This document shows, one piece after another, positions 1 through 64,000 of a DNA stretch of 64,000 nucleotides (position 1 is its first letter; the number at the start of each line of letters is the position of its first letter). A model generated the notes under the pieces. The model was not told where the DNA came from, ran no database searches, and saw only the letters and a program-made list of their open reading frames with translations. Location: assembly GCA_965219455.1 (NCBI GenBank), contig OZ244744.1, forward strand, positions 2,688,001-2,752,000, in the 5' to 3' direction. The DNA is from Candidatus Latescibacterota bacterium. Lineage in GTDB: Bacteria; Latescibacterota; UBA2968; GCA-2709665. The translations under genes and the position numbers were made by a program.

Positions 1-3000
1 TCTTTCAGCCCGAGACGCCGCTCCCCTTCCGGCAGCACTACCGGGGCGCCCTGGATCTCGCCGCCCTGTTCCCTGAGCGAAAAAACCTGCAACCCCTTGA
101 GTTTGCATTTGAGGTGGCCGGCCGGGAGATTGTTTCGTTGAACGCGGATTTCGAGTTGATCGAGAAAGAAGATCCGCGCCTGGTGGTTTACAAAGGGCGG
201 GTCATGTTCAGCGAGAAGACGCCGCTCGAACAGGTGCGGCAAGCGGCCCGGCTGTCTCTGTCTCTGAGCCGGGAGCGGCCTTCCCTCGCCTGGAAAGTGG
301 ACGTCGAGGGCAAGGCCTTTTCGTTCGTTTCGGAACCGATCGAGCGGCGCGATAGAATAAGAAGCCTCGTTTTCACGCTCAATAAAGATGCGCTGGCGAT
401 ATCGCGTGACTTCAGGGAGAGGAGGATTCTGGCTGCCATAACGGAAATGAATATTGTCAAGGTCAAAGGCCACGGGGAAGGGCGGCAGCCCGGGCTTACG
501 GTCGAATTGTCGGACGACCTGGACCCCCGCCAGGACATCCGCGGGTTGCTGGCCGTAGATCCTCTGATGGATATCCGGATCAGGACGCTGGGCAGGAAAA
601 TCCACGTAAGTGGCGAGTTCGAACACGGCCGGTACTACACCCTGACCGCCTTTCCCGGCATTCGCAGCCGATGGGGTGTGGCAACCGCCTCCGAACGTAC
701 CGAGACGGTCCAGATACCCGACCTCAAACCCCAGGTTCGCTTCTCCGAAGACGGGATGATCCTGCCAACGGCCAACCGCCAGCGGGTCCGGTTCCGGACG
801 GTGAACGTGAGCCGTGTGAAGCTCCGGGTCCAACAGGTTTTCGACTCGAACCTGGGCCAGTTCCTTCAGAGTCAGAGTTTGAAGAGCGCCGGCGACCGCC
901 GGCGGGATTTCCACTCCTGGCAGGTCGACCGCGTGGGCGTGGGGCTGGTGGATACGGTCCTGGAGATCGGCCAGGTCCGCAACCGGTGGCTGCAGCACGA
1001 ACTGGATCTGAACGCGCTGCTCGATCCGTCCGAAAAAGGGCCGCTGCTGCTCAGTCTCAGCTTTAAACATATTGACATGCTGTACGGCGCGCCCGGTGAG
1101 GCCGAGGAAGCCCGGAAGCAATGGCGGTGGAACCGGCGGTTGCGGGGTTACGGCAGTCATCCCTTTTCACCGGGATACGTCCGCACGCGCGGCAGGGCAT
1201 TCAAGCCGGTTATCGTAAGCGATATCGGCCTGACGTACAAAAAGGCGCACCGCCGGCACATCGTTTACGCACGAGATATCAACGACGCGGCGCCCATGCC
1301 CGGCGTGGCGGTCACGCTGCGTACCTTCCAGAACCAGGTGGCCGGCCGGGGCCTGACCGACAGAAACGGCACGGCCACGTTCCCGGGCGGAGAGCGGGAC
1401 ATATTCTATGTTGAAGCGGAAAAAGACGGCCGGAAAAGCGTCATAAAGTGCAACGAAATGGCCTGGAACCTGTCCACCTTTGATACCGGGGGCGCCTCTG
1501 CGCCGCCGGACGGCGTCAGGGCGTTCATTTATGCCGAGCGCGGCGTGTATCGACCCGGCGACGAGATCCATCTTTCACTGATCGCGCGCAACTCGGAGGA
1601 GACCTTTCCCGAAAACCACCCGGTGACGCTAAAGCTCTATAACCCGAGAAATCAGCTTGTGCTCGAGCGGACGGCCCGAACGGGCAAGGACGGCTTCTAC
1701 GTATTCAGCTTCAAGACCGAGCCCGACGATCCCACGGGAAACTGGCGGGCGCGGCTGGAGGTGGGAAGCCGGACGTTCGACCATACGGTGAAAGTCGAGA
1801 CGGTGGCCCCCTATCGGTTGAAGGTCCGGATCGAGCCCGAAAAGAAGGAACTGACGCCTGAGGACGATGAACTTCGACTGGAGCTCGTGAGTACCTATCT
1901 GTTCGGCAATCCGGCGGCCGGGCTGGATGCCGAAGTTGCGGTTGAATTCCGGCACAGGGCCCGGCAGTTTGCCGACTACGCGGGTTTCAGCTTCACCAAC
2001 GAAGCCGCACGGTACACGCCGATTCGCACCAGCATCTTCAAGGATAAACTCGACTTGGAAGGCCGCGCGCAGGTGCGCTGGCCGCTGCCGGCCCCGGGCC
2101 GGGCACCATCGGCCATTCGTGTCCGAATCGATGCCACGGTGTTGGAGAAAGGCGGCCGCCCCAACCGCAGCAGCGAAACACTCGCCTTCGATCCATACGA
2201 CCGGTACGTCGGTGTGCGAAAACCGCAGTTCGACTACGGATATACCCGGCTGGGATCCGCGCTGGAGATTCCGGTTGTACTGGTAACGGCTCAGGGGCAG
2301 GCAGCGGCGGGTCTGCCGCTTGAATATCGCATTTACAGAAGCACGGTGCACTGGTGGTGGGAGTACGAGTCCCGGGACCAGTTTCGCCTTCGGTTCAAAA
2401 CGGATCAGTACACGGAACGGATCGAAAGCGGTTCGCTATTTTCGCAATCAGCGCCCGTACCGCTGGTGTTTACGCCTCAGCAACGTGGCGAGTACCTGAT
2501 CGAGGTGCAGGATGCGGGTGGCCATACCGCCGCGTTCTTCATGCGCGCCTATCCCTGGGGCGAATCGCAGGCCGATCCGAAATCCGCAGGCATGCTGGCG
2601 CTCAAGACCGACAGGAAGTCCTACGCCCCCGGCGATTCCGCCCTGGTGACGTTTCCCGCGCCGCGACAGGGCGCGATTCTGGTCTCGGTGGAACAGGACA
2701 GTCGCATTCTGCAGACCCGATGGTACGAACCGGACGGTCACCCCGACGAGTTCCAGGTTCCGGTATCCATCACACGGGAAATGGCGCCCACGGCATACGT
2801 TGGCGTCTCGGTCCTCCAGCCGTACAGCCAGACGTTGAACGATCGACCGATTCGCCTGTACGGCGTCGTTCCGCTCAATGTAAGCGATCCCCATACCCGC
2901 CAGGAAATCTCCATTCGCATGCCGGGCGAACTCAGGCCCGAGTCCCCGTTTCAGATTCAGGTGGAAACGGGCGACGGGCAGCCGGCTCAGTTCACGCTTG

Positions 3001-5243
3001 CGGTAGTGGACGAGGGGTTGCTGGCGCTCACGGGGTTTTCCACGCCGGACGCCTGGCAGTCGTTTTACAGGAAGCGTCGGCTGGGGGTGGTTACGCACGA
3101 CGTTTATTCCCACGTCATCGGCGCCAATAAAGGGGACGTCTTCAGGACCTTTTCCGTGGGAGGCGGATACGCGGAAGCCTACAGGGCTTCCCATCTGGAC
3201 CCGGAAGGAAGAAAGCGGTTCAAGGCCGTATCGCTGTTCAAGGGTCCCATCGAAACCGACGCGCAGGGACGGGCCACCATTGACTTCGATATGCCGGACT
3301 ACGTGGGTTCGGTAAGGGTGATGGCCGTTTCCGCCAGCAGAGCGCGATACGGCCGGGCAGAGACATCCGTTCCGGTGAAGACCGATCTGATGGTGATGCC
3401 CACGCTGCCGCGCGTACTTGGGCCGGGGGATCGCATTATAGTCCCCGTGACTGTTTTCGCGATGGTCGACAATATCGGACCGACCATTGTTTCGATACGG
3501 ACCGAGGGCCCGGTATCGGTCGTCGGTCCGGCCCGCCAGGAACTGGAATTCGAAAAAACGGGGGAGCGGGATCTGTCGTTTACGCTTCAGGCGGCAGCGG
3601 CGGTGGGGCAGGCCCGGGTGGTTGTCACGGCAGAAGCATCGGACATTGCCGCAGACCATGAGACCGACCTGAAGGTCCGTCCATCGTCAGCCAGGATCTA
3701 CGCGGCACAGGAGCAGGACATCCGGCCCGGCGAGAGGGTCCGATTCACGGTCCCGGACAGAGGACTGCCCGGTACCAATCGCGCACGCGTGGCCGTGCGC
3801 CGGCGGCCCGACCTGGGGATGACCCATCGGTTGCTGGGGTTGGTTCGCTATCCGTACGGCTGTATCGAGCAGACGGTTTCGGCCGCGTTTCCACAGCTTT
3901 ATCTGGGGACTTTTCTGGAAGGCGTGAAGTATGCCGGAGACGCAACGGGCGACATCGACGTGTACATCAATTCGGCGATCCGCAAGCTGAGGAAATTCAA
4001 GCTTGTCTCCGGCGGGTTCACTTACTGGCCCGGCGGATCGTCGGTTTCTCCCTGGGGTTCCCTGTACACGGGGCATTTCATGATTGAAGCCGGCAAGCTG
4101 GGATACCATGTGCCGCAGGACCTGATGGCCAACTGGTTGCGTTACGAAAAATCGCGTGCGCTTACCACCAAAGACAACCTGATGGAACGGGTTTATCGGG
4201 TCTATCTCCTGGCGCTTGCCGGCGAATACCAGATCGGCCCGATGAATTTGCTGAAGGAGACCGGCATCAAAGACATGAACGACACCCAGAAGTGGATGCT
4301 GGCCGCGGCCTATCATCTTGCCGGCGTGGAGCGGACCGCCGCGCAGATCCTCATCCCCGCGGGCAAGCGGGTGAAGCGTTACAACGAATCGGGGGGCACG
4401 TACGGCTCGGGCCTGCGGGATCTGTCGATCATTCTGAATACGCTCGTGCTGTTCGAACGCTGGTCGGAGGCCGACGAGATCGCCAAAGAATTGGGCGCGG
4501 CGCTTGCGTCTCAGAATTGGTACAGCACCCACACCACCGGGTTTATGCTTCTGGCCCTGGGCAAATATCTCCGGTCTCTCGACAACGAGGACGGCGGCCC
4601 TTCGGTGCTTGCTGGCACGATCAGCCTTCCTGACGGACGGGCGGTGCGGTTCGAGACGAATCGGTCTGCCCACCACGTTGAGATCGAAGAGGGTTTCGGC
4701 AAGGAAGTAGAGGTATTTCTGGATTCGACCTCTACCATCAAGAGGGCGTTCGCGACCCTGGACTGGGACGGAGTTCCACTTACCGACGACGTGGGAGATA
4801 CGTCCGGCAAGCTGAAGCTGGAAGTGGCCTGGCTCAATGACGAAGGTATGCCGGTCGATCCCTCGGAACTGTCGCAGGGTGAGGTTTTCTGGGGCCATTT
4901 TCGCGTGCGCAATCTGACGGTCGCGCGCAACGTCGAAGAGGTTGCACTGGTTCAGGTCCTGCCCGCCGGATGGGAAATCGACAATCCGCGGCTGTCCGAC
5001 CGGACGGCGCCGAAATGGACAAAGCGCCTGAATCTGAACCGCGAGGAATACATGGACGCACGCGACGATCGGGTGATGTGGTTTTTCGATTTCGTGAATC
5101 GCAGGCACCTGGATTTCGTGGTCCGTTTGAACGCCGTTACGGCAGGGTCATTCAGGCTGCCCGCAACGGTTGCGGAAGCGATGTACAATCGAGCCTATCG
5201 GTCGACGGCAGCCGGAAGACGGGTTGTGGTCAAACAGCGATAG
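1..5243 (+). CDS. yfhM: Bacterial alpha-2-macroglobulin (5' partial; frame open to window edge)
   Basis: Thioester motif YPYGCIEQ, MG-domain motif RGVYRPGD, VVDEG motif, size >1700 aa, followed by pbpC. The frame has no stop from nt 3 to 114. Confidence 0.95.
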   Translation, partial: FQPETPLPFRQHYRGALDLAALFPERKNLQPLEFAFEVAGREIVSLNADFELIEKEDPRLVVYKGRVMFSEKTPLEQVRQAARLSLSLSRERPSLAWKVDVEGKAFSFVSEPIERRDRIRSLVFTLNKDALAISRDFRERRILAAITEMNIVKVKGHGEGRQPGLTVELSDDLDPRQDIRGLLAVDPLMDIRIRTLGRKIHVSGEFEHGRYYTLTAFPGIRSRWGVATASERTETVQIPDLKPQVRFSEDGMILPTANRQRVRFRTVNVSRVKLRVQQVFDSNLGQFLQSQSLKSAGDRRRDFHSWQVDRVGVGLVDTVLEIGQVRNRWLQHELDLNALLDPSEKGPLLLSLSFKHIDMLYGAPGEAEEARKQWRWNRRLRGYGSHPFSPGYVRTRGRAFKPVIVSDIGLTYKKAHRRHIVYARDINDAAPMPGVAVTLRTFQNQVAGRGLTDRNGTATFPGGERDIFYVEAEKDGRKSVIKCNEMAWNLSTFDTGGASAPPDGVRAFIYAERGVYRPGDEIHLSLIARNSEETFPENHPVTLKLYNPRNQLVLERTARTGKDGFYVFSFKTEPDDPTGNWRARLEVGSRTFDHTVKVETVAPYRLKVRIEPEKKELTPEDDELRLELVSTYLFGNPAAGLDAEVAVEFRHRARQFADYAGFSFTNEAARYTPIRTSIFKDKLDLEGRAQVRWPLPAPGRAPSAIRVRIDATVLEKGGRPNRSSETLAFDPYDRYVGVRKPQFDYGYTRLGSALEIPVVLVTAQGQAAAGLPLEYRIYRSTVHWWWEYESRDQFRLRFKTDQYTERIESGSLFSQSAPVPLVFTPQQRGEYLIEVQDAGGHTAAFFMRAYPWGESQADPKSAGMLALKTDRKSYAPGDSALVTFPAPRQGAILVSVEQDSRILQTRWYEPDGHPDEFQVPVSITREMAPTAYVGVSVLQPYSQTLNDRPIRLYGVVPLNVSDPHTRQEISIRMPGELRPESPFQIQVETGDGQPAQFTLAVVDEGLLALTGFSTPDAWQSFYRKRRLGVVTHDVYSHVIGANKGDVFRTFSVGGGYAEAYRASHLDPEGRKRFKAVSLFKGPIETDAQGRATIDFDMPDYVGSVRVMAVSASRARYGRAETSVPVKTDLMVMPTLPRVLGPGDRIIVPVTVFAMVDNIGPTIVSIRTEGPVSVVGPARQELEFEKTGERDLSFTLQAAAAVGQARVVVTAEASDIAADHETDLKVRPSSARIYAAQEQDIRPGERVRFTVPDRGLPGTNRARVAVRRRPDLGMTHRLLGLVRYPYGCIEQTVSAAFPQLYLGTFLEGVKYAGDATGDIDVYINSAIRKLRKFKLVSGGFTYWPGGSSVSPWGSLYTGHFMIEAGKLGYHVPQDLMANWLRYEKSRALTTKDNLMERVYRVYLLALAGEYQIGPMNLLKETGIKDMNDTQKWMLAAAYHLAGVERTAAQILIPAGKRVKRYNESGGTYGSGLRDLSIILNTLVLFERWSEADEIAKELGAALASQNWYSTHTTGFMLLALGKYLRSLDNEDGGPSVLAGTISLPDGRAVRFETNRSAHHVEIEEGFGKEVEVFLDSTSTIKRAFATLDWDGVPLTDDVGDTSGKLKLEVAWLNDEGMPVDPSELSQGEVFWGHFRVRNLTVARNVEEVALVQVLPAGWEIDNPRLSDRTAPKWTKRLNLNREEYMDARDDRVMWFFDFVNRRHLDFVVRLNAVTAGSFRLPATVAEAMYNRAYRSTAAGRRVVVKQR

Positions 5244-5430
5244 AACGGCTCCGGGTTGTCGAAATCGCGGGAAGCGGTAAAGACAGCGATCAGCTATAAG
5301 CCGTCAGTTGTCAGCTAAAAACGAAAAGCAAAAGGCAGATTGCCATACGGCTTGGCGATGTCAATTCACGGATACTTTGTGTTTGTAGGTGCGGTTCGGG
5401 GAACGATGTTCTTTTGCAGGAGCTGATAAT

Positions 5431-7818
5431 ATGTTTTGGCGGCGGCGGCGCATGGCGGCCAGGGGAAGAAGGCGCACCGGGTCCCTTCTTGCAGGTGGAA
5501 GACGCGTGAGGATGGGGATCTGTCTTACGTTTCTTCTCTTCCCCGCGGCGCTCTACGTTTCGATTCCCGTGCCGGATCCGCTGTTCGATCCTGACTACAG
5601 TACGGTTGTGCTGGATGAACAGGGTCGGATCCTGCGGATATTCCTGAATGGGGATGAGCAGTGGTGTTTCCCCCACCAGGCGAACGCCGATGTTCCGCAC
5701 GCCCTGGAGCAGGCGGTTCTCAGTTTCGAGGACCGTCACTTTTACAGGCATCCCGGCGTGGATCCACTGGCGCTGCTTCGGGCCGTCTATCAGAATATCC
5801 GTGCGGGAGAGGTCGTCAGCGGCGCGAGCACGCTGACGATGCAGGTTGCCCGCATGACGTCGCCCAAGAGGAGGACCTATATCAACAAGGCCCTGGAGAT
5901 GCTCCAGGCATTGAAGATCGAGCTGCATTATGACAAGAAACAGATCCTGAATCTCTATCTGGACCACGCGCCCTATGGCGGCAATGTTGTGGGCTACCGC
6001 GCGGCTGCGCATCGGTATTTCGGCAAGTCGCCCGTACGGCTGACCTGGGGAGAGGCCGCCACATTGGCGGTTCTTCCGAATGCGCCGGGGCTGATATCGC
6101 CTCTTGCCGACCCGGAAAAACTGCGGCTCAGGCGCGACCGGCTTCTGAGCCGGCTGCTGAACGAAGGGATGATAGACGCCGAGACCTTTGGTTTGGCGAG
6201 GATGGAGGCGGTGCCGGACGGCACCAGGCCGTTGCCAATGGATGCGCCGCATCTGGCGCGACGGCTTGAGTCCCTGCACCGGAATACGTACATACGTACC
6301 ACCCTTCAACGAGCGATTCAGAGACAAAGCGAGGAAATCGTTAATCGACACGCCGCCTTTATGCGGCGTCTGGGCGTCCGAAACGGCGCGGCCCTGGTAG
6401 CTGAGACCCGTACGGGGAAGGTACGCGCATACGTTGGATCCCAGGAATTCTTCGACGCCCGGAACCAGGGCCAGGTGGACGGCGTTGTGGCCGCAAGGTC
6501 CTCCGGATCTTTGCTCAAGCCGTTTCTATTCGCCCTGGGCATCGACGAAGGCATTTTGCTGCCCCAGACGCGAATCCGGGATCTTCCCACCCCCTACGGC
6601 GCCTTTTCCCCCGGGAACGCGGATGGAACCTTTGGAGGGTTGGTGGCGGCCAAGGAGGCGCTGGTTCGTTCGCTCAATGTGCCCGCGGTCCGGTTACTGG
6701 ATGCGTACGGGATGGATCCGTTTTACAGGTTTTTGAAATCCGCCGGGCTGACGACGCTTTTTCGCTCCCCTGGCGATTACGGTCTGCCGATGATTCTCGG
6801 TGGCGTCGAGGTCAGCCTGTGGGATATGGCGTTGTGCTACCGCGCGTTGGCCAACGGAGGCCGGTTCAGTCCACTCAAGGTCCTGACAAGGACACACCAC
6901 GCGGAGGGTCCCGCGCTCATCAGTCCCGGCGCCTGTTATCTGACGCTGAACATGCTTCGAGATCTCAAGCGGCCGGGCGTGGAATACTACTGGGAGCAGT
7001 ACCAGAACCAGTGGCCGATCGCCTGGAAAACCGGAACCAGCTACGGGAAGCGGGACGCCTGGGCGATCGGCGTGAGCCCTGAGTGGACGGTGGCCGTCTG
7101 GATAGGCAATTTTGGCGGCCGCGGCAATGCGAACCTTACGGGCGCAAGCGCGGCCGCGCCCCTTCTGTTCGATTTGTTCAACATGCTGCCAAAGCAGCGC
7201 GAACACGCGTGGATCGAGGCGCCGGTTGCCGACCTGAGCCCGGTTCAACTTTGCGCGGATACGGGATTCCGAGCGGGCCCGCACTGCGAGCGCCCGGTTT
7301 CCGTCGATGCGCCGTTACATATGAAACCCCTTCGGATCTGTCCCTATCACCGGACGTTTCAGGTGGCGCTGGACGGGGGCCATCGCGTGTGTTCGCTCTG
7401 CTGGGAGCCGAAGGACCACCGTCCGGTCCGCCAGCTTGTCTTTCCGGCAGACGTCGTGCAATATCTGCGTAAACGGGGCCATGTTCCGGGCATGGTTCCG
7501 CCGCACAAACCGGATTGCCCGGCTCGGACCGAGCCCGATCCGCTGAAGATCACCTACCCGCAACAGAACGCCAGGCTGTGGTTGCCCAGGGACTTCGGCG
7601 GCGCGTGGCAGAAGATTGCGATGCGGGTGGCTCACAGGGAGAGAAATCGTATCCTTTATTGGTACCTGGATGACCGGTACCTGGGAAGCAGCCGTGGCCG
7701 GCATGTCAAAGCCGCGGAGCTCTCAAGGGGATGGCACACGCTGGATGTTGTGGACGAGATTGGCAACCGGGATCAGAAGCGCTTTTTCGTCGACCTGAAA
7801 CGTGAGAAGCTGTTTTAG
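5431..7818 (+). CDS. pbpC: Penicillin-binding protein 1C
   Basis: Transglycosylase motifs EDRHFYRHPGVD and GASTLTMQ, transpeptidase SLLK/SLN/KTG, Cys-containing C-terminal region. GGAG precedes ATG 5431; start uncertain. Confidence 0.93.
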   Translation: MFWRRRRMAARGRRRTGSLLAGGRRVRMGICLTFLLFPAALYVSIPVPDPLFDPDYSTVVLDEQGRILRIFLNGDEQWCFPHQANADVPHALEQAVLSFEDRHFYRHPGVDPLALLRAVYQNIRAGEVVSGASTLTMQVARMTSPKRRTYINKALEMLQALKIELHYDKKQILNLYLDHAPYGGNVVGYRAAAHRYFGKSPVRLTWGEAATLAVLPNAPGLISPLADPEKLRLRRDRLLSRLLNEGMIDAETFGLARMEAVPDGTRPLPMDAPHLARRLESLHRNTYIRTTLQRAIQRQSEEIVNRHAAFMRRLGVRNGAALVAETRTGKVRAYVGSQEFFDARNQGQVDGVVAARSSGSLLKPFLFALGIDEGILLPQTRIRDLPTPYGAFSPGNADGTFGGLVAAKEALVRSLNVPAVRLLDAYGMDPFYRFLKSAGLTTLFRSPGDYGLPMILGGVEVSLWDMALCYRALANGGRFSPLKVLTRTHHAEGPALISPGACYLTLNMLRDLKRPGVEYYWEQYQNQWPIAWKTGTSYGKRDAWAIGVSPEWTVAVWIGNFGGRGNANLTGASAAAPLLFDLFNMLPKQREHAWIEAPVADLSPVQLCADTGFRAGPHCERPVSVDAPLHMKPLRICPYHRTFQVALDGGHRVCSLCWEPKDHRPVRQLVFPADVVQYLRKRGHVPGMVPPHKPDCPARTEPDPLKITYPQQNARLWLPRDFGGAWQKIAMRVAHRERNRILYWYLDDRYLGSSRGRHVKAAELSRGWHTLDVVDEIGNRDQKRFFVDLKREKLF

Positions 7819-8075
7819 AATCCCCAGCGGTCTTCGCGCGGCTGACGTTGCGGCATTTCAGGGTAACCTCCCGGCAACCCTGCTTCCCCGTAACGCGTGG
7901 CGTCGCGACACAGGACTTGAAAACCCGGTGCTTCTTTGCTATCTTGAGAAGCCGCAAGACGGGAAAGGTTAGACGTGAGAGGCAGAGGCGGCCCCTCTTG
8001 ACCTAATCTGCAGGCTCTCGCCCGGGGGTTAGCGGGAGGGGCCAATTTCAGATCGCTGATCGCCGGTTTTAAATT

Positions 8076-9056
8076 ATGGATATCCAAAGAGATTCTCCGG
8101 CCGAACCCGATACCCCAACCGGCGAAACGGTCGATATCTCCATCGTCATCCCGCTCCTGAACGAAGCGGACAGCCTTCGTCCCCTGATGGAGCAGGTCCG
8201 GGAGACTATGGCGTCTGCCGGGTGCCGTTTCGAAGCCATCTTCATAGACGATGGCAGCACAGATGGCTCCATGCAGGTTCTGGAGGAACTCCACGACGCC
8301 CACGAGGAAGTCAAAGTCATTCAGTTCCGCCGTAACTTCGGTAAAGCCGCGGCGTACGCCGCGGGATTTGACTTGGCGGCGGGCCGGATGATTATCACCA
8401 TGGATGCCGACCTTCAGGACGATCCGGCGGAAATCCCCCGCCTGATCGAAAAAATTGACAGCGGCCTCGACCTGGTGTCCGGATGGAAGAAGAAGCGCTT
8501 CGATCCCCTGAGTAAAACCATCCCGTCCAAATTCTTCAACTGGGTCACCGGCCGGCTTTCGGGCATTCCGATCCACGATTTCAACTGCGGCCTCAAAGCC
8601 TTCCGCCGTGAAGTGGTGGGCGACATCAAGATATACGGCGAACTCCACCGGTACATTCCCGTTCTCGCCCACCTGGAAGGCTACCGCATCGACGAAATCG
8701 TCGTACAGCACCGCCCCCGCCGCTTCGGCGTGACCAAGTACGGATGGACGCGTCTGCTGAAGGGTTTCCTCGATCTGTTTACCGTCATGTACCTGGGACG
8801 GTACATCGGACGTCCGTTGCACCTGTTCGGCACCATCGGAATCGTCCTGAGCGCAACGGGCGTCGCCGTAAACGGCTTTATTGCCGTGCTGTGGTTCCGC
8901 ACGGGAACCATTCAGAACCGCCATCCACTTCTCTTCCTGGGAATCCTGCTGTCCGTGCTGGGCGTTCAGTTCGTGTGCACCGGCCTGCTGGCGGATATGA
9001 TCACGCGGCAGACACTTCCCCACGAGAAATTCAACGTCCGAAAGATCCTGTCATAG
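8076..9056 (+). CDS. Family 2 glycosyltransferase (ArnC/DPM1-like)
   Basis: IPLLNE, DDGSTD, RNFGK, DADLQDDP motifs and two C-terminal TM helices. Confidence 0.9.
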   Translation: MDIQRDSPAEPDTPTGETVDISIVIPLLNEADSLRPLMEQVRETMASAGCRFEAIFIDDGSTDGSMQVLEELHDAHEEVKVIQFRRNFGKAAAYAAGFDLAAGRMIITMDADLQDDPAEIPRLIEKIDSGLDLVSGWKKKRFDPLSKTIPSKFFNWVTGRLSGIPIHDFNCGLKAFRREVVGDIKIYGELHRYIPVLAHLEGYRIDEIVVQHRPRRFGVTKYGWTRLLKGFLDLFTVMYLGRYIGRPLHLFGTIGIVLSATGVAVNGFIAVLWFRTGTIQNRHPLLFLGILLSVLGVQFVCTGLLADMITRQTLPHEKFNVRKILS

Positions 9057-9297
9057 CGGCTACGTTCACGCCCGGAAAGACGAGGGCGGGATTCGGGGAG
9101 ATAATAAAAAACGACAGACCATGATTCATGCCCTGTCGCGAAAGATATGCCGGCGACGTTAAGGAAATCGGAATCCCAAAAGGGCCGATTTCCCCGCTGC
9201 GCGGATCCGACTGGTCTCGCTGCTCCAGCGCCATGTTGAATGAGCGGAACAGCAGGTCCGGTAGTTTACAACGGGTCAACGGCGCCTGACCCTTAGC

Positions 9298-9468
9298 TCA
9301 AAAGGCCACCGGCATCCCGTGGACTTGCGGGCGACCCATCACGGCCTGATCGTGCCGGAGTACCGCACGACGTACCTGTTCCGATCGCTTCTCGTTGCCT
9401 CGGATCGCATAATATAGCGCCAGAAAAGCCAGGCGGTCGCGCGGATTCAGTGCTGTTTTGAGAACCAT
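9298..9468 (-). CDS. Putative 56-aa small protein (MVLKTALNPRDRLAFLALYYAIRGNEKRSEQVRRAVLRHDQAVMGRPQVHGMPVAF)
   Basis: Translated by hand (below the track cutoff). GAGG upstream of ATG, sigma54-like promoter upstream, hairpin after the stop. Confidence 0.5.
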   Translation of the reverse strand: MVLKTALNPRDRLAFLALYYAIRGNEKRSEQVRRAVLRHDQAVMGRPQVHGMPVAF

Positions 9469-9532
9469 TTCGGGCCTCGTACGTAAAGGGGTGACAGAAC
9501 GACAACGTTAACGATGAACACCCACGATAAAT

Positions 9533-9548
9533 AGCGAATATCGTGCCA
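9533..9548 (-). promoter_or_regulatory. Sigma54 (-24/-12) promoter candidate
   Basis: TGGCACG-ATAT-TCGCT on the minus strand with correct GG/GC spacing and an AT-rich tract upstream. Confidence 0.55.
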
Positions 9549-9787
9549 GAATTTCAGAATGGGCAAGTTGTTTTCTGTTTTTTAAGCGTTTATGGGCTTT
9601 TTCAGGGCACGTGCCACAGGCAAGAAGCGGTCGAATGCGGGACAAAGTGTTCAATTACGCCACACAGTGTGAAAAATCTGGTGAAATCCACCCGTGCACT
9701 GAAAACAGCTATCAACTGTCAGCGGTCAGCTTGAACCGGTTGGCAATTTGGCATAGCGATATCAATCACGATGTGCGCGCAGTGACG

Positions 9788-9814
9788 AGGGCAACCACAA
9801 GGGTTGCCCCTACA
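9788..9814 (-). repeat. REP-like palindrome (GTAGGGGC family)
   Basis: Reverse complement TGTAGGGGCAACCCTTGTGGTTGCCC is identical to the copy at 61187-61212. Confidence 0.8.
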
Positions 9815-9943
9815 AATGCAACGACGGCGCAAAATGGTCTAATGAATCGGCGGATATGTGGTGAAACATGACCCTCCACTCCGCCGTCACGATCTTACTG
9901 GACTTTCCTTGATGCGGTATTGGAGGCGGAAGGCGGTATCCAT

Positions 9944-11230
9944 ATGCTGGATCTGAACCGGATTCGGAAGGATCCCGGGGGCATCAGGCAGGCGCTGCTG
10001 AAACGCATGGACGCGGTGGATTTTGCGGATTTGCTCCAGTGGGATCAGAACCGGCGAGCCCTCATCGCCAGAACAGGGGGCCTGCGGGAACGACGAAACA
10101 AGGTTTCCGCGCAAATTCCCCAGATGAAGAAAGCGGGCCGGGACACGTCCGAAATCCAGAATGAAATGAAGACGGTTTCAGGGAACATCAGAACCCTTGA
10201 GACGGAACTGTCGGAATTTGAACACCGTATCCGGAGCTTTCTCGAGGAACTGCCCAATATTCCGGCGGATGACGTACCTCCGGGAGGGAAGGAAAACAAC
10301 GAGGTCGTTCGGGCCTGGGGGGAAAAGCCGGAGCGGTGCGAAGGGGCCAAAGACCACGTCGACCTCGTTACCTCGTTGGGGCTGGTCGACTACGAGCGCG
10401 GCGTCAAAATGGGCGGCGCGGGCTTCTGGTTGTACAGGGGTGCGGGCGCCCGCCTGGAGTGGGCGCTCCTGAATTACTTTGTCGAAACGCACCTCAGCGA
10501 CGGCTACGAATTCGTGCTGCCGCCTCACCTGCTCACCTATGAATGCGGTTACACGGCGGGCCAGTTTCCCAAATTCGCTGACGACGTGTTTCATCTGAAG
10601 TGGGAAAGCGAAAAGGAGTCCCGGTTCCTGTTGCCAACGTCGGAGACCGCATTGATCAACTTTCATCGGGACGAAATCCTTCGCGAAGCGGAACTGCCCC
10701 GGAAATACTTTTCATATACGCCCTGCTACCGCAGAGAGGCCGGCAGTTATCGCGCCCAGGAACGCGGCATGATTCGAGGGCACCAGTTCAACAAGGTTGA
10801 AATCTTTCAGTTCACGCGTCCCGAAGACTCCGACCGGGCACTGGAAGAACTGATCGCAAAGGCCGAAGGCCTGGTTCAGGGTCTGGAGTTGCACCATCGC
10901 GTTTCCAAACTGGCGGCGCAGGATGCCAGCGCGGCCATGGCCAAGACGTACGACATCGAGATCTGGATTCCGAGCATGGGGGAATACAAGGAAGTCAGTT
11001 CGGCATCCCACGCGAGCGATTACCAGGCCCGGCGCGGCCATATCCGGTTCAAACGCGCCGAAACCGGCCGGAATGAATTCGTGCATACGCTCAATGCCTC
11101 GGGCCTGGCGACCAGCCGTCTGATTCCCGCTATTGTCGAGCAGAGCCAGCGACCCGACGGCTCTGCTATCGTTCCGAAAGTACTCCGCCCGTATATGGGC
11201 GGCCAGGAAATCCTGGAGCCCGTGGCCTGA
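9944..11230 (+). CDS. serS: Serine--tRNA ligase
   Basis: MLDL start, N-terminal coiled coil, PTSE, CYRREAG, RGHQFNKVE, HTLNASG motifs. Confidence 0.96.
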   Translation: MLDLNRIRKDPGGIRQALLKRMDAVDFADLLQWDQNRRALIARTGGLRERRNKVSAQIPQMKKAGRDTSEIQNEMKTVSGNIRTLETELSEFEHRIRSFLEELPNIPADDVPPGGKENNEVVRAWGEKPERCEGAKDHVDLVTSLGLVDYERGVKMGGAGFWLYRGAGARLEWALLNYFVETHLSDGYEFVLPPHLLTYECGYTAGQFPKFADDVFHLKWESEKESRFLLPTSETALINFHRDEILREAELPRKYFSYTPCYRREAGSYRAQERGMIRGHQFNKVEIFQFTRPEDSDRALEELIAKAEGLVQGLELHHRVSKLAAQDASAAMAKTYDIEIWIPSMGEYKEVSSASHASDYQARRGHIRFKRAETGRNEFVHTLNASGLATSRLIPAIVEQSQRPDGSAIVPKVLRPYMGGQEILEPVA

Positions 11231-11383
11231 ATCGCGAGCCCACCCGGGTATTTCCGTGGAATTCGGCCACATCGTCACGGAGGACTCCGTCGACAGCCGT
11301 TGAGAGACCGAACACAAGAAAGGGGGCGGAATTTTCTCGCCCCCTTTTCCTATGCTTCAGAGCGGCTCGGCGCCCGTCGAGTC

Positions 11384-12778
11384 TTACAAACCCAGAATCC
11401 GGTGTGCGGTTTCCACTGCCTGCCTGACGCAATCGGGCACAGAGGAACCCCGATAGGCGCTTCCGGTCAGGTACAGTCCCGGCTGATCAACGGCAAACGA
11501 TTCCATCTTCGCGACCCGGTCCAGGTGTCCCACGTCGAACTGGGGCCTGCCCTTCCGCCAGCGGTGAATCCGGGAGAACAACGGCTCGGCGGTCAAACCC
11601 ATCACGTGGGCAAGATCTTCCCTCACGGCATGCACAAGCATCTCGTCGGGCATCTCAAGCACGTCTTCCCGCGCGTCTCCGCCGACGAATCCCCTGATCA
11701 ACACCCCGTCATGCGGCGCCCGGTGGCCAAGCTTGGATGATACCCAGGTGCACCCCGTTATCCGGCGGCCCTCCGATTTGGGAACCAGGAATCCGAACCC
11801 ATCCAGGTTATGTTGCGCAAGAACATCGGCCTTTCGGTAAGCCAGCGCCACCGTACCGGAAGACACGTAACGGATCCGCCGGAGTTCGGCCGACAGCGGG
11901 GTCGCGATACCGTCCAGCAGGTCGGCCACTGCAAATGCGGGTGCGGCCAGTACAACGACGTCGGTTTTCAGCACGTCCCCACCCAGCGAAACCTCGAATC
12001 CACGCTCGAGCCTCGCCAGACCCGTTACCGGACAGTTCGTGCGCAGGTCGCCACGCAGTCTTTTCACGATCTTCTCGACCAGTTCTCCGAGCCCTCCGAT
12101 CAGGGTCTGGAACATCGGCGGCGCATGCCCGGCATCACCTGAAGCCGTACGGTGTTTCCGGGCGGCACGCACCGCTTTAATCAGGCTGCCGTATTTGCGT
12201 TCCATGTCCGCAAACTGCGGAAAGGTGGCCAGCAGGCTCAACCGCTCCGGGTCGGCTCCGTGGATGCCCGCCAGCAACGGCCCCCCTATCTTCTCCAGGG
12301 CCTCCTTTCCCATGCGCCGTCGGACAAACGACGCCAGACTTTCATCGTCCGTCGACGTCCGGGGTGGCACAAACCGGTCCAGCCCCATTCGCAGCTTGCC
12401 ACGAATCGAGAAAAGCCGGGACCGGGCAATGGGCATGAACCGTGCCGGTACCAGTGTGAAGTCTTCGGGAAACGGAACCAATTCACGCCCCTGTGCCAGG
12501 AAGGTCTTCCGCCGTTCCTCGTTCGGTGCAATCAGACGATCCTCGAGCCCCAGGTCCAGGCAGAGCCCGATGCCCCACGGTTTTCGCGTCAAAAGCAAAT
12601 CGGGCCCGCCTTCGATGGTGAACCCGTCGATTCGCTCGGTCAGGATTTCCCCGCCCCATCGCCCCGTGGCCTCCGCCAGCGTATAACCCACCTCCATCCC
12701 GTGCGCTTCTGCCTTCTCCTGCAGATAGTAGGCGGTTGCCAGCCCGGCAATTCCCCCGCCAATTATGGTCACATGCAT
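11384..12778 (-). CDS. hemY: HemY-family protoporphyrinogen/coproporphyrinogen III oxidase
   Basis: GGGIAGL FAD motif, [12 protein letters not shown]; in operon with hemE and hemH. Confidence 0.92.
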
Positions 12779-12787
12779 AAAAGCACC

Positions 12788-13774
12788 TCAACGAGGTGTC
12801 GGGAGCCGGTGCGCAGATTGGAAGCATTGGGCTTCGGTGGCGGAGGGGTTCCGGTTCAGCTTCTCTTCGACCGCTTTGGCCACCGCCTCGATAAACGTGG
12901 GGTCGCTGTTCATGGACGCGATGCGCTTCAGGTTCACCCGCCGCGACCTCGCGATTTCCTGAAGTCCGATATCGATATCGTAGAGGATCTCCACGTGGTC
13001 GCAAACAAACCCGATGGGCGCCACTAGCACGTGGCGGTATCCTTCATCGGCCAGACCCGGGATCACGTCCTCGATTTGAGGACCCAGCCAGGGCTCTCCC
13101 GTGTGAGCGGCACTCTGATAGGAAAACATCCAGTCCACTCCGCCAAGGCGTTCCGCCACGGTTCTCGCGTTGTCCTTCAGCTCGTCGTCGTAGGGATCGC
13201 CCATCTTCAACAGGCGCTCCGGGAGGCTATGCGCCGTAAAAACGATTTTTACGTCTTCTCGATCAGCGCTCGAGAACGCCGCCAGCGCGGCGCGAACGTG
13301 GGCTTCCTGCGCGTCCAGGAGCCCGGTTTGCCGCCACCAGGAATCCACGAACGAAAACTGAATCCGGCTTCCTGCCGATTCCTGTGCGCGGTTCACGGCC
13401 TCCCAGTACTTCCCAATGCTCAGACGGGAGTAGTGGGGGGCCATGACAATGGCCACGGCCTCCTCCACGCCCTCCTCGAACATCCGACGTACCGTATCTT
13501 TAATCCACGGCGACCAGTGCCGCATTCCAACGTAAACGCGCACATTATGCCCGCAGGCCCTCAGGGTCCGTTCCGCACATTCAGCCTGGTCAAAGGTGTT
13601 TTCGTTGAGCGGAGACCTGCCGCCGATCTGCGCGTACCTGCTTTTGAATTCCGCCACGAATTCCCGGGACATCGGCCGCCCACCGCGGATATCGTTCAGG
13701 TACGCTTCCATGTCGTCCAGCGAATCCGGACTGCCGTATGCAAGCATCAACACCGCTTTTTTTTTCATTTGCAC
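12788..13774 (-). CDS. hemH: Ferrochelatase
   Basis: LAYGSP, GGRSPL, FTAHSLP, WLGP, GFVCDHVEILYDID. Confidence 0.95.
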   Translation of the reverse strand: MQMKKKAVLMLAYGSPDSLDDMEAYLNDIRGGRPMSREFVAEFKSRYAQIGGRSPLNENTFDQAECAERTLRACGHNVRVYVGMRHWSPWIKDTVRRMFEEGVEEAVAIVMAPHYSRLSIGKYWEAVNRAQESAGSRIQFSFVDSWWRQTGLLDAQEAHVRAALAAFSSADREDVKIVFTAHSLPERLLKMGDPYDDELKDNARTVAERLGGVDWMFSYQSAAHTGEPWLGPQIEDVIPGLADEGYRHVLVAPIGFVCDHVEILYDIDIGLQEIARSRRVNLKRIASMNSDPTFIEAVAKAVEEKLNRNPSATEAQCFQSAHRLPTPR

Positions 13775-14806
13775 CTATCCGTAGGCGTGTACGAAATCGA
13801 CCAGCGCGGCCACGTGCGGGACCGGCGTGTGTTGCAGGATGCCGTGGCCGAGATTGAAGATATGTCCCGGCCGTCCCCGGACACGATCCAGGATCCGGGC
13901 GGCCTGCCTTTGGATTACCGGCACCGGCGCGAACAGCACCGTCGGATCCAGATTCCCCTGCACCGCCACCTCCGCACCCAACCGATCCCATGCCTCGTCC
14001 AGTTCGATCCGCCAGTCCACCCCGATCACGTCACCGCCCGCCCGCTTCAAAAGCGGCAGAATACCGGATGTGCCCGTACCGAAATGGATCACGGGTACGT
14101 CGTGCTTCGCCCTGACCGTCTCAATCGCCCGCCGGGTATGCGGCAGCACGTATGCTTCGTAATCCGCAGGGCTTAACGCGCCCGCCCAACTGTCGAACAG
14201 CTGCAGCGCCTGCGCCCCGGCCGCCGCCTGGGCCTGAAGATAGTCCCCTACGGCCACGGACATTTTTTCCATCAGGCGCCGCCAGGTCTCCGGCTGTTCG
14301 TGCATAAGGCCCTTGGCAAGCCGGTAGTCGCGTGAAGCGCCGCCTTCCACCGCATAACAGACCAACGTAAACGGCGCCCCGGAAAACCCGATCAGCGGGA
14401 CCCTGCCGTCCAGCGCCCGCCGGACCTGGCGGATGGCCGCCGTGGCGAAGCCCATGGCTTCCGCCGCCGGGCGAATGGTCAGGGCTTCCACGTCCGCGGG
14501 CGTCCGGACCGGGTTGTGAATCACGGGCCCCTCGCCCCCCACGTACTCCAGTTCCAGGCCCATTGGCTCCAGGAGCGGGAGAATATCCTGAAAAATAATC
14601 GCCGCGTCCACGTCGAACGCATCGACGGGCTGCAACGTGATCCCGGTGGCGATATCCGGCGTCTTCACCATCTCCAGAAAGGCGTATTTTTCCTTCAGCT
14701 TCCGGTATTCCGGCATGTACCGGCCCGCCTGGCGCATCAGCCAGACCGGCGTGGCGTCCACTGCCTCGCGGCGGCATGCTTTCAAGAAACGATCGGCTCG
14801 GGACAT
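13775..14806 (-). CDS. hemE: Uroporphyrinogen decarboxylase
   Basis: [25 protein letters not shown]. Confidence 0.96.
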
Positions 14807-14828
14807 TTGGGCCTTCAATTCAAACAGG

Positions 14829-15019
14829 GCAGGGGCACATGGTGCTGTGCCGCTGCCCGCTCATAGCTGAATGGTGACTGCCACCGGGGGGTTGGCGGGG
14901 TGGTCCTCTCGTGTCTCGCGCAGAAATGGGAACTTCAGCTTTCAAGCGCATCCTCAGCCCGCCGCTGATCGCTGCTCCCAATCTAAACAAAGCAGGGGCA
15001 CGACGTTCTGTGCCCCTGC
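14829..15019. repeat. Pair of REP-like palindromes (14829-14856, 14992-15019)
   Basis: GCAGGGGCAC...GTGCC(C/G)CTGC hairpins in the clpP-hemE spacer. Confidence 0.6.
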
Positions 15020-15042
15020 CGAATTGCGAAACCATTGCGCCG

Positions 15043-15666
15043 CTACACGTCAAGTTCGTTGAAATGCGCAACCACCCTGCTGATCAGACCGTATTCCACC
15101 GCTTCCGGTGCGGACATCCAGTAGTCCCGATCCGTATCTTCAACCACTTTTTCCAATGGCTGCCCGGTCTCCCGGGCATACAATTCGTTGATCCGCTCGC
15201 GAAGTTTGAGAATCTGTTCCGCCGTGCGTTTTACGTCTTCCGCAACACCTATATACCGCATTGAAGGCTGATGGATCATGATTCGTGCGTTCGGCAGCGC
15301 GAATCGGCCCTCTTTTTCCGCGGCCAGCATGATCACCGTTGCCGCGCTGGCGGACAACCCCACACTGACGATTTTCACCGGCGGACGAATGAAGCGAATC
15401 ATGTCGTAAATTGCGAATCCGTCGTCTGCGCTGCCACCCGGCGAGTTGATCAAAATCGTGATGGGTTTTTCCGGATCGTCGCTGTCCATCAGCAACAACT
15501 GGGCAATTACCCGCGTTGTCAGTTTATGGTCGATCGGATCGGAGATCAGAATGGTGCGCGCCTTGATCAGGCTTCTGACGATGAATTCGCCGCCGTGACC
15601 GCCCGGCTGCGCCTCCTCCTCTTCTTCGTCTTCCTCCGGATCTTCGTTCAACAGGAACTTGTGCAT
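15043..15666 (-). CDS. clpP: ATP-dependent Clp protease proteolytic subunit
   Basis: INSPGG, catalytic Ser (SASAA), His (MIHQP), Asp (DRD); acidic N-terminal tract. Confidence 0.93.
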   Translation of the reverse strand: MHKFLLNEDPEEDEEEEEAQPGGHGGEFIVRSLIKARTILISDPIDHKLTTRVIAQLLLMDSDDPEKPITILINSPGGSADDGFAIYDMIRFIRPPVKIVSVGLSASAATVIMLAAEKEGRFALPNARIMIHQPSMRYIGVAEDVKRTAEQILKLRERINELYARETGQPLEKVVEDTDRDYWMSAPEAVEYGLISRVVAHFNELDV

Positions 15667-15830
15667 CGTTTCCCCTTCTTCCCACAAATGACGCGTTAAA
15701 ATACGACTGGTTTGCCAGCTTCCAAAGCCCGCTCAATTTATCCTATACGCCCATCATTGTCAAGGCCATTCCCTGAAATTCAACTCCGTCACGAATTGCG
15801 CGCAAGGATGGCGCGCCCTCCCGTCGGATC

Positions 15831-17090
15831 TCACTTTGTCGCCATGGCCTCGCTCAGAATCCGGGATGTGCCGGGCCTCATAATCCGAGAATCCACCGCC
15901 TCCCCTTTCAGTAACATTTCCCGCACCTGTTTTCCCGAAATGAACACGGGCCGCTCGTCGGGATGGTTCTCCATTAAATCCACCCGTCCCAGCGACTCGT
16001 AAAACGCCGCGAAACCCACGTTAAGGGGCCGGATCTCCAGGTTACCCTTCAGTTGTTGGAACACCTCCTGCGCGTCGAAATCACCCCAGATCGGACTGCC
16101 GTCGTTGTAGGGCGCATCGGCATGTTTGCGGCCGATGATAATATCGGTGAAGCCGAAGTTCTGGCGGTAAATAGCGTGCATAACCGCCTCTTTGGGACCG
16201 GCGTAGAACATCTTTATATCCAGCCCGATGAGAATCACCCGGCCCGGCACGGCCTCGCCCCTGGGTTCCCACAATCCGGTATCGCTATCCCCTTCTCCCA
16301 GGCCGCGAGATTCGATCAGCGCTTCGTAGGTCCGCATCCGGATCTCTGCGTTGACGTCGTCGGACTTGGTCTCTCCCACCAGGGGGTTCAGGCAGGCCCC
16401 AGCGTTGATCCCCTGCCGGATCAGCGTTTCCAGTCCGTAAACCAGGGCATATTCGTGGGCGCGGTGCAGCGGGTTGCGGGTCTGAAACGCAACCACACGC
16501 TGCCAGCCCGTTTCGGACAGAATGCGGCGGACCTCCGCGGGTGTATGCATATAACGACCGAACGCAGGGTGCTTCGGTTGCGGCAGTACCCTGATGGATC
16601 CCCCAAGGAGGTGGGTCTTGTCCGCGTCACCATTCAGAACCATATCCGCGCCCGGATGGTCGGTCCGCTCGGTGAGGTACACGCTTTTGAGATACGCCTG
16701 CTTGTCCCAGGGAAAGACGTCGCTGATGTCCAGGCTGCCCACAATTTGCCCGTCCTGACGCGCAAGGGCGACCGTCTGCCCGACCTCGAGTCGTCCGGCC
16801 AGATCGCTCCCGATAGGTAATGCGATTGGAATGGTCCAGGCATACAACTTCCCGTTGTAAGCGATTACACTCTCGTCGAGCACCCTGTGGTACGTCTCCG
16901 AATCCATCGGACCCGTGAGCGGACTCAGACCGCCGTCTCCGAAACGGTACACCGTGGACAGATCGGCGTCGCTGACCGGAACCGGCGTCAGCTTTGACGG
17001 GTTCTCGCGGAAAGCGTCCCTCTCGTCGGCCGGAACCATACGGCAAACCGGCGAAGAAAGCCCCCCATGGGGCGGTATCAAGTCGGACAT
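15831..17090 (-). CDS. sat: Sulfate adenylyltransferase
   Basis: LIPPHGG start, [34 protein letters not shown] motifs. Confidence 0.93.
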
Positions 17091-17144
17091 AGTCGAAACA
17101 TCCCTCCAATTCTCCGAAAATTCCACGGGCGGCTTCATAAAGCG

Positions 17145-17402
17145 CACACTTTGAGGAAGCCGGTGTGAAGGTGGGGCAGACATTCCTGTCTGCCGGTCTT
17201 ACTAGCCTTCTGCCGGAAAGGAGACAGAAAAAAAGCTCCCGTCGAGGAATCATCCCGGAAATGCGTCCGTCACACGTGCGCCCACACTCTAAGGAAGCCG
17301 GTGTGAAGGTGGGGCAGACATTCCTGTCTGCCCGTCTCGCTATCCTTCTGCCGGAAAGGAGACAGAAGAAAAACTCCCGTTGAGGAATCATCCCGGAAAT
17401 GC
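17145..17402. repeat. Tandem direct repeat, period 138 bp, two copies
   Basis: AGGAAGCCGGTGTGAAGGTGGGGCAGACATTCCTGTCTGCC...GAGGAATCATCCCGGAAATGC begins at 17154 and at 17292. Confidence 0.9.
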
Positions 17403-17421
17403 ACCTGCACCGTGAGCCGTT

Positions 17422-17463
17422 CCCTGAGCTTGTGGTCCCTGAGCCTGTCGAAGGGTCGAAGGG
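17422..17463. repeat. Nested CCTGAGCYTGTCGAAGGG mini-repeat
   Basis: One copy (17433-17455) sits inside another; an inverted copy occurs at ~39431-39449. Confidence 0.7.
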
Positions 17464-17998
17464 TCGGCGACGGGTAGCCGCGTCTCGACTTCGCTCAGAA
17501 TGACAGGTCGGCTTTACATCATCCGCGAAATGCGTCCGTGACACCTTCGCCCGGTCTGTAACGTTGAGGAAGCCCTGTCTGCCGTGCCCGGCACAGGCAG
17601 GCGCCAGGCTGACGAAGCATCTCCTGCGGCGTCCAATGATGTCGGAGCGCGTGTCAATCGCCCCCGCCCGACAGACAGTACAACCGCTATCTTTTGAGGC
17701 GGCCGCATCCGGGGAAGACACGTCGAAACAGAAAGCACTAAATATACCGTAAACATCCGCCCGATACAAAAAGATTCCCCGACAACAGGTGGATGGGGTT
17801 CTCAGCTTAGGCGGAGCACCGGACGGCGACCCACCCCGGCACGGGAAGGGTGGGATGAATACACCGGGGGAAGGGCTTTCCTGAAGAGGAAGACTCAGGG
17901 TTGGGAATTAGTGCGGGCGGGATTGACGTGGATTGAATAGGTGCGCCGACCTGTCATTCTGAGCGTGGCGAAGCCGCGCCAGGATATAAGGCGAAATT

Positions 17999-18040
17999 AA
18001 GAGCCCGGCGGGTTGGTTTTCCCATCGGGCTTTGTTTTTT
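17999..18040 (+). terminator. Intrinsic terminator-like hairpin
   Basis: AGAGCCCG...CGGGCTTT followed by a T-run. Confidence 0.6.
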
Positions 18041-18059
18041 GCGTACGAGGGGATTCAGG

Positions 18060-18117
18060 TTGACAACAACACTGCTGCGCCGTACGATAGTACGGTATGT
18101 CGCATTTTGCGACATAC
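18060..18117 (+). promoter_or_regulatory. Sigma70 promoter plus palindromic operator
   Basis: TTGACA-17bp-TACGAT (18060-18088), then perfect inverted repeat GTATGTCGCA-TTT-TGCGACATAC (18095-18117). Confidence 0.65.
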
Positions 18118-18218
18118 GCAACGCTTTGAAACACCACGAGACATTGCCATCTCCGATTCAAATTGACAGGTTTGCTTCTGTAGAGGTCGAAGAGATTTGG
18201 CAATCGGATTGAACCTTT

Positions 18219-19325
18219 ATGACCCGGCAATTACCACATTCAGGTCAACTGGATATCGCTACACTGAGCAACTTGTTCAAGCATACGGCCAATTCGTACA
18301 AATATCTCTTTTTTATCTCGCTGCTGACGTTGATTAAGGACAGGCATTTCGAGATTAATGATGGTATTCAGCTTAGCGATATAGAAATCGAGATGTTGAT
18401 AACCGCTTGGTACCCGCGTGTCTTTTTTAAATTGTCATTTGGCACTCGGGACCAAATCGCTCGGGCTCTAAAATCTATTAATTGCATTAAAGATGATAAA
18501 GATTTCCTGTCTGTAACGGGGCGCGGTAAATTGCGGAAACGCCTCGTCAATGCTGACAAAAAGCCGAATTACAAATTGATGCGTTACGTTCCCCACAGGA
18601 TTTTGCGCCCGTTTTTCGCCGCAGAAACCAGCGGCTTGCCAGATCAGATAGTGAATCACGAAGTTTGCAAACTAGCTGCCAAGCTTTTTGATGAACGACG
18701 CCCTCTCTTCCGTTTCGACAATTCCGAAGAATGCATCCTTTTGCATCCGGATTGGATCGCGTATTTGAAACAAAACCAAGGGATTATCGAGGGTTGGGCG
18801 CTGTGGCATTGGGCAGATTATATGCAGCGGCGCAATCCTGGAATTCCTGCTGTAACGCGAAAGTTGCTCCCGCCAGATAAGAGGGAGTCTCTCAACGCAC
18901 AGAGAAGCTTCTGGAATATCGCTATTGATAAAACGGATATCCGATGCATTTACACGGGTAAGAAGCTGGATCGTGGTTATGAATTGGATCATTTTTTGCC
19001 ATGGAGATTCGTAGCGCACAATCAGTTGTGGAACCTGATACCGGCTGATTCCCAAGCGAACAGTTGCAAAAGCGACCACATTCCATCTGAGATTTACATT
19101 GATCGCTTAGCTGAAACCCAGAGTGCCGCGTTATCCATCGCACGGGACAGCTTGAGCAGTAAGAAATGGGAAAAGGAAATAGAGCCGTATACGACGGACC
19201 TGTTTATTTGCGCAGATCAAACGCTGGACTACGAGAAATTGAAATCTGCGTATTACAAGACCTTGAAGCCTCTCATGTCAATTGCAGAACAACAGGGGTT
19301 TCAAAGCGAGTGGTCCTACGGATGA
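18219..19325 (+). CDS. HNH endonuclease domain protein
   Basis: CIYTG...LDHFLPW...LWNLIP...NSCKSD HNH motif; N-terminal NSYKY motif; AT-richer than flanks. Confidence 0.85.
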   Translation: MTRQLPHSGQLDIATLSNLFKHTANSYKYLFFISLLTLIKDRHFEINDGIQLSDIEIEMLITAWYPRVFFKLSFGTRDQIARALKSINCIKDDKDFLSVTGRGKLRKRLVNADKKPNYKLMRYVPHRILRPFFAAETSGLPDQIVNHEVCKLAAKLFDERRPLFRFDNSEECILLHPDWIAYLKQNQGIIEGWALWHWADYMQRRNPGIPAVTRKLLPPDKRESLNAQRSFWNIAIDKTDIRCIYTGKKLDRGYELDHFLPWRFVAHNQLWNLIPADSQANSCKSDHIPSEIYIDRLAETQSAALSIARDSLSSKKWEKEIEPYTTDLFICADQTLDYEKLKSAYYKTLKPLMSIAEQQGFQSEWSYG

Positions 19326-19363
19326 GATTTTTTCATCGAATAGCAAGCGTTTTTGACCGCATC

Positions 19364-19609
19364 ATGCCCTCAGTTTTTATCCGCGCCCGGGTGAAACCTT
19401 ATTTCCAGGACACTCTACACAGGGTTTTGCCCTTCGAGGTGAGGATTCCGAATACCGAGACTTTGGACGCGCTACGGCAAGCACGGTCACAAGACGGCCT
19501 AATTGAATACGCCGATCTGGAGACGCTCAAGGCTGAGCAGGGTTGATCCGTTCGTCAGCCAGGAGCGAATCGATTCGAAAAGGACCTGAAGCTCGGAGGT
19601 AAGCGGTGA
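19364..19609 (+). pseudogene. Degenerate dinJ/relB-yafQ toxin-antitoxin remnant
   Basis: IRARV...LPFEVRIPNTET (DinJ-like, middle missing; stop at 19546), then startless NRFEKDLKLGGKR* (YafQ-like N-terminus; stop at 19607-19609). Confidence 0.7.
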
Positions 19610-19667
19610 GAATCTATAGTTGACGTACCGCACGGCACAGGTGACAAAATGGCAGGACTGGCAGAAC

Positions 19668-19702
19668 AACCCCGCGAGAGTAATCTCCGGGGGCTTTTTT
19701 TT
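19668..19702. terminator. Intrinsic terminator
   Basis: GC-rich CCCC...GGGG hairpin followed by a T-run, between convergent genes. Confidence 0.6.
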
Positions 19703-19747
19703 GTGCAGTCGTCAGTCTGCCCCCGATTCCATTCTCTTCCCGTTCAG

Positions 19748-22700
19748 TCAAAACGACGTGCCGAGGTGGAGGTGGGGGACGGCGCCTTTTGGACTGGTGA
19801 ACCCGTAGGCTGCGCCAACGCGGAAGCGGAACGGAACATAGAGGATACCGAAATCGTAGACGAACTCAGCGCCCGCTGATAGGAGCGCCGTCGGCATCGA
19901 TGCCTGGCTGAGATTGTCGCGGCCCCAGGCGTTGCCGGCGTCGGCGAAGAGGGTGAGAAAGGCGCGGTCGAAATGCAGCAGCGGCGTTCGCAGGGCGCGG
20001 TTAACCAGCACGGCCGGTACCCGGAACTCCAGGGACGCTGACCAGGCGCGCCGCCCCGATCGCGGGGTGCTCTCGTATCCCCGCACGGGGAACAGCCGTC
20101 GTGCCGAGCCGCCAACCTTAAAGTAACCCCTGCCGCTGTCCGGGCCCCGCACCGCGCCCGCGCTTGCCCGTAGCGCCATCACCGGCGCGGCAAATCCGCC
20201 TCCCGGCAGTTTCACGTAGGTCCTGAAGTCGCCAGAGACGGCGTCGAAGGACCGGTCGTCTGAAGGCTCCCCGGAAAAGTCGATGCGCCGCGTGGCCCAG
20301 GCGGAGAAAGACACGCCGGCAGCCCTGCCCATCTGAAACGCATGCGACCTGGCCGTGGAGGCCGAAAACCGCGCCGTCACGTCGCCCAAGGTGCTGTGGG
20401 GGCTGTCGAATTTCGACAGATCCGCTGGCCGGAGCGCGGAATCCAGCGCCTCCCGGTCCTCCTGAAGCAGCCCGCCGGAAAGCGTAAATGAAAGCCCACT
20501 CCACGCCCTGGGGCGCGCCAGGGCCATCGATACGGCCGCCAGGCGACTCCGTTCAAGAATGAACGTGGTGTCCGCCGGGGCGTCGCCGTTCCCCTCCCGC
20601 ACCCTGACGAGTTCCTCGTTCCAGTTCTGCGACAGCAATAGGCCCAGCGTGGGATTACCCAGTCCGGCGTACCCATAGGACAGAAGGCCCGCCGCCCTCC
20701 CGCCCGCGTATCCTCCCGACGGCAGAAAGATGCGGGCGCCGACGTTATAGGCGTGCCGGCCCACGAGGTCCACCCCTGACGTAAAGGCGCCGACGGACGA
20801 ACCGAGAACCTTTGAGCGGGGCGACGTGCTGCTCCCGGCACCGGAAAAGGATAGAGACCCAATTGGGACCCAATAGCGGGGAAGGAGGGTCCGCATGGGC
20901 GAATAGGTGCGTATTTGCCCGCCCGCCCGCGAGCCGGGTTTATTTGCCGTGGTCTCGACTTCTGAGGCGAGCACGCCCGCCGCGGTGTGCGTCGAATCGG
21001 CCATGTAACGAGGGGCCGGCGGCGCGGCGGCAGGATCGAACGGAAGACGTTCGATCTCCCATCCGTCCACGTGGTACCCCGAGAAATAGAGCCATTGCCC
21101 CGACGGATCCACGCTGGGCCACGCCGCGCCCGTGCGGACGTTGGTCAGCATTACGGGGGGCGCGACCTTCGCGCTGTCGACCCTTGCCGCGAAAACATTC
21201 AGGATACCGGTGCGGTCGGACGACCATACCAACCACCTTCCGTCGGCGCTCCATGCGGGGGCGAAGTCCAGCGCGCGGTCATGGGTAACCTGGCTGACGA
21301 GGCTGCCGCTCCCATCCAGGATGACGACGTCGTGTTTCCCGCCTGTCCAGCGGGTCGCCGCTATCCAGTGCCCGTCGGGTGAAACAGCCGGATACGCCCA
21401 GTAGACGCCGGCTTCGGGGTGAATCAGCGTCTCGACGGCGCCCGTACGGCTATTGACCCGGGCCAGGCCGTTGGTGCCCTCACCTTCCGCGACGGCGACC
21501 GCCCAATCCCCGGGGCCGGCCGACGGGGCGGTCAGACGGGCGCCGGTGGTCAACCGGTCCACCGCGCCGTCCTGCGTCACCCGATATATGTCGCTGAATT
21601 CCCGGTAGCGCCCGGAGAATTCCAACTGGTCGACGAGGATGTTGCCGCCGGGCGTAAACGCGAACGTGTTCCCGCGTATCAGCGCGACGGTCGATTTGCC
21701 GCCGGCGTCCAGCCCGGTCGATACCAGTTTCGGATCCGTACGGCCGTCGGAGCGAAGATAGACCAGCGCCGATCCGTCGGGCGACACCTTTGGGTGGCGC
21801 GCGTAACGGGCGCCATGGGTCAGCCGTTCCGGCTCGGAAATCGCACCGAACCGGGTGAGGCGGGTATCCAGCCCCGCGGCCGAATCCCGCCAGGCCTTTG
21901 CCCACGTGGTCCACTCGCTCGACAGGCTGGCGCCAAAGGCCTTCCTCCCGGCCGCGTCGAGCCGATAGGGTATCCATTGGTCCTCGACCGCCTGGACGAA
22001 CGCGGCCATCCTGTCCCGCCCGTACCTTCGCATGAGGTGTTCGAAAAAGAGCGATCCGTACGCGTAAACGCGGGTTCCGCCGGGCCACTGAGGCGACCAT
22101 CCCCCGGCCTGGCCGATGGATTCGAAGCGGCCCTCCAGGGCTGCCGTACGCAGCACCATGTCGTGGTAGGTTCCCAGAACGCGGCCCTTGCCCGTGAGCG
22201 CGGATTCGTACCAGGTGGCGATGCCTTCGATCACCCATCGCGGCATGGTGGCTGCCGGGAAACCGAATACGGGGAAGGGGATCCGCCCGAAAAGCCCTCG
22301 AAGGCTGTAACGGCCCTGCCGGTCCAGGTGAAATATGTGCGTCAATTCGTGAACGATCAGAAGTTCCAGCCAGTCGTCGAAGTAGCCGAGCACGAAACTG
22401 TCGACAGGCGGACGCGCGAATAAAACGATGCGGTTCGAAGGAAATGGGGTCGCGTAGCCGTTGGAGACGTCGACGTGATCGGTGATGAGGATATCGATCG
22501 GCTCCCGGGACCCGGGCAGGAAATTTTCTGTCAGCCGCACGTAGGCCCACTCCGCTTGCCCGGCCATCCGGCGGGCGAAGTCCTCCAGATGCTCGGGAAA
22601 GGTGACGCGGAAGTGTTCCGTATCCAGTGTGCGCCAAGGTTCGTCCGGCGGGACCCGCTGTGCCTGCGAGGGCGATGTGCAGATCGCGACGAGCGCAAAC

Positions 22701-22753
22701 AGAACCGGCAACACCCGCCGGAAAGGCATGGCGACCGACGACAGGCGTGACAT
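19748..22753 (-). CDS. Outer-membrane protein: zincin-like domain + TolB/PD40 propeller + BamA-like barrel
   Basis: Signal peptide, HELTH...EGIA, repeated PAxSPDG motifs, VRGY and FADAGNAW barrel motifs, C-terminal Phe. Start could be 22729. Confidence 0.8.
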   Translation of the reverse strand: MSRLSSVAMPFRRVLPVLFALVAICTSPSQAQRVPPDEPWRTLDTEHFRVTFPEHLEDFARRMAGQAEWAYVRLTENFLPGSREPIDILITDHVDVSNGYATPFPSNRIVLFARPPVDSFVLGYFDDWLELLIVHELTHIFHLDRQGRYSLRGLFGRIPFPVFGFPAATMPRWVIEGIATWYESALTGKGRVLGTYHDMVLRTAALEGRFESIGQAGGWSPQWPGGTRVYAYGSLFFEHLMRRYGRDRMAAFVQAVEDQWIPYRLDAAGRKAFGASLSSEWTTWAKAWRDSAAGLDTRLTRFGAISEPERLTHGARYARHPKVSPDGSALVYLRSDGRTDPKLVSTGLDAGGKSTVALIRGNTFAFTPGGNILVDQLEFSGRYREFSDIYRVTQDGAVDRLTTGARLTAPSAGPGDWAVAVAEGEGTNGLARVNSRTGAVETLIHPEAGVYWAYPAVSPDGHWIAATRWTGGKHDVVILDGSGSLVSQVTHDRALDFAPAWSADGRWLVWSSDRTGILNVFAARVDSAKVAPPVMLTNVRTGAAWPSVDPSGQWLYFSGYHVDGWEIERLPFDPAAAPPAPRYMADSTHTAAGVLASEVETTANKPGSRAGGQIRTYSPMRTLLPRYWVPIGSLSFSGAGSSTSPRSKVLGSSVGAFTSGVDLVGRHAYNVGARIFLPSGGYAGGRAAGLLSYGYAGLGNPTLGLLLSQNWNEELVRVREGNGDAPADTTFILERSRLAAVSMALARPRAWSGLSFTLSGGLLQEDREALDSALRPADLSKFDSPHSTLGDVTARFSASTARSHAFQMGRAAGVSFSAWATRRIDFSGEPSDDRSFDAVSGDFRTYVKLPGGGFAAPVMALRASAGAVRGPDSGRGYFKVGGSARRLFPVRGYESTPRSGRRAWSASLEFRVPAVLVNRALRTPLLHFDRAFLTLFADAGNAWGRDNLSQASMPTALLSAGAEFVYDFGILYVPFRFRVGAAYGFTSPKGAVPHLHLGTSF

Positions 22754-22939
22754 GCCGCGGGCGCCATTCCGGACAGTCACCGTCGAATTAGCTGGCGAAT
22801 GTCGATGCCACGACGTCGTTGGGCGTGAAATATGTACCATAGGGATCCGTCTTCAGAATTGACTACCGTGTCCGAACGGGCTTTACATGCGGTGCTCTAC
22901 AGGCCCACAACCCTCCGGAGCCGTGCGCCCGGACAGTGT

Positions 22940-24217
22940 TCAGGGTTCCCCCTTCCCGTTCGCGTCCACTTCCAACGCCTCTTCCCGCGGCCTGGCTTCG
23001 TGGAGCGCGCCGAATCGTCGAAGGCCGGGAACGCCGGCTGCGGTGCCGAGAACCACGAGGACGGTCCCGATTCCGCCGCTGACCACCGAGACGACCGGTC
23101 CCAACCAGTGGGCCACCAGGCCGGATTCCAGGCCGCCCAGTTCATTGGAGGCACCGATGAATACGTAGTTGACGGCCAGCACGCGGCCGCGCATACGGTT
23201 GGTGGTGAGCAACTGGACGAGCGTGTGTCGGACGACCATGCTGACGTTGTCGAAGGCACCGGTGAGGAAAAGCATCGCCAGGGAGAGCCAGAAGGATTGA
23301 GAAAGGCCGAAGACGATGGTGGCCGCGCCGAATCCCGCCACGGCCAGCAGGAGGTTCCGGCCGGCGCGCCGCATCGGAGGCAGGTAGGCCAGGAGGATCG
23401 CCATGCAGAAGGCGCCGACACCCGGGGCGGCGCGAAGCCAGCCGAAGCCCTGGGGGCCGACGTGGAGAATATCCTCCGCATATATGGGCAGCAGGTAGAC
23501 GGCGCCGCCCAGCAGTACGGCGAACATATCCAGGGCCATCAGGGAAAAGATCAGGCGGGTGCGCCAGACATAGCGGATGCCCGCCAGCAGGGTCGTGATC
23601 GAAGCCGGTACCGCACTTTCAGGCTCTGCACGGAAGGTCACCCGCGTGAGCAGAACGACGAAAACGAGGGTACTCGTCGCACTGAGCGCGTAGGCGGTGG
23701 GAACGTTGAACATTACCACAAAGCCGCCCAGGGCCGGGCCGACCACCGAGGCCATCTGCATGAGGCTGCTGTTCCATGTTACGGCGATCGGGAAAATGTC
23801 GCGCGGGACGAGCAGGGGCACAAGGGCGGTTCTGGCCGGGCGGCCCAGACACGTGGCCGTGGCATCCAGCGCCAGCAACGCGTACATCAGGAGAATCGGC
23901 CCCTTCGCAACGGAGAGCGCGAGGAGCGCCAGCGAAGTCAGGGTTGTGCCCAGCATGCTGAAGATGACCACCCTGCGGCGGTCGAATCTGTCCGCCAGGT
24001 AGCCTGCGGGCAGGGCGAGTATGATGGTGGGCAGGGCCTGGGCGAGCCCGACCAGGCCCAGGGAGAGCGCCTGGCCGGTGCGCTGGTAAATGTCCCAGCC
24101 GATAGCGATGCCCTGGACCTGGTTGCCTACGATGGCAAAAAACCAGCCCAGAATGTACCGCCGGTAGCTTTGAATGCGGAAGGCCGCGTAGGGATCGTGC
24201 TTCCTGGATGCGGGGAT
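22940..24217 (-). CDS. MFS transporter (EntS/DHA3-like), apparent ATC start
   Basis: Frame is open 82 codons upstream of the track start and contains motif A GYLADRFDRRR and TM1-2. GGAGG lies 8 nt before ATC at 24217. Confidence 0.8.
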   Translation of the reverse strand: MPASRKHDPYAAFRIQSYRRYILGWFFAIVGNQVQGIAIGWDIYQRTGQALSLGLVGLAQALPTIILALPAGYLADRFDRRRVVIFSMLGTTLTSLALLALSVAKGPILLMYALLALDATATCLGRPARTALVPLLVPRDIFPIAVTWNSSLMQMASVVGPALGGFVVMFNVPTAYALSATSTLVFVVLLTRVTFRAEPESAVPASITTLLAGIRYVWRTRLIFSLMALDMFAVLLGGAVYLLPIYAEDILHVGPQGFGWLRAAPGVGAFCMAILLAYLPPMRRAGRNLLLAVAGFGAATIVFGLSQSFWLSLAMLFLTGAFDNVSMVVRHTLVQLLTTNRMRGRVLAVNYVFIGASNELGGLESGLVAHWLGPVVSVVSGGIGTVLVVLGTAAGVPGLRRFGALHEARPREEALEVDANGKGEP

Positions 24218-24220
24218 TGG

Positions 24221-25585
24221 CTATTCCTCCCGGCCCGTGACAGCGTCCCTGATCTCGCGGACGCTTCCTTCCAGCCGGTCCAGGCGGCAGTTGGTGGTCT
24301 CCAGGTCTTCGTGGATTTTCGTTGCGATTCCGATCTGCTCTTCAAGCTCTTCCGCGCTTAAGGAGTCTTTGTCCTTGACGAGGATGCTCGTCAGTGTGGC
24401 GGTGAATACGCCCACCAGAACCATTCCGGTTATCACCAGAAAAACCGTGAGGATTCTGCCGGAAGCAGTCTCCGGGTTGTGGATGTCGGCGTAACCACCG
24501 GTGACAAGCGTGGTGAAGCTCCACCAGAGGCTTTCCCAGAACCCGGAACCGGACTCCATGTGCTCCAGGCCCATAAAAACGCAGGCGCCGAACACGAGCG
24601 ATAACAGGCCGTAAAGAAGGGACCTTTTGAGGAGCCGAACGTCCAGCGTGGTACTGAGGTGTTCCATACCCCGCCAGAAGAACAGTCCGATGCGCATTAA
24701 CCGCAACGCCCGCAAAATTCGCACGGCCCGGAGCAGACGCCCCAGGCGTACGACGCCGATGTCGCCGGAGACTGCGATAACCTGCACGGGGGGAAGCGGA
24801 ATGGAAGTGATGAAGTCGATCCAGTTGTTCTTCCAATACCACTTCTTGGAAGCGGCAAGCCTGCATTCGAAGACGAAGTTGGCCATGAAAATGGTGCAGC
24901 ATACCACGTCTATGATCCAGAAGATCCACAACGTGCCCACGGAGAAGTGGGGGTGGACCTCAACAACGGGGTTCTTGTATTTTTCCCCGCCGTCGACGAC
25001 GTCCACCCCTGTCAAATTTCCTCCGGTCAGGTGCCCGGAAACGAGTGCGCCGGACCCGGCCGGATCCACGATATAAATGTTCACGCGCACATACCCGGCG
25101 CCCGCTTTCGTAATGACAATATTGTGGATCTTTCCTTTTTTCACCTCCGCATTTGCAACCGCGCCGCCTCCGCTGGCGCCGATGCCGAGCAGGTCCATGA
25201 CAAGGATCGAGATCAGAAACAGAATGAGAAGGAAGATGATGATGTCTTTGACCTTCACGCGCCAGGGGCTACCCAGTTTTTCGGCCTGCCTATCCATCAG
25301 ATGTTTCTTCTGGAAGGCCTGTTCAATGATCCGGGCCTTGTCCTCCAGTTCCTGTTTTTCCTCGTTTAGCGTCGAAATCCGCGAATCGGCCGTATCCAGG
25401 TTCAGTTCGTATTGGCCGTGCCTCTTGCTCAGGCCCACCGTGTCCGTTGTTTTGGCCATGCGGTTGATTTTTTCTTCTTCTGCGTCCAACCGGCGGGCAA
25501 TCTTTTCGATCTCCCCCGTGACCAGGTCTCTCATCCTCCTGATGCGGTCCAGGGAACACGATTCAATTCGCTTTAGATTTGACAT
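24221..25585 (-). CDS. Voltage-gated 6TM ion channel (K+-channel-like)
   Basis: S4 RLGRLLRAVRILRALRLMR, pore helix LWWSFTTLVTGGYAD, N- and C-terminal coiled coils. Confidence 0.85.
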   Translation of the reverse strand: MSNLKRIESCSLDRIRRMRDLVTGEIEKIARRLDAEEEKINRMAKTTDTVGLSKRHGQYELNLDTADSRISTLNEEKQELEDKARIIEQAFQKKHLMDRQAEKLGSPWRVKVKDIIIFLLILFLISILVMDLLGIGASGGGAVANAEVKKGKIHNIVITKAGAGYVRVNIYIVDPAGSGALVSGHLTGGNLTGVDVVDGGEKYKNPVVEVHPHFSVGTLWIFWIIDVVCCTIFMANFVFECRLAASKKWYWKNNWIDFITSIPLPPVQVIAVSGDIGVVRLGRLLRAVRILRALRLMRIGLFFWRGMEHLSTTLDVRLLKRSLLYGLLSLVFGACVFMGLEHMESGSGFWESLWWSFTTLVTGGYADIHNPETASGRILTVFLVITGMVLVGVFTATLTSILVKDKDSLSAEELEEQIGIATKIHEDLETTNCRLDRLEGSVREIRDAVTGREE

Positions 25586-25617
25586 CGCGACGCTTGCAAT
25601 CTCCGGTTCGGGTTATC

Positions 25618-25830
25618 TCAAAAAGAGAAAAATCACGTGCTGGATATACCGCTTCTTCTGGATTTCTCGATGACGGCCAAATGCATATTCCATTCAGGTT
25701 CCCGCGCGGGCCCTTCCATCGCGTCGCAGGCGCGAAAGAACGCCTCGAGGTCCGCCGGTAACTCGAAGGGCTGGGACCGCTGCTGTTCCTCGAGCCGCTG
25801 GCTGGCGGCGGTTCTAATCCACGCGCTCAA
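25618..25830 (-). pseudogene. 5'-truncated antitoxin-like fragment followed by a toxin start stump (MIFLF*)
   Basis: LSAWIRTAA...DLEAFF...EPEW reads like the C-terminal half of an RHH/CopG-type antitoxin. GTGA overlap leads into MIF, a typical PIN/VapC start. Overlaps the hsdR stop. Confidence 0.45.
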
Positions 25831-28800
25831 CGATTTGAACCGGCAAACCAGGAACGGATGTATACCCTGGTGTCGTCTGACGAGAGCTTAACGGTTCCCG
25901 GACCGCTGCGCACGAAAAAGTCACCTCCGTTTTCCTTCTCAAGTCCCTTCCAGGAGAGGAACACCGGTTCCGGGCTCCGCTGGCAGCTCAGCACGCATAC
26001 CGCCTTGCCGTCGACGATCTGAACTCCGGGATCGATGCATGTGCCGGCGCGGTCGCCGAGCCCGTTGCGCACGACCTGTGCGAGATGCAGCATGAATTTG
26101 TCTTCGGTATCTAGCCGGTCGCGATCTATTCCAACGACGGCGCCGTCGTCGGTGACGCCTATCAGAAGGTCTCCGCCCTCCGTGTTCAGGAATGCGGCGA
26201 TCGTCTTGAGCGCCGAATGGGTGACGCGTTTGTCGTCCTTGCGGTCTTCATTCAGGTTCCAGCGCAACGTCGATTTAAATTCCAGGGTTTTCGACTCGCC
26301 CTGTTTGATGAGGTCCTCCGCGCTACGGTTCGTGCGCAAGAATTGGTCGAAGAGGACGTCTTTGATGACGTTTCCAAAAGCGCGGTCGTCGGTGATCCGT
26401 TTGTATAGATCGAAATTGGAATCCACAATACCCTGGATGGTCTCTTCAACCTTGTGGTCGAAGGTCAATCGCACATTTTCGCGCGTATTCACCCGCGCCG
26501 CGGCGCCGAGTGCAGCGTCTTCAGAAAGTCTGTCCATCATCTGGCCGAGGGTGGCGCGGTGCTCCTGCCCGAGTTCGACCCCGAAGCGCTCGTTCAATTC
26601 GGCGATGATCCGCGAAAGGGTCTCCATGTCTTCCGGCTGTAGCAAGTATGTGTCCTTTGTGCCGACGGGCTCGAGCTTCGTCGTCCCTCGCTCCAGGTTT
26701 ATTTTGCCTTTGCGGGTTTCCTGAATCCGATACGACTCCATGTCGATATTCTGCTGAACTTCGAGCGGCAACTCGGCCCGGTCCATTGGCAACAGGCGGC
26801 GTAAGTGTCGCGAGAAGACGTACAGCTTCTCCAGATCGACGTCGGCGAACGGAAGGATTTGTGCGAGAAACGCGTAAAGCCGCACGTAGTCGACAAGTTG
26901 GCCCCGGAATTCCTGCTGTTCACATTCTTCTAACGTCTGAAATCGGTGGACCACGGGATTGAGCGCGGCATGAAGCTGGTCCTGTGTGGCGGCCTTGTCG
27001 AAAAAAATCCTTGCGAATTCATCCACATCGGACTGATCGTATACCGGGAAGTCGGACAGACGCATCTGGATCTCGTAGAGCAGGTTGGGATCGGTCGCCT
27101 CCGACAGCAGTGTTGTTTCGAAATAAGGTTCGAAGGCCTCCTTGATGTCGTCGGCATCGTTGGCGAAATCGAGTACCATCGTGCCGTCTTTTCCTGGTTC
27201 TGTACGGTTAATCCGTGAGAGTGTCTGCACCGCGTTCACGCCTCCGAGTTTTTTGTCGACGTACATCGCGTGCAACAGCGGCTGGTCGAAACCGGTCTGG
27301 AATTTATTCGCACATATCAGGAATCGATATTCCGATCCTTTGAATGTGTTTGCGGTCTGCACCTCGGAAACGCCGTTCATGCCGGGCTCGGTATAGGACT
27401 TGCCGCCATCCTCGACGGTGCCCGAGAACGCAACCAGCGCTTTGAACGCGTGCCCCTGTTCGGCGAGGTATTTGTCCACCGCTAGCTTGAAGCGAACGGC
27501 GTGCAGTCGCGAGCGGGTGACGATCATTGCCTTTGCCTTCCCGTCGATCTGGGTGTGCACCTGCTCGACAAAGTGGCAGACCATGATGCGTACCTTCTCG
27601 TCAATCGCGTGCGGGTGAAGTTCAACGTACGATTTGAGCAGGAAGGTAGCCTTGCGTTTGTCATAGCGCGGGTCGTCCTCCACCTTCTTCAATAGCCGCC
27701 AATAGGCTTTGTAGGTCGTATAGTTCTCCAGGACGTCTAGGATGAACCCCTCCTCGATGGCCTGCCGCATGCTGTAGAGGTGAAACGGTTCGAACGATTC
27801 GTCCGTGCGGCGGGTGCCAAAAAGCTCCAGCGTCTTGGGCTTGGGGGTCGCGGTAAAGGCGAAAGTCGAGAGATTGGGCAGGCGCCCGCGCTTCTCCACC
27901 TCCGCCAGGATCGTGTTTTCGAGTTCCTCTTCTGGCGTCTCGGCCCCGGCTTCCTCGTCCTCCGCCTCTTCGAGAGACCCCGTCGCCAACACCGCCTTGA
28001 GGCTCTTGGTGCTCTCGCCGGATTGGGACGAGTGCGCTTCGTCGACGATCAAGGCGAAGCGCTTGCCCGGCAACTGGCCGATTTCCTCGGCGATCACCGG
28101 AAATTTCTGCAGCGTGGTGACGATGATTGTCTTGCCGGCTTCGAGCGCCTCTTTGAGTTGGCGCGAGGTGGTGTCGATATTTTCCACAACGCCCAGGGTC
28201 TGCTCGAACTGGCGCATGGCGCCCTGGAGTGCGCGATCGAGAATGCGCCGGTCCGTGATAACTACGATCGAATCGAAAACACGGCGGTCTTCTATGTCGT
28301 GCAGCGTGGATAACTGGTGGGCGAGCCAGGCGATGGTGAACGTCTTACCGCTTCCGGCGGAGTGCTGGATGAGATAGCGCTGCCCCGCGCCGGTCTTACG
28401 GGCATCCGATATGAGCTTTCGCACGCAATCGAGTTGCTGGTAGCGCGGGAAGACCAGCGATTTCCTGCCGGTCTTGCGGCCGTTCTCGTCTTCCTCCTCG
28501 ACTTCGTGGACAAACTGGCGCACCAAATCAAGCACACTGTCCCGCGACCATGTATCCTCCCAGAGATACGAAGTGGCATAGCCGGATTGCGTAGGCGGCA
28601 CCGGCGGGTTTCCCGCGCCGCGGTTGTTGCCCTGGTTGAACGGAAGGAAGCGCGTTTTGGGACCGGCGAGACGTGTGGTAACGTAGACCAGATCCGGATC
28701 AACCGCGAAATGCGCCAGGCATCGGCCAAAGCCGAACAGCGGCTCACGCGGATCGCGGTCTGTCTTATACTGGCGGATCGCGTCCTCCACGGTCTGGCCG

Positions 28801-29354
28801 CTGAGCAGGTTCTTGAGTTCAGCGGTGAAAATGGGAATGCCGTTCAGAAACAGAACCAGATCGAGGCTCTTCTCGTTCTTCGTGCTATAGCGGATCTGAC
28901 GCCCGACGGCAAAGAAGTTGGCCATATACAGCCGGCGCGTCTCCTCGTTGAGCCCGCTGGCCGGCCGGAAATAGGCCAAACGGAACGTACAGCCCATATC
29001 CTTGATCCCGTTCCGCAGCACGTGGAGGACGCCCCGGCGTTCGATTTCCGATGATAGGCGCCTGAGAAAGCGTTCTCTGACCTCGGCGCCGTAATGCTGG
29101 GACAGCTTCCGCCACTCCTTCGGCTGCGTCGCTATAATGAAATCCAGAACATCTCTAGGCAGAAGGCAGAGCGCTCGGTCGTAGTCTTCCGGTTTGCGTT
29201 TGAAATAACCGCCGGGTTCCATCCCCTGGCCGCCTATGGGCAAGCCGCCTTCACGCACACCGGTCGGAAGACCCCCCGACTCATCCTTGCCATGGCCAAG
29301 CAAAGCCGCCTCGATGGCGTCTTCGAAGGCTTTTTCAGATACAACCGGACTCAT
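25827..29354 (-). CDS. hsdR: Type I restriction subunit R fused to C-terminal AlbA_2/Schlafen domain
   Basis: D..LFLNGIP...ELK nuclease motif, HSAGSGKT, DEAH, FTATP, QTGFD. C-terminal ESKTLEFKS...IAAFLNTEGGDLLIGV. Confidence 0.93.
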   Translation of the reverse strand: MSPVVSEKAFEDAIEAALLGHGKDESGGLPTGVREGGLPIGGQGMEPGGYFKRKPEDYDRALCLLPRDVLDFIIATQPKEWRKLSQHYGAEVRERFLRRLSSEIERRGVLHVLRNGIKDMGCTFRLAYFRPASGLNEETRRLYMANFFAVGRQIRYSTKNEKSLDLVLFLNGIPIFTAELKNLLSGQTVEDAIRQYKTDRDPREPLFGFGRCLAHFAVDPDLVYVTTRLAGPKTRFLPFNQGNNRGAGNPPVPPTQSGYATSYLWEDTWSRDSVLDLVRQFVHEVEEEDENGRKTGRKSLVFPRYQQLDCVRKLISDARKTGAGQRYLIQHSAGSGKTFTIAWLAHQLSTLHDIEDRRVFDSIVVITDRRILDRALQGAMRQFEQTLGVVENIDTTSRQLKEALEAGKTIIVTTLQKFPVIAEEIGQLPGKRFALIVDEAHSSQSGESTKSLKAVLATGSLEEAEDEEAGAETPEEELENTILAEVEKRGRLPNLSTFAFTATPKPKTLELFGTRRTDESFEPFHLYSMRQAIEEGFILDVLENYTTYKAYWRLLKKVEDDPRYDKRKATFLLKSYVELHPHAIDEKVRIMVCHFVEQVHTQIDGKAKAMIVTRSRLHAVRFKLAVDKYLAEQGHAFKALVAFSGTVEDGGKSYTEPGMNGVSEVQTANTFKGSEYRFLICANKFQTGFDQPLLHAMYVDKKLGGVNAVQTLSRINRTEPGKDGTMVLDFANDADDIKEAFEPYFETTLLSEATDPNLLYEIQMRLSDFPVYDQSDVDEFARIFFDKAATQDQLHAALNPVVHRFQTLEECEQQEFRGQLVDYVRLYAFLAQILPFADVDLEKLYVFSRHLRRLLPMDRAELPLEVQQNIDMESYRIQETRKGKINLERGTTKLEPVGTKDTYLLQPEDMETLSRIIAELNERFGVELGQEHRATLGQMMDRLSEDAALGAAARVNTRENVRLTFDHKVEETIQGIVDSNFDLYKRITDDRAFGNVIKDVLFDQFLRTNRSAEDLIKQGESKTLEFKSTLRWNLNEDRKDDKRVTHSALKTIAAFLNTEGGDLLIGVTDDGAVVGIDRDRLDTEDKFMLHLAQVVRNGLGDRAGTCIDPGVQIVDGKAVCVLSCQRSPEPVFLSWKGLEKENGGDFFVRSGPGTVKLSSDDTRVYIRSWFAGSNR

Positions 29355-30550
29355 GTTTGTGCTCTCGCGGTCGTGTTGGTTCCTGCTTCATCTGCATTTT
29401 CGATATAAGGCGCATCAAGCACCTGAAGCACTGCGTCCGCACAATATACACGATTTCGCTTTGCATCGCCAACCGGTGTAACAATACCAGCCGATTCCAA
29501 CCGGTCGACGGCGCGACGAGCAGTTGTATAGGCGACCCCCAGCTTCGATGCGAGCGCGGGCACGTTCCAAAACGGGAATTCAACGAATAATTGCAACACC
29601 TTTTCTAAATTCGTCGATCTGGCGCCAGCGAATTGCTCCGACCAGAGATGATACAATTCGTCGATTCGGCGGATCCGGTTTATCGCGTCCTCAGCCTGCT
29701 CGCAAACACCACGCAGAAAGTACACCAGCCACGCCTCCCACGCTCCTTCCTGCGTCACCGCAAGCAGGTGTGCGTAGTACTCCTGGCGCGTGGATTCGAA
29801 ATATGCACTTAGGTAAAGCAGCGGTGCGGGCAGTACGCCTCGTGCAACGAAAAGCAGCAGAATGAGCAGTCGGCCGACACGACCATTTCCATCCAGGAAG
29901 GGATGGATGGCCTCGAACTGCGCGTGAATGAGTGCCGCGTGCACGAGAGGCGGAAATGTCTCATCGTGCAGAAAGCGCTCGCAAGCAGCCAGACATCCCA
30001 TCATTTCATCCGGTGGCGGCGGAACGTAAGTGGCATTGTTCAACACGCTTCCGGGTGCGCCGATCCAGTTCTGGCGGCGGCGGAACTCCCCGGGCATCGC
30101 GTGGTCGCCTCGCGCGCCTTGCATCAGCCGCTCGTGCAGTTCGCGAACCAGACGCAACGAAAGCGGAAGGGTTTCCAGACGATCGATACCGTAGTCTAAC
30201 GCCACAATATAGTTTGCCACCTCTTCCAATTCCTCTGCGCTTCGCTCGACTCTCGCTCCGGCATTTGCCGCAAGCAATTCACCCAGGGAAACTTGTGTCC
30301 CCTCGATGCGGCTGGAGAGTTCCGCTTCCTTGTAAAGGAACGCCCTGATCAAGAGATGCGGAACGGGCATCAGCCTGCCTTCGGCCGCCAGCCGGCCCGT
30401 CGCATGTGCGGCACGTGAAAGCGCGAGGATCAGCTCGCCATCCCAGACTATCTCGGGCGGAAGCGGTGCCGGTACATATGCGCTATAGTCACCAGGACAT
30501 CGAACTGTGCGCCCGTGGGGCCGACGTTGACCATTGTTTCCGGATGTCAC
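29351..30550 (-). CDS. Fic family protein (Fic_N + Fic + C-terminal HTH)
   Basis: Canonical HPFLDGNGRVGR and SSRIEG; ATGA overlap with hsdR. Confidence 0.93.
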   Translation of the reverse strand: MTSGNNGQRRPHGRTVRCPGDYSAYVPAPLPPEIVWDGELILALSRAAHATGRLAAEGRLMPVPHLLIRAFLYKEAELSSRIEGTQVSLGELLAANAGARVERSAEELEEVANYIVALDYGIDRLETLPLSLRLVRELHERLMQGARGDHAMPGEFRRRQNWIGAPGSVLNNATYVPPPPDEMMGCLAACERFLHDETFPPLVHAALIHAQFEAIHPFLDGNGRVGRLLILLLFVARGVLPAPLLYLSAYFESTRQEYYAHLLAVTQEGAWEAWLVYFLRGVCEQAEDAINRIRRIDELYHLWSEQFAGARSTNLEKVLQLFVEFPFWNVPALASKLGVAYTTARRAVDRLESAGIVTPVGDAKRNRVYCADAVLQVLDAPYIENADEAGTNTTARAQT

Positions 30551-30819
30551 AAATTTCCCTTGTAATCGGATGCGAATTTAAGAACGCCATTATTATCGAA
30601 ACCACTTCAATTCGCTAATAATATAATGCAAGTGGTTCAGAAAGGAAAGGACTGCCTCATTTTCTGCCGTTCAATGCCCGAAGAGTTGCAGAAGTCGATT
30701 GCGTCGTGGAAATTTCTTGGGCGCATGTATATTTCGACATCGAACACACAACTCCTGTAAACACCCACACAGAGCATCTGTTGATACGCTCACAGCAATA
30801 AGGGTAATATATGGAAAAC

Positions 30820-30867
30820 CTAACGGATATATCAAAAGTTGACAAATGGCGTTAGATTATCTATCTT
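30820..30867 (+). promoter_or_regulatory. Sigma70 promoter with candidate operator
   Basis: TTGACA(30839)-17bp-TATCTT(30862); inverted half-sites CTAACG (30820) and CGTTAG (30850) flank the -35. Confidence 0.55.
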
Positions 30868-30955
30868 TCAAAATAGGATTATGTCTTCCGATGACGATCG
30901 CCGATTTTGCTCAGGAAAATTTGGCGCGAATCTCCGGCATGATCTTAGGGGCGAG

Positions 30956-32221
30956 ATGGCAATTGACCAAAGAATGCTGGCCCAGAGGCTTAGGCGGGCC
31001 AGAGAAACCAGCAGCCTGACCCAGGACGACGTTGCGAGCCACCTCGGAGTTTCGCGCTCCACTGTGGCTCAGATCGAACTAAGTAACCGTTCGGTCACGG
31101 GTATCGAACTGTATCGCCTTGCCACCCTCTTCGGTATGGATCTGCAGAGCCTTTTGGCAGAGGAGGAACCGGAAAAGGAGAGCGCACTCGTCGCGTTGTA
31201 CCGAGTTCACCCGGACCTGTCGAGCACGGAGGATCTGGGAGAGCCACTCCGCCGGTGCCTGGCTCTGGGCCGGGAGATGACCAGACTTGAAGAACTGCTG
31301 GATATTGACCGCGACCTCGTTACTGTGGCTGCCTACCCACTTCCGCAACCACGCACCACATGGGAAGCTATACAGCAAGGTGAACGGGTCGCCTCGGAAG
31401 AACGCGGACGCCTAGGGCTCGGACTTAGGTCAATCTCCGACATCGCCCAGCTACTCGAATCACAGGATGTTCGTACTGCCTTGGTCACGTTGCCGGACGA
31501 CGTCTCAGGCTTTACCCTCATCAAGCAAGAGATCGGAGTACTAATCGTAGCAAATCGGGAGCACCATATCTTTCGCAGGCGATTCTCATACGCACACGAG
31601 TATTGTCACGTACTTATCGACCGTGTCGAAGGTGGTTTGGTAAGTCGAGCAGACGACCGTGATCAGTTACGTGAGGTCCGCGCTAATTCATTTGCCGCCA
31701 GCTTTCTAATGCCTGCCGAGGCGGTGCGCCAGTTTATCCACGCATCCGGAAAGGGGCGGCCCAGCCGCCTGGAAGCCGAAGTATTCGACGAGAGTACGCC
31801 AATTCGCGGGCGCGCTCGATCTACCGCAGGAAGCCAGAAAATACAGCTGTACGATGTAGTGCGGATGGCGTACCACTTCGGCGTCAGCCGAGTCGCCGCA
31901 TGCTATCGGCTGAGAAGCACTCGACTGCTTACAGCTACCGAGCTCGAGAGTTTGTTGGAACAAGAGAATATGGATAAGGGCCGTAAACTGGAGCGACTTA
32001 TGGGTATTCCGGAACCAGACCACCAAGCTCTGCGCAATGAGTTCCGGGACCGCTTTGTCGGGTTAGCTCTGGAAGCATTGAGGAGGAAGAGAATTTCGCG
32101 TGCCGAACTTATCGATTTAGTAGGCATGTTGGACCTGGATGCCTGCGAAGTGGACCAGGCTGTTTCCGACCTGCAACTCGACGACGACGGTAGTACCGAC
32201 GATTACGCACGTTGGACATAG
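30956..32221 (+). CDS. XRE HTH-ImmA/IrrE (M78) metallopeptidase fusion regulator
   Basis: LTQDDVASHLGVSRSTVAQIE HTH; RRFSYAHEYCH and EVRANSFAASFLMP. Confidence 0.92.
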   Translation: MAIDQRMLAQRLRRARETSSLTQDDVASHLGVSRSTVAQIELSNRSVTGIELYRLATLFGMDLQSLLAEEEPEKESALVALYRVHPDLSSTEDLGEPLRRCLALGREMTRLEELLDIDRDLVTVAAYPLPQPRTTWEAIQQGERVASEERGRLGLGLRSISDIAQLLESQDVRTALVTLPDDVSGFTLIKQEIGVLIVANREHHIFRRRFSYAHEYCHVLIDRVEGGLVSRADDRDQLREVRANSFAASFLMPAEAVRQFIHASGKGRPSRLEAEVFDESTPIRGRARSTAGSQKIQLYDVVRMAYHFGVSRVAACYRLRSTRLLTATELESLLEQENMDKGRKLERLMGIPEPDHQALRNEFRDRFVGLALEALRRKRISRAELIDLVGMLDLDACEVDQAVSDLQLDDDGSTDDYARWT

Positions 32222-32349
32222 TGGATTATCGTCCAGACATCAAACTGAAATCTAACGTGCGAGCGAGACGCGATTTTCAGCTGGGTATATTGTCAATAAG
32301 CGCACCTAAAACGGACATATCAAACACGAATCTTGTAGGAGATCTTGAA

Positions 32350-33489
32350 ATGCATACAATGACCTTTTTCCCGTTGGGAAACGCCGATTGCTGCCGGATT
32401 GAACTGTCGTGTGACCGCATTATCCTTATTGATTTCGCGGCAACCAAAGACGAAAATGACGACTATGACCTTAGGTGTAACCTTCCGGAACTTCTCAAGG
32501 ACGGCTTGAAGAAGAAGAATCGTGATTATTTCGATGTGGTAGCGTTCAGCCATCTGGATAAAGATCACTTCAAGGGGGCCTCCGACTTCTTCTACCTTGA
32601 ACATGCGAGGAAGTACCAAGTCGGAGAACGTATAAAGATGAACGTAATGTGGGTACCTGCTGCGTTTATCACGGAGGTGGGTCCAGACGACGACGAAGCG
32701 CGCGTCTTGCAGAGGGAGGCCCGACACAGATTCCGTCAGAGTAAGGGGATCCGCGTCTTTTCCCGGCCCGAACGGTTGAAGAAGTGGTGCGAAAAAAACG
32801 ACATCAAGCTTGAAGACCGGCTTCACTTGATAACCGATGCGGGAAAGACCGCGCCGGAGTTTTCCCTGAGAAAACATCAGATCGAGTTTTTCGCTCACTC
32901 TCCATTTGCGATCCGTCAGAACGAAAACACTGTCGAGGACCGCAACGAGGACTCGCTTGTGCTGCATGCAACTTTCCGTGTCGCAGGCGTACATACCAAA
33001 GCGCTGATGCTGGCTGATTCCACCCATGAAGTGCTTTCACAGATCGTAGACATCACCGAGTCCAAGGGTAACGAAAAATACCTTGAGTGGGATATCGTGA
33101 AGATTCCCCACCACTGCAGCTATCTTTCCATAGGATCCGAAAAGGGGACAAACAAAACCACGCCCGTTTCTCAGGTGGCGCGGCTATACGAAAAAGAGGG
33201 ACAGCATGGGGCGATCGCTGTGTCAACAAGCAAGCCAATTCCCCACGCAGGTAGCGACGACGACAAGGACTCGCAGCCACCCCACCGACAGGCCGCGAAT
33301 TATTACAAGGACGTCACGCGTGCCCTCAATGGCCAATTCGTCGTAACGATGGAACATCCATCGAGTAACTCTCCTAAGCCGTTGGTGATTGAAATCGGAC
33401 AAAGCAAAGCGACACTGAAAAAGAGTGTAGCGAGCACGGGAATAATCGCTACATCAGGTCGTGCAACGAGGGCAGGTTGGCAACGATGA
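32350..33489 (+). CDS. Metallo-beta-lactamase-fold hydrolase ending ...RAG-WQR
   Basis: FFPLGNAD, SHLDKDH, NEDS, LAD, KIPHHCS (ComEC-like MBL motifs); GGAG RBS before ATG 32350. Confidence 0.85.
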   Translation: MHTMTFFPLGNADCCRIELSCDRIILIDFAATKDENDDYDLRCNLPELLKDGLKKKNRDYFDVVAFSHLDKDHFKGASDFFYLEHARKYQVGERIKMNVMWVPAAFITEVGPDDDEARVLQREARHRFRQSKGIRVFSRPERLKKWCEKNDIKLEDRLHLITDAGKTAPEFSLRKHQIEFFAHSPFAIRQNENTVEDRNEDSLVLHATFRVAGVHTKALMLADSTHEVLSQIVDITESKGNEKYLEWDIVKIPHHCSYLSIGSEKGTNKTTPVSQVARLYEKEGQHGAIAVSTSKPIPHAGSDDDKDSQPPHRQAANYYKDVTRALNGQFVVTMEHPSSNSPKPLVIEIGQSKATLKKSVASTGIIATSGRATRAGWQR

Positions 33490-35729
33490 GTTATTTCGAT
33501 GTCTCAGGGGACCAGGTACGGCCAGACGCCCTTGAGATCCCAAAGGCCGAAGATCTTGCGCTCAGTCTGTCGGCTGAGCGCATTGATTTCGCCCGGTTCG
33601 TCGAATGTCGCCGGCAGGATGAAATTGAGGTCGTGGTGTTCGACGTCGATGTCGAAATCGCACAAGTGCAGCGTCATCCGATCAAGGCAAGAGAACGTAT
33701 TTCCGCGGCATTTACTCGAAATGACGAAAACGTACCTGTCGTCCACGCCCTACGGAAGGACTTCCCGCGAGTGCCGCATCTCAACCTGCATCGGCAAGAG
33801 TACCCACGCAACCTCTGTATATATGCTGAACCATATGAGGAGATTAAACGCCGCTGGACATCACCGAGATTCGTACATGAAATCCGGCAATGGCTCGCGT
33901 TAACCAGCAAGGGGAAACTCCACCAGGACGACCAACCCCTTGAACCCCTTCTTGTGGATTTCCACGGGCACATTGTCCTTCCTTCTACCCAACAATTGGA
34001 GGAGCACCTACCAACCCCGCTAGTCGTAGCGCCGGTGAAATCGGACTATAGTAAAGGCCTTTTTCTGATCGCACTAACAGGTGAACCGCAGGAAGGACCG
34101 CCGTCGCTACTTGCTAGTGTACATCGTTGCGAACCTCAGACACATGGGGTTATTCATCAAATTCCGTCGACACTTGCGGACCTTGCTGCCATCACGAAAG
34201 ACGCTAAGTTCGACCTCATTTCTGACCTTCAGCAACGACTGGAGACTTGGCGTGACCAAGGCAGGCCGGTACTCGACTCCTGTCTTCTCCTCGTTCTTTT
34301 ATTTCCCAAAAAACGGGATGAAACAGACGTGATCGAAACAGTCGATAGTTGGGCGTTTTTCCTGTTGGACACTGAAGGAGACAAGGTTGGTGAGGGACTG
34401 GAAATTCGACGACTCGGCACCGAGATCGGCCTTTGGGATCTTCAGGACAATCACGTTGGTTTTCTCATGCAACCCGACACATCGAAAAACGGTCGAAATG
34501 TCGGAGTCGCAGTGCTGAATGTGGTTCGTCACTTCGATCGCTCAATGGCAGCAAGGCTAAATGGTGAGAACGAGGTGGGGGATGTTCGTGTTGTTGCAAT
34601 CGGGATGGGCGCACTGGGTTCACATGTCGCAATCAATCTTGCGAGAACAGGGTTTGGAACTTGGACACTGATCGATCACGACATACTATTGCCGCATAAT
34701 TTGGCGCGGCATGCCCTCGACGGTAGTTTTGTGGGCTGGAACAAGGCAGATGGCGTTGCACGCTTAGCGAATACGATAGTTTTCCGTTCCGATATGTTCA
34801 GCTCACTTCCAGTAAACGTACTTTCACCTGGACGGCAAACTCAAGAATTATCCAATTCGCTGGCTGAGGCCAATGTGATACTGGACATGTCGGCATCTGT
34901 TGGAGTTTCACGGATGCTTGCGCACGAATGCAATGGCACGGCCCGCAGGATCTCGTTGTTCCTTTCCCCGTCTGGGCAGGATCTCGTTCTACTCGCTGAA
35001 GATAAGCAACGAAACAGCACCCTGGATTCTCTTGAAATGCAGTACTACAGGGCCATCCTAAACGACCCTAGCTTGACCGGGCATATGATTAGGCCACCTA
35101 GCCGGTATCGCTATGCCCAATCCTGTCGCGATATCACAAGCCAACTGCCACAGCAAATGGTAGTGAGCCATGCGAGCACGGGAGGACGAGCGGTTCGTGA
35201 CGCTGTTCGGTGTAATAAAGCACAAATAACGATCTGGCGGACAAACGAAAACGGTGTCGCAAAACGCGTCACAGTTTCCGCCGCTCCAGTTGTGCGGAAA
35301 ACTACGGACAACTGGGCAATTATCACTGACAGGGAATTGATTGAAACCCTGGCGAGTTTGCGTAAATCTAAACTTCCAAATGAGACTGGAGGCGTTCTCC
35401 TGGGTTCTTTCGATATGGAGAGAAGAATCGTCTACATCGTCGATGTGTTGCCTTCACCACCCGATAGCGAAGAGTGGCCCACATTGTATATCCGCGGATG
35501 TGAGGGTCTTCGGAAGAAAATCACAGAAATTGAAAAGAAAGTGGACGGGATGATTGAGTACGTCGGAGAATGGCATTCTCATCCAGATGGCGCTGGCACG
35601 TCTCCCAGCGAGGATGATGGAAACGTACTCGCGTGGTTGCGGAAATTGAGACAAGCAGACGGTTACCCTGCCACGATGGCAATTGTCGCAGAATCAGGCA
35701 ACGTGGGATTTTATGTAGAGCAAATATAA
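33486..35729 (+). CDS. Prokaryotic E2 - E1/ThiF - JAB fusion protein
   Basis: E2: DFPRVPHLN...LCIY. E1: GMGALGS, DHD...HNLARH, distal YAQSCRD Cys. JAB: ETGG, EWHSHP..SPS..D. ATGA overlap with the MBL gene. Confidence 0.92.
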   Translation: MSYFDVSGDQVRPDALEIPKAEDLALSLSAERIDFARFVECRRQDEIEVVVFDVDVEIAQVQRHPIKARERISAAFTRNDENVPVVHALRKDFPRVPHLNLHRQEYPRNLCIYAEPYEEIKRRWTSPRFVHEIRQWLALTSKGKLHQDDQPLEPLLVDFHGHIVLPSTQQLEEHLPTPLVVAPVKSDYSKGLFLIALTGEPQEGPPSLLASVHRCEPQTHGVIHQIPSTLADLAAITKDAKFDLISDLQQRLETWRDQGRPVLDSCLLLVLLFPKKRDETDVIETVDSWAFFLLDTEGDKVGEGLEIRRLGTEIGLWDLQDNHVGFLMQPDTSKNGRNVGVAVLNVVRHFDRSMAARLNGENEVGDVRVVAIGMGALGSHVAINLARTGFGTWTLIDHDILLPHNLARHALDGSFVGWNKADGVARLANTIVFRSDMFSSLPVNVLSPGRQTQELSNSLAEANVILDMSASVGVSRMLAHECNGTARRISLFLSPSGQDLVLLAEDKQRNSTLDSLEMQYYRAILNDPSLTGHMIRPPSRYRYAQSCRDITSQLPQQMVVSHASTGGRAVRDAVRCNKAQITIWRTNENGVAKRVTVSAAPVVRKTTDNWAIITDRELIETLASLRKSKLPNETGGVLLGSFDMERRIVYIVDVLPSPPDSEEWPTLYIRGCEGLRKKITEIEKKVDGMIEYVGEWHSHPDGAGTSPSEDDGNVLAWLRKLRQADGYPATMAIVAESGNVGFYVEQI

Positions 35730-35757
35730 AGAAACCCTTCAAGACAAGGACAACAGA

Positions 35758-36459
35758 ATGAAAAACTGGTTTCCCTTCACCGATTATGACTTCTATGCCT
35801 ACTTGTCATCGGGTATGATTGTCCTGTTCGCCCTCGACTACGGCATCAACGACGGCGCCGTAATGTTTAGGAATAGTTGGCCTTTTGTTCAGGTCGTTTT
35901 CTTAATAGCAACGGCGTACATCGTTGGGCACATAATCGCCGGATTCGCGTCGGTTCTCCTCGAACAATGGTTGGGTCGCAGATTCTTGCGTTCTCCTGTT
36001 TCTGTGATGATGGATATGGGTGCCTCCCGATTTCGTGAGAGGGTCATTAGGTGTTTCTTCGCTGTGCGGTATTACGAGCCGCAATCTGAACATATCCGAT
36101 CAAAAATTCTGCAGAATGTAGCCGAAAGGTTAGGAAAGGAACCTGAGAGGATCGACAACCCCGAGGAAGTGTTTCAAGTCGCGTTTCCCGTAGCGCGAGC
36201 AGTTCCGGACGCCGCCGCACGTTTAGATGAATTTCGTAGGATGTACGGATTCTCAAGGAATGTCGCATTGTCGGGAGTGGTGGGGGCAGGCGCTTTGGTT
36301 TACAAGGCTGCGACGTCTAATGAGGTTACGCTATATTTGTGGGCGGCAGTTGTCGCCATTCTCTCAATCTGCATGTTTGGCCGCTTCGTGAAATTCTATG
36401 CCGCCTTTGGTTCTGAGGTATTGCGAACATATGCTTCAAAAGCCGAGGAGAAGAGCTAA
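35758..36459 (+). CDS. Uncharacterised membrane protein (~4 TM)
   Basis: Two N-terminal and two C-terminal hydrophobic helices around a soluble loop ending MYGFSRN; AAGGA RBS. Confidence 0.8.
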   Translation: MKNWFPFTDYDFYAYLSSGMIVLFALDYGINDGAVMFRNSWPFVQVVFLIATAYIVGHIIAGFASVLLEQWLGRRFLRSPVSVMMDMGASRFRERVIRCFFAVRYYEPQSEHIRSKILQNVAERLGKEPERIDNPEEVFQVAFPVARAVPDAAARLDEFRRMYGFSRNVALSGVVGAGALVYKAATSNEVTLYLWAAVVAILSICMFGRFVKFYAAFGSEVLRTYASKAEEKS

Positions 36460-37289
36460 TGAAGGTTGAAATCTTCGACGTTGAACATGGTGGTTGTGCG
36501 TTGATAACGGCCGACTCAGGCGCACGTATGCTTATCGATTGTGGTTCGAACTCATCAACCGGTTGGAGACCATCTCTTCATCTGCCGAGAAATGGGGTAG
36601 AAAACGTCGAAATGTTCGTGGTGACGAATTATGACGATGACCATGTGAACGACTTGCCAAACCTGCGGCGAGTTTCTGGTGGCCGCAGAACGGTAAATCT
36701 CAAGGCGCTTCTTAGGAACAGGACAATCTCGCCAGCGGCGCTCGTACGAATGAAAACGGATGGAGGTATGGGTCCTGGCATTCGGGAGCTCTTGGCGATG
36801 TTCAAGGAATATACAGGAGGGCCTCTTAAGGCTGACTGGGGGTCGCTGGAATACATTGTATTCTATAATTCCTATCCCGGTGACTTTAAGGACACGAACA
36901 ACCTCAGTCTCGTTATCTTTCTTCATTGCCACAATATGCATCTGGTGTTTCCGGGAGATTTGGAAAAGGCAGGATGGGAGAAGCTACTTGGAAACCCGGA
37001 ATTCGTTAAGGAACTAAAGACCGTGAATATCTTTGTTGCATCACACCATGGTCGCGAGAGTGGATGTTGTGAAGGAGTGTTTGAAATTCTTGGTGTAAAA
37101 CCATACGTTGTGATTTTTTCCGACGCAGGAATGCAATACGAAAGCCAGCGTACGGCGGACTGGTATCGTTCTCGAACCTACGGAATGAACTACAATGGGA
37201 AGAAGCGGCACGTTTTCACGACACGCCGTGACGGGAAAATCACTATCCAGGCGACACCGCGCCAAACGACAATTAGTACTGCTCGTTGA
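36459..37289 (+). CDS. Second MBL-fold (ComEC-like) hydrolase
   Basis: FDVEHG, LIDCG, TNYDDDH, NNLS, FPGDLE, SHHG; TAATG overlap and GAGGAG RBS. Confidence 0.87.
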   Translation: MKVEIFDVEHGGCALITADSGARMLIDCGSNSSTGWRPSLHLPRNGVENVEMFVVTNYDDDHVNDLPNLRRVSGGRRTVNLKALLRNRTISPAALVRMKTDGGMGPGIRELLAMFKEYTGGPLKADWGSLEYIVFYNSYPGDFKDTNNLSLVIFLHCHNMHLVFPGDLEKAGWEKLLGNPEFVKELKTVNIFVASHHGRESGCCEGVFEILGVKPYVVIFSDAGMQYESQRTADWYRSRTYGMNYNGKKRHVFTTRRDGKITIQATPRQTTISTAR

Positions 37290-37474
37290 CCTGTCACACT
37301 GTGTGAATCAAACTTAAGAAAATCCCTGCCAATAAAGGTCTTTCACAGCCCGCCCAACGCTCCTCTCCAATGGTCCTTGCATATCTACGCGGAATCGGCC
37401 GGATTCGTGGTACCCTCGGGATTTCCCTTTATTTTTCACCGAACGGTTGATAGCAGGCTTGGTTCACGATCGCA

Positions 37475-38884
37475 TCAAACGGCCTCCCGCACGTCGATCT
37501 TTCCTGTCACCGCCGCGGATATGAGGGCTTGTCGGAGTTCCTTCAGGCGGTCGATAGCTTCTCGGACCTTCTCGACAAGAGCATCGATTTTGGCCGTCTC
37601 ACGGTCAAGGAAAGCGGCTATGGCGCGTTGTTCGGGAAGTGGTGGAAGCGCAAATACCCCCACACGAATAGAATCGCCAGTAAGCCCAAAACGTGTGATA
37701 CCGTTAGCTGCAATATGATACTGATCTCGCGGTCCGATTGCGGAAAATAATCTTCCAATGAACCCGCCGTAAGAATGAGCGTCAGGCTTGATGTGAGCCA
37801 AATGGTAACCGCACAAAACGCCAATAAGGTCTTCAGAGACTACCGATGGAACAGCAATGTCTGCCCAGGTCTCAGAATCCTTTGTTATTAAAACGTCCCC
37901 TGCCCGAAGGGAAAAACGACGCACCTGCTCCGACGTCGCAGTCGCAGGCATAAAATCAACGCGTTTGTCTATTAGTTCGTTGTAATACACGTCGACGTAA
38001 TTGCAAAGTCGGATATTATCTTCACGTTCCTTAGACTTCTTGTCCACATTGCTGAGTTGGACAGTGGCAAAGAATTTCAGTCGCTTAACCTCCCAATGCG
38101 CCGGAATCTCGCCGAGCCACTCGATACCCGAGTCCTGCATAGGCACGTCGGTATCGAGGCCTGCCTGCGCCGCAGCGTCGGCAGGCAGGCTCCGCGTGAC
38201 GGTGTGGCTGATGAGCGCGGCGCGCTTCTCCTGCAGCAACTCGATCAGCCGCTCCTTTTTCGCGACGAGGGCGTCGATCCTGGCCGTCTCGCGGTCAAGG
38301 AAAGCGGCAATGGCGCATTGTTCGGGGAGAGAAGGAACGGAGATTCTGAGGCTAGCGTAGCGTTCTGCACTCACATTTTGGATCGTTGCTTGAATGAAAG
38401 TGCTTTGAAGCCAGTCAGTGTAGCCCTGAGATTGCGTAAAGTATTCAACAAAGTTTGACAAGGCTTGAATATTGTCAAGACGCGCTCGAATCAGATACCC
38501 AGCATATGCTGCCTTGCCCCAACTGGGGTGGTACCGAAAAGTCTTTCCTACGGTTGCCCCGCTACGCGCGAATAAAATGTCGCCAGCGACAAGAAGATAG
38601 GGTTTTGCGATGTTCTCGGGAAGCGACCTGAAACTATCGTCCCTCAATGTTCCGTCTTCTCGAATGTCCGTGATTCGAATATAGCGCGGAAGATTGTTTT
38701 CAGTGTGTTCAGCGGGCTCGTTGGCACCATACTTCAAGGGTTCAGCCAGGAGATGTTTAAGGCGCTTTACCTCCCAATGCGCCGGAATTCGCCCAAGCCA
38801 CTCGACGCCGGAGTCCTTGTAGTCCGGGTACGGACTAATTCCATCATTAACGAAGTTCTGAACGTCAGACTGCCGGTGATTCAC
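37475..38884 (-). CDS. hsdS: Type I restriction specificity subunit
   Basis: Two DSGxEWLGxIPAHWEVKRLK and two EQxAIAAFLDRETAxIDALV repeats around two TRDs; ends AVTGKIDVR; GGAGG before GTG 38884. Confidence 0.95.
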   Translation of the reverse strand: MNHRQSDVQNFVNDGISPYPDYKDSGVEWLGRIPAHWEVKRLKHLLAEPLKYGANEPAEHTENNLPRYIRITDIREDGTLRDDSFRSLPENIAKPYLLVAGDILFARSGATVGKTFRYHPSWGKAAYAGYLIRARLDNIQALSNFVEYFTQSQGYTDWLQSTFIQATIQNVSAERYASLRISVPSLPEQCAIAAFLDRETARIDALVAKKERLIELLQEKRAALISHTVTRSLPADAAAQAGLDTDVPMQDSGIEWLGEIPAHWEVKRLKFFATVQLSNVDKKSKEREDNIRLCNYVDVYYNELIDKRVDFMPATATSEQVRRFSLRAGDVLITKDSETWADIAVPSVVSEDLIGVLCGYHLAHIKPDAHSYGGFIGRLFSAIGPRDQYHIAANGITRFGLTGDSIRVGVFALPPLPEQRAIAAFLDRETAKIDALVEKVREAIDRLKELRQALISAAVTGKIDVREAV

Positions 38885-39400
38885 ATAGCCTCCGTGTACC
38901 TGGCTAAAACCTCTAACATCGTCTTGGTGCCCAAACGCCCGCTGCCAGATCATCGACCATCGTTTGCCCGTTCCACCGCGTCACAAAAGACCCTGAAAAA
39001 CCGTTCAATCCACCTCGTCTCGCAGAATCTTTCGAATTTGATCGACAGGCAGGAATTTCTCCTCGCACGATTGGAAAAGATAAAGTGCTGGAGCTTCGTC
39101 CAGGTTGCGGAGGAGCGCAGCCGCCCTTTTTGGCCATTCCTCTTTATTGGTATCGCCAATCAACGCCCGGAACACCAGGTCTGTTGTCTTAAGCGTTCTG
39201 GAATCGACAGGAATATCTTCGATCCAAACAATGGAAGCGGCGTTTTCCCAGATCTTGTTAATTCTGACGGACCGAGCGACGTATGTGACTGAAGATCTGC
39301 GCCCTTATCGCCGATATACGTACGTTAGATTCTTACAGTAAGGCTTCTACGCAAGATGCGTACATGTTTAATCATGCTGCTTGCATACGGTAAGGTGTTG

Positions 39401-39494
39401 AAATCCCCCCACCGCATCAGCCGTCGCCGGCCCTTCGACAAGCTCAGGGGACGGGCTCGGCTTCTGCGACTCCCCCTCAAGGGGGGAGTGATTG
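39401..39494. repeat. Composite intergenic palindromic repeat
   Basis: Contains CCCTTCGACAAGCTCAGG (inverse of the 17422 element) and an ACTCCCCC...GGGGGAGT hairpin. Confidence 0.6.
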
Positions 39495-39654
39495 AACCTT
39501 CAAACGGGCTCGCCCGATAATTGCCACCTGTTTGGTTGCGGCTGAGCATGGCGAAGCCGCGCTTGGCCTATAGATCAAACAAGCCATTTGTCTCGTCGCG
39601 TTCGAATGCAGAAAGGTGGAGTTGCCGGTTTCGAGTTGAGCGACCCGCCCGGTG

Positions 39655-39996
39655 CTATCCGTCGAATTCGTACAAGAGGTTGTCACCGGACACGCCCGCG
39701 ATTCGAAGGTCGACCTTGCCCGGACCGGGTCCGTATAACTGCTGATAGCGCGTCCTGACCAGGGCGAGGTCGAAGACATGGGACTCGGTCAGCCATGCCT
39801 CGCAGAGATCGCCGTTCGCATTATGGGCGAGCACGGCCGGAAGCTGCACCGGATCCGACTCTCTGAACGATTTCGAGATTACCAGCGTGAAGTCGTGTCT
39901 CCGGCAGCCGGTCGCGGCGAGCACGGCGAGCAGTAGCGCGACCGAGGCCGCGCCCCTCTCGGCGGAAACCAGGGAACCGGCGGATCCGGATGTCAT
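39655..39996 (-). CDS. Small lipoprotein-like ORF, possibly internally deleted
   Basis: GGAGG RBS, hydrophobic stretch ending AATGC, then a HDFTLV...ESDPVQ...HNANGDLCEA domain. Confidence 0.55.
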   Translation of the reverse strand: MTSGSAGSLVSAERGAASVALLLAVLAATGCRRHDFTLVISKSFRESDPVQLPAVLAHNANGDLCEAWLTESHVFDLALVRTRYQQLYGPGPGKVDLRIAGVSGDNLLYEFDG

Positions 39997-40179
39997 TGAT
40001 CCCTCCAGCGTTGGATTTCGAGTTGTCCCGCAAGACCGCAAAAGCAATATAGCACCGATTCGGCGCTTCAAGGCCGCCGATCGGGCCAGCCGGGCAGCTT
40101 TGTCCCGGTTGGCTGGCGCTTCACTTGAAGATATCGTATTCTTGCTGTGGTTCGTCAGGTAGAGAGACCAGAAAGACAA

Positions 40180-40238
40180 CAAATGTCGGCACTTAATAGT
40201 AACTGCCGACATTTGATGCTGATTGCCGATCCAATATA
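40180..40238. promoter_or_regulatory. Orphan copy of AbiE-type operator inverted repeat
   Basis: CAAATGTCGGCA-12bp-TGCCGACATTTG; aligns over ~55 bp with 42034-42091. Confidence 0.65.
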
Positions 40239-40492
40239 TAATGAAGTTCGACATTTCAACATCGTTAAATTTATCGCCCGATCATCGTCTGTATTTTCTA
40301 CGAGTAAGCTGGCGCTTGGCCGTCCACGTACGCCCCACATTCCAAATCGAACGAACGCCTGCGGCGGACAATGATCAGGTAGGTACTTTGGACATTCGCG
40401 AATTTAGACAGATGAACCGTACCAAGGGGCCAACCCGCGGAGAGCCCAGTTCCAGCCGTGCACGGAGCGTACTCGGCTTTCATCAGAAAGGC

Positions 40493-41416
40493 CTATTCAT
40501 GTCGCCAGGGTCCACCTGCCTTCCAACTCCCCGTGAAACCGGCTCCGCGCGCCACAGCATCCCATGGTTCTCTGAAAAACGATATAAGACGGTCGCCCAA
40601 AGAACCGAAATCTGCGGGCGCACCCGCAAGCGCGTTCCGTTCCAGATAGGTACGCCACTGACCGGCACGCTCTCCATCAGCATAAAAGCGGGCCGTCAGA
40701 GCAACGGGTAGAGCCTGTGAGAAAGTTGTACGTCGTCGTTCGAAGGTCGCGCGCAAAGCTCTCAAGAGTTGATTGCCCTCGAAAGCAAAGTGCTGTATAA
40801 GGGCATAAAGATCGTAAAAGTCCTTGTTTCGACTGTTCCGTTCGCCCAACACAACCATCGCATGAAGCTTTTCCGCAACGACGGCCTCCCGCGGGTAGAC
40901 TCGGATATCCGGACTGGGATTGTCGAGCAAGGTCTTGTAAAGTGTGTCGGTCGGTGGCGGTTCGACGGCATTTCCAAAGCCAATATCGATCTGCATACGT
41001 ATACGTGCGTTATCCAGCGTCGCACTGAAACTTACGCGGAGACTATCATACATGTCCTGATCGCGAATGGTTTCGATCGCGATGTTGCTGATATCGAAGA
41101 CAAGTCCATCGTCGTCCACCGGAGTCTGACAGATTTCCCGGACCGTGGACCTTACTTCGTTCAATAACGAACTGCCGTAACCGGTAAAGTCTAGATCGCG
41201 GGTCGGGCGGTAGACTGCTTCAACCCAATGGACAAGAAGCATAGCGCCTTTCAAGATATAGCGATTGCGATACGGCGACTCTCCCAGCCGGTAGAGGAAT
41301 CGTTCTGCCGCGTATCGCTCCAGCAGGAACTGGAAATCCTCACCGGTTTGACGGCTCCGGTTCAACAATCTTGCGCGCACTGATGCGCCGACATTACGGC
41401 GCCCTCCGCGAGTCAT
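40493..41416 (-). CDS. abiEii: AbiEii family nucleotidyltransferase toxin
   Basis: LKGA, RPTRDLD, AEKLHAM, NSRNKDFYD; ATGA overlap with abiEi. Confidence 0.92.
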   Translation of the reverse strand: MTRGGRRNVGASVRARLLNRSRQTGEDFQFLLERYAAERFLYRLGESPYRNRYILKGAMLLVHWVEAVYRPTRDLDFTGYGSSLLNEVRSTVREICQTPVDDDGLVFDISNIAIETIRDQDMYDSLRVSFSATLDNARIRMQIDIGFGNAVEPPPTDTLYKTLLDNPSPDIRVYPREAVVAEKLHAMVVLGERNSRNKDFYDLYALIQHFAFEGNQLLRALRATFERRRTTFSQALPVALTARFYADGERAGQWRTYLERNALAGAPADFGSLGDRLISFFREPWDAVARGAGFTGSWKAGGPWRHE

Positions 41417-42018
41417 GTTTGAAGCGCCTCCAGGTAACTCCGCATAACCGTCTGCGCGCGGCAAACTTCTGCCGCTCGCATAATCTCGTCCACGGTCGCA
41501 GCACGCGATCGCAGAACATCATGCAGCGCCTCAAGCGCTATATCGAGTCCAAGCTTGTTGCGATACCGAAAACAATCCACGACGGTTCGGGCTGGCGAAG
41601 TGATGCGAAACGGTACCCCCAGCGCCGAATGGTGGGTTACCCCATAGGTTAGCATCGCACCTGAGAAACGGACCATGCGTACCCGAGCGGGCGGGCGAGC
41701 GGGTTTGCGAGCCTTGCGGTCCAGAGCGATCCAGATCTCGTGAGGCGACTGCGTGCCGATTTCGTGGAAACGAAGCGCCGTCAGCAGGCACATGACGGCA
41801 TTCGGTATGGCCGCAGCTACCATCGCGATCGTCTCTACCTCTGTCGCTTCGACCTCGGAGAGTCGATAAAGGCCATTTCCCAGACTATCGACGAGTCCTT
41901 CGGCGACGAGACCCATGAGTCGCCGATGTGAGATCCCGAACGGTGCGAGGTCTTTAGGTCGAAAATAGACACCCAGGCCCGCTTCTTGAAGTTGAGCAAT
42001 ATCCATTGGGTGAACCAT
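41413..42018 (-). CDS. abiEi: AbiEi family antitoxin/regulator
   Basis: GLYRL, CLLTALRFHEI, SPARTVVDCFRYRNKLG; start 42018 or 42006. Confidence 0.92.
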   Translation of the reverse strand: MVHPMDIAQLQEAGLGVYFRPKDLAPFGISHRRLMGLVAEGLVDSLGNGLYRLSEVEATEVETIAMVAAAIPNAVMCLLTALRFHEIGTQSPHEIWIALDRKARKPARPPARVRMVRFSGAMLTYGVTHHSALGVPFRITSPARTVVDCFRYRNKLGLDIALEALHDVLRSRAATVDEIMRAAEVCRAQTVMRSYLEALQT

Positions 42019-42033
42019 TTGCGAAATGATACT

Positions 42034-42091
42034 AAATGTCGTCACTTTATCGTAACTGCCGATAATTGTTGTCAATCTGCTGGTCAAATAA
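42034..42091 (-). promoter_or_regulatory. abiE promoter/operator
   Basis: Imperfect inverted repeat AAATGTCGTCA...TGCCGATAATT with minus-strand TTGACA just upstream of abiEi. Confidence 0.6.
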
Positions 42092-42103
42092 GGGCGCGGG
42101 ATG

Positions 42104-42391
42104 TTATCGAAAACCTCTGAGCCGGGCCAGGAGACTCTTTGCGTGCCGGCAAGCGTCTTCGACGAGACCCGGGTCGATTTGCGCCAGGAGGATTGGAACG
42201 GCACCTCCCTTCGAATCGTCGAGTGCCGTAGTAAAACGGTTGAATGTCTGTTGACGCGTGCCTCCCCGCACCACTCTCGGCATTCGACCGCCGAGTCCAG
42301 CCTTTGCAAGGAAAGCCTTCCAAGCCTCGCGGAACTGCGCACCAAGGCGGCGATTGTCGCCCCCGCCCTCAATATATAGTACGGCTGTCAC
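42104..42391 (-). pseudogene. DUF4276-like (TOPRIM-like) protein with apparent in-frame internal deletion
   Basis: N-terminal LYIEGGG...GGTR...PILL joined directly to C-terminal AQIDP..VEDAC.HAK; only 95 aa; GTGA overlap with the ATPase. Confidence 0.65.
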
Positions 42392-43605
42392 CAGCGATTT
42401 CCTCCGATTTGTCCGGAACTCCAGAGATTACCCAGTGTGTAATCCTTCAGCCATTTGGCGAGATCGGCTTTGTCGAGCCGACCCATCTCGGTCTGTCCAT
42501 CGTGCTTTTCGCAGACTATCACGCTCTCGGGTGTGTCGGTTAGCGCATCCACCAACGCGTCGGAATGAGTCGTTACGACCAATTGACTGCGTTCCGACGC
42601 TGAGACAAGCAAGTCGGCCACAGTGGGTAAAAGGTCCGGATGCAAGCCTAGTTCCGGTTCCTCGATCACCACCAGGGGAGGCGGTTCAGGATGGAGCAGA
42701 ATGGCCAACAGACACAGATAACGCGATGTGCCGTCTGAAATGCGTGTGGCCGGAATCTGGCGGTTGTCCGCTTCTACCAGAAATAGTGCCATGTTACCAC
42801 CGTCTACTGAAAAAGTGATGTCGACGATGCCGTCAAAGAGTTTCTGCAGAGCTGTGACGAGTTGCCCTTTGTTTTCGCCACGGAAGTGCGACAACACAAG
42901 CGCGAGGTTTGTGCTGTCCTCATCCAGAAAATCGGCGCGGTCGTGGGCGCTCTGGTTCCTGCGGCACGCTGCCGAGGGACCGAGAAACCAATCGCGGTAA
43001 AGACGAAGTTGCCCGTATTGTTCCTTCAGATGCCACAGAATCGGATACTCAGGACTTGCAAAGTAAACGAGAGAATGTTCCGGACGATAGTAGCTTTGAA
43101 ACCCTATACTCCGGGTTCCTTTTACAATGGCTGGTGGCGGTCCCAAAGGGGCGGACGAATAATGCGGCGTCGACCTGTCAGCTGACGAATCGACATCTGG
43201 CTCTTCCTTTCTGGGTGGTCGATAGTAGGAAAGCGGGGGAAGTAATTCGACATAGGCGCCCAAAGGCTCGACCTGCTCGTCGATCACTTCGGGACGATCG
43301 TTACTGTGGCCAAGTGTCAACGAATGGCGCGCGATGCGGTCCGCACCATATTCGACAAACACTTCCAATGCGAATGAGTCCAGCGCATCTCGCCCGTTCC
43401 ACAACCACGACTCAACGCCCCCCATACGCGAGATCGGATCTGTTATGCAACTCGGCGCCGCCCTAAGCAAGGCAATTGCTTCCAGAAAGTTCGACTTTCC
43501 TGAGCCGTTCGGGCCAATGAGGACGTTCAGCGGTTCCATGGGCAAGTCAACTCCATCGGGTCCGAACGACAGGAGGCCGGAAATTTTCAATTTATGAATC
43601 AACAT
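42388..43605 (-). CDS. AAA_21/ABC-type ATPase
   Basis: GPNGSGKSN, SDGT signature, IEEPELGLHP, VTTHS. Confidence 0.92.
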   Translation of the reverse strand: MLIHKLKISGLLSFGPDGVDLPMEPLNVLIGPNGSGKSNFLEAIALLRAAPSCITDPISRMGGVESWLWNGRDALDSFALEVFVEYGADRIARHSLTLGHSNDRPEVIDEQVEPLGAYVELLPPLSYYRPPRKEEPDVDSSADRSTPHYSSAPLGPPPAIVKGTRSIGFQSYYRPEHSLVYFASPEYPILWHLKEQYGQLRLYRDWFLGPSAACRRNQSAHDRADFLDEDSTNLALVLSHFRGENKGQLVTALQKLFDGIVDITFSVDGGNMALFLVEADNRQIPATRISDGTSRYLCLLAILLHPEPPPLVVIEEPELGLHPDLLPTVADLLVSASERSQLVVTTHSDALVDALTDTPESVIVCEKHDGQTEMGRLDKADLAKWLKDYTLGNLWSSGQIGGNRW

Positions 43606-43753
43606 ATCGGCTCCTCAAGCATGCGTAGCGGTTATTTTGCCGTGCAAACACACCCGTCAGTTTTTCAGGCCGCTTATGACGTGTTCCTAGTAAGCAGTCC
43701 TTCCAGGCTGAAGTCAACTCTATCATCAATTGATGAGCCTTCTGCCGTTCTCG

Positions 43754-44068
43754 TCATACGCTAAGTTCGATGTCGCGTGGCGCAATCGCTTCCAGTTCCT
43801 CTGCCTCAGACCGGGTGGCGTGATACAGATCCCAACGTAGCTGCAGATTCAGCCAAAACGCGGCCGAAACGTTGAAATATCTCCCCAGGCGCAGGGCCGT
43901 GCTAGGAGTAATACCTCGTCGACCGTTTACCAGTTCGTTGACCCATTGACAGGGCACATGAATGGCGGTAGCCAATTCCCGTTGTGTTAAATTCAACGAA
44001 TTCAGAAACTCCTCAAGCAACATCACGCCCGGATGAGTGGGGACACGATTGGTTGGAATACGTACCAT
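43754..44068 (-). CDS. higA: HigA family antitoxin
   Basis: THPG..LLEEFL, NELVNGRRGITP, FWLNLQ. Confidence 0.92.
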   Translation of the reverse strand: MVRIPTNRVPTHPGVMLLEEFLNSLNLTQRELATAIHVPCQWVNELVNGRRGITPSTALRLGRYFNVSAAFWLNLQLRWDLYHATRSEAEELEAIAPRDIELSV

Positions 44069-44090
44069 GATCCAAACCTTTGGTTAATCG

Positions 44091-44148
44091 TTAGTGATAG
44101 TCGAAGATCTCCACATCAGTGGGACCGGCAATCCGGCCACGCAAAGCA
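44091..44148 (-). pseudogene. HigB toxin C-terminal remnant
   Basis: CFAWPD, a frameshift, then AGPTDVEIFDYH*; directly upstream of higA. Confidence 0.7.
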
Positions 44149-44172
44149 GTTGCCATAGATACTTTTGGTGGC

Positions 44173-46326
44173 TCAGACCGTTGCGCCGGACATTTCCTTC
44201 AACATCTCCATTATGTCCTTTTCGATATGCTGAATATCGGCCTCGATCTCCGGAAGTGGCCGCGGCGGCTTATACTGGTAGAAATAACGGTTGAAGTTGA
44301 TCTCGTAGCCCACAAAACCGACCTTTCCGTCCCGATGATCGCGCTTCGATGTATCTATCCACGCTTCCGGAACATGAGGTTTGACCTCCCGCTCGAAAAA
44401 GGCGCGAACGCTGGCTGGGACGCCGTCGCCGTCCACGGGGTCCGCCCCATCGGCGAGCGGTACGCGCTCGGTGTCACGCAACTCCGGGTCGGGTTCGGGC
44501 GCGCCGTTTTTTCCCCGGCAGATCGTGGCTGTTTCATCGCGCTCGCCAAGAGCCGTGAGGATTGCCTTCTGCACCGGCGCCGCGAGTTTAAGACCGGCTC
44601 TCCGCGCCGCTTCCGCGAGTTCTGCCAGAAATACCTCGCGGTCTTTGTGAAGGGTGTCGGGCAGCTTCTCGAGCGTGGTCAAAATTTCCTGCTGCAGAGC
44701 GCGGCCATCGGCCTTTTCCCTGAGGCCGGCGTCGCCCCGTTTCTTCGATTTGGCCAGATTCTGAAATCCTGTCTGTTCGCTCAGCCGTGCGATGCGTTCC
44801 GCGCTTGCCTGAAAATTGAGTCGCAGCGGTCGTTCAACCGTAATTCTCCGATATCCGAATCGCTTCGTAGAGAAGACACGGCTGACGACTTTGTCTTCTT
44901 CCTCGCCGTCTTCAGAGACCTTCCGCGTCTCGCCATCGTGAAAGCCCCGCAGGAGACCCAGCACGTCGTCTGCTTTCCCAGGTGGTATCTCCCGCCGCTT
45001 GTCGCCCAGGCTCCGGCGCATCGGCTTCCAGAAGGTCGTGGCGTCGATAAGCTGCACCTTGCCCTTGCGTTCCGGAGCCTTGCGGTTGCTCAAAACCCAC
45101 ACATAGGTTGCAATGCCGGTGTTGTAGAAAAGCTGCTCGGGCAGCGCAATCAACGCCTCCAGCAGGTCGTTTTCCATAATATATCGGCGAATTTCACTTT
45201 CGCCGCTGCCCGCGTCACCCGTAAACAAGGGCGAACCGTTCATGATGATCGCAATGCGTGCGCCTCCCTGGTCCGGCGCCCGGGCGTGAGCGAGCATGTG
45301 CAGCAGGAACAGTGTTTGACCGTCGCTGATGCGCGGGAGCCCAGGGCCGAAGCGCCCGGCCGCGCCCCGTTCATGTTCGGACTCGACCGAGGTCTTGTCG
45401 CGTTTCCAGTCCTTTCCATAGGGCGGATTCGCGATCAGGTAATCAAAATGGTGGGCGGCATGCCGATCGTTTGAGAGCGTGCTGCCAAAAACGACCTTGT
45501 CCGCGTCGCGGCCCGTCGGATCCTTCATATACATGTCAGACTTTGAGACCGCCCACGTCTCCGGGTTCACTTCCTGGCCGAAGAGATGGATCTCCGCCTC
45601 CGGTTTGATAGCGGGGCGAGGGATTTCGCCGTTGCTTCGCATGCCCCTCGTAATGTGTTCCTTGGCGATGGTCAACATGCCGCCGGAGCCGCAGCACGGG
45701 TCGTAAACACTGCGCACAACGCCGGGTCGGGCGATGCGGTCTTTCTCACCGGCGAGCATGAGGTCCACCATCAGGTGGACCACGTCCCTCGGTGTGAAGT
45801 GCTCCCCGGGATTCTCATCCAGGGCTTCGTTGAATCTGCGGATCAACTCTTCAAAGACCGTCCCCATGGTCGCGTTGTCGATCCGATCCGGATGCAGGTC
45901 GACGTTCTTGAACCGCTCCAGCACCTGGAACAGCAGCCCCGCTTCATCGAGCTTGCTGATCGTGTTGTCGAGGTCGAATCGTTCCAACACCTCGCGCATG
46001 TTATCGCTGAAACCGGCGATGTAGTTTCTCAGGTTGGCGGCAAGTTGGGGCGCATCGGCCAGCAACGTGTCGAAGTCATAGCGTGAAGTGTTGTAGAATG
46101 CGAAGCCGGATGTTTCGCGCAGTTGCCCCTTCAGATCTTCAAGGCCGCGACCTCTCAACTCCGCCTGGCGTTTGAGCACTTGTTGCTTGGTCGGCGCAAG
46201 AACGCAGTCAAGGCGGCGCAGCACGGTCAGAGGAAGAATGACGTCCTGGTATTTGCCGCGCTTGAAGCTGTCGCGGATGAGATCCGCAACGCCCCAGATG
46301 AAGCTGACGATCTCACTGTGATTCAT
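44173..46326 (-). CDS. hsdM: Type I R-M N6-adenine methyltransferase
   Basis: FIWGVADL, GEHFTPR, DPCCGSGG, NPPY, FYNTGI, GYEINFNRYFY. Confidence 0.96.
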   Translation of the reverse strand: MNHSEIVSFIWGVADLIRDSFKRGKYQDVILPLTVLRRLDCVLAPTKQQVLKRQAELRGRGLEDLKGQLRETSGFAFYNTSRYDFDTLLADAPQLAANLRNYIAGFSDNMREVLERFDLDNTISKLDEAGLLFQVLERFKNVDLHPDRIDNATMGTVFEELIRRFNEALDENPGEHFTPRDVVHLMVDLMLAGEKDRIARPGVVRSVYDPCCGSGGMLTIAKEHITRGMRSNGEIPRPAIKPEAEIHLFGQEVNPETWAVSKSDMYMKDPTGRDADKVVFGSTLSNDRHAAHHFDYLIANPPYGKDWKRDKTSVESEHERGAAGRFGPGLPRISDGQTLFLLHMLAHARAPDQGGARIAIIMNGSPLFTGDAGSGESEIRRYIMENDLLEALIALPEQLFYNTGIATYVWVLSNRKAPERKGKVQLIDATTFWKPMRRSLGDKRREIPPGKADDVLGLLRGFHDGETRKVSEDGEEEDKVVSRVFSTKRFGYRRITVERPLRLNFQASAERIARLSEQTGFQNLAKSKKRGDAGLREKADGRALQQEILTTLEKLPDTLHKDREVFLAELAEAARRAGLKLAAPVQKAILTALGERDETATICRGKNGAPEPDPELRDTERVPLADGADPVDGDGVPASVRAFFEREVKPHVPEAWIDTSKRDHRDGKVGFVGYEINFNRYFYQYKPPRPLPEIEADIQHIEKDIMEMLKEMSGATV

Positions 46327-46468
46327 CGGTTCGCTCCACGATTTCGATTGGGGAAATAACGACGACCCCTTTACGCGTTTCCCGTTCAGTTCGCTAACAA
46401 TATAACACAAAATGGCAATAAAACAGAGAATGGCCTTTTCGCGTTCTAAACAGTGCCCGGTAGACGCA

Positions 46469-46495
46469 TGTAGGGGCAGGTTTGAAACCTGCCCC
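46469..46495. repeat. REP-like palindrome
   Basis: TGTAGGGGCAGGTTTGAAACCTGCCCC; near-identical to the copy at 47354. Confidence 0.8.
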
Positions 46496-46690
46496 GACTG
46501 GAGAGGCATCGGCAGGCGCGAAGGCCTTGTCTTGTTTTCGCATGTGAAGATAAGGAGGTTTCTTATTAGCGAAAACGGTTTAAATCGATAATAATAAACG
46601 CACGTAGACGAAAAAAGAACTGACTTGCATTATACAAGCCAGTTCAGGGTAGATGGGATAGCTGAAAAGGGGTTTCTGAATCAGCGCCGC

Positions 46691-46879
46691 TTATTCGCCC
46701 CGTTGTGCAAGGAACCGTGCCAGGGCGCCCGGTCGACGCGCCACCGGCTGAAGCGTCTGGCCTGGCGCTCCCGATCGCACCAGGATCCCACGCCGTCGAA
46801 GATCATCCAGTCGCTCTTGGATCGTCTGCTGCTTCTGACGCTTTATCGCGCGGTTCTCAGCCACGGGTTCTCCTCTCAC
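46691..46879 (-). pseudogene. Phd/YefM-like antitoxin C-terminal fragment
   Basis: RGEPVAE...RLDDLRRRGIL...ALARFLAQR; Phd N-terminus missing, no toxin follows. Confidence 0.5.
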
Positions 46880-46884
46880 AAACT

Positions 46885-47313
46885 TTACGCCGGGCGGAAC
46901 TCCACGATCAGTTCCCGTCCGAGCGACCGAAGGGCCTTGTGAATGCGGTTGGCGGCGGTGTGGTGTCGGGGGTCAAGCATGCGGCGCACCACTTTCTCGT
47001 TTACGCCGAGGCGTCGAGCAAAGGCAAGGCGAGACAGACCGCTGTCCCGCAACGCAAGGGCGAACGCGGCCTTCGCCGCCATATCGGGTGGAACGGCAAT
47101 GTACTGCTCGCCGGCGCGTCGGCGACTGGGCGCCGGGATGGGCTCGTCATCGTCAATGCGGCCGGCGACCGCTTCCTCGAGCGCGTCGCGGGCCTCCGCG
47201 AGGGCCGCCGACTCGTCGGCGCCGGACGTTAGGCATTCCGGAAAATCCCGGAATGAGACGGTGATCTCGCCGGAGCGGTCTGGATGAAACCGGGCGGGAT
47301 AGCGAAACTGCAT
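46885..47313 (-). CDS. hicB: HicB family antitoxin (orphan)
   Basis: YPA...VSFRDFPECLTSG...EARDAL...PIPAPS plus C-terminal HTH; AGAGG RBS. Confidence 0.88.
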   Translation of the reverse strand: MQFRYPARFHPDRSGEITVSFRDFPECLTSGADESAALAEARDALEEAVAGRIDDDEPIPAPSRRRAGEQYIAVPPDMAAKAAFALALRDSGLSRLAFARRLGVNEKVVRRMLDPRHHTAANRIHKALRSLGRELIVEFRPA

Positions 47314-47353
47314 GACGGTTTCCTCTAACCTGTTTCCAAAAACACCCTTGAAT

Positions 47354-47382
47354 GTAGGGGCAGGTTTCAAACCTGCCCCTAC
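47354..47382. repeat. REP-like perfect palindrome
   Basis: GTAGGGGCAGGTTT-C-AAACCTGCCCCTAC. Confidence 0.85.
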
Positions 47383-47400
47383 GTAACGGATGACCGATAC

Positions 47401-47441
47401 GACAAGACCCCGGCGGGATTGTCCATCGGGGTCTTGTCTTC
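47401..47441 (-). terminator. Hairpin downstream of tRNA-Lys
   Basis: GACAAGACCCC...GGGGTCTTGTC stem. Confidence 0.55.
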
Positions 47442-47474
47442 GCCGTCAGACCGTCGGAACAGACGGCTGAAAAT

Positions 47475-47550
47475 TGGTGCGCCCACAGGGAATCGAACCC
47501 CGAACCTTCTGATTAAGAGTCAGCTGCTCTGCCTATTGAGCTATGGGCGC
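47475..47550 (-). tRNA. tRNA-Lys (CTT)
   Basis: GCGCCCA/TGGGCGC acceptor stem, TAGCTCAA D-arm, CT-CTT-AA anticodon loop, GGTTCGATTCC T-arm, encoded CCA; 76 nt. Confidence 0.97.
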
Positions 47551-47635
47551 ATTGACGTGCGTGGCGCAACCTTCGGTTGATCTGCGCCAATTGATTCCAA
47601 ATAAATATATATCAGCAATGCGTTTGAATCTATTC

Positions 47636-48106
47636 CTACGTTCGAACATAGTCCTCGCTGCGGCCGCCGGTTTTCCGCAGGAGGCGGATATTCCGGATCG
47701 CCATGTCCTTGTCCACGGCCTTGCACATATCGTAGACCGTCAGCAGCGCCGCGCTCACGGCCGTCAACGCTTCCATCTCCACACCGGTTTTGCCCGTCAC
47801 GCGCACGCTGGCTTCCGCTTCGATACGGTCATGTCCCACGGCAAAGCTGAGTTCGATGCCCGTGGGATCCACGGGATGGCAAAGCGGAATCAGTTCCCAC
47901 GTACGTTTCGCCGCCATTATCCCCGCTATCCGGGCGGTCTCCAACACGTTTCCCTTGGGCAGCGCGCCCCCTGAAACCAGGCGCGCCGTCTCCGGCGACA
48001 TGGCAATCTCACCGCCGGCAACCGCCACGCGGTCGGTCACGTCCTTTTCAGTGACGTCCACCATCCGCACCGTTCCGTCTTCGGCAATGTGGGTCAGATT
48101 CGCCAT
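47636..48106 (-). CDS. moaC: Cyclic pyranopterin monophosphate synthase
   Basis: RMVDV, LIPLCH, TGVEMEAL, YDMCKA. Confidence 0.96.
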   Translation of the reverse strand: MANLTHIAEDGTVRMVDVTEKDVTDRVAVAGGEIAMSPETARLVSGGALPKGNVLETARIAGIMAAKRTWELIPLCHPVDPTGIELSFAVGHDRIEAEASVRVTGKTGVEMEALTAVSAALLTVYDMCKAVDKDMAIRNIRLLRKTGGRSEDYVRT

Positions 48107-48176
48107 GTTAACTGCCCGATCGATTCTGGAAGCGCGGGACACATCAGGTCGCGGACGAAGGAAGCTCCGCTTCGCA

Positions 48177-49403
48177 CTACCATTCCTCCAGCAACACGAT
48201 GTCCACTTCCGCGCCCGCGTCGAGCGCCTCCACCTCGGCCTCGACCACGAAGAGGCTATTCGCTCGCGAAAGAGAAAAGAGATCCGCCGATCCGTGGTGG
48301 CCCACCCAGCGGCTCTCCCAGCATCCGTTGACTTCGTCGGACCGGGCCGGCACGAACTGCTTGCGCCCGGGCGACTGCCGGAACCCCTGCGCCAGTTTTC
48401 CCCGGGCCATCGGCCGGTGGACCTCCGACATGCACTGCATTTTCCGGACCGCCGGGCGGACCAGCAGTTCCAGACCCACCACCGCCGAGACGGGGTTGCC
48501 CGGCAACCCGAAGACGAGTTTCTTTCCCAGTGCGCCAAAGGTGAGTGGTTTGCCCGGCTTCATCCGGATCCGATCGAAGTAGATCTCCACGCCGCAATCC
48601 CGCATCGCGCCCTGAACCAGATCATAAATGCCGGCCGATACGCCTCCTGAAAGGAGAACCACGTCGCACTCGTCGAGACCCCGTGAAATCACGGCATTCA
48701 GCGCGGCTTCGTCGTCTTCCACGATGCCCAGATACCGCGTCTCGGCGCCGGACCGCAGCGCCTGTGCCATCATCGAATACCCGTTGCTGTTCCGGATCTG
48801 CCCGGCCGCCGGGTGGTTTCCCGGTTCCACGATTTCGCTGCCGGTCGCGACCACACCGACGATCGGCCTGCGATAGACGGGTACGCTGACCACGCCCACC
48901 GTCGCCAGAATCCCGATTTCCGGCGGGCGAATGAGCGTTCCGGCCTCGAGCACGATCTGATTGCATCTCACATCTTCGCCGAGAGGGACAACATTGCGTC
49001 CCTCCTCCGTCACGGCCAGCACCCGTACGCCCAGGCCATCCCGCTCGGCAACGGTGTCTTCCACCATCACCACCGTGTCCGCGCCATCCGGCATGGGCGC
49101 ACCCGTCATGATTCGCGAGGCTTGACCGTTCGAAACCACCTTCCCGGGAACCGATCCGGCCGGAATCTCTTCGATCACCTCGAGAACGGCGGGATTCTCC
49201 GGGCGTGCGTCCGCGACGTCTTCCCCAACCACCGCGTACCCGTCCATGGTCGCTTTGTCGAACGGCGGCATGTCGATGTCCGATCGTACGTCTTCCCTCA
49301 GCGTGCACCCGAGGGCGTCCATCAGATCGACGTTTGTTCCGTCGATCGCGGACGTATGTTGCAGGACAATGCGAATGGCCTCGTCCATGCTGATCATGTC
49401 CAT
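48177..49403 (-). CDS. moeA: Molybdopterin molybdotransferase
   Basis: PPFDKATMDGYA, IMTGAP, SGGVSAG, KPGKP, GLPGNPVS. Confidence 0.96.
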   Translation of the reverse strand: MDMISMDEAIRIVLQHTSAIDGTNVDLMDALGCTLREDVRSDIDMPPFDKATMDGYAVVGEDVADARPENPAVLEVIEEIPAGSVPGKVVSNGQASRIMTGAPMPDGADTVVMVEDTVAERDGLGVRVLAVTEEGRNVVPLGEDVRCNQIVLEAGTLIRPPEIGILATVGVVSVPVYRRPIVGVVATGSEIVEPGNHPAAGQIRNSNGYSMMAQALRSGAETRYLGIVEDDEAALNAVISRGLDECDVVLLSGGVSAGIYDLVQGAMRDCGVEIYFDRIRMKPGKPLTFGALGKKLVFGLPGNPVSAVVGLELLVRPAVRKMQCMSEVHRPMARGKLAQGFRQSPGRKQFVPARSDEVNGCWESRWVGHHGSADLFSLSRANSLFVVEAEVEALDAGAEVDIVLLEEW

Positions 49404-49867
49404 CGGTGATCCCCTCCATTACGCCGGATTCTTCGGACTCAGGCAGTAAATATATAAAAACCCGGTGCAAATGTCACTTCCAAATGCAATCCTTCCATAC
49501 ATATCCGGATCGGGATCAAGCGGCATCCGAACGTACGTCCCGGATCCGCGCGATTTGACGGGAAAGCGCTACCGCCACCCGTGAACACCGCAGAAACCGC
49601 AGTGCCGGGCGATCGCTTGCCCGCGGGTTCCGTCAATTGCGCTAACCCATTCCGCGATAACCTCGTTCTTCGGGGTCGGTGATTTGACATTCCCGCATCG
49701 AATGCCTACATTAGCCACGTGCGCGAAGCGTTGAAAACGAAGGATCAGCGCTGCCGCCATACCGCCGATGCGCTCCAACACGGGGCGGGCCGCAAAACGC
49801 AACCCTCATCGGCCTCGTTCCTGTCTCTCAGTCCCGATCCCATATCTCTTCCGGAGTTCAAAACCAC

Positions 49868-50605
49868 ATGACAGGCACCGACGTCAAAACCGCCATTATC
49901 ACGGGTGCAGGCACGGGCATCGGCCGCGCCATCGCCGTCGCTTTTTCCAATGCAGGTATGAATTGCGTCCTTGCCGGACGCCGCGCCGAAGCCCTGGAAG
50001 AAACCGCAGAATCAGCGCGCAATCCCCGGACAGGGACGCTGAGTGTGCCGGCCGACGTCACCTGCCGGGAGTCCGTCAAGATGCTTTCAGATTGTACCAT
50101 CGAGCATTTCGGGCGGATCGACATCCTGGTGAACAACGCCGGCATCAACACCCTGAAGCGCGGCCTTAGAGATATATCCGACGAGGACTGGGATCGCGTG
50201 GTTGATATCAATCTGACCGGCGCATTCAACGCATTTCGGGCCGTCATGCCGCACATGGAGACACAGGGCGACGGCCTGGTTATCAATATCTCCTCAATGG
50301 CCGGCAAACGGTCCGGCATGGTCGCAGGGGCGGCTTACTGCGCATCCAAATTCGGAATGGCCGCCCTGAACCAGTCCATCAACGCCGAGTTTCGCGAGAC
50401 CGGTATCCGGGCGTGTTGCATCTTTCCCGGCGAGGTCGATACGCCCATCCTGGATCTTCGCCCCAACCCTGTCTCCGACGAAAAACGAGCCGCCGCGCTC
50501 CCGCCGGAAGACATTGCCGCCGCCGCGCTGATGGTCGCGCAGCTACCCGGCCGGGCGATCGTTGAAGAAATCACCATCTTCCCAAGACGGGTTGTCGCAA
50601 AGTAG
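49868..50605 (+). CDS. SDR family oxidoreductase
   Basis: TGAGTGIG, NNAG, YCASK. Confidence 0.93.
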   Translation: MTGTDVKTAIITGAGTGIGRAIAVAFSNAGMNCVLAGRRAEALEETAESARNPRTGTLSVPADVTCRESVKMLSDCTIEHFGRIDILVNNAGINTLKRGLRDISDEDWDRVVDINLTGAFNAFRAVMPHMETQGDGLVINISSMAGKRSGMVAGAAYCASKFGMAALNQSINAEFRETGIRACCIFPGEVDTPILDLRPNPVSDEKRAAALPPEDIAAAALMVAQLPGRAIVEEITIFPRRVVAK

Positions 50606-50753
50606 GGTTTCCTATCCGCAGATCGAACGACCTGCCCGGGCATTCATGCTGTCGCGTCGGAATAATCTCCTTGTCTATGGTTCGGATTTTTGTTACATTT
50701 TTGTAACATATAATAATACCAGATGTTTATTTGTGAAGAAGGGTTAGGTGCGA

Positions 50754-52295
50754 GTGAAGAACGAAATCGTAATCAATGTAGGGTCCCACGAATCTCGAAT
50801 TGCTGTGCTGGAAGATGGAAAGCTGGTTGAAATTCTCGTAGAATGCGCCGAGAACGAGCGCATGGTCGGCGATATCTACAAAGGATCCGTTTCCGCTGTG
50901 CTCCCCGGAATGCAGGCCGCCTTCGTGGATATCGGCCTTGAGAAAAGCGCTTTTCTTCATGCCTCCGATATGCCCGGTTCGCCCGGGTCGATGGTGGGGC
51001 TGGATGAAGACATCCTCGAGGAAATCGACGCGCGAACCCGCGTAAACGGCAAATCGGTCATTCCCATACAAGAACTCATCCGGAAGGGCCAGGAGGTTCT
51101 TGTTCAGGTCAAGAAAGAACCCATCGGCACGAAAGGGCCCCGGGTTACGGCGGTGCCCTCACTGCCCGGGCGGTTTATGGTGCTGGTGCCCAACGGGGAG
51201 AAGGTGGGCGTTTCCCGGAAGATCACCAACGTATCCGAAAAACGAAGGCTGAAGGAACTCGGCCACGACATACGCCCCGCCGGTTTTGGCATTATCGTAC
51301 GGACCGAAGCCTCAGGCAAGGGCGACCGGGAGATGATGCGAGACCTGAAGCAATTGATGAATGTCTGGTCGCGCATCCAGAAGCAGTACCGTGACGCCGA
51401 CGCGGAAAGCATTCTGCATAAAGAAATGGGTATGACGTCGAGTCTGATCCGCGACCTGTTTACCGACGACGTCGACCGCCTGGTGGTCGACACAAAACAG
51501 GAATACAAGAAGATACTGGCTTATCTCAAATCCACTTCGCCGCACCTCCGCGGCCGGGTGGAATACCACAGAGACAGCACGCCCATCTTCGACGCCTTCG
51601 GTATCGAAAATGAAATCGAGAAATGCTCGGACCGCAAGGTCTGGCTGAAGGGCGGCGGTTACCTGGTTCTGGACCACACCGAGGCTTTATTTGCCATCGA
51701 CGTGAACAGCGGGCGCTTCGTAGGCCGGTCGAACCAGGAAGAAAACGTCTTGAAAATCAACCTCGAGGCCGCCGGTGAAATTCCGCGCCAGCTTCGCCTG
51801 CGCGACATCGGCGGCATCATCGTGATCGATTTCATCGACATGGCCATCGCCCAGAACCGCAGAAAGGTGGAGTCCGAATTCCGGCAGGCCGTCCGGCGGG
51901 ACCGGTCCAAGCCCCGCTTTTCGGAGATCAGCGAGTTCGGCCTTATGGAAATGACCCGGCAGAGGGTACGCCCGAGCCTTATGTTCATGTTCAGCGAATC
52001 CTGTCCCAACTGCCACGGCAGCGGGCGCGTGCCCAGCCGGGAGTCCACCGTTGCCCGCATCGAGCGGTGGCTCAAGCGGTCCCGGGCCGCCTCGGTTGAA
52101 CGCAGGCTTACCGTGCACGTCAACCCTACGGTGGGAGATTTCATCCTGGAAAACCGTCGCGAACGCCTGAAGAGGCTGCGTCGGTCCACCCGGGTCTGGC
52201 TGAACGTGGAGAATGACCCCGACCTGCGCGTTGACGCCTACCGGATGTATTCCCGGAAACGAGACCTGGACATTACGGACAAATTTAAAACTTGA
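50754..52295 (+). CDS. rng: Ribonuclease E/G family
   Basis: GMQAAFVDIG, IDVNSG, RLRDIGGIIVIDFID, CPNCHGSG. Confidence 0.93.
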   Translation: MKNEIVINVGSHESRIAVLEDGKLVEILVECAENERMVGDIYKGSVSAVLPGMQAAFVDIGLEKSAFLHASDMPGSPGSMVGLDEDILEEIDARTRVNGKSVIPIQELIRKGQEVLVQVKKEPIGTKGPRVTAVPSLPGRFMVLVPNGEKVGVSRKITNVSEKRRLKELGHDIRPAGFGIIVRTEASGKGDREMMRDLKQLMNVWSRIQKQYRDADAESILHKEMGMTSSLIRDLFTDDVDRLVVDTKQEYKKILAYLKSTSPHLRGRVEYHRDSTPIFDAFGIENEIEKCSDRKVWLKGGGYLVLDHTEALFAIDVNSGRFVGRSNQEENVLKINLEAAGEIPRQLRLRDIGGIIVIDFIDMAIAQNRRKVESEFRQAVRRDRSKPRFSEISEFGLMEMTRQRVRPSLMFMFSESCPNCHGSGRVPSRESTVARIERWLKRSRAASVERRLTVHVNPTVGDFILENRRERLKRLRRSTRVWLNVENDPDLRVDAYRMYSRKRDLDITDKFKT

Positions 52296-52382
52296 CAAAC
52301 CCCCCCGTCTTTGTTACCGTTTTCGGCCCGTTACGCGGTTGAAACGGCCGGTTGCGCCAAATTGTATTCTGGAGGTTTTTTC

Positions 52383-52694
52383 ATGTACGCCGTTGTAGTA
52401 ATCGCCGGTCAACAGTTCAAAGTTCAGGAAGGAGACCGCATCCGGGTCTCCCGGCTGAAGGCAAAAGCCGGAGAGTCACTCACCCTGGATCGGGTTCTGC
52501 TGGTATCGAAAGACGACGAGACCAGCATCGGCCGGCCGCAGGTTGACGGGGCCGCCGTGGAGGCCAGTGTCCTGGAGCACGGAAAGCACGACAAGATCAC
52601 GATCTTCAAAATGAAACGTCGAAAGGGCTACCGGCGGAAAAACGGCCATCGGCAGCCCTATACGGAACTCCGGATCGACGGCATTTCAGCATAA
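52383..52694 (+). CDS. rplU: 50S ribosomal protein L21
   Basis: MYAVV...GQQFKV...KRRKGY...GHRQ. Confidence 0.97.
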   Translation: MYAVVVIAGQQFKVQEGDRIRVSRLKAKAGESLTLDRVLLVSKDDETSIGRPQVDGAAVEASVLEHGKHDKITIFKMKRRKGYRRKNGHRQPYTELRIDGISA

Positions 52695-52766
52695 GCCCGC
52701 TCCTGTTTTTCGCCCGGTCTCAGGAAATCCGAAATCCGGCGGAGACAGGGGGAGGAGGTCAACGGT

Positions 52767-53027
52767 ATGGCCCACAAAAAAGGGGTCGGAAGCTCCCGGA
52801 ACGGCCGCGACAGCCGGGGACGGCGCCTGGGCGTCAAAGTCTTCGGCGGTCAGTTTGTCACCGCGGGCAGCATCATTGTCCGGCAGCGCGGCACCCGGAT
52901 CCATCCCGGAGACGAGGTGAGGCGCGGCAAAGACGATTCGCTTTTTGCGCTGGTCGACGGCGTTGTGACCTTCCAGAACCTGAACAAACGCCGTAAAAAG
53001 GTCAGCGTTTACCCCAAGGCGGAGTAG
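52767..53027 (+). CDS. rpmA: 50S ribosomal protein L27
   Basis: [23 protein letters not shown]. Confidence 0.98.
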
Positions 53028-53034
53028 CCCCGCA

Positions 53035-53958
53035 TTGAAGATCGCAGTGGTTGGCGCCGGCAACGTGGGAGCGACCGCCGCTCAGCATATTGCGGAACGG
53101 GAACTCGCCCGCGAACTGATCCTGCTGGACGTCGCCGAGGGCATTCCACAGGGCAAAGCCCTGGACCTGGCCGAGGCGTCGCCGGTTGACCGATTCGATA
53201 CCCGCATTGCGGGTACGAGCGACTCCGGCAGCCTGTCCGGATCCGACGTCGTCGTCATCACCGCCGGTCTGGCGCGCAAGCCCGGCATGACCCGGGACGA
53301 CCTGCTGTCCACAAACGCGGACATCGTCGGCTCGGTTTGCGCTCACGTCAAAGAAATAGCGCCTGATGCCATTGTTATCGTCGTAACGAATCCCCTCGAC
53401 GCAATGGCTTACGTGGCGCTGAAAGTTACGGAGTTTTCGCCCGCACGTGTCGTTGGCATGGCGGGCATTTTGGATTCCGCGCGTTTTCGTTACTTCATCG
53501 CGAGTGAACTGGACGTTTCCGTGGAAGACGTTACCGCCTTCGTTCTGGGCGGCCACGGCGATTCCATGCTGCCCCTGCCCCGTTACTCATCCGTCGCCGG
53601 CATTCCGATCTCAGAACTGCTCGATCAGGCCGCCATCGAGCGGCTGGTTGAACGCACCCGGAATGGCGGCGCCGAGATTGTCGGACACCTCAAAACGGGC
53701 AGCGCCTATTATGCGCCTGCTTCCGCCATTGCCGAAATGGTTACGGCCATTGTGCGGGATAAAAAACGCATCCTTCCATGCGCTGCATGGCTTACCGGCC
53801 AATACGGCATCCAGGACCTGTTCATGGGTGTGCCGGTGAAGCTGGGTGCTTCCGGCGTGGAGGAAATCATCGAAATCGGCCTTACGCCGGAAGAACAGAA
53901 TGCGTTCCAGGCATCCGCCGAGGCCGTTCGATCAAGCGTTCGGAAACTGAAATTCTGA
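53035..53958 (+). CDS. mdh: Malate dehydrogenase (LDH-like)
   Basis: [33 protein letters not shown]; TTG start. Confidence 0.95.
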
Positions 53959-53998
53959 GAACAGGCTTCGATTCACTCTACATCCCGAAATTTCGCAC

Positions 53999-54029
53999 GG
54001 CCGGGGTCCGAAGGACCCGGTCTTTTTTT
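53999..54029. terminator. Intrinsic terminator between mdh and acnA
   Basis: GGGTCC-GAA-GGACCC stem followed by a T-run. Confidence 0.7.
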
Positions 54030-54094
54030 GGGGTTTTGAAAGAGACGCCCGGCCGGAAACCTGCGCTTCTCCGCGGCCGGTTGTAAGCCGGGAA

Positions 54095-56794
54095 TCAGGC
54101 TTCTTTCAGATAGTTTCTCAGTACCGAGTGCAGAATGCCTCCGTTCCGATAGTAGTCAATTTCCACGGGCGTATCGATGCGGACCGTTGCGGTAAACGTC
54201 GTTACGGTTCCATCCGGGGCGGTCGCCGTGACCGTTGCGTCCTGAAGCGGGCGCAGATCGTCGCCGATGCCGGTGGTATCGAAGACCTCTCGTCCCGTGA
54301 GTCCCAGAGAAGCCGCGGTTTCGCCCTGTTTGAACTGCAGCGGCAGCACGCCCATACCCACCAGATTGCTGCGATGGATCCGTTCGTAACTCTCCGCGAT
54401 CACGGCCCGAACCCCCTGCAGCGCCGGCCCTTTGGCCGCCCAGTCCCGCGATGACCCCGTACCGTATTCCTTGCCGGCCAGGACGATCAGCGGTACGCCC
54501 TCCCCTGTGTATCGTATCGCCGCATCGTAGATTTCCATCTGCTCGCCGCCCGGCAGATGAACGGTGACGCCGCCCTCCGTCCCCGGCGCCAGCAGATTTA
54601 GGATGCGGATATTCGCAAACGTGCCGCGCACCATTACTTCGTGATTGCCCCGTCGGGATCCGTACGAATTGAAATCCTTGGGCGCCACGCCGCTTTCAAT
54701 CAGATACCGTCCCGCCGGGCTGTCCACGGCGATACTGCCTGCCGGCGAAATGTGGTCGGTTGTCACGGAATCTCCCAACATCACAAGCACCCGGGCGCCG
54801 CGAATTTCCCGGATCGGCGCCGGTTCTTCCGAGAGATCCTGGAAGAACGGCGGCTCCTGCACGTAGGTGCTGTCCGCATTCCAGGAATACAGCGCCGTTT
54901 CCTGCCCGGCAATGGCGTTCCAGGTCTCATTGCCGTCGTATACGTTGCTGTACTGCGTTTCGAACATCTCGGGTCTCAGAGCCTGTGCGATGGTATCGGC
55001 GATTTCATCCTGGGTGGGCCAGAGGTCCCTCAGGGTTACCGGATTTCCATCGGCATCCTCGCCCAGCGGCTCTTTCGCCAGGTCCACGTCAACCGTGCCC
55101 GCCAGGGCGTAGGCGACCACCAGGGGAGGAGACGCAAGGTAATTCGCCTTTACGTGCGGGTTCACCCGGCCCTCGAAATTCCGGTTGCCAGACAGGACCG
55201 ATGCCGCCACCAGGTCGCCTTCGTCGATAGCGGCCACCACCGGCTCCGGCAGCGGACCGCTGTTGCCGATGCAGGTCGTGCACCCGTATCCGACCGTGTG
55301 AAATCCAAGTCGTTCCAGGTAGGGCGTCAACCCGGCCGCGTTCAGGTAGTCCGTGACCACACGCGACCCCGGCGCCAGGCTTGTTTTCACGTGGGAGGGC
55401 ACCGTCAGCCCCCGTTCCACCGCCTTCCTGGCCAGGAGCCCCGCGCCCACCATCACGGAGGGATTGCTCGTGTTCGTACAACTCGTAATCGCCGCGATCA
55501 CCACCGCGCCGTGTCCAATCTGAGACCGGCCGTTGGCCGCCACGGTCAATTTTTTCCCGCGAACCGCGTCATCCACTCCAAAACCGCTGTGACCGACGGG
55601 TGATGTCAACGCCTGCTCAAAACCCTGCTTCATGGCGTCCAGCGGCACGCGGTCCTGTGGCCGCTTCGGCCCGGCCAGACTCGGTTCCACGGCGCCCAGG
55701 TCCATTTCGAGCGTTTCCGTAAACGCGGGTTCCGGCGTTTCGTCCGTACGGTACAGACCCTGCGCCCGGGTGTACCGGTCCACCAGGTCGATCTCGTCCG
55801 CCGACCTCGCGGTGCGCTCCAGGTAACGCAACGTCTCCGCGTCTACAGGAAAGAACCCCACGGTAGCGCCGTATTCCGGCGCCATATTCGCGATGGTTGC
55901 GCGGTCGGCAAGGCTGATGCTCGACAGCCCCGTGCCGTAGAACTCCACGAACTTGCCGACCACCCCTTTTGCGCGCAACATCTGCGTAACGGTCAAGGCC
56001 AGATCCGTAGCGGTCGCTCCGTCGGGAAGGCTGCCGTGCAGCTTGAAGCCCACCACCTCGGGCGTGGCCATATAGATTGGCTGCCCCAGCATGACCGCCT
56101 CGGCCTCGATCCCGCCGACGCCCCAACCCAGCACGCCCAGGCCGTTGATCATTGTGGTATGGGAATCCGTTCCCACCAGGCTGTCCGGAAACGCCACGCC
56201 TCGCTGGCGCACAACGCCCTTCGCCAGGTATTCCAGGTTCACCTGGTGCACGATTCCCGTGGCAGGCGGAACCACCTGAAATTTCTCGAACGCGTTTGCC
56301 CCCCACCTCAGGAATTCGTACCGCTCCCGGTTTCGTTCAAATTCGATCTCCGCGTTGATACGCAGCGCGTCATGGCGGGCGAACCGGTCGACCTGCACGG
56401 AATGGTCGATTACCAGGTCGGCAGGAATCCGCGGCTCGATCCGCCGCGGATCCTTGCCCATCCGGGCCATGGCGGAACGGAGCGCGGCCAGGTCGACAAG
56501 GGAGGGCACGCCGGTGAAATCCTGCAATACCACCCGCGCCGGCATGAAAGGGACTTCCGCCCGGGTCGGCGTCGCCGCATTCCATCCGGCCAGCCCCGCC
56601 GCATCGTCTTCGGTTACCAGATAGCCGTCCAGATTCCGCAGCGCGGCTTCCAGCAGCACCTTTATGGTGAAGGGCAATCGAGAAATTGCGCCGACGCCGG
56701 CCGCTTCCAATCGATCCAGGCGATAGATGTGCACCTCGCCGCCGGCCGTGGACAACCTGTCGCGCAGTCCGAAGGGATCCTTAACGTTGCTCAT
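54095..56794 (-). CDS. acnA: Aconitate hydratase A
   Basis: [36 protein letters not shown]. Confidence 0.97.
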
Positions 56795-56909
56795 AACGAA
56801 AATCCTCAAAAAACAGTAAAAAGGGAGACGTAAGACGTGAGAAGGCCACCCTCCGCCCCCCGGACATCGATACGGCATTGTGATATCAATTCGCGGATGT
56901 CCGATTTTT

Positions 56910-57036
56910 GTAGGGGCGGTTCGCGAACCGCCCGCCTGTCAGCCAAACCCGGTTACCGATACGGCCCGGTGAAATCAATTAACAGATGGCGACGCCGACG
57001 TTGCATTCGCAGGGGCGACCGGCCGGTCGCCCCTGC
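56910..57036. repeat. Two REP-like palindromes (56910-56933, 57009-57036)
   Basis: GTAGGGGCGGTTCGCGAACCGCCC and GCAGGGGCGACCGGCCGGTCGCCCCTGC. Confidence 0.75.
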
Positions 57037-57244
57037 ATATACCGTGCGTCCGGTCTAATCGAATCAAAGGGCTACTTACGCAAGATATAATATTTCCTTA
57101 ACTTCGCAAGGCCGGAATCCATTGCCCTATCACAGAATCAAGTCACCATTCCCTACTTTTGCGACCAGCGGGTTACCACTTTACATCCGGATCAAATTTA
57201 GCTAAATTCAATACAATACAAAAGCGAATCGTTGTTATAGATTA

Positions 57245-57261
57245 TATTCCTAAATGGAATA
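57245..57261. promoter_or_regulatory. LysR-type T-N11-A box
   Basis: TATTCC-TAAAT-GGAATA inverted repeat ~60 bp upstream of the LysR gene. Confidence 0.55.
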
Positions 57262-57320
57262 GGTTTTAGCGGTCGGGCCGGATGTCGCGGGAGGATCCCC
57301 CATACTGAGGACGTCGTGTT

Positions 57321-58208
57321 ATGATCGAAAATATAGAAACCCTGGCCGCGCTTTCCGAAGCCGGCACCATGACAAAGGCGGGCACACGCCTGCGTATCTC
57401 CCAGTCGGCCGTAAGCAAACGCATCGACGCACTCGAGAATGCGCTGGGGCGGACACTCGTCGAACCCGTTGGCAGGCGTGTCCGGCTCACCGCCGCGGGC
57501 ATCCAACTGCTGGAAAAAACCGCGCCGTTCATGGCCGCTTTACGGGAGGCCGTGGCGGACGAGTCCCCCGTTCAGGGCAGCCGCCTCGTGATCGGTATCT
57601 CCGAATCCATTTTGTCCTCCTGGGGTTCGCGCGTCCTGGCCGACGTTGTTCAGGCCATCCCGCAGCTTGAACTCGTCATCAATGCCCACAGAAGCCCGGT
57701 CGCCATTGACAATGTCCGCTCGGGCGAATACATGCTCGCGCTGTGCGCGGACCTGGGGGAATACAGCGCCGACGTGACGTCGGAGCCCCTCGTTGACGAG
57801 CCAATGGTCCTGGTGCCCTCCGGTCTGAAGCCGTTTCGACTGCGCCCCGATACAACGCTTCCCGTCATCACCATCGAACCCCATGCCGCGACCTGGCGTC
57901 ACCTGGAACAGCGGATCAGGGCCCTCTCAGGGAAATGGAACATACATATCGAAACCGTACAGACCCTTCAGTCCTTTGCGGGCATCGCCCAGATGGCCCG
58001 GTGCGGATTCGGCCACGGGCTGGTGCCGCTGGGTATCGCCAGGGCGCTGGGCATTCCCGAACGGGGGCTTATTCGTTTCCCCGATCCCGGGCTCTCACGA
58101 CCGATCGCGCTTGTAGGCCGCAGCACCGCTTTCGCCCGTCCCATCGTAAGATCTTTCCACCGGATGCTCAGGAAAACCATACCCTCGAACCTTTGCGGCC
58201 GGGGCTGA
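57321..58208 (+). CDS. LysR family transcriptional regulator
   Basis: ISQSAVSKRIDALE...RLTAAG HTH, ~295 aa, divergent from acnA. Confidence 0.92.
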   Translation: MIENIETLAALSEAGTMTKAGTRLRISQSAVSKRIDALENALGRTLVEPVGRRVRLTAAGIQLLEKTAPFMAALREAVADESPVQGSRLVIGISESILSSWGSRVLADVVQAIPQLELVINAHRSPVAIDNVRSGEYMLALCADLGEYSADVTSEPLVDEPMVLVPSGLKPFRLRPDTTLPVITIEPHAATWRHLEQRIRALSGKWNIHIETVQTLQSFAGIAQMARCGFGHGLVPLGIARALGIPERGLIRFPDPGLSRPIALVGRSTAFARPIVRSFHRMLRKTIPSNLCGRG

Positions 58209-58266
58209 TTCTATTCCCGTTTCAACTTGCCTTTCTTACGCCAAACCCGTATTTTCCGACTCCGTG

Positions 58267-59841
58267 ATGACCTGTCCAGAACGACGTTTTGTCGCCCTGA
58301 TCATTCTCGACGGTTGGGGCCTGGCTTCCAATGAGGACCACAACGCGGTCGCGCTGGCCGATACACCCGCGATGGACCGGATCGGCGCGACGTTCCCGTC
58401 CACGACCCTCCAGACCTGCGGGGGCAGCGTGGGCCTGCCCGATGGATTGTTCGGCAACTCCGAAGTCGGGCATCTCAACCTTGGCGCGGGACGTGTGGTC
58501 ATGCAGGCCGTCACCCGGATCGACGACAGGGTGAAGGACGGCGGCTTTCCGCGGAACGAAGCGTTGATCGCATCGATGGACCGGGTCGCCGGTACGAACC
58601 GGCGCCTTCACCTGATCGGGCTGGTGTCCGACGGCGGGGTACATTCCTGGCCCAACCACTACAGCGGTCTGCTCAAAATGGCCGCCGGCCGCAGGTTGAG
58701 ACCGGATCAGGTTTACATCCACGCGTGGCTCGACGGGCGTGACACGCCGCCCAGAAGCGGTATCCGTCATCTGGCAGCCCTGCGGGAGATGTGCGCGTCG
58801 GCCGGAGTGGGTAAAATCGCCACCGTTTGCGGCCGCTACTTCGCCATGGACAGGGACCGGCGCTGGGACCGCGTGCGCGTGGCATACGACGCCATGATAC
58901 TCGGCGAGGGCATACGCGCAGAGGATCCGCTCGAGGCCCTGCGGGACGCCTACGATCGAAACGAGACCGACGAGTTTGTAAAGCCGATCGTCATCGCCGG
59001 CTCCAATGCGGACCCGTTGGCGACCGTCGGGAACGACGACTCCGTGCTTTGTTTCAATTTTCGCAGCGACCGGGGCAGGCAGATCACCCGCGCCTTCGTG
59101 CTGCCGGGCTTCGACGGCTTTGAGCGGACAATCCACCCCAGGGTTCACTATACATGTCTCACGCGTTACGAAGCCGGCCTGCCCGTGGACGCGGTCGCGT
59201 TTTCGCCCGAAGATCTGGCCCAGGAGTTGCCGGACGTGTGCGGGAAGACGTTGAGCGAGGCCGGGCTCCGGCAGCTACGCATTGCCGAAACGGAGAAATA
59301 CGCGCACGTCACCTATTTCTTCAACGGCCAGCGGGAGGAACCCTTTGAAGGCGAAGCGCGCATTCTGGTCCCTTCTCCCAGGGACGTGCCCACGTACGAT
59401 CACAAGCCCGAAATGAGCGCGCGGGCCATCGCACGAAAATTCGTCGATGCGATCCGCTCGCGGAGCTTCGACACCGCCATCTGTAATTTCGCAAACCCCG
59501 ATATGGTCGGCCACACCGGTGTGCTCGACGCGGCCGTCAAAGCCGTGGCGACGGTCGACAAGTGTCTGGAGCAGGTTCTGGCGGCCATCGGCGACGTCGG
59601 CGGCGCCGCCATCGTCACCGCGGACCACGGCAACGCCGAACAGATGATTCACCACGGTACCCGCGAACCCCGCACCGCCCATACGGCCAATCCCGTGCCC
59701 CTGATTCTTGTCGATCCGGCGTTCCGCGGCAGGCTCAGAAAGGGCGGCAGCCTCTGCGACGTGGCGCCCACGTTTCTGGGCATGCTCGGCCTCCACAAAC
59801 CGGAAGCCATGACGGGAGAAGACCTCAGAGTGATGAACTGA
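58267..59841 (+). CDS. gpmI: 2,3-bisphosphoglycerate-independent phosphoglycerate mutase
   Basis: [36 protein letters not shown]. Confidence 0.97.
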
Positions 59842-59875
59842 AACCCGCTCCGCGACGCTCCCACGAGGAGACCCC

Positions 59876-61045
59876 ATGAAAATCCACGAATACCAGGCCA
59901 AAGAAATCCTCAAGTCGTATGACGTTCCCGTACCCGACGGACGTCTGGCCACAACGGCAGACGAGGCCAGAAGCGCGGCGGCCGAACTCGGCGGCGCCGT
60001 CGTCGTCAAGGCCCAGGTCCACGCCGGCGGCCGGGGCAAGGGCGGCGGGATCAAACTCGCCAGGGATCCGGACGAGGCCTACGGATATGCCGGGGACATG
60101 ATCGGACGGAAACTCGTCACCCCTCAGACCGGTCCTGAGGGGCAGAACGTCAAACAGGTGTGGATCGAAAACGCCACCGATATCGCCCGCGAACTCTACC
60201 TGGGCGTGGTCCTGGACCGGGATCGGTCCAGGCTGGTCATCATGGCTTCCAGCGAGGGTGGGATGGACATCGAAGAAGTGGCCGCCGAAACGCCCGAAAA
60301 AATCCTGAGGGAAACCGTCGACCCGGCGGTCGGGCTTCAGCCCTTCCAGGCACGCCGGCTGGCATTCGGCCTCGGCCTGGAATCCGGAGCGTACAAACAG
60401 GGGGTGCGGTTCATCGACCGGCTCTACGCAGCCTACGTGGGCACCGACTGTTCCCTGGCCGAAATCAACCCCCTTGTGGTCACCGCCGACGACAACCTCG
60501 TGGCCCTGGACGCCAAAATGAATTTCGACGACAACGCGCTCTTCCGCCACGGAGACATCCGGGAACGGCGCGACACCGACGAGGAAGACCCTCTGGAAGT
60601 GGATGCCTCCAAATTCGACCTCAACTACATCAAACTCGACGGCGAGGTCGGCTGCATGGTCAACGGCGCCGGTCTGGCCATGGCCACCATGGATATTGTG
60701 AAACATGCGGGATCGTCCCCCGCGAATTTCCTGGACGTAGGTGGGGGCGCCAACGTGGAACGGGTTGAGAACGCCTTCCGTATCCTTCTGTCCGACGCCG
60801 GCGTCAAGGCCGTGCTCATCAACATTTTCGGTGGTATCGTGCGTTGCGACCGGGTCGCCGAGGGTGTCGTCCAGGCGCTCGAGAAGTTTTCCGTAGACCT
60901 GCCGATCGTGGTACGCCTGCAGGGTACAAACGCCGAAGAGGGCGCGCGGATTCTGGAGAACTCGGATCTGAAATTCACGGTAGCCCGCGAGTTGAAAGAG
61001 GCGGCGGAAGCGGTTGTGGCAGCGGTTCGCGGCGATAGCCGATAG
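59876..61045 (+). CDS. sucC: Succinyl-CoA synthetase beta subunit
   Basis: [35 protein letters not shown]. Confidence 0.97.
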
Positions 61046-61067
61046 TGTGCAGTAGCGACTGACAGTG

Positions 61068-61212
61068 CCCCACCCCCTTTAACGTCCCCTATTCCCTCGG
61101 GAGAGGGGGTTGGGGGGAGAGGTCCTCCCCCTTTCCTTTAGGAGAGGGGGCCGGGGGGAGAGGTCCCGCGCCGTCGCTGTTGAATTTGTAGGGGCAACCC
61201 TTGTGGTTGCCC
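61068..61212. repeat. C/G-rich palindromic repeat cluster plus REP copy (61187-61212)
   Basis: GGAGAGGGGG..GGGGGGAGAGGTCC occurs twice; REP copy matches 9788. Confidence 0.7.
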
Positions 61213-61392
61213 ACGGGGCGGTACGGATATCGGCCGTACACAAGGATGGCTGCAAAGAATGCAGCCATCCCTTTTGGCATATGACACAATAGCATATTTA
61301 TGCAGATATGACAGTATCTTAGTAGATCGAGGATGGATGTCGTATTCGATATCTACTTATATTCCATATATTTAAGTAAATTTCTAACGCCT

Positions 61393-61408
61393 TGGTACTC
61401 TTGTTGCT
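61393..61408 (+). promoter_or_regulatory. Sigma54 promoter candidate for the FmdB-dnaK operon
   Basis: TGGTACT-CTTG-TTGCT with correct GG/GC spacing and an AT-rich upstream tract. Confidence 0.5.
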
Positions 61409-61466
61409 TTTAATGGAACCGTCGATACTTTTATCAATCCGAGGCTCAAAGAAAAGGAAGCCGTTT

Positions 61467-61760
61467 ATGCCCACATATGACTACGTTTGTGAAGCGTGTA
61501 GCCATGAATTCGAGCATTTTCAGAGCATTACGTCGTCTTCACTGCGCAAATGTCCGGAATGCGGCGAACGAAAGCTGAAGCGGCTCATCGGCGCCGGCGC
61601 CGGGCTCCTCTTCAAAGGATCGGGATTCTATATCACCGACTACCGGAGCGACGGATATAAAGAGGCCGCAAAAAAAGACGCCCCGAAAGACAAGAAACAG
61701 GATTCAAAAGACAAGAGCGGCAGCGGCGCCAAGTCCAAGAACAAGGAAAAAGCGGCATAA
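61467..61760 (+). CDS. FmdB family zinc-ribbon protein
   Basis: MPTYDYVCEAC...CPECG...FKGSGFYITDY. Confidence 0.92.
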   Translation: MPTYDYVCEACSHEFEHFQSITSSSLRKCPECGERKLKRLIGAGAGLLFKGSGFYITDYRSDGYKEAAKKDAPKDKKQDSKDKSGSGAKSKNKEKAA

Positions 61761-61794
61761 AACACGTCGGATTCTATAGAAAGGAATTCAACCA

Positions 61795-63714
61795 ATGGGC
61801 AAAGTTATCGGAATCGACCTGGGAACGACCAACTCGTGTGTGGCCGTTATGGAGGGGGGCGATCCCGTCGTGATTCCCAATGCCGAGGGCGGGCGTACCA
61901 CGCCTTCGGTGATCGCGTTCACCAAAGACGACGAACGCCTCGTAGGGCAGGTGGCGAAACGACAGGCGGTGACGAATCCGCAGAACACCGTCTATTCCAT
62001 TAAACGATTCATGGGCAGGCGCTACGAGGAAGTGCCCACTGAAATTGGAGAAGTGCCCTACGAAGTCAAGAGAGAGAGTAACGGCCTCGCTACCGCAAAA
62101 CTGGGTGACAAGACGTATACGCCTCCCGAGATCTCGGCCATGGTCCTCCAGAAAATGAAGCAGACGGCCGAAGAATACCTCGGCGAAACCGTTACGGAAG
62201 CCGTGATCACGGTCCCGGCTTACTTCAACGACGCTCAGCGCAAAGCCACCACGGACGCGGGGAAAATTGCCGGCCTGGACGTGAAGCGCATCGTCAACGA
62301 ACCCACGGCCGCGTCATTGGCCTACGGCCTGGACAAGAAGACAGATGAGATCATCGCCGTCTACGATCTGGGCGGCGGCACGTTCGACATTTCCATTCTG
62401 GAACTGGGCGACGGCGTTTTCGAAGTCAAATCCACCAACGGGGATACCCACCTGGGCGGCGATGACTTCGATCAGCGCATCATCGACTGGCTCGCGGCGG
62501 AATTCCAGCGGGAGAACCGCATCGACCTGCGTAACGACCCGATGGCGCTGCAGCGCCTGAAGGAAGCAGCCGAAAAAGCCAAATGCGAGCTTTCCAGTTC
62601 CCTGCAGACGGATGTCAATCTGCCTTTTGTCACGGCCGATGCGTCCGGTCCCAAGCATATGAACCTGACCCTGTCGAGGGCCAAATTCGAGCAACTCGTG
62701 GAAGACCTGGTCGAACGCACCAGGAGGCCCTGTATCCAGGCGATCAAAGACGCGGGTGTTTCCCCGTCAGAGATCAACGAGGTCATTCTGGTTGGCGGCA
62801 GCACCCGCATTCCCAAAGTTCAGGAGGCGGTCAAGGAACTCTTCGGCAGAGAGCCGCACCGGGGAGTAAATCCCGACGAAGTGGTCGCGGTGGGCGCCGC
62901 CATCCAGGCCGGTGTGCTTTCGGGCGACGTCAAAGACGTGGTGCTGCTGGATGTGACCCCCCTGTCTCTGGGTATTGAAACACTGGGGGGTGTGATGACC
63001 AAGCTCATCGACCGTAACACCACCATTCCCACGAAGAAGTCGCAGGTATTCACAACCGCGGCCGACAGCCAGCCTTCGGTCGAGGTGCACGTGCTTCAGG
63101 GCGAACGGGATATGGCGGTTGACAACCGTACCATCGGTCGATTCCACCTGGACGGCATTCCGCCCGCGCCCCGCGGCACCCCACAGGTCGAAGTCGGCTT
63201 CGACATCGACGCCAACGGGATTATGAATGTTTCCGCCAAAGACATGGGCACGAACAAGGAACAGAGCATTCGCATCGAAGCCTCCTCGGGCCTGTCCGAC
63301 ACGGAAATCGACCGGATGGTCAGCGACGCCAAGGAGAACGCCGCCGAAGACAAGACGAGGCGCGAGGGCATCGAAGTTCGCAACCAGGCGGACCAGCAGG
63401 TTTACCAGACCGAAAAGCAACTCGGCGAAATGGGCGACAAAATCAGCGAAGATGCCAAGGCCAAGGTGCAGGCCGCGGTGGACCGGGTGAAGGAAACGCT
63501 CAAAGGCGAGAACGTGGACGAAATCAAATCCGCCACAGAAGCGCTCACCCAGGAATGGCACCAGGTGGCCAGCGAACTCTATTCGCAGGCATCGCAGGCG
63601 GGTCCCGAGGCCGGAGCTCCGGGCGATGCGGGACAGGCCGCCGGCGAACAGAAGAAAGACGACGGCGTCGTCGACGCCGAGTACGAAGTCGTGGATGACG
63701 ACAAACCGAAGTAA
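61795..63714 (+). CDS. dnaK: Chaperone DnaK
   Basis: [26 protein letters not shown]-terminal DAEYEVV. Confidence 0.98.
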
Positions 63715-63733
63715 TCCACAATCGCAAATGAAC

Positions 63734-63772
63734 AGCGGAGGCGATTCCCTCGGGAATGGCCTCCGCTTTTTT
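63734..63772 (+). terminator. Intrinsic terminator after dnaK
   Basis: AGCGGAGGC...GCCTCCGCT followed by a T-run. Confidence 0.85.
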
Positions 63773-64000
63773 GTCTGGGATACACTCTCCCCCACCCCAT
63801 AACGTCCCCTATTTCCCTGCCCTTTTTCTTGCATCGCCCAAGAAAAAGGGCGAAAAAGAAGGGCGCCGCTCAGACGCCGCGGGGCTGCTTTTCCGCGAAT
63901 CGCCTCACGGGCTCACACGAACGGTAATGCCCTCCAAACGCTAGCGGTGAATATAGGCCAAGATGCTGGACGGAATAACGCGGAAAAACCCCTTCCCCAC

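Follow-up and report, generated by a model that had tools for sequence, protein, structure and literature searches.

A defence island within a type I restriction-modification operon carries a predicted 6A-MBL anti-phage system and two add-ons

The five-gene locus described here is probably a 6A-MBL anti-phage system extended by two add-ons, and it would work by the conjugation mechanism proposed below. The locus belongs to a defence island that interrupts a type I restriction-modification (R-M) operon. It lies in a window, the whole stretch of 64,000 nucleotides of Candidatus Latescibacterota DNA that was analysed. Judged by sequence, genes 2 and 3 are the core of the system, an MBL-fold enzyme and an E2-E1-JAB fusion known as cap2_3. 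This core is ordinary, and the uncharacterised part of the locus is the add-on pair, genes 4 and 5. The features of the locus and its flanks are the following.

25827-29354, minus strand: hsdR, type I restriction subunit fused to Schlafen/AlbA_2 (Pfam, PADLOC)
29351-30550, minus strand: Fic gene, PADLOC family SoFic, overlapping hsdR (Pfam, PADLOC)
30956-32221, plus strand: gene 1, 421 aa, HTH repressor fused to M78 (ImmA/IrrE) metallopeptidase (Pfam, PADLOC)
32350-33489, plus strand: gene 2, 379 aa, 6A-MBL system MBL-fold enzyme (NCBIfam NF058524)
33427-33486, plus strand: flexible C-terminal tail of gene 2, ending in TRAG-WQR (AF2 pLDDT, alignment)
33475-33477, plus strand: predicted adenylation/conjugation Gly codon of gene 2 (conservation)
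33486-35729, plus strand: gene 3, 747 aa, 6A-MBL cap2_3, E2-E1-JAB triple module (NCBIfam NF058523)
33633-34007, plus strand: E2-like domain Prok-E2_A, with Cys111 in PRNLCIY (Pfam PF14457, 9e-23)
34554-34931, plus strand: E1 (ThiF) adenylation domain with GxGxxG loop (Pfam PF00899, 2e-12)
about 35124-35126, plus strand: candidate E1 catalytic Cys547, downstream of ThiF (invariant column)
35334-35624, plus strand: JAB/JAMM isopeptidase domain with E633, H697xH699, and D710/D711 (Pfam PF14464, Prok-JAB, 1e-9)
35758-36459, plus strand: gene 4, 233 aa, all-helical 4-TM protein of no named family (AF2, own HMM)
36459-37289, plus strand: gene 5, 276 aa, second MBL-fold hydrolase (MBL2), PADLOC candidate family PDC-M48B (PDLC04674)
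37475-38953, minus strand: hsdS (Pfam, PADLOC)
37475-46509, minus strand: hsdS, a 199-aa ORF of no assigned family, AbiEii/AbiEi, AAA_21 ATPase, and hsdM (Pfam)

The segment 30956-37289 is occupied by five plus-strand open reading frames, according to the ORF list and a reading of the letters. Genes 2 and 3 share an ATGA stop/start overlap at 33486-33489, and genes 4 and 5 share a TAATG overlap at 36457-36461. The spacing across the five genes is 128, 0, 28, and 0 nt, and therefore there is no space for an additional gene in the run. The G+C content is 0.49–0.53 over 32000-37500, compared with 0.56–0.60 in the hsdR/Fic flank. Both flanks are encoded on the minus strand and are a type I R-M operon with defence cargo interrupting it. 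The first-pass annotation had described five co-oriented, AT-richer genes with ATGA and TAATG overlaps, inserted in reverse between hsdS and fic-hsdR; all of this is confirmed, and the defence-island setting is supported. It had also reported that a CD-NTase, a Pycsar cyclase, and a ubiquitin-like (Ubl) gene are absent, which agrees with 0 matches to these families among the five proteins in Pfam, PADLOC, and NCBIfam. Neither promoter-like sites (6 versus 6.0 expected from shuffles) nor terminator-like sites (4 versus 7.2) were found in excess.

NCBIfam and Iyer et al. 2006 define 6A-MBL as two genes, and operon type 6a is given in row 6a of Iyer, Burroughs and Aravind 2006 (PMC1779556). Genes 2 and 3 belong to this system because both score well over the model cut-offs and gene 3 carries Prok-E2_A, ThiF, and Prok-JAB. 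Gene 2 reaches 390 bits (cut-off 220) with NF058524, "anti-phage 6A-MBL system MBL-fold protein", and gene 3 reaches 631 bits (cut-off 320) with NF058523, "6A-MBL system cap2_3 protein". In 74 of 80 genome loci, the gene immediately before cap2_3 is an MBL relative; the other six comprise four without upstream DNA and two with a truncated cap2_3. Within the phylum, cap2_3 was found in 6 of 168 genomes, and this sporadic occurrence was counted for mobility of the system. The anti-phage activity of 6A-MBL was reportedly described by van den Berg et al. in 2024 in Cell Host Microbe 32:1427. Later literature lists 6A-MBL as an experimentally confirmed anti-phage system, and a later paper names it among the jumbo-phage defences of P. 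aeruginosa. The earlier view of a system without an established match is thus not supported, since the families of genes 2 and 3 are exactly those of a catalogued system, which is already characterised as to identity and defence phenotype. The window copy resembles other 6A-MBL systems in its E2-E1-JAB protein, the specialised MBL gene directly before it, the catalytic residues, and a sporadic, island-borne spread. Its core is without any difference, and the copy adds a fused HTH-M78 regulator on the same strand, a three-residue extension past the tail Gly of gene 2, and a downstream 4-TM protein with a second MBL.

Gene 3 keeps every column that is invariant among its 20 aligned relatives. 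These columns include C111 of the E2 domain, G373/G375/G378 of the E1 nucleotide loop, the E1 Cys C547, and E633, H697, H699, and D711 of the JAB domain, while D710 is conserved in at least 90%. The JAB region is also matched by PADLOC JAB (5e-22) and NCBIfam Cap3 (1e-8). The closest solved relatives are CBASS Cap2 structures (7tsq/7to3, E ~1e-10), which cover the E1 part only. Hence the motifs first ascribed to the 747-aa fusion are all present, and the idea that writer and eraser are joined in one polypeptide is supported by the E2, E1, and JAB domains of gene 3.

The start of gene 2 is most likely ATG 32350, because AGGAG sits 8 nt upstream and because the alignments of relatives and the NCBIfam model begin there. 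The reading frame is open from TTG 32212, which would give 425 aa; with the 379-aa start, gene 2 begins beyond the end of gene 1. The AF2 model of gene 2 is confident (pLDDT 92.4) except for the last 20 residues (360-379), which are disordered with pLDDT below 50. This tail ends in a (P)RAG motif followed by WQR. In 62 aligned sequences (61 relatives and gene 2 of the window), the Gly is 100% and the Arg two positions before it 97% conserved. The Gly is the final residue in 48 of 70 relatives, and 1–19 aa lie beyond it in the other 22. The core MBL enzymes form one branch of the MBL tree (SH-like support 100), and none of 23 accessory MBL2 proteins ends in Gly. The proposal that the MBL hydrolase would itself be the conjugated 'ubiquitin' is supported by the invariant C-terminal Gly, the disordered tail, the absence of a Ubl gene, and the catalytically intact Cap2/Cap3-like fusion next to it. 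The idea is already in print in the Discussion of PMC11601596, and the association with HTH-peptidase genes is also published.

Gene 4 has two pairs of TM helices flanking a soluble helical middle, and its YGFxRN motif is invariant. It has no match in Pfam, PADLOC, or NCBIfam, its 124 relatives are all annotated as hypothetical, and its AF2 model (pLDDT 86) has no PDB match at E≤1e-3. An HMM of the family that follows cap2_3 in other loci, from which gene 4 was left out, matches it at 5e-18. Gene 5 is a full-length match to PDLC04674 (7e-85) and a weak match to NCBIfam ComEC/Rec2 (1e-4), with conserved residues H10, D59, D61, H62, D167, H196, and H197 and neither a signal peptide nor a C-terminal Gly motif. 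Its relatives number 1891 cluster representatives at E≤1e-3. Among 23 metagenome loci with gene 4 relatives, 19 have downstream DNA, and a same-strand MBL gene follows directly in 17 of these; in the remaining two, the MBL is on the opposite strand. P0273 (501 aa), one among the 150 cluster representatives listed, is a natural fusion of gene 4-like and gene 5-like parts. It could be a gene-calling artefact, and a search for longer forms of this fusion found none.

The pair is not confined to 6A-MBL loci. Only 2 of 10 metagenome loci with at least 2.3 kb of upstream DNA have cap2_3 directly upstream of the gene 4 relative, and the other eight carry TM and MBL without cap2_3. Four genomes of the same phylum also lack cap2_3 beside TM and MBL genes, three with stand-alone TM+MBL+MBL modules and the fourth with adjacent convergent genes. 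In a genome of the same genus, the regulator, MBL, and cap2_3 are 88%, 87%, and 76% identical, but members of other subfamilies stand in place of genes 4 and 5. The stand-alone occurrence and this swap indicate that genes 4 and 5 are a separable module and not an obligate part. The literature searched yielded no description of this pair behind cap2_3, of the choice between a 4-TM and a patatin gene there, or of the TM–MBL fusion.

Behind cap2_3, a limited set of genes recurs. In 75 loci with at least 1.2 kb of downstream DNA, the same-strand gene immediately 3' belongs to the 4-TM family in 21 and encodes a patatin phospholipase in 18, and these third genes often overlap the cap2_3 stop. Counted at any position in 79 loci, the 4-TM family is present in 31 and patatin in 22, never together. 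The patatins have weak or no matches to CBASS phospholipase models. On a cap2_3 tree of 65 rows, the third-gene state changes 25 times, compared with a shuffled mean of 30.5; this number and the same-genus swap are as compatible with neighbouring but independent systems as with an exchangeable effector. It is possible, though somewhat unlikely, that genes 4 and 5 constitute a candidate defence system of their own, of the PDC-M48 type and unrelated to 6A-MBL, which it merely adjoins in the island. The gene 5 match to PDC-M48B, true PDC-M48A+B pairs behind cap2_3 in L037 and L048, stand-alone modules, one of which adjoins an hsdS gene (L101), and the frequent third-gene swaps are consistent with this explanation. 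However, a member of the same few families adjoins the cap2_3 stop to within a few bases in 39 of 75 loci, on the cap2_3 strand and across many phyla. This regularity exceeds the expectation from chance clustering in islands and weakens the explanation. Moreover, 22 of the 31 TM loci have no MBL2, and the core enzyme is the sole MBL partner there.

PDC-M48 itself, which consists of a small membrane-like A protein (~165 aa) and the MBL protein B, is not mentioned in the literature searched. The window locus resembles it in gene 5 and in the small 2+2 TM protein before it, which is placed as PDC-M48A is before PDC-M48B in L037 and L048. In contrast, gene 4 has no match to the PDC-M48A models, and profile-profile comparison of the two families gives a weak similarity (hhalign probability 22%).

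Gene 2 has a ComEC/Pce-like fold with an HxDxDH metal site, and its conserved residues are H114, D116, D118, H119, H229, D269, H300, and H301 in the 425-aa numbering. The ComEC MBL domain is a DNA nuclease. A different substrate, namely phospholipid head groups or another phosphodiester, with the MBL enzymes and the TM protein or patatin killing the infected cell by membrane damage, is an unlikely explanation. It agrees with Pce phosphorylcholine esterase at Foldseek ranks 2–4, with the phospholipase D NAPE-PLD in the same list, and with partners that are membrane proteins or patatin phospholipases. However, the ComEC MBL domain is the best structural match (9ic4, E 7e-13) and the only one in the sequence-profile search against the PDB, and PADLOC cross-matches fall on the MBL portions of Lamassu LmuA, DRT, and Avs1a. 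ComEC/Rec2 joins a membrane competence channel to a C-terminal MBL nuclease domain, an arrangement mirrored by genes 4 and 5 and by P0273. The window locus differs in its defence context and the lack of an OB domain, and Pfam and PDB structure searches detect no resemblance between gene 4 and the membrane domain of ComEC.

It is doubtful that the five genes are one obligate system in which the conjugated MBL is sensor or activator and the TM/MBL2 pair a dedicated effector, as in CBASS. In its favour, all five genes point the same way and lie close together with stop/start overlaps, the complete series of HTH-M78, MBL, cap2_3, TM, and MBL2 recurs in L001, L016, L019 (where TM and MBL2 lie upstream of the core), and L057 and partly in L003, L021, and L054, and the slot holds CBASS-type membrane effectors. 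Against this, TM-family and patatin genes are both missing from 26 of 79 cap2_3 loci, and therefore the core is evidently able to work as two genes, as in its published definition. The pair also occurs without cap2_3, and in the same-genus genome it was exchanged although genes 1–3 are 76–88% identical. The proposed role of TM/MBL2 as an effector or second layer is supported in part, as the pair recurs behind cap2_3 but also stands alone.

Gene 1 is a fused CapH/CapP-like regulator. It contains HTH_31/HTH_3 at residues 8-64, Peptidase_M78 at 184-265 with an intact HExxH that reads HEYCH in the inspected translation, and about 150 C-terminal residues without a family match. PADLOC gives RmrA (4e-25), capP (8e-16), and capH (2e-5). 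CapH/CapP-like genes next to 6a systems are already published, and such a gene lies at most 1.5 kb upstream in 18 of 60 cap2_3 loci. Like the CapH/CapP, ImmR/ImmA, and DdrO/IrrE pairs, gene 1 combines an HTH repressor with an HExxH-bearing M78 peptidase and precedes a defence operon; the pairs in the literature are described as divergent, whereas gene 1 is a single protein on the strand of the operon. That gene 1 is instead a RosmerTA-type antitoxin and gene 2 its toxin, without involvement of cap2_3, is very improbable: RmrA is the best PADLOC match, and NCBIfam 'spr1629 family repressor/antitoxin' scores 1e-11, far under its cut-off, but the MBL goes with cap2_3 far more regularly than with the regulator, and the published regulators of 6a systems also speak against it.

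The preferred reading, a 6A-MBL system with two add-ons, shares with type II CBASS a Cap2-like E2-E1, a Cap3-like JAB, a flexible C-terminal tail on the substrate enzyme, CapH/CapP-like regulators, and a downstream TM/patatin slot. Unlike type II CBASS, it joins the Cap2 and Cap3 parts in one protein and lacks a CD-NTase or any other cyclase. Because its enzyme has the fold of a hydrolase, nothing points to a nucleotide second messenger. Gene 1 probably represses the operon until cleavage is set off by a signal of damage or infection. On the model of type II CBASS, JAB would trim WQR after the conserved RAG of gene 2, and E1 would adenylate the exposed Gly on the flexible tail. The MBL enzyme would then pass as a thioester from E1 Cys547 to E2 Cys111 and be ligated to some target, and JAB would also undo this ligation. 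The ligation may prime or localise a ComEC/Pce-like metallo-phosphodiesterase, most likely a nuclease. In genes 4 and 5, the 4-TM protein would tether the MBL hydrolase, a cytoplasmic protein, to the inner membrane or work with it there. This separable unit may fill a swappable third-gene slot, which a patatin phospholipase occupies in other loci, and would be an effector or second layer directed at the membrane, also able to act alone.

The interval 30956-37289 holds five open reading frames, all on the + strand:

30956-32221, + strand: gene 1, regulator
32350 onward, + strand: gene 2, core MBL enzyme (probable ATG start; the ORF is open from TTG 32212)
33486-35729, + strand: gene 3, cap2_3 (E2-E1-JAB)
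35758-36459, + strand: gene 4, 4-TM protein
36459-37289, + strand: gene 5, second MBL (MBL2)

The start of gene 2 is most likely ATG 32350, because AGGAG lies 8 nt upstream and the alignments to its relatives and to the NCBIfam model begin at that codon. A gap of 128 nt lies between genes 1 and 2; the stop/start overlaps reported by the first-pass annotation, ATGA between genes 2 and 3 and TAATG between genes 4 and 5, are both real. The G+C content of the block is 0.49-0.53 against 0.56-0.60 on the hsdR side, and the block is inverted inside a type I restriction-modification (R-M) operon whose other genes all lie on the - strand. ORFs, base composition and flanks agree with the earlier description of five co-oriented, AT-richer genes inserted in reverse between hsdS and fic-hsdR. 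A scan for promoters and terminators gave nothing above shuffles. The R-M operon and its cargo are as follows:

25827-29354, - strand: hsdR fused to a C-terminal Schlafen/AlbA_2 domain (residues 1020-1157)
29351-30550, - strand: Fic gene (PADLOC SoFic), its stop overlapped by the hsdR start
37475-38953, - strand: hsdS
39655-40254, - strand: 199-aa ORF
40493-42372, - strand: AbiEii/AbiEi
42388-43605, - strand: AAA_21 ATPase
within 37475-46509, - strand: hsdM

Given the cargo between hsdS and hsdM, the type I R-M operon acts as an insertion site for four or more further defence-type modules. The same R-M and cargo gene order is found at a locus of the same genus (L133), where hsdS is 40% identical.

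The core of the block, genes 2 and 3, is a member of 6A-MBL. Gene 3 carries PF14457 (Prok-E2_A), PF00899 (ThiF) and PF14464 (Prok-JAB) in that order and matches NCBIfam NF058523, "anti-phage 6A-MBL system cap2_3 protein", at 631 bits (cut-off 320). Gene 2, the adjacent specialised MBL-fold gene directly upstream, matches NF058524, "anti-phage 6A-MBL system MBL-fold protein", at 390 bits (cut-off 220), and the E2, E1, JAB and MBL metal-site residues are retained. With both matches above their cut-offs, the first-pass idea of an as yet unestablished system is not supported; the observation itself was confirmed, and its interpretation was supported in part. PADLOC v2.0 contains no 6A-MBL model, and gene 3 draws only generic CBASS matches there (E1-E2 models to 4e-26, JAB to 5e-22). 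The name 6A-MBL traces to row 6a of Table 1 in Iyer, Burroughs and Aravind 2006 (PMC1779556). A passage of a 2025 preprint names it as one of the "known jumbo phage defense systems" of P. aeruginosa, and a statement in a 2026 review describes its anti-phage activity as experimentally confirmed, crediting van den Berg et al. 2024. MBL, lactamase and Pycsar are not mentioned in the Ledvina preprint or in one review. The core is a further copy of a defence system already catalogued and adds nothing new by itself. Earlier publications cover the core as well as its anti-phage status, the idea of conjugation and the association with the regulator.

Other identities were considered for the core. Type II CBASS resembles the locus in its Cap2-like E2-E1 and Cap3-like JAB, both found in gene 3, but type II CBASS and Pycsar differ from it by their CD-NTase or pyrimidine cyclase. 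None of the five proteins matches a cyclase in Pfam, PADLOC or NCBIfam, and no spare coding space is left for one, so both identities were rejected. Bil, Bub and other Ubl-based systems differ by a separate beta-grasp Ubl gene; no Ubl family match was obtained for the five proteins in the same three databases, and Bil and Bub were rejected on this ground. The absence of a CD-NTase, Pycsar cyclase or beta-grasp Ubl had been read correctly from the sequence. A RosmerTA reading was dismissed, as the MBL enzyme tracks cap2_3 and not the regulator. By analogy, the 6A-MBL core may be likened to type II CBASS minus the cyclase.

Relatives of gene 3 were collected by a word-indexed search in which 8000 candidates were scored and 893 proteins were found at E<=1e-10. 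Nearly all of the best 120 of these 893 have the same three Pfam domains. In an alignment of 20 of the 120, gene 3 keeps every invariant column: H98/N100 and C111 of the E2 domain, G373/G375/G378 of the E1 loop, C547, and E633, H697, H699 and D711. The 747-aa fusion therefore retains the E2 Cys, the E1 nucleotide-binding and Cys motifs and the JAB residues, as first proposed, and the presence of Prok-E2_A, ThiF and Prok-JAB together bears out the idea of writer and eraser in one polypeptide. The closest solved proteins are CBASS Cap2 structures (7tsq, 7to3), which align over the E1 part only with E-values of about 1e-10 to 1e-11 (3e-11 for 7tsq); the PDB copy searched held no 6A-MBL structure.

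A survey with one genome per species gave 524 confirmed cap2_3 relatives, and the best 80 of the 524 loci were analysed. An MBL relative lies directly upstream of cap2_3 in 74 of these 80. The six exceptions comprise four loci with no upstream DNA and two with an N-terminally truncated cap2_3. The latter (L011 and L062), in which the cap2_3 match starts at residues 234 and 185 with no MBL gene upstream, are probably decayed copies. Within the phylum, cap2_3 occurs in 6 of 168 genomes, including that of the window, and in 1 of 14 other genomes of the genus. Relatives of cap2_3 are also encoded on seven contigs labelled as virus or prophage (L137-L143), with more than 370 residues matched at 31-36% identity, and some copies may ride on prophages.

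The C-terminus of the MBL enzyme bears on the question of what is conjugated. Among the 70 MBL ORFs of the surveyed loci that reach the C-terminus, 48 stop precisely at the Gly of a (P)RAG motif and the other 22 extend 1-19 residues past it; the gene 2 protein itself ends in TRAG-WQR. A 62-sequence alignment shows 100% conservation of this Gly and 97% of the Arg two residues before it. An AlphaFold2 model of gene 2, built from an alignment of the window protein with 41 of the 70 called MBL genes, reached a pLDDT of 92.4 and a pTM of 0.90; its last 20 residues fall below 50, and it contains a disordered tail and no beta-grasp domain. The invariant Gly, the extensions and the disorder form the pattern expected of a C-terminus that is adenylated by the E1 and whose extended forms are trimmed by the JAB. 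This comparative evidence supports the MBL enzyme itself as the putative conjugated moiety, in line with the first-pass suggestion that, with no Ubl gene present, the hydrolase would serve as the "ubiquitin". Conjugation of the 6A-MBL enzyme has been proposed in a passage of PMC11601596, and the pattern parallels the reported case of CD-NTases and Cap2.

The conserved metal site of gene 2 (numbered on the 425-aa ORF) consists of HxDxDH (H114, D116, D118, H119), H229, D269 and H300/H301. The best PDB match of the model is the ComEC MBL domain 9ic4 (E 7e-13). The Pce phosphorylcholine esterase ranks next, ahead of NAPE-PLD and RNA-processing MBLs. The sequence profile of the family retrieved only ComEC entries from the PDB. 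The MBL domain of ComEC is a DNA nuclease. Homology and the predicted fold point to nuclease as the most likely activity of gene 2, and the substrate may instead be a non-nucleic phosphodiester.

Gene 1 encodes a fused HTH and M78 peptidase, in which HExxH is present as HEYCH. Its PADLOC matches are RmrA, capP (8e-16) and capH (2e-5); the HTH domain and the M78 metallopeptidase with HExxH that characterise CapH/CapP are thus found by both Pfam and PADLOC. In the relevant passages of Lau et al., CapH is a repressor cleaved by CapP upon DNA damage, and CapH/CapP-like genes also adjoin "6a systems". Gene 1 is fused and lies on the same strand as the operon, whereas the form described there consists of two divergent genes. 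Sufficient upstream DNA is available for 60 loci, and in 18 of them a gene 1-type relative precedes the MBL gene at a distance of no more than 1.5 kb, in many cases on the opposite strand. The HMM behind this count was derived from a mixed single-linkage cluster of HTH-only, M78-only and fused proteins.

The position behind cap2_3 is variable. In the 80 loci, genes were called as the longest non-overlapping ORFs, one locus without a called cap2_3 was dropped to leave 79, and two neighbours on each side of cap2_3 were clustered into families. Two families dominate directly behind cap2_3: a 2+2 TM protein of about 250 aa, whose HMM, made without gene 4, matches gene 4 at 5e-18, and a patatin-like phospholipase of about 385 aa (PF01734 in 5 of 5 representatives tested). 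Immediately downstream and on the same strand, 21 of the 75 loci with at least 1.2 kb of DNA have the TM gene and 18 the patatin gene, and many third genes overlap the cap2_3 stop by 3-28 nt. Anywhere in the 79 loci, TM occurs in 31, patatin in 22, both in 0 and neither in 26. In six of the last group, a member of either of two further small 2+2-TM families is present, and one of these families matches PADLOC PDC-M48A at 5e-63; four others have less than 1.5 kb of downstream DNA. The four patatin relatives compared with CBASS phospholipase models gave no match (two) or matches at 2e-4 to 6e-4 (two), and the term "CapV-like" is therefore not claimed for them.

MBL2 relatives (E<=1e-20) occur in 14 loci, accompanied by TM in 9, by patatin in 3 and by neither in 2, and none of 23 MBL2 proteins ends in Gly. 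On an unrooted 60-row FastTree that included every third core gene, a single branch with an SH-like support of 100 unites the core MBLs and separates them from several MBL2 subfamilies; gene 5 groups with the 270-aa type. On a 65-protein cap2_3 FastTree (the window and 64 of the 79 loci, 15 being dropped for a cap2_3 shorter than 650 aa or downstream DNA below 1.2 kb), the third-gene state changes 25 times against a shuffled mean of 30.5, with 2 of 200 shuffles as low. Two loci with nearly identical cap2_3 (L043 and L044; tree branches 0.06-0.07) have different third genes, an opposite-strand patatin in one and MBL2 + TM in the other, which looks like a recent cassette exchange. No account of a third-gene slot in 6A-MBL was found in the literature searched; such a slot may be described in van den Berg et al. 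2024 or its supplements.

Genes 4 and 5 recur together outside this slot. Gene 4 has 124 relatives, all unnamed, and an alignment of 22 of the 120 listed was used to scan metagenome contigs. Of the 23 loci obtained, 21 have a TM-family match. Downstream DNA is available in 19; an MBL follows directly on the same strand in 17 of these and is adjacent on the opposite strand in the remaining 2. In the 10 with at least 2.3 kb upstream, cap2_3 lies directly upstream of the TM gene in 2 (L113, L126), and a third metagenome locus (L120) has a convergent cap2_3 copy. Gene 5 relatives (E<=1e-20) are present in 4 other genomes among the 168 of the phylum. Three of these contain TM+MBL(336 aa)+MBL(270 aa) modules, and cap2_3 is absent within 17 kb of them; one module adjoins hsdS and one lies near a 614-aa patatin. 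In the fourth genome the TM and MBL genes are adjacent and convergent. In a genome of the phylum, one run without cap2_3 (L100, 4883-10318, - strand) consists of co-oriented TM, MBL (333 aa), MBL (266 aa), a 299-aa unknown and a 614-aa patatin, and its layout may be related to that of the 6A-MBL operon but free of conjugation. In a natural TM-MBL fusion of 501 aa, P0273, residues 5-213 align to gene 4 (E 5e-14) and residues 227-484 to gene 5 (E 6e-59). It is a single entry among the 150 cluster representatives listed, and no fused protein turned up when longer relatives of gene 5 were sought.

The same-genus locus L133 occupies the same position, between hsdS and Fic-hsdR. Compared with the window, it shows identities of 88, 87 and 76% for genes 1-3, and its TM and MBL2 belong to other subfamilies. 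It shares gene order and identities with L001, which has the full five-gene set, and the two were counted as one locus. The MBL2 behind its TM gene appears split into two overlapping ORFs (6915-7112 and 7094-7792, - strand) and may be frameshifted or decaying.

In our reading, TM+MBL is a tight unit of its own that fills a swappable 6A-MBL slot and is not obligate to 6A-MBL. The first-pass proposal that TM/MBL2 is an effector or second layer is favoured by the recurrence of the TM gene behind cap2_3 (21 of 75 loci) and opposed by the TM+MBL pairs that stand without cap2_3.

Gene 4 has no match in Pfam, PADLOC (even at E<=1) or NCBIfam, only "hypothetical" and no named clusters in the ESM Atlas, and no PDB match of its model by Foldseek at E<=1e-3. 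The model is all-helical (pLDDT 86). Y10, Y163 and R167 are invariant, and conservation of G164 and N168 is 90% or higher (YGFxRN motif). Basic residues abound in both termini and the soluble middle of gene 4, and gene 5 lacks a signal peptide, features that would place the MBL at the cytoplasmic face of the membrane. Gene 5 matches PDC-M48B (PADLOC PDLC04674, 7e-85, profile positions 1-266 of 270), for which the PDC-M48A partner is not recognised by PADLOC in gene 4; in hhalign, the gene 4 family and M48A-like proteins scored a probability of 22%, and kinship is not established. No paper on PDC-M48 was found in the literature searched.

A broader scheme can be sketched tentatively, and in its entirety we consider it rather unlikely. 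It would be a two-tier defence family, as in CBASS, of ComEC/Pce-like MBL enzymes with swappable membrane partners, namely three small 2+2-TM families or patatin. A "type I" would comprise TM or patatin with an MBL and no conjugation machinery (PDC-M48, stand-alone TM+MBL), and a "type II", 6A-MBL, would have arisen when one MBL lineage acquired both a Gly tail and a priming Cap2-Cap3 fusion. The 4-TM protein would be a true membrane effector or an anchor of the MBL enzyme, and the window operon would carry both tiers.

The interest of the locus rests on the TM+MBL add-on and on the comparative support for enzyme conjugation. The comparative data connect 6A-MBL with the PADLOC candidate PDC-M48 and sharpen the questions about the system, as the invariant terminal Gly, the precursor-like extensions in about one third of copies and the disordered tail argue for putative conjugation of the enzyme. 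The five-gene locus and its same-genus variant with another TM/MBL2 pair would be a convenient natural pair for gauging whether the add-on affects phage range. The frequent, swappable, membrane-directed third gene, either 4-TM or patatin, suggests where the killing or anchoring step of 6A-MBL lies.

Follow-up and report, generated by a model that had tools for sequence, protein, structure and literature searches.

E1 enzymes adenylate a free C-terminal carboxylate, and the locus described here raises the question of how such an enzyme would deal with a substrate whose conserved C-terminal glycine is not the last residue. In the window, i.e., the whole stretch of 64,000 nucleotides from a Candidatus Latescibacterota bacterium that was analysed, a gene for an MBL-fold protein is followed by a gene for a fusion protein with E2, E1 and JAB domains. 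Positions 33400-33489 of the plus strand translate as QSKATLKKSVASTGIIATSGRATRAGWQR and a stop codon, so that the MBL-fold protein ends in ...SGRATRAG-WQR, and its stop codon overlaps the start codon of the E2-E1-JAB gene, which confirms the first-pass annotation of this junction (Table 1). That annotation had also proposed that WQR is a pro-peptide to be removed by the JAB domain or, alternatively, that loss of a stop codon had extended or inactivated the protein.

A 6A-MBL gene pair in a defence-gene context

Judged by sequence, the gene pair at 32350-35729 is the known, named anti-phage system 6A-MBL. The MBL-fold protein matches the NCBIfam equivalog model NF058524.1 ('6A-MBL_enzyme') over residues 6-351 with 390.8 bits (cut-off 220), and the fusion protein matches the equivalog model NF058523.1 ('6A-MBL_cap2_3') with 630.9 bits (cut-off 320). 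Pfam has no family for the former and places Prok-E2_A, ThiF and Prok-JAB, in this order, on the latter; PADLOC gives only weak matches to LmuA, RTasMBL and Avs1a for the MBL-fold protein, and nothing beyond the generic CBASS E1-E2 and JAB models for the fusion protein. The MBL gene lies directly 5' of the E2-E1-JAB gene in all 15 related genome loci, and in the window the two genes overlap by 4 nt. The E2 cysteine, the glycine-rich loop and cysteine of E1, the JAMM motif and the MBL metal ligands are all present, and the architecture is no different from that of 6A-MBL systems at large. Operon type 6a, in which a specialised MBL-fold protein adjoins a triple-module E2-E1-JAB protein, was described earlier (Iyer, Burroughs and Aravind 2006; PMC1779556), and the name 6A-MBL is due to van den Berg et al. 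(2024, Cell Host Microbe), as given by a paper that cites them; conjugation of the 6A-MBL enzyme has already been stated in print. In our survey of the phylum, a 6A-MBL enzyme scored above the cut-off in 11 of 168 genomes, and the spread of the system is patchy, with one of the 14 other genomes of the genus having it.

Table 1. Features of the 6A-MBL locus, in coordinates of the window
Feature	Coordinates	Strand	Evidence
Putative regulator, HTH + M78/IrrE-type peptidase, CapH/CapP-like and RmrA-like	30839..32221 (start putative)	+	Pfam HTH_31/HTH_3, Peptidase_M78
6A-MBL MBL-fold enzyme, 379 aa	32350..33489	+	NCBIfam NF058524.1, AF2 model, invariant residues
Disordered C-terminal tail, residues 360-379, VASTGIIATSGRATRAGWQR	33427..33486	+	pLDDT < 50
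Gly376 codon GGT, predicted adenylated and conjugated residue	33475..33477	+	Gly in 120/120 close homologs
W377-Q378-R379, three-residue extension, putative pro-peptide	33478..33486	+	Junction comparison, 16 loci
ATGA overlap of MBL stop and E2-E1-JAB start	33486..33489	+	TGA 33487-33489, ATG 33486-33488; same in L001 and L003
6A-MBL cap2_3 protein, E2-E1-JAB fusion, 747 aa	33486..35729	+	NF058523.1, AF2 model
E2-like domain, invariant Cys111	33633..34007	+	Pfam Prok-E2_A 9.1e-23
E1 ThiF-type adenylation domain, glycine-rich loop G373/G375/G378	34554..34931	+	Pfam ThiF 2.3e-12
JAB/JAMM metalloprotease domain, E633, H697, H699, S708, D711	35334..35624	+	Pfam Prok-JAB 1.1e-09

The pair forms a plus-strand insert inside a minus-strand type I R-M operon (25827-46509), with the order HsdM (44173-46509), AAA_21 ATPase, AbiEii, HsdS (37475-38953), the insert, SoFic (match 4.2e-115) and HsdR (25827-29354), and it is this defence-gene context that suggests the putative anti-phage role of the pair in the window. 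The putative regulator is the gene immediately 5' of the MBL gene and matches the PADLOC models RmrA (5.9e-25), capP (9.9e-16) and capH (2e-05); a copy with 86% identity is found upstream of the pair in the related locus L001, where HsdR, SoFic and HsdS, besides the regulator, also surround the pair. Directly downstream of the pair, a second two-gene module (35758-37289, plus strand) encodes two proteins, one of 233 aa without family match and one of 276 aa with an MBL fold, the latter matched by the PADLOC model PDC-M48B (7.4e-85) and, weakly, by ComEC. Neither protein of this module was matched in L001 by tblastn, so that it looks like a separate inserted candidate defence pair.

The start of the MBL gene was set at ATG 32350, because its homologs, mostly 376-379 aa long, begin with MH[KT]MTFFPLGNA; the 425-aa reading frame that begins at TTG 32212 was rejected as too long. 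A homolog search gave 3435 matches at E <= 1e-3, the best 120 of which were used as close homologs. The AlphaFold2 model of the enzyme (mean pLDDT 92.6, pTM 0.90) is an alpha-beta/beta-alpha sandwich with MBL-fold hydrolases as its best PDB matches, and not a beta-grasp, ubiquitin-like fold. The closest solved folds are the MBL domain of ComEC (9ic4, E 3.2e-13), the phosphodiesterase Pce and the nucleases CPSF73, INTS11 and RNase J. Residues H68, D72, H183, D223 and H255 are invariant in our alignment A1, the rows of which were picked by hand from the close homologs (49 of 120) and from more distant representatives (44 of 65, see below), leaving out those without a recognisable tail; for this reason the invariance of G376 in A1 is overstated. 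The MBL enzyme is likely to be the conjugated substrate of the system and its effector, either a phosphodiesterase or a putative nuclease.

For the fusion protein, a database copy with 100% identity (P0271, 747 aa) starts at ATG 33486 and not at TTG 33477. In an alignment of 80 homologs, C111 of the E2-like domain, the loop residues G373, G375 and G378, the catalytic C547 of E1 and the JAB residues E633, H697, H699 and D711 are invariant. Cys547 lies downstream of the ThiF domain on a loop modelled with low confidence (pLDDT below 50 at residues 543-546). The JAB motif HxH...SxxD is found in 114 of 120 fusion homologs; in three of the others the Ser is replaced, two are broken within the JAB domain and one is a fragment. 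Among solved folds, the AF2 model of the fusion protein (pLDDT 86.2) comes closest to Cap2 as seen in its complex with CdnD (7to3_A; 652 columns aligned, E 2.3e-25), with Atg7 and BubCD next, and a profile search of the sequences of solved proteins agrees in placing it closest to Cap2.

The system thus resembles type II CBASS in that its E1 is closest to Cap2 by both sequence and fold, and in that an enzyme whose disordered tail ends in Gly or Ala, rather than a beta-grasp Ubl, would serve as substrate. It differs in that the substrate would be an MBL hydrolase, whereas in CBASS it is a nucleotide cyclase, and in that the JAB domain is fused to E2-E1. Searches with Pfam and PADLOC found no CD-NTase or cyclic-nucleotide effector among six neighbouring proteins. 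The system of the window probably works like CBASS without being a member of it.

The C-terminal tail and its glycine

Residues 360-379 of the MBL enzyme, which had been taken for a flexible tail, indeed have pLDDT below 50 in the AlphaFold2 model, and they lie outside NF058524.1, which ends at residue 351. Conservation of the C-terminal glycine, presupposed by the pro-peptide proposal, was borne out when the C-termini of homologs were aligned. The glycine is present in all of the close homologs (best 120 of 3435) as part of the sequence PRAG, a regularity well in excess of what chance would give. About three quarters of these proteins (91/120) end exactly at the glycine, and the remaining quarter (29/120), like the enzyme of the window, carry residues beyond it, 1-10 in number and arbitrary in sequence. 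Among these 29, the extension is one residue long in two proteins, two in three, three in 19, four in one, five in two and ten in two. The sequences are unrelated to each other (SQR, RRS, KES, RQI, WHR, RYI, WRS, K, RC, AL, GF, EANGS and VSVGRTLLPG among others), in agreement with the earlier view of WQR as an add-on; part of the family thus has the pattern of a Ubl precursor, i.e., a conserved glycine followed by non-conserved residues. The R-x-G of the tail also recalls ubiquitin, which ends in R-G-G.

At larger distances, a set of representatives at 50% identity comprised 670 matches at E <= 1e-3, the best 150 of which were considered; 65 of these were at least 340 aa long. Of the 65, 24 end in [RK]xG, 22 have [RK]xG followed by 1-7 residues, and 19 lack the pattern, several of the latter still ending in Gly and about five having an extra C-terminal domain of about 130 residues. 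In a MAFFT alignment of the 65 with the window's enzyme, the Gly376 column holds Gly in 61 and Ala in two, a generous number, as divergent tails are forced into alignment. Paralogs from the same taxonomic order, with only 25-27% identity, end in ...QPLSHG. Within the phylum, six of 10 full-length enzymes end at Gly, three have RxG followed by 3-5 residues (WQR, SQR and RVG-FGKYL), and one is without a Gly tail; the SQR locus (G011) has the tail and the junction of L001, may come from the same genome, and is to be counted once with it. Taken as sequence evidence, these comparisons support Gly376 as a conserved C-terminal residue of apparent functional relevance.

The residue at position -4 is an unusual one in the window. 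It is Thr373 (ACG, 33466-33468) in the window's enzyme and Pro in all of the close homologs (best 120 of 3435), with the codon CCG in 12 of 16 loci; among the 65 distant representatives (best 150 of 670), the column has Pro in 51 and Thr in one, and varies in the rest.

Several observations concern the outskirts of the family. Two distant representatives (P0150 and P0182) end in R-x-Ala, which echoes the Gly/Ala alternative reported for type II CBASS CD-NTases. In another genome of the survey, an enzyme that passes the 6A-MBL cut-off (locus L027 of G106, approximately 1085902-1086990 of its contig) ends in ...KPPCEARR without a Gly tail, so that the tail is not universal. Five 6A-MBL-like proteins of 683-734 aa (P0391-P0394 and P0398) have about 345 additional N-terminal residues with no precomputed Pfam domain, and end in PRAG or PRAGW. 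Four proteins of 482-507 aa (P0145, P0153, P0165 and P0204), 36-45% identical to the window's enzyme, lack the RxG tail and have instead a C-terminal domain of about 130 residues with a common ...H[YW]V/IxC[YF][IV][IV]K... stretch; these proteins probably act in another way or together with another partner.

Could the conservation of RAG reflect a nucleotide signal, namely the ribosome-binding site of the next gene, rather than a feature of the protein? The stretch AGG GCA GGT is purine-rich and lies 9-17 nt upstream of the ATG. Across 16 loci, however, the three residues are written with five codons for Arg, four for Ala and four (all the Gly codons) for Gly, and the glycine is kept in the distant paralogs, where the junction is different. 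We therefore reject the ribosome-binding-site explanation; to judge from this codon variety, RAG is conserved at the level of protein and not of DNA. Another conceivable explanation is that E1 adenylates whichever residue is last, here Arg379, so that no trimming would be needed. This is a logical possibility, and we consider it barely credible: extensions end in residues as different as R, S, I, E, C, K, L, F, G and A, while RAG does not vary, and in Cap2 systems neither thioester nor conjugate forms once S, V, R or W stands in for the terminal Gly of cGAS, according to the Cap2 preprint.

Origin and age of the extension

The junction between the two genes suggests where the extension comes from. 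In 10 of 16 loci, the window included, the ATG of the next gene lies at nucleotides 12-14, the first nucleotide of the Gly codon being number 1. Seven of these 10 have a stop codon directly after the glycine and then a short spacer, such as GGT TGA AGC GA ATG in L002, and the other three have a sense codon at the position of the stop: GGT TGG CAA CGA TGA in the window, GGT AGC CAA AGA TGA in L001 and GGT TCA AGA GGA TGA in L003. In the latter three, the reading frame runs three codons through the spacer, which has a conserved length of 8 nt, to the TGA of the ATGA overlap. Three is the commonest extension length because read-through ends at the TGA that is formed by ATG and the following A. 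The first residue of the extension is one nucleotide step away from a stop codon in 26 of 29 cases, and three relatives (L002, L006 and L015) read GGT TGA exactly where the window reads GGT TGG. The comparison of junctions supports the origin of WQR by a sense codon TGG in the place of the relatives' stop codon TGA.

The extension is not a novelty of this genome. On a maximum-likelihood tree of 121 sequences, from which the extensions had been removed before building, the window's enzyme belongs to a 10-row clade with SH-aLRT 99 in which every member is extended, a finding that rules out a recent, private stop-loss lesion. This tree requires 16 changes in the state of the extension, at least 11 of them forced by well-supported branches, and a FastTree tree requires 17. 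When the window is compared with L001, which is extended as well, the dN/dS ratio comes to 0.137 in the MBL gene and 0.208 in the E2-E1-JAB gene, the proteins being 87% and 76% identical, respectively; both genes, to judge from these ratios, are under purifying selection. The stop-loss alternative of the first-pass annotation is thereby upheld as to origin, given the TGA of the three relatives, and fails as to inactivation, given a clade in which 10 of 10 are extended, low dN/dS in both genes (0.14 and 0.21) and catalytic residues that are kept. The pro-peptide and stop-loss readings are compatible with each other.

Proposed processing of the masked glycine

Removal of residues ahead of activation by an E1 enzyme is known from related systems. 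In Bil, the cut made by the JAB peptidase BilC falls between Gly97 and Ala98 of BilA; Gly97 sits in the E1 site and is unreactive because Ala98 blocks adenylation. In Bub, a JAB protease cuts the BubAB pre-protein. Cap3 of CBASS cleaves a fusion of cGAS with GFP precisely behind the final cGAS residue, and depends on residues on the cGAS side. With Bil, Bub and the precursors of ubiquitin, NEDD8, SUMO and Atg8, the window's system would share a reactive glycine and one or more residues removed by a dedicated peptidase before adenylation by E1; it is unlike them in that the modified protein is a 41-kDa MBL-fold enzyme and not a beta-grasp Ubl.

Our preferred reading, to which we assign a probability of about 0.7, joins the two earlier proposals: the 6A-MBL pair would conjugate its enzyme through Gly376, and the JAB domain would, by analogy, trim WQR before adenylation by E1. 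Trimming by JAB ahead of adenylation is the best reading because of the precedents in BilC/BilA and Cap3, and the combination of invariant RAG, arbitrary extensions and an intact fused JAB domain makes an order of trimming followed by activation the most economical one. A single record of 1128 aa (P0396), in which the MBL protein runs in frame into E2-E1-JAB across the joint ...LRAG-RP-METV... and all three Pfam domains are present, was counted in favour of cleavage by JAB; it is either a natural polyprotein that would need self-cleavage by JAB after RAG, or an assembly error.

The mechanism may be envisaged as follows. The 6A-MBL pair probably works like type II CBASS, with a hydrolase as the presumed substrate, the disordered tail of which, of about 20 residues, ends in R-A-G. 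In the lineage of the window, the stop codon after the glycine has turned into a sense codon, translation continuing through WQR to the TGA of the ATGA overlap, and the three-residue extension would block the adenylation of Gly376. The JAB domain would most likely trim WQR, licensing the enzyme; the E1 domain would adenylate the free carboxylate of Gly376, and the MBL enzyme would pass by thioester to Cys547 of E1 and Cys111 of E2, to be ligated to a target. JAB would in this lineage be an activator as well as a deconjugase. Since it seems to be independent of the residues after the glycine, the position of the stop codon would be nearly neutral, and extensions would come and go across the family, in keeping with the many gains and losses on the trees. 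The analysis establishes that the pair belongs to the 6A-MBL family, that the glycine is conserved, how the extension arose and that it is not recent, that the catalytic residues are intact and that the tail is disordered; that the enzyme is conjugated at Gly376, trimmed by JAB and active as a nuclease we infer.

JAB might not be the protease that trims. Short basic tails are commonly trimmed by unspecific proteases, and a host carboxypeptidase or another protease might remove WQR, the more so as the JAB protein of CBASS acts mainly as a deconjugase. We consider this very unlikely, as exact trimming to Gly from tails that differ in sequence and range from 1-10 residues to one whole fused protein is what would be expected of an endopeptidase recognising the RAG side, as Cap3 and BilC do. 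Since Cap3 is dispensable for defence by CBASS and antagonises it, an activating role of JAB is not the default expectation; here the window's JAB differs from Cap3, for it would be needed to unmask the glycine.

A different possibility is that the extension is never removed and disables conjugation, so that in this clade the MBL enzyme acts unconjugated or the system is decaying. Three observations can be cited for it: a blocked glycine cannot be adenylated, as with Ala98 of BilA; the extended MBL protein P0003 (extension RRS) appears to stand beside a fusion protein, P0284, in which the JAB domain is broken after ...YIRGCQGL; and the window's enzyme has Thr where the close homologs without exception have Pro. 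The pairing of P0003 with P0284 is inferred only from the equal size (20046) of their contigs, and the case may represent a decaying system or an assembly error. This possible pair, the Thr at position -4 and the absence of the tail in L027 were all counted against the preferred reading. On the other side, Cys111 of E2, Cys547 of E1 and the zinc ligands of JAB are invariant also in P0272-P0279, the inferred partners of extended MBL proteins; dN/dS of E2-E1-JAB is low between two loci that are both extended; and RAG is kept in 29 of 29 extended close homologs. Such retention of RAG and constraint on E2-E1-JAB would be unexpected were conjugation switched off, and we hold permanent disablement to be decidedly unlikely.

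A more ambitious form of the preferred reading can also be formulated. JAB would be an obligatory activator in the branch with the pro-peptide, the fused E2-E1-JAB protein trimming, adenylating and transferring its substrate; the pro-peptide would have been selected as a safety catch on a toxic MBL nuclease, and the way it has come and gone time and again (in at least 11 events among 121 sequences) would tune autoimmunity against readiness rather than reflect neutral drift of the stop codon. In this elaborate form, the proposal seems unlikely to us.

Significance for the 6A-MBL family

Much of the framework is known already, i.e., the named system, conjugation of the enzyme, and removal of pro-peptides by JAB in sister systems. 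In the main texts searched, the naming paper not among them, we found no description of a masked glycine or pro-peptide in 6A-MBL enzymes; the preprint on CapH/CapP makes no mention of MBL systems, and precursor processing was not found in the paper on Bacillus CBASS. Two points in particular were not met with in these texts: the glycine is masked in roughly one in four of the close 6A-MBL enzymes, and this masking results from the geometry of the gene junction.

For annotation and cloning, ATG 32350 should be used as the start of the MBL gene, and C-terminal tags or truncations would disturb the function of the enzyme. The presence of masked and unmasked members in one family amounts to a natural test of how machinery of the Cap2 type handles its substrates. 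If trimming by JAB is true, this domain serves in 6A-MBL systems as an activator, which Cap3 of CBASS does not, and inactivating it by mutation would have opposite consequences for masked and unmasked systems.
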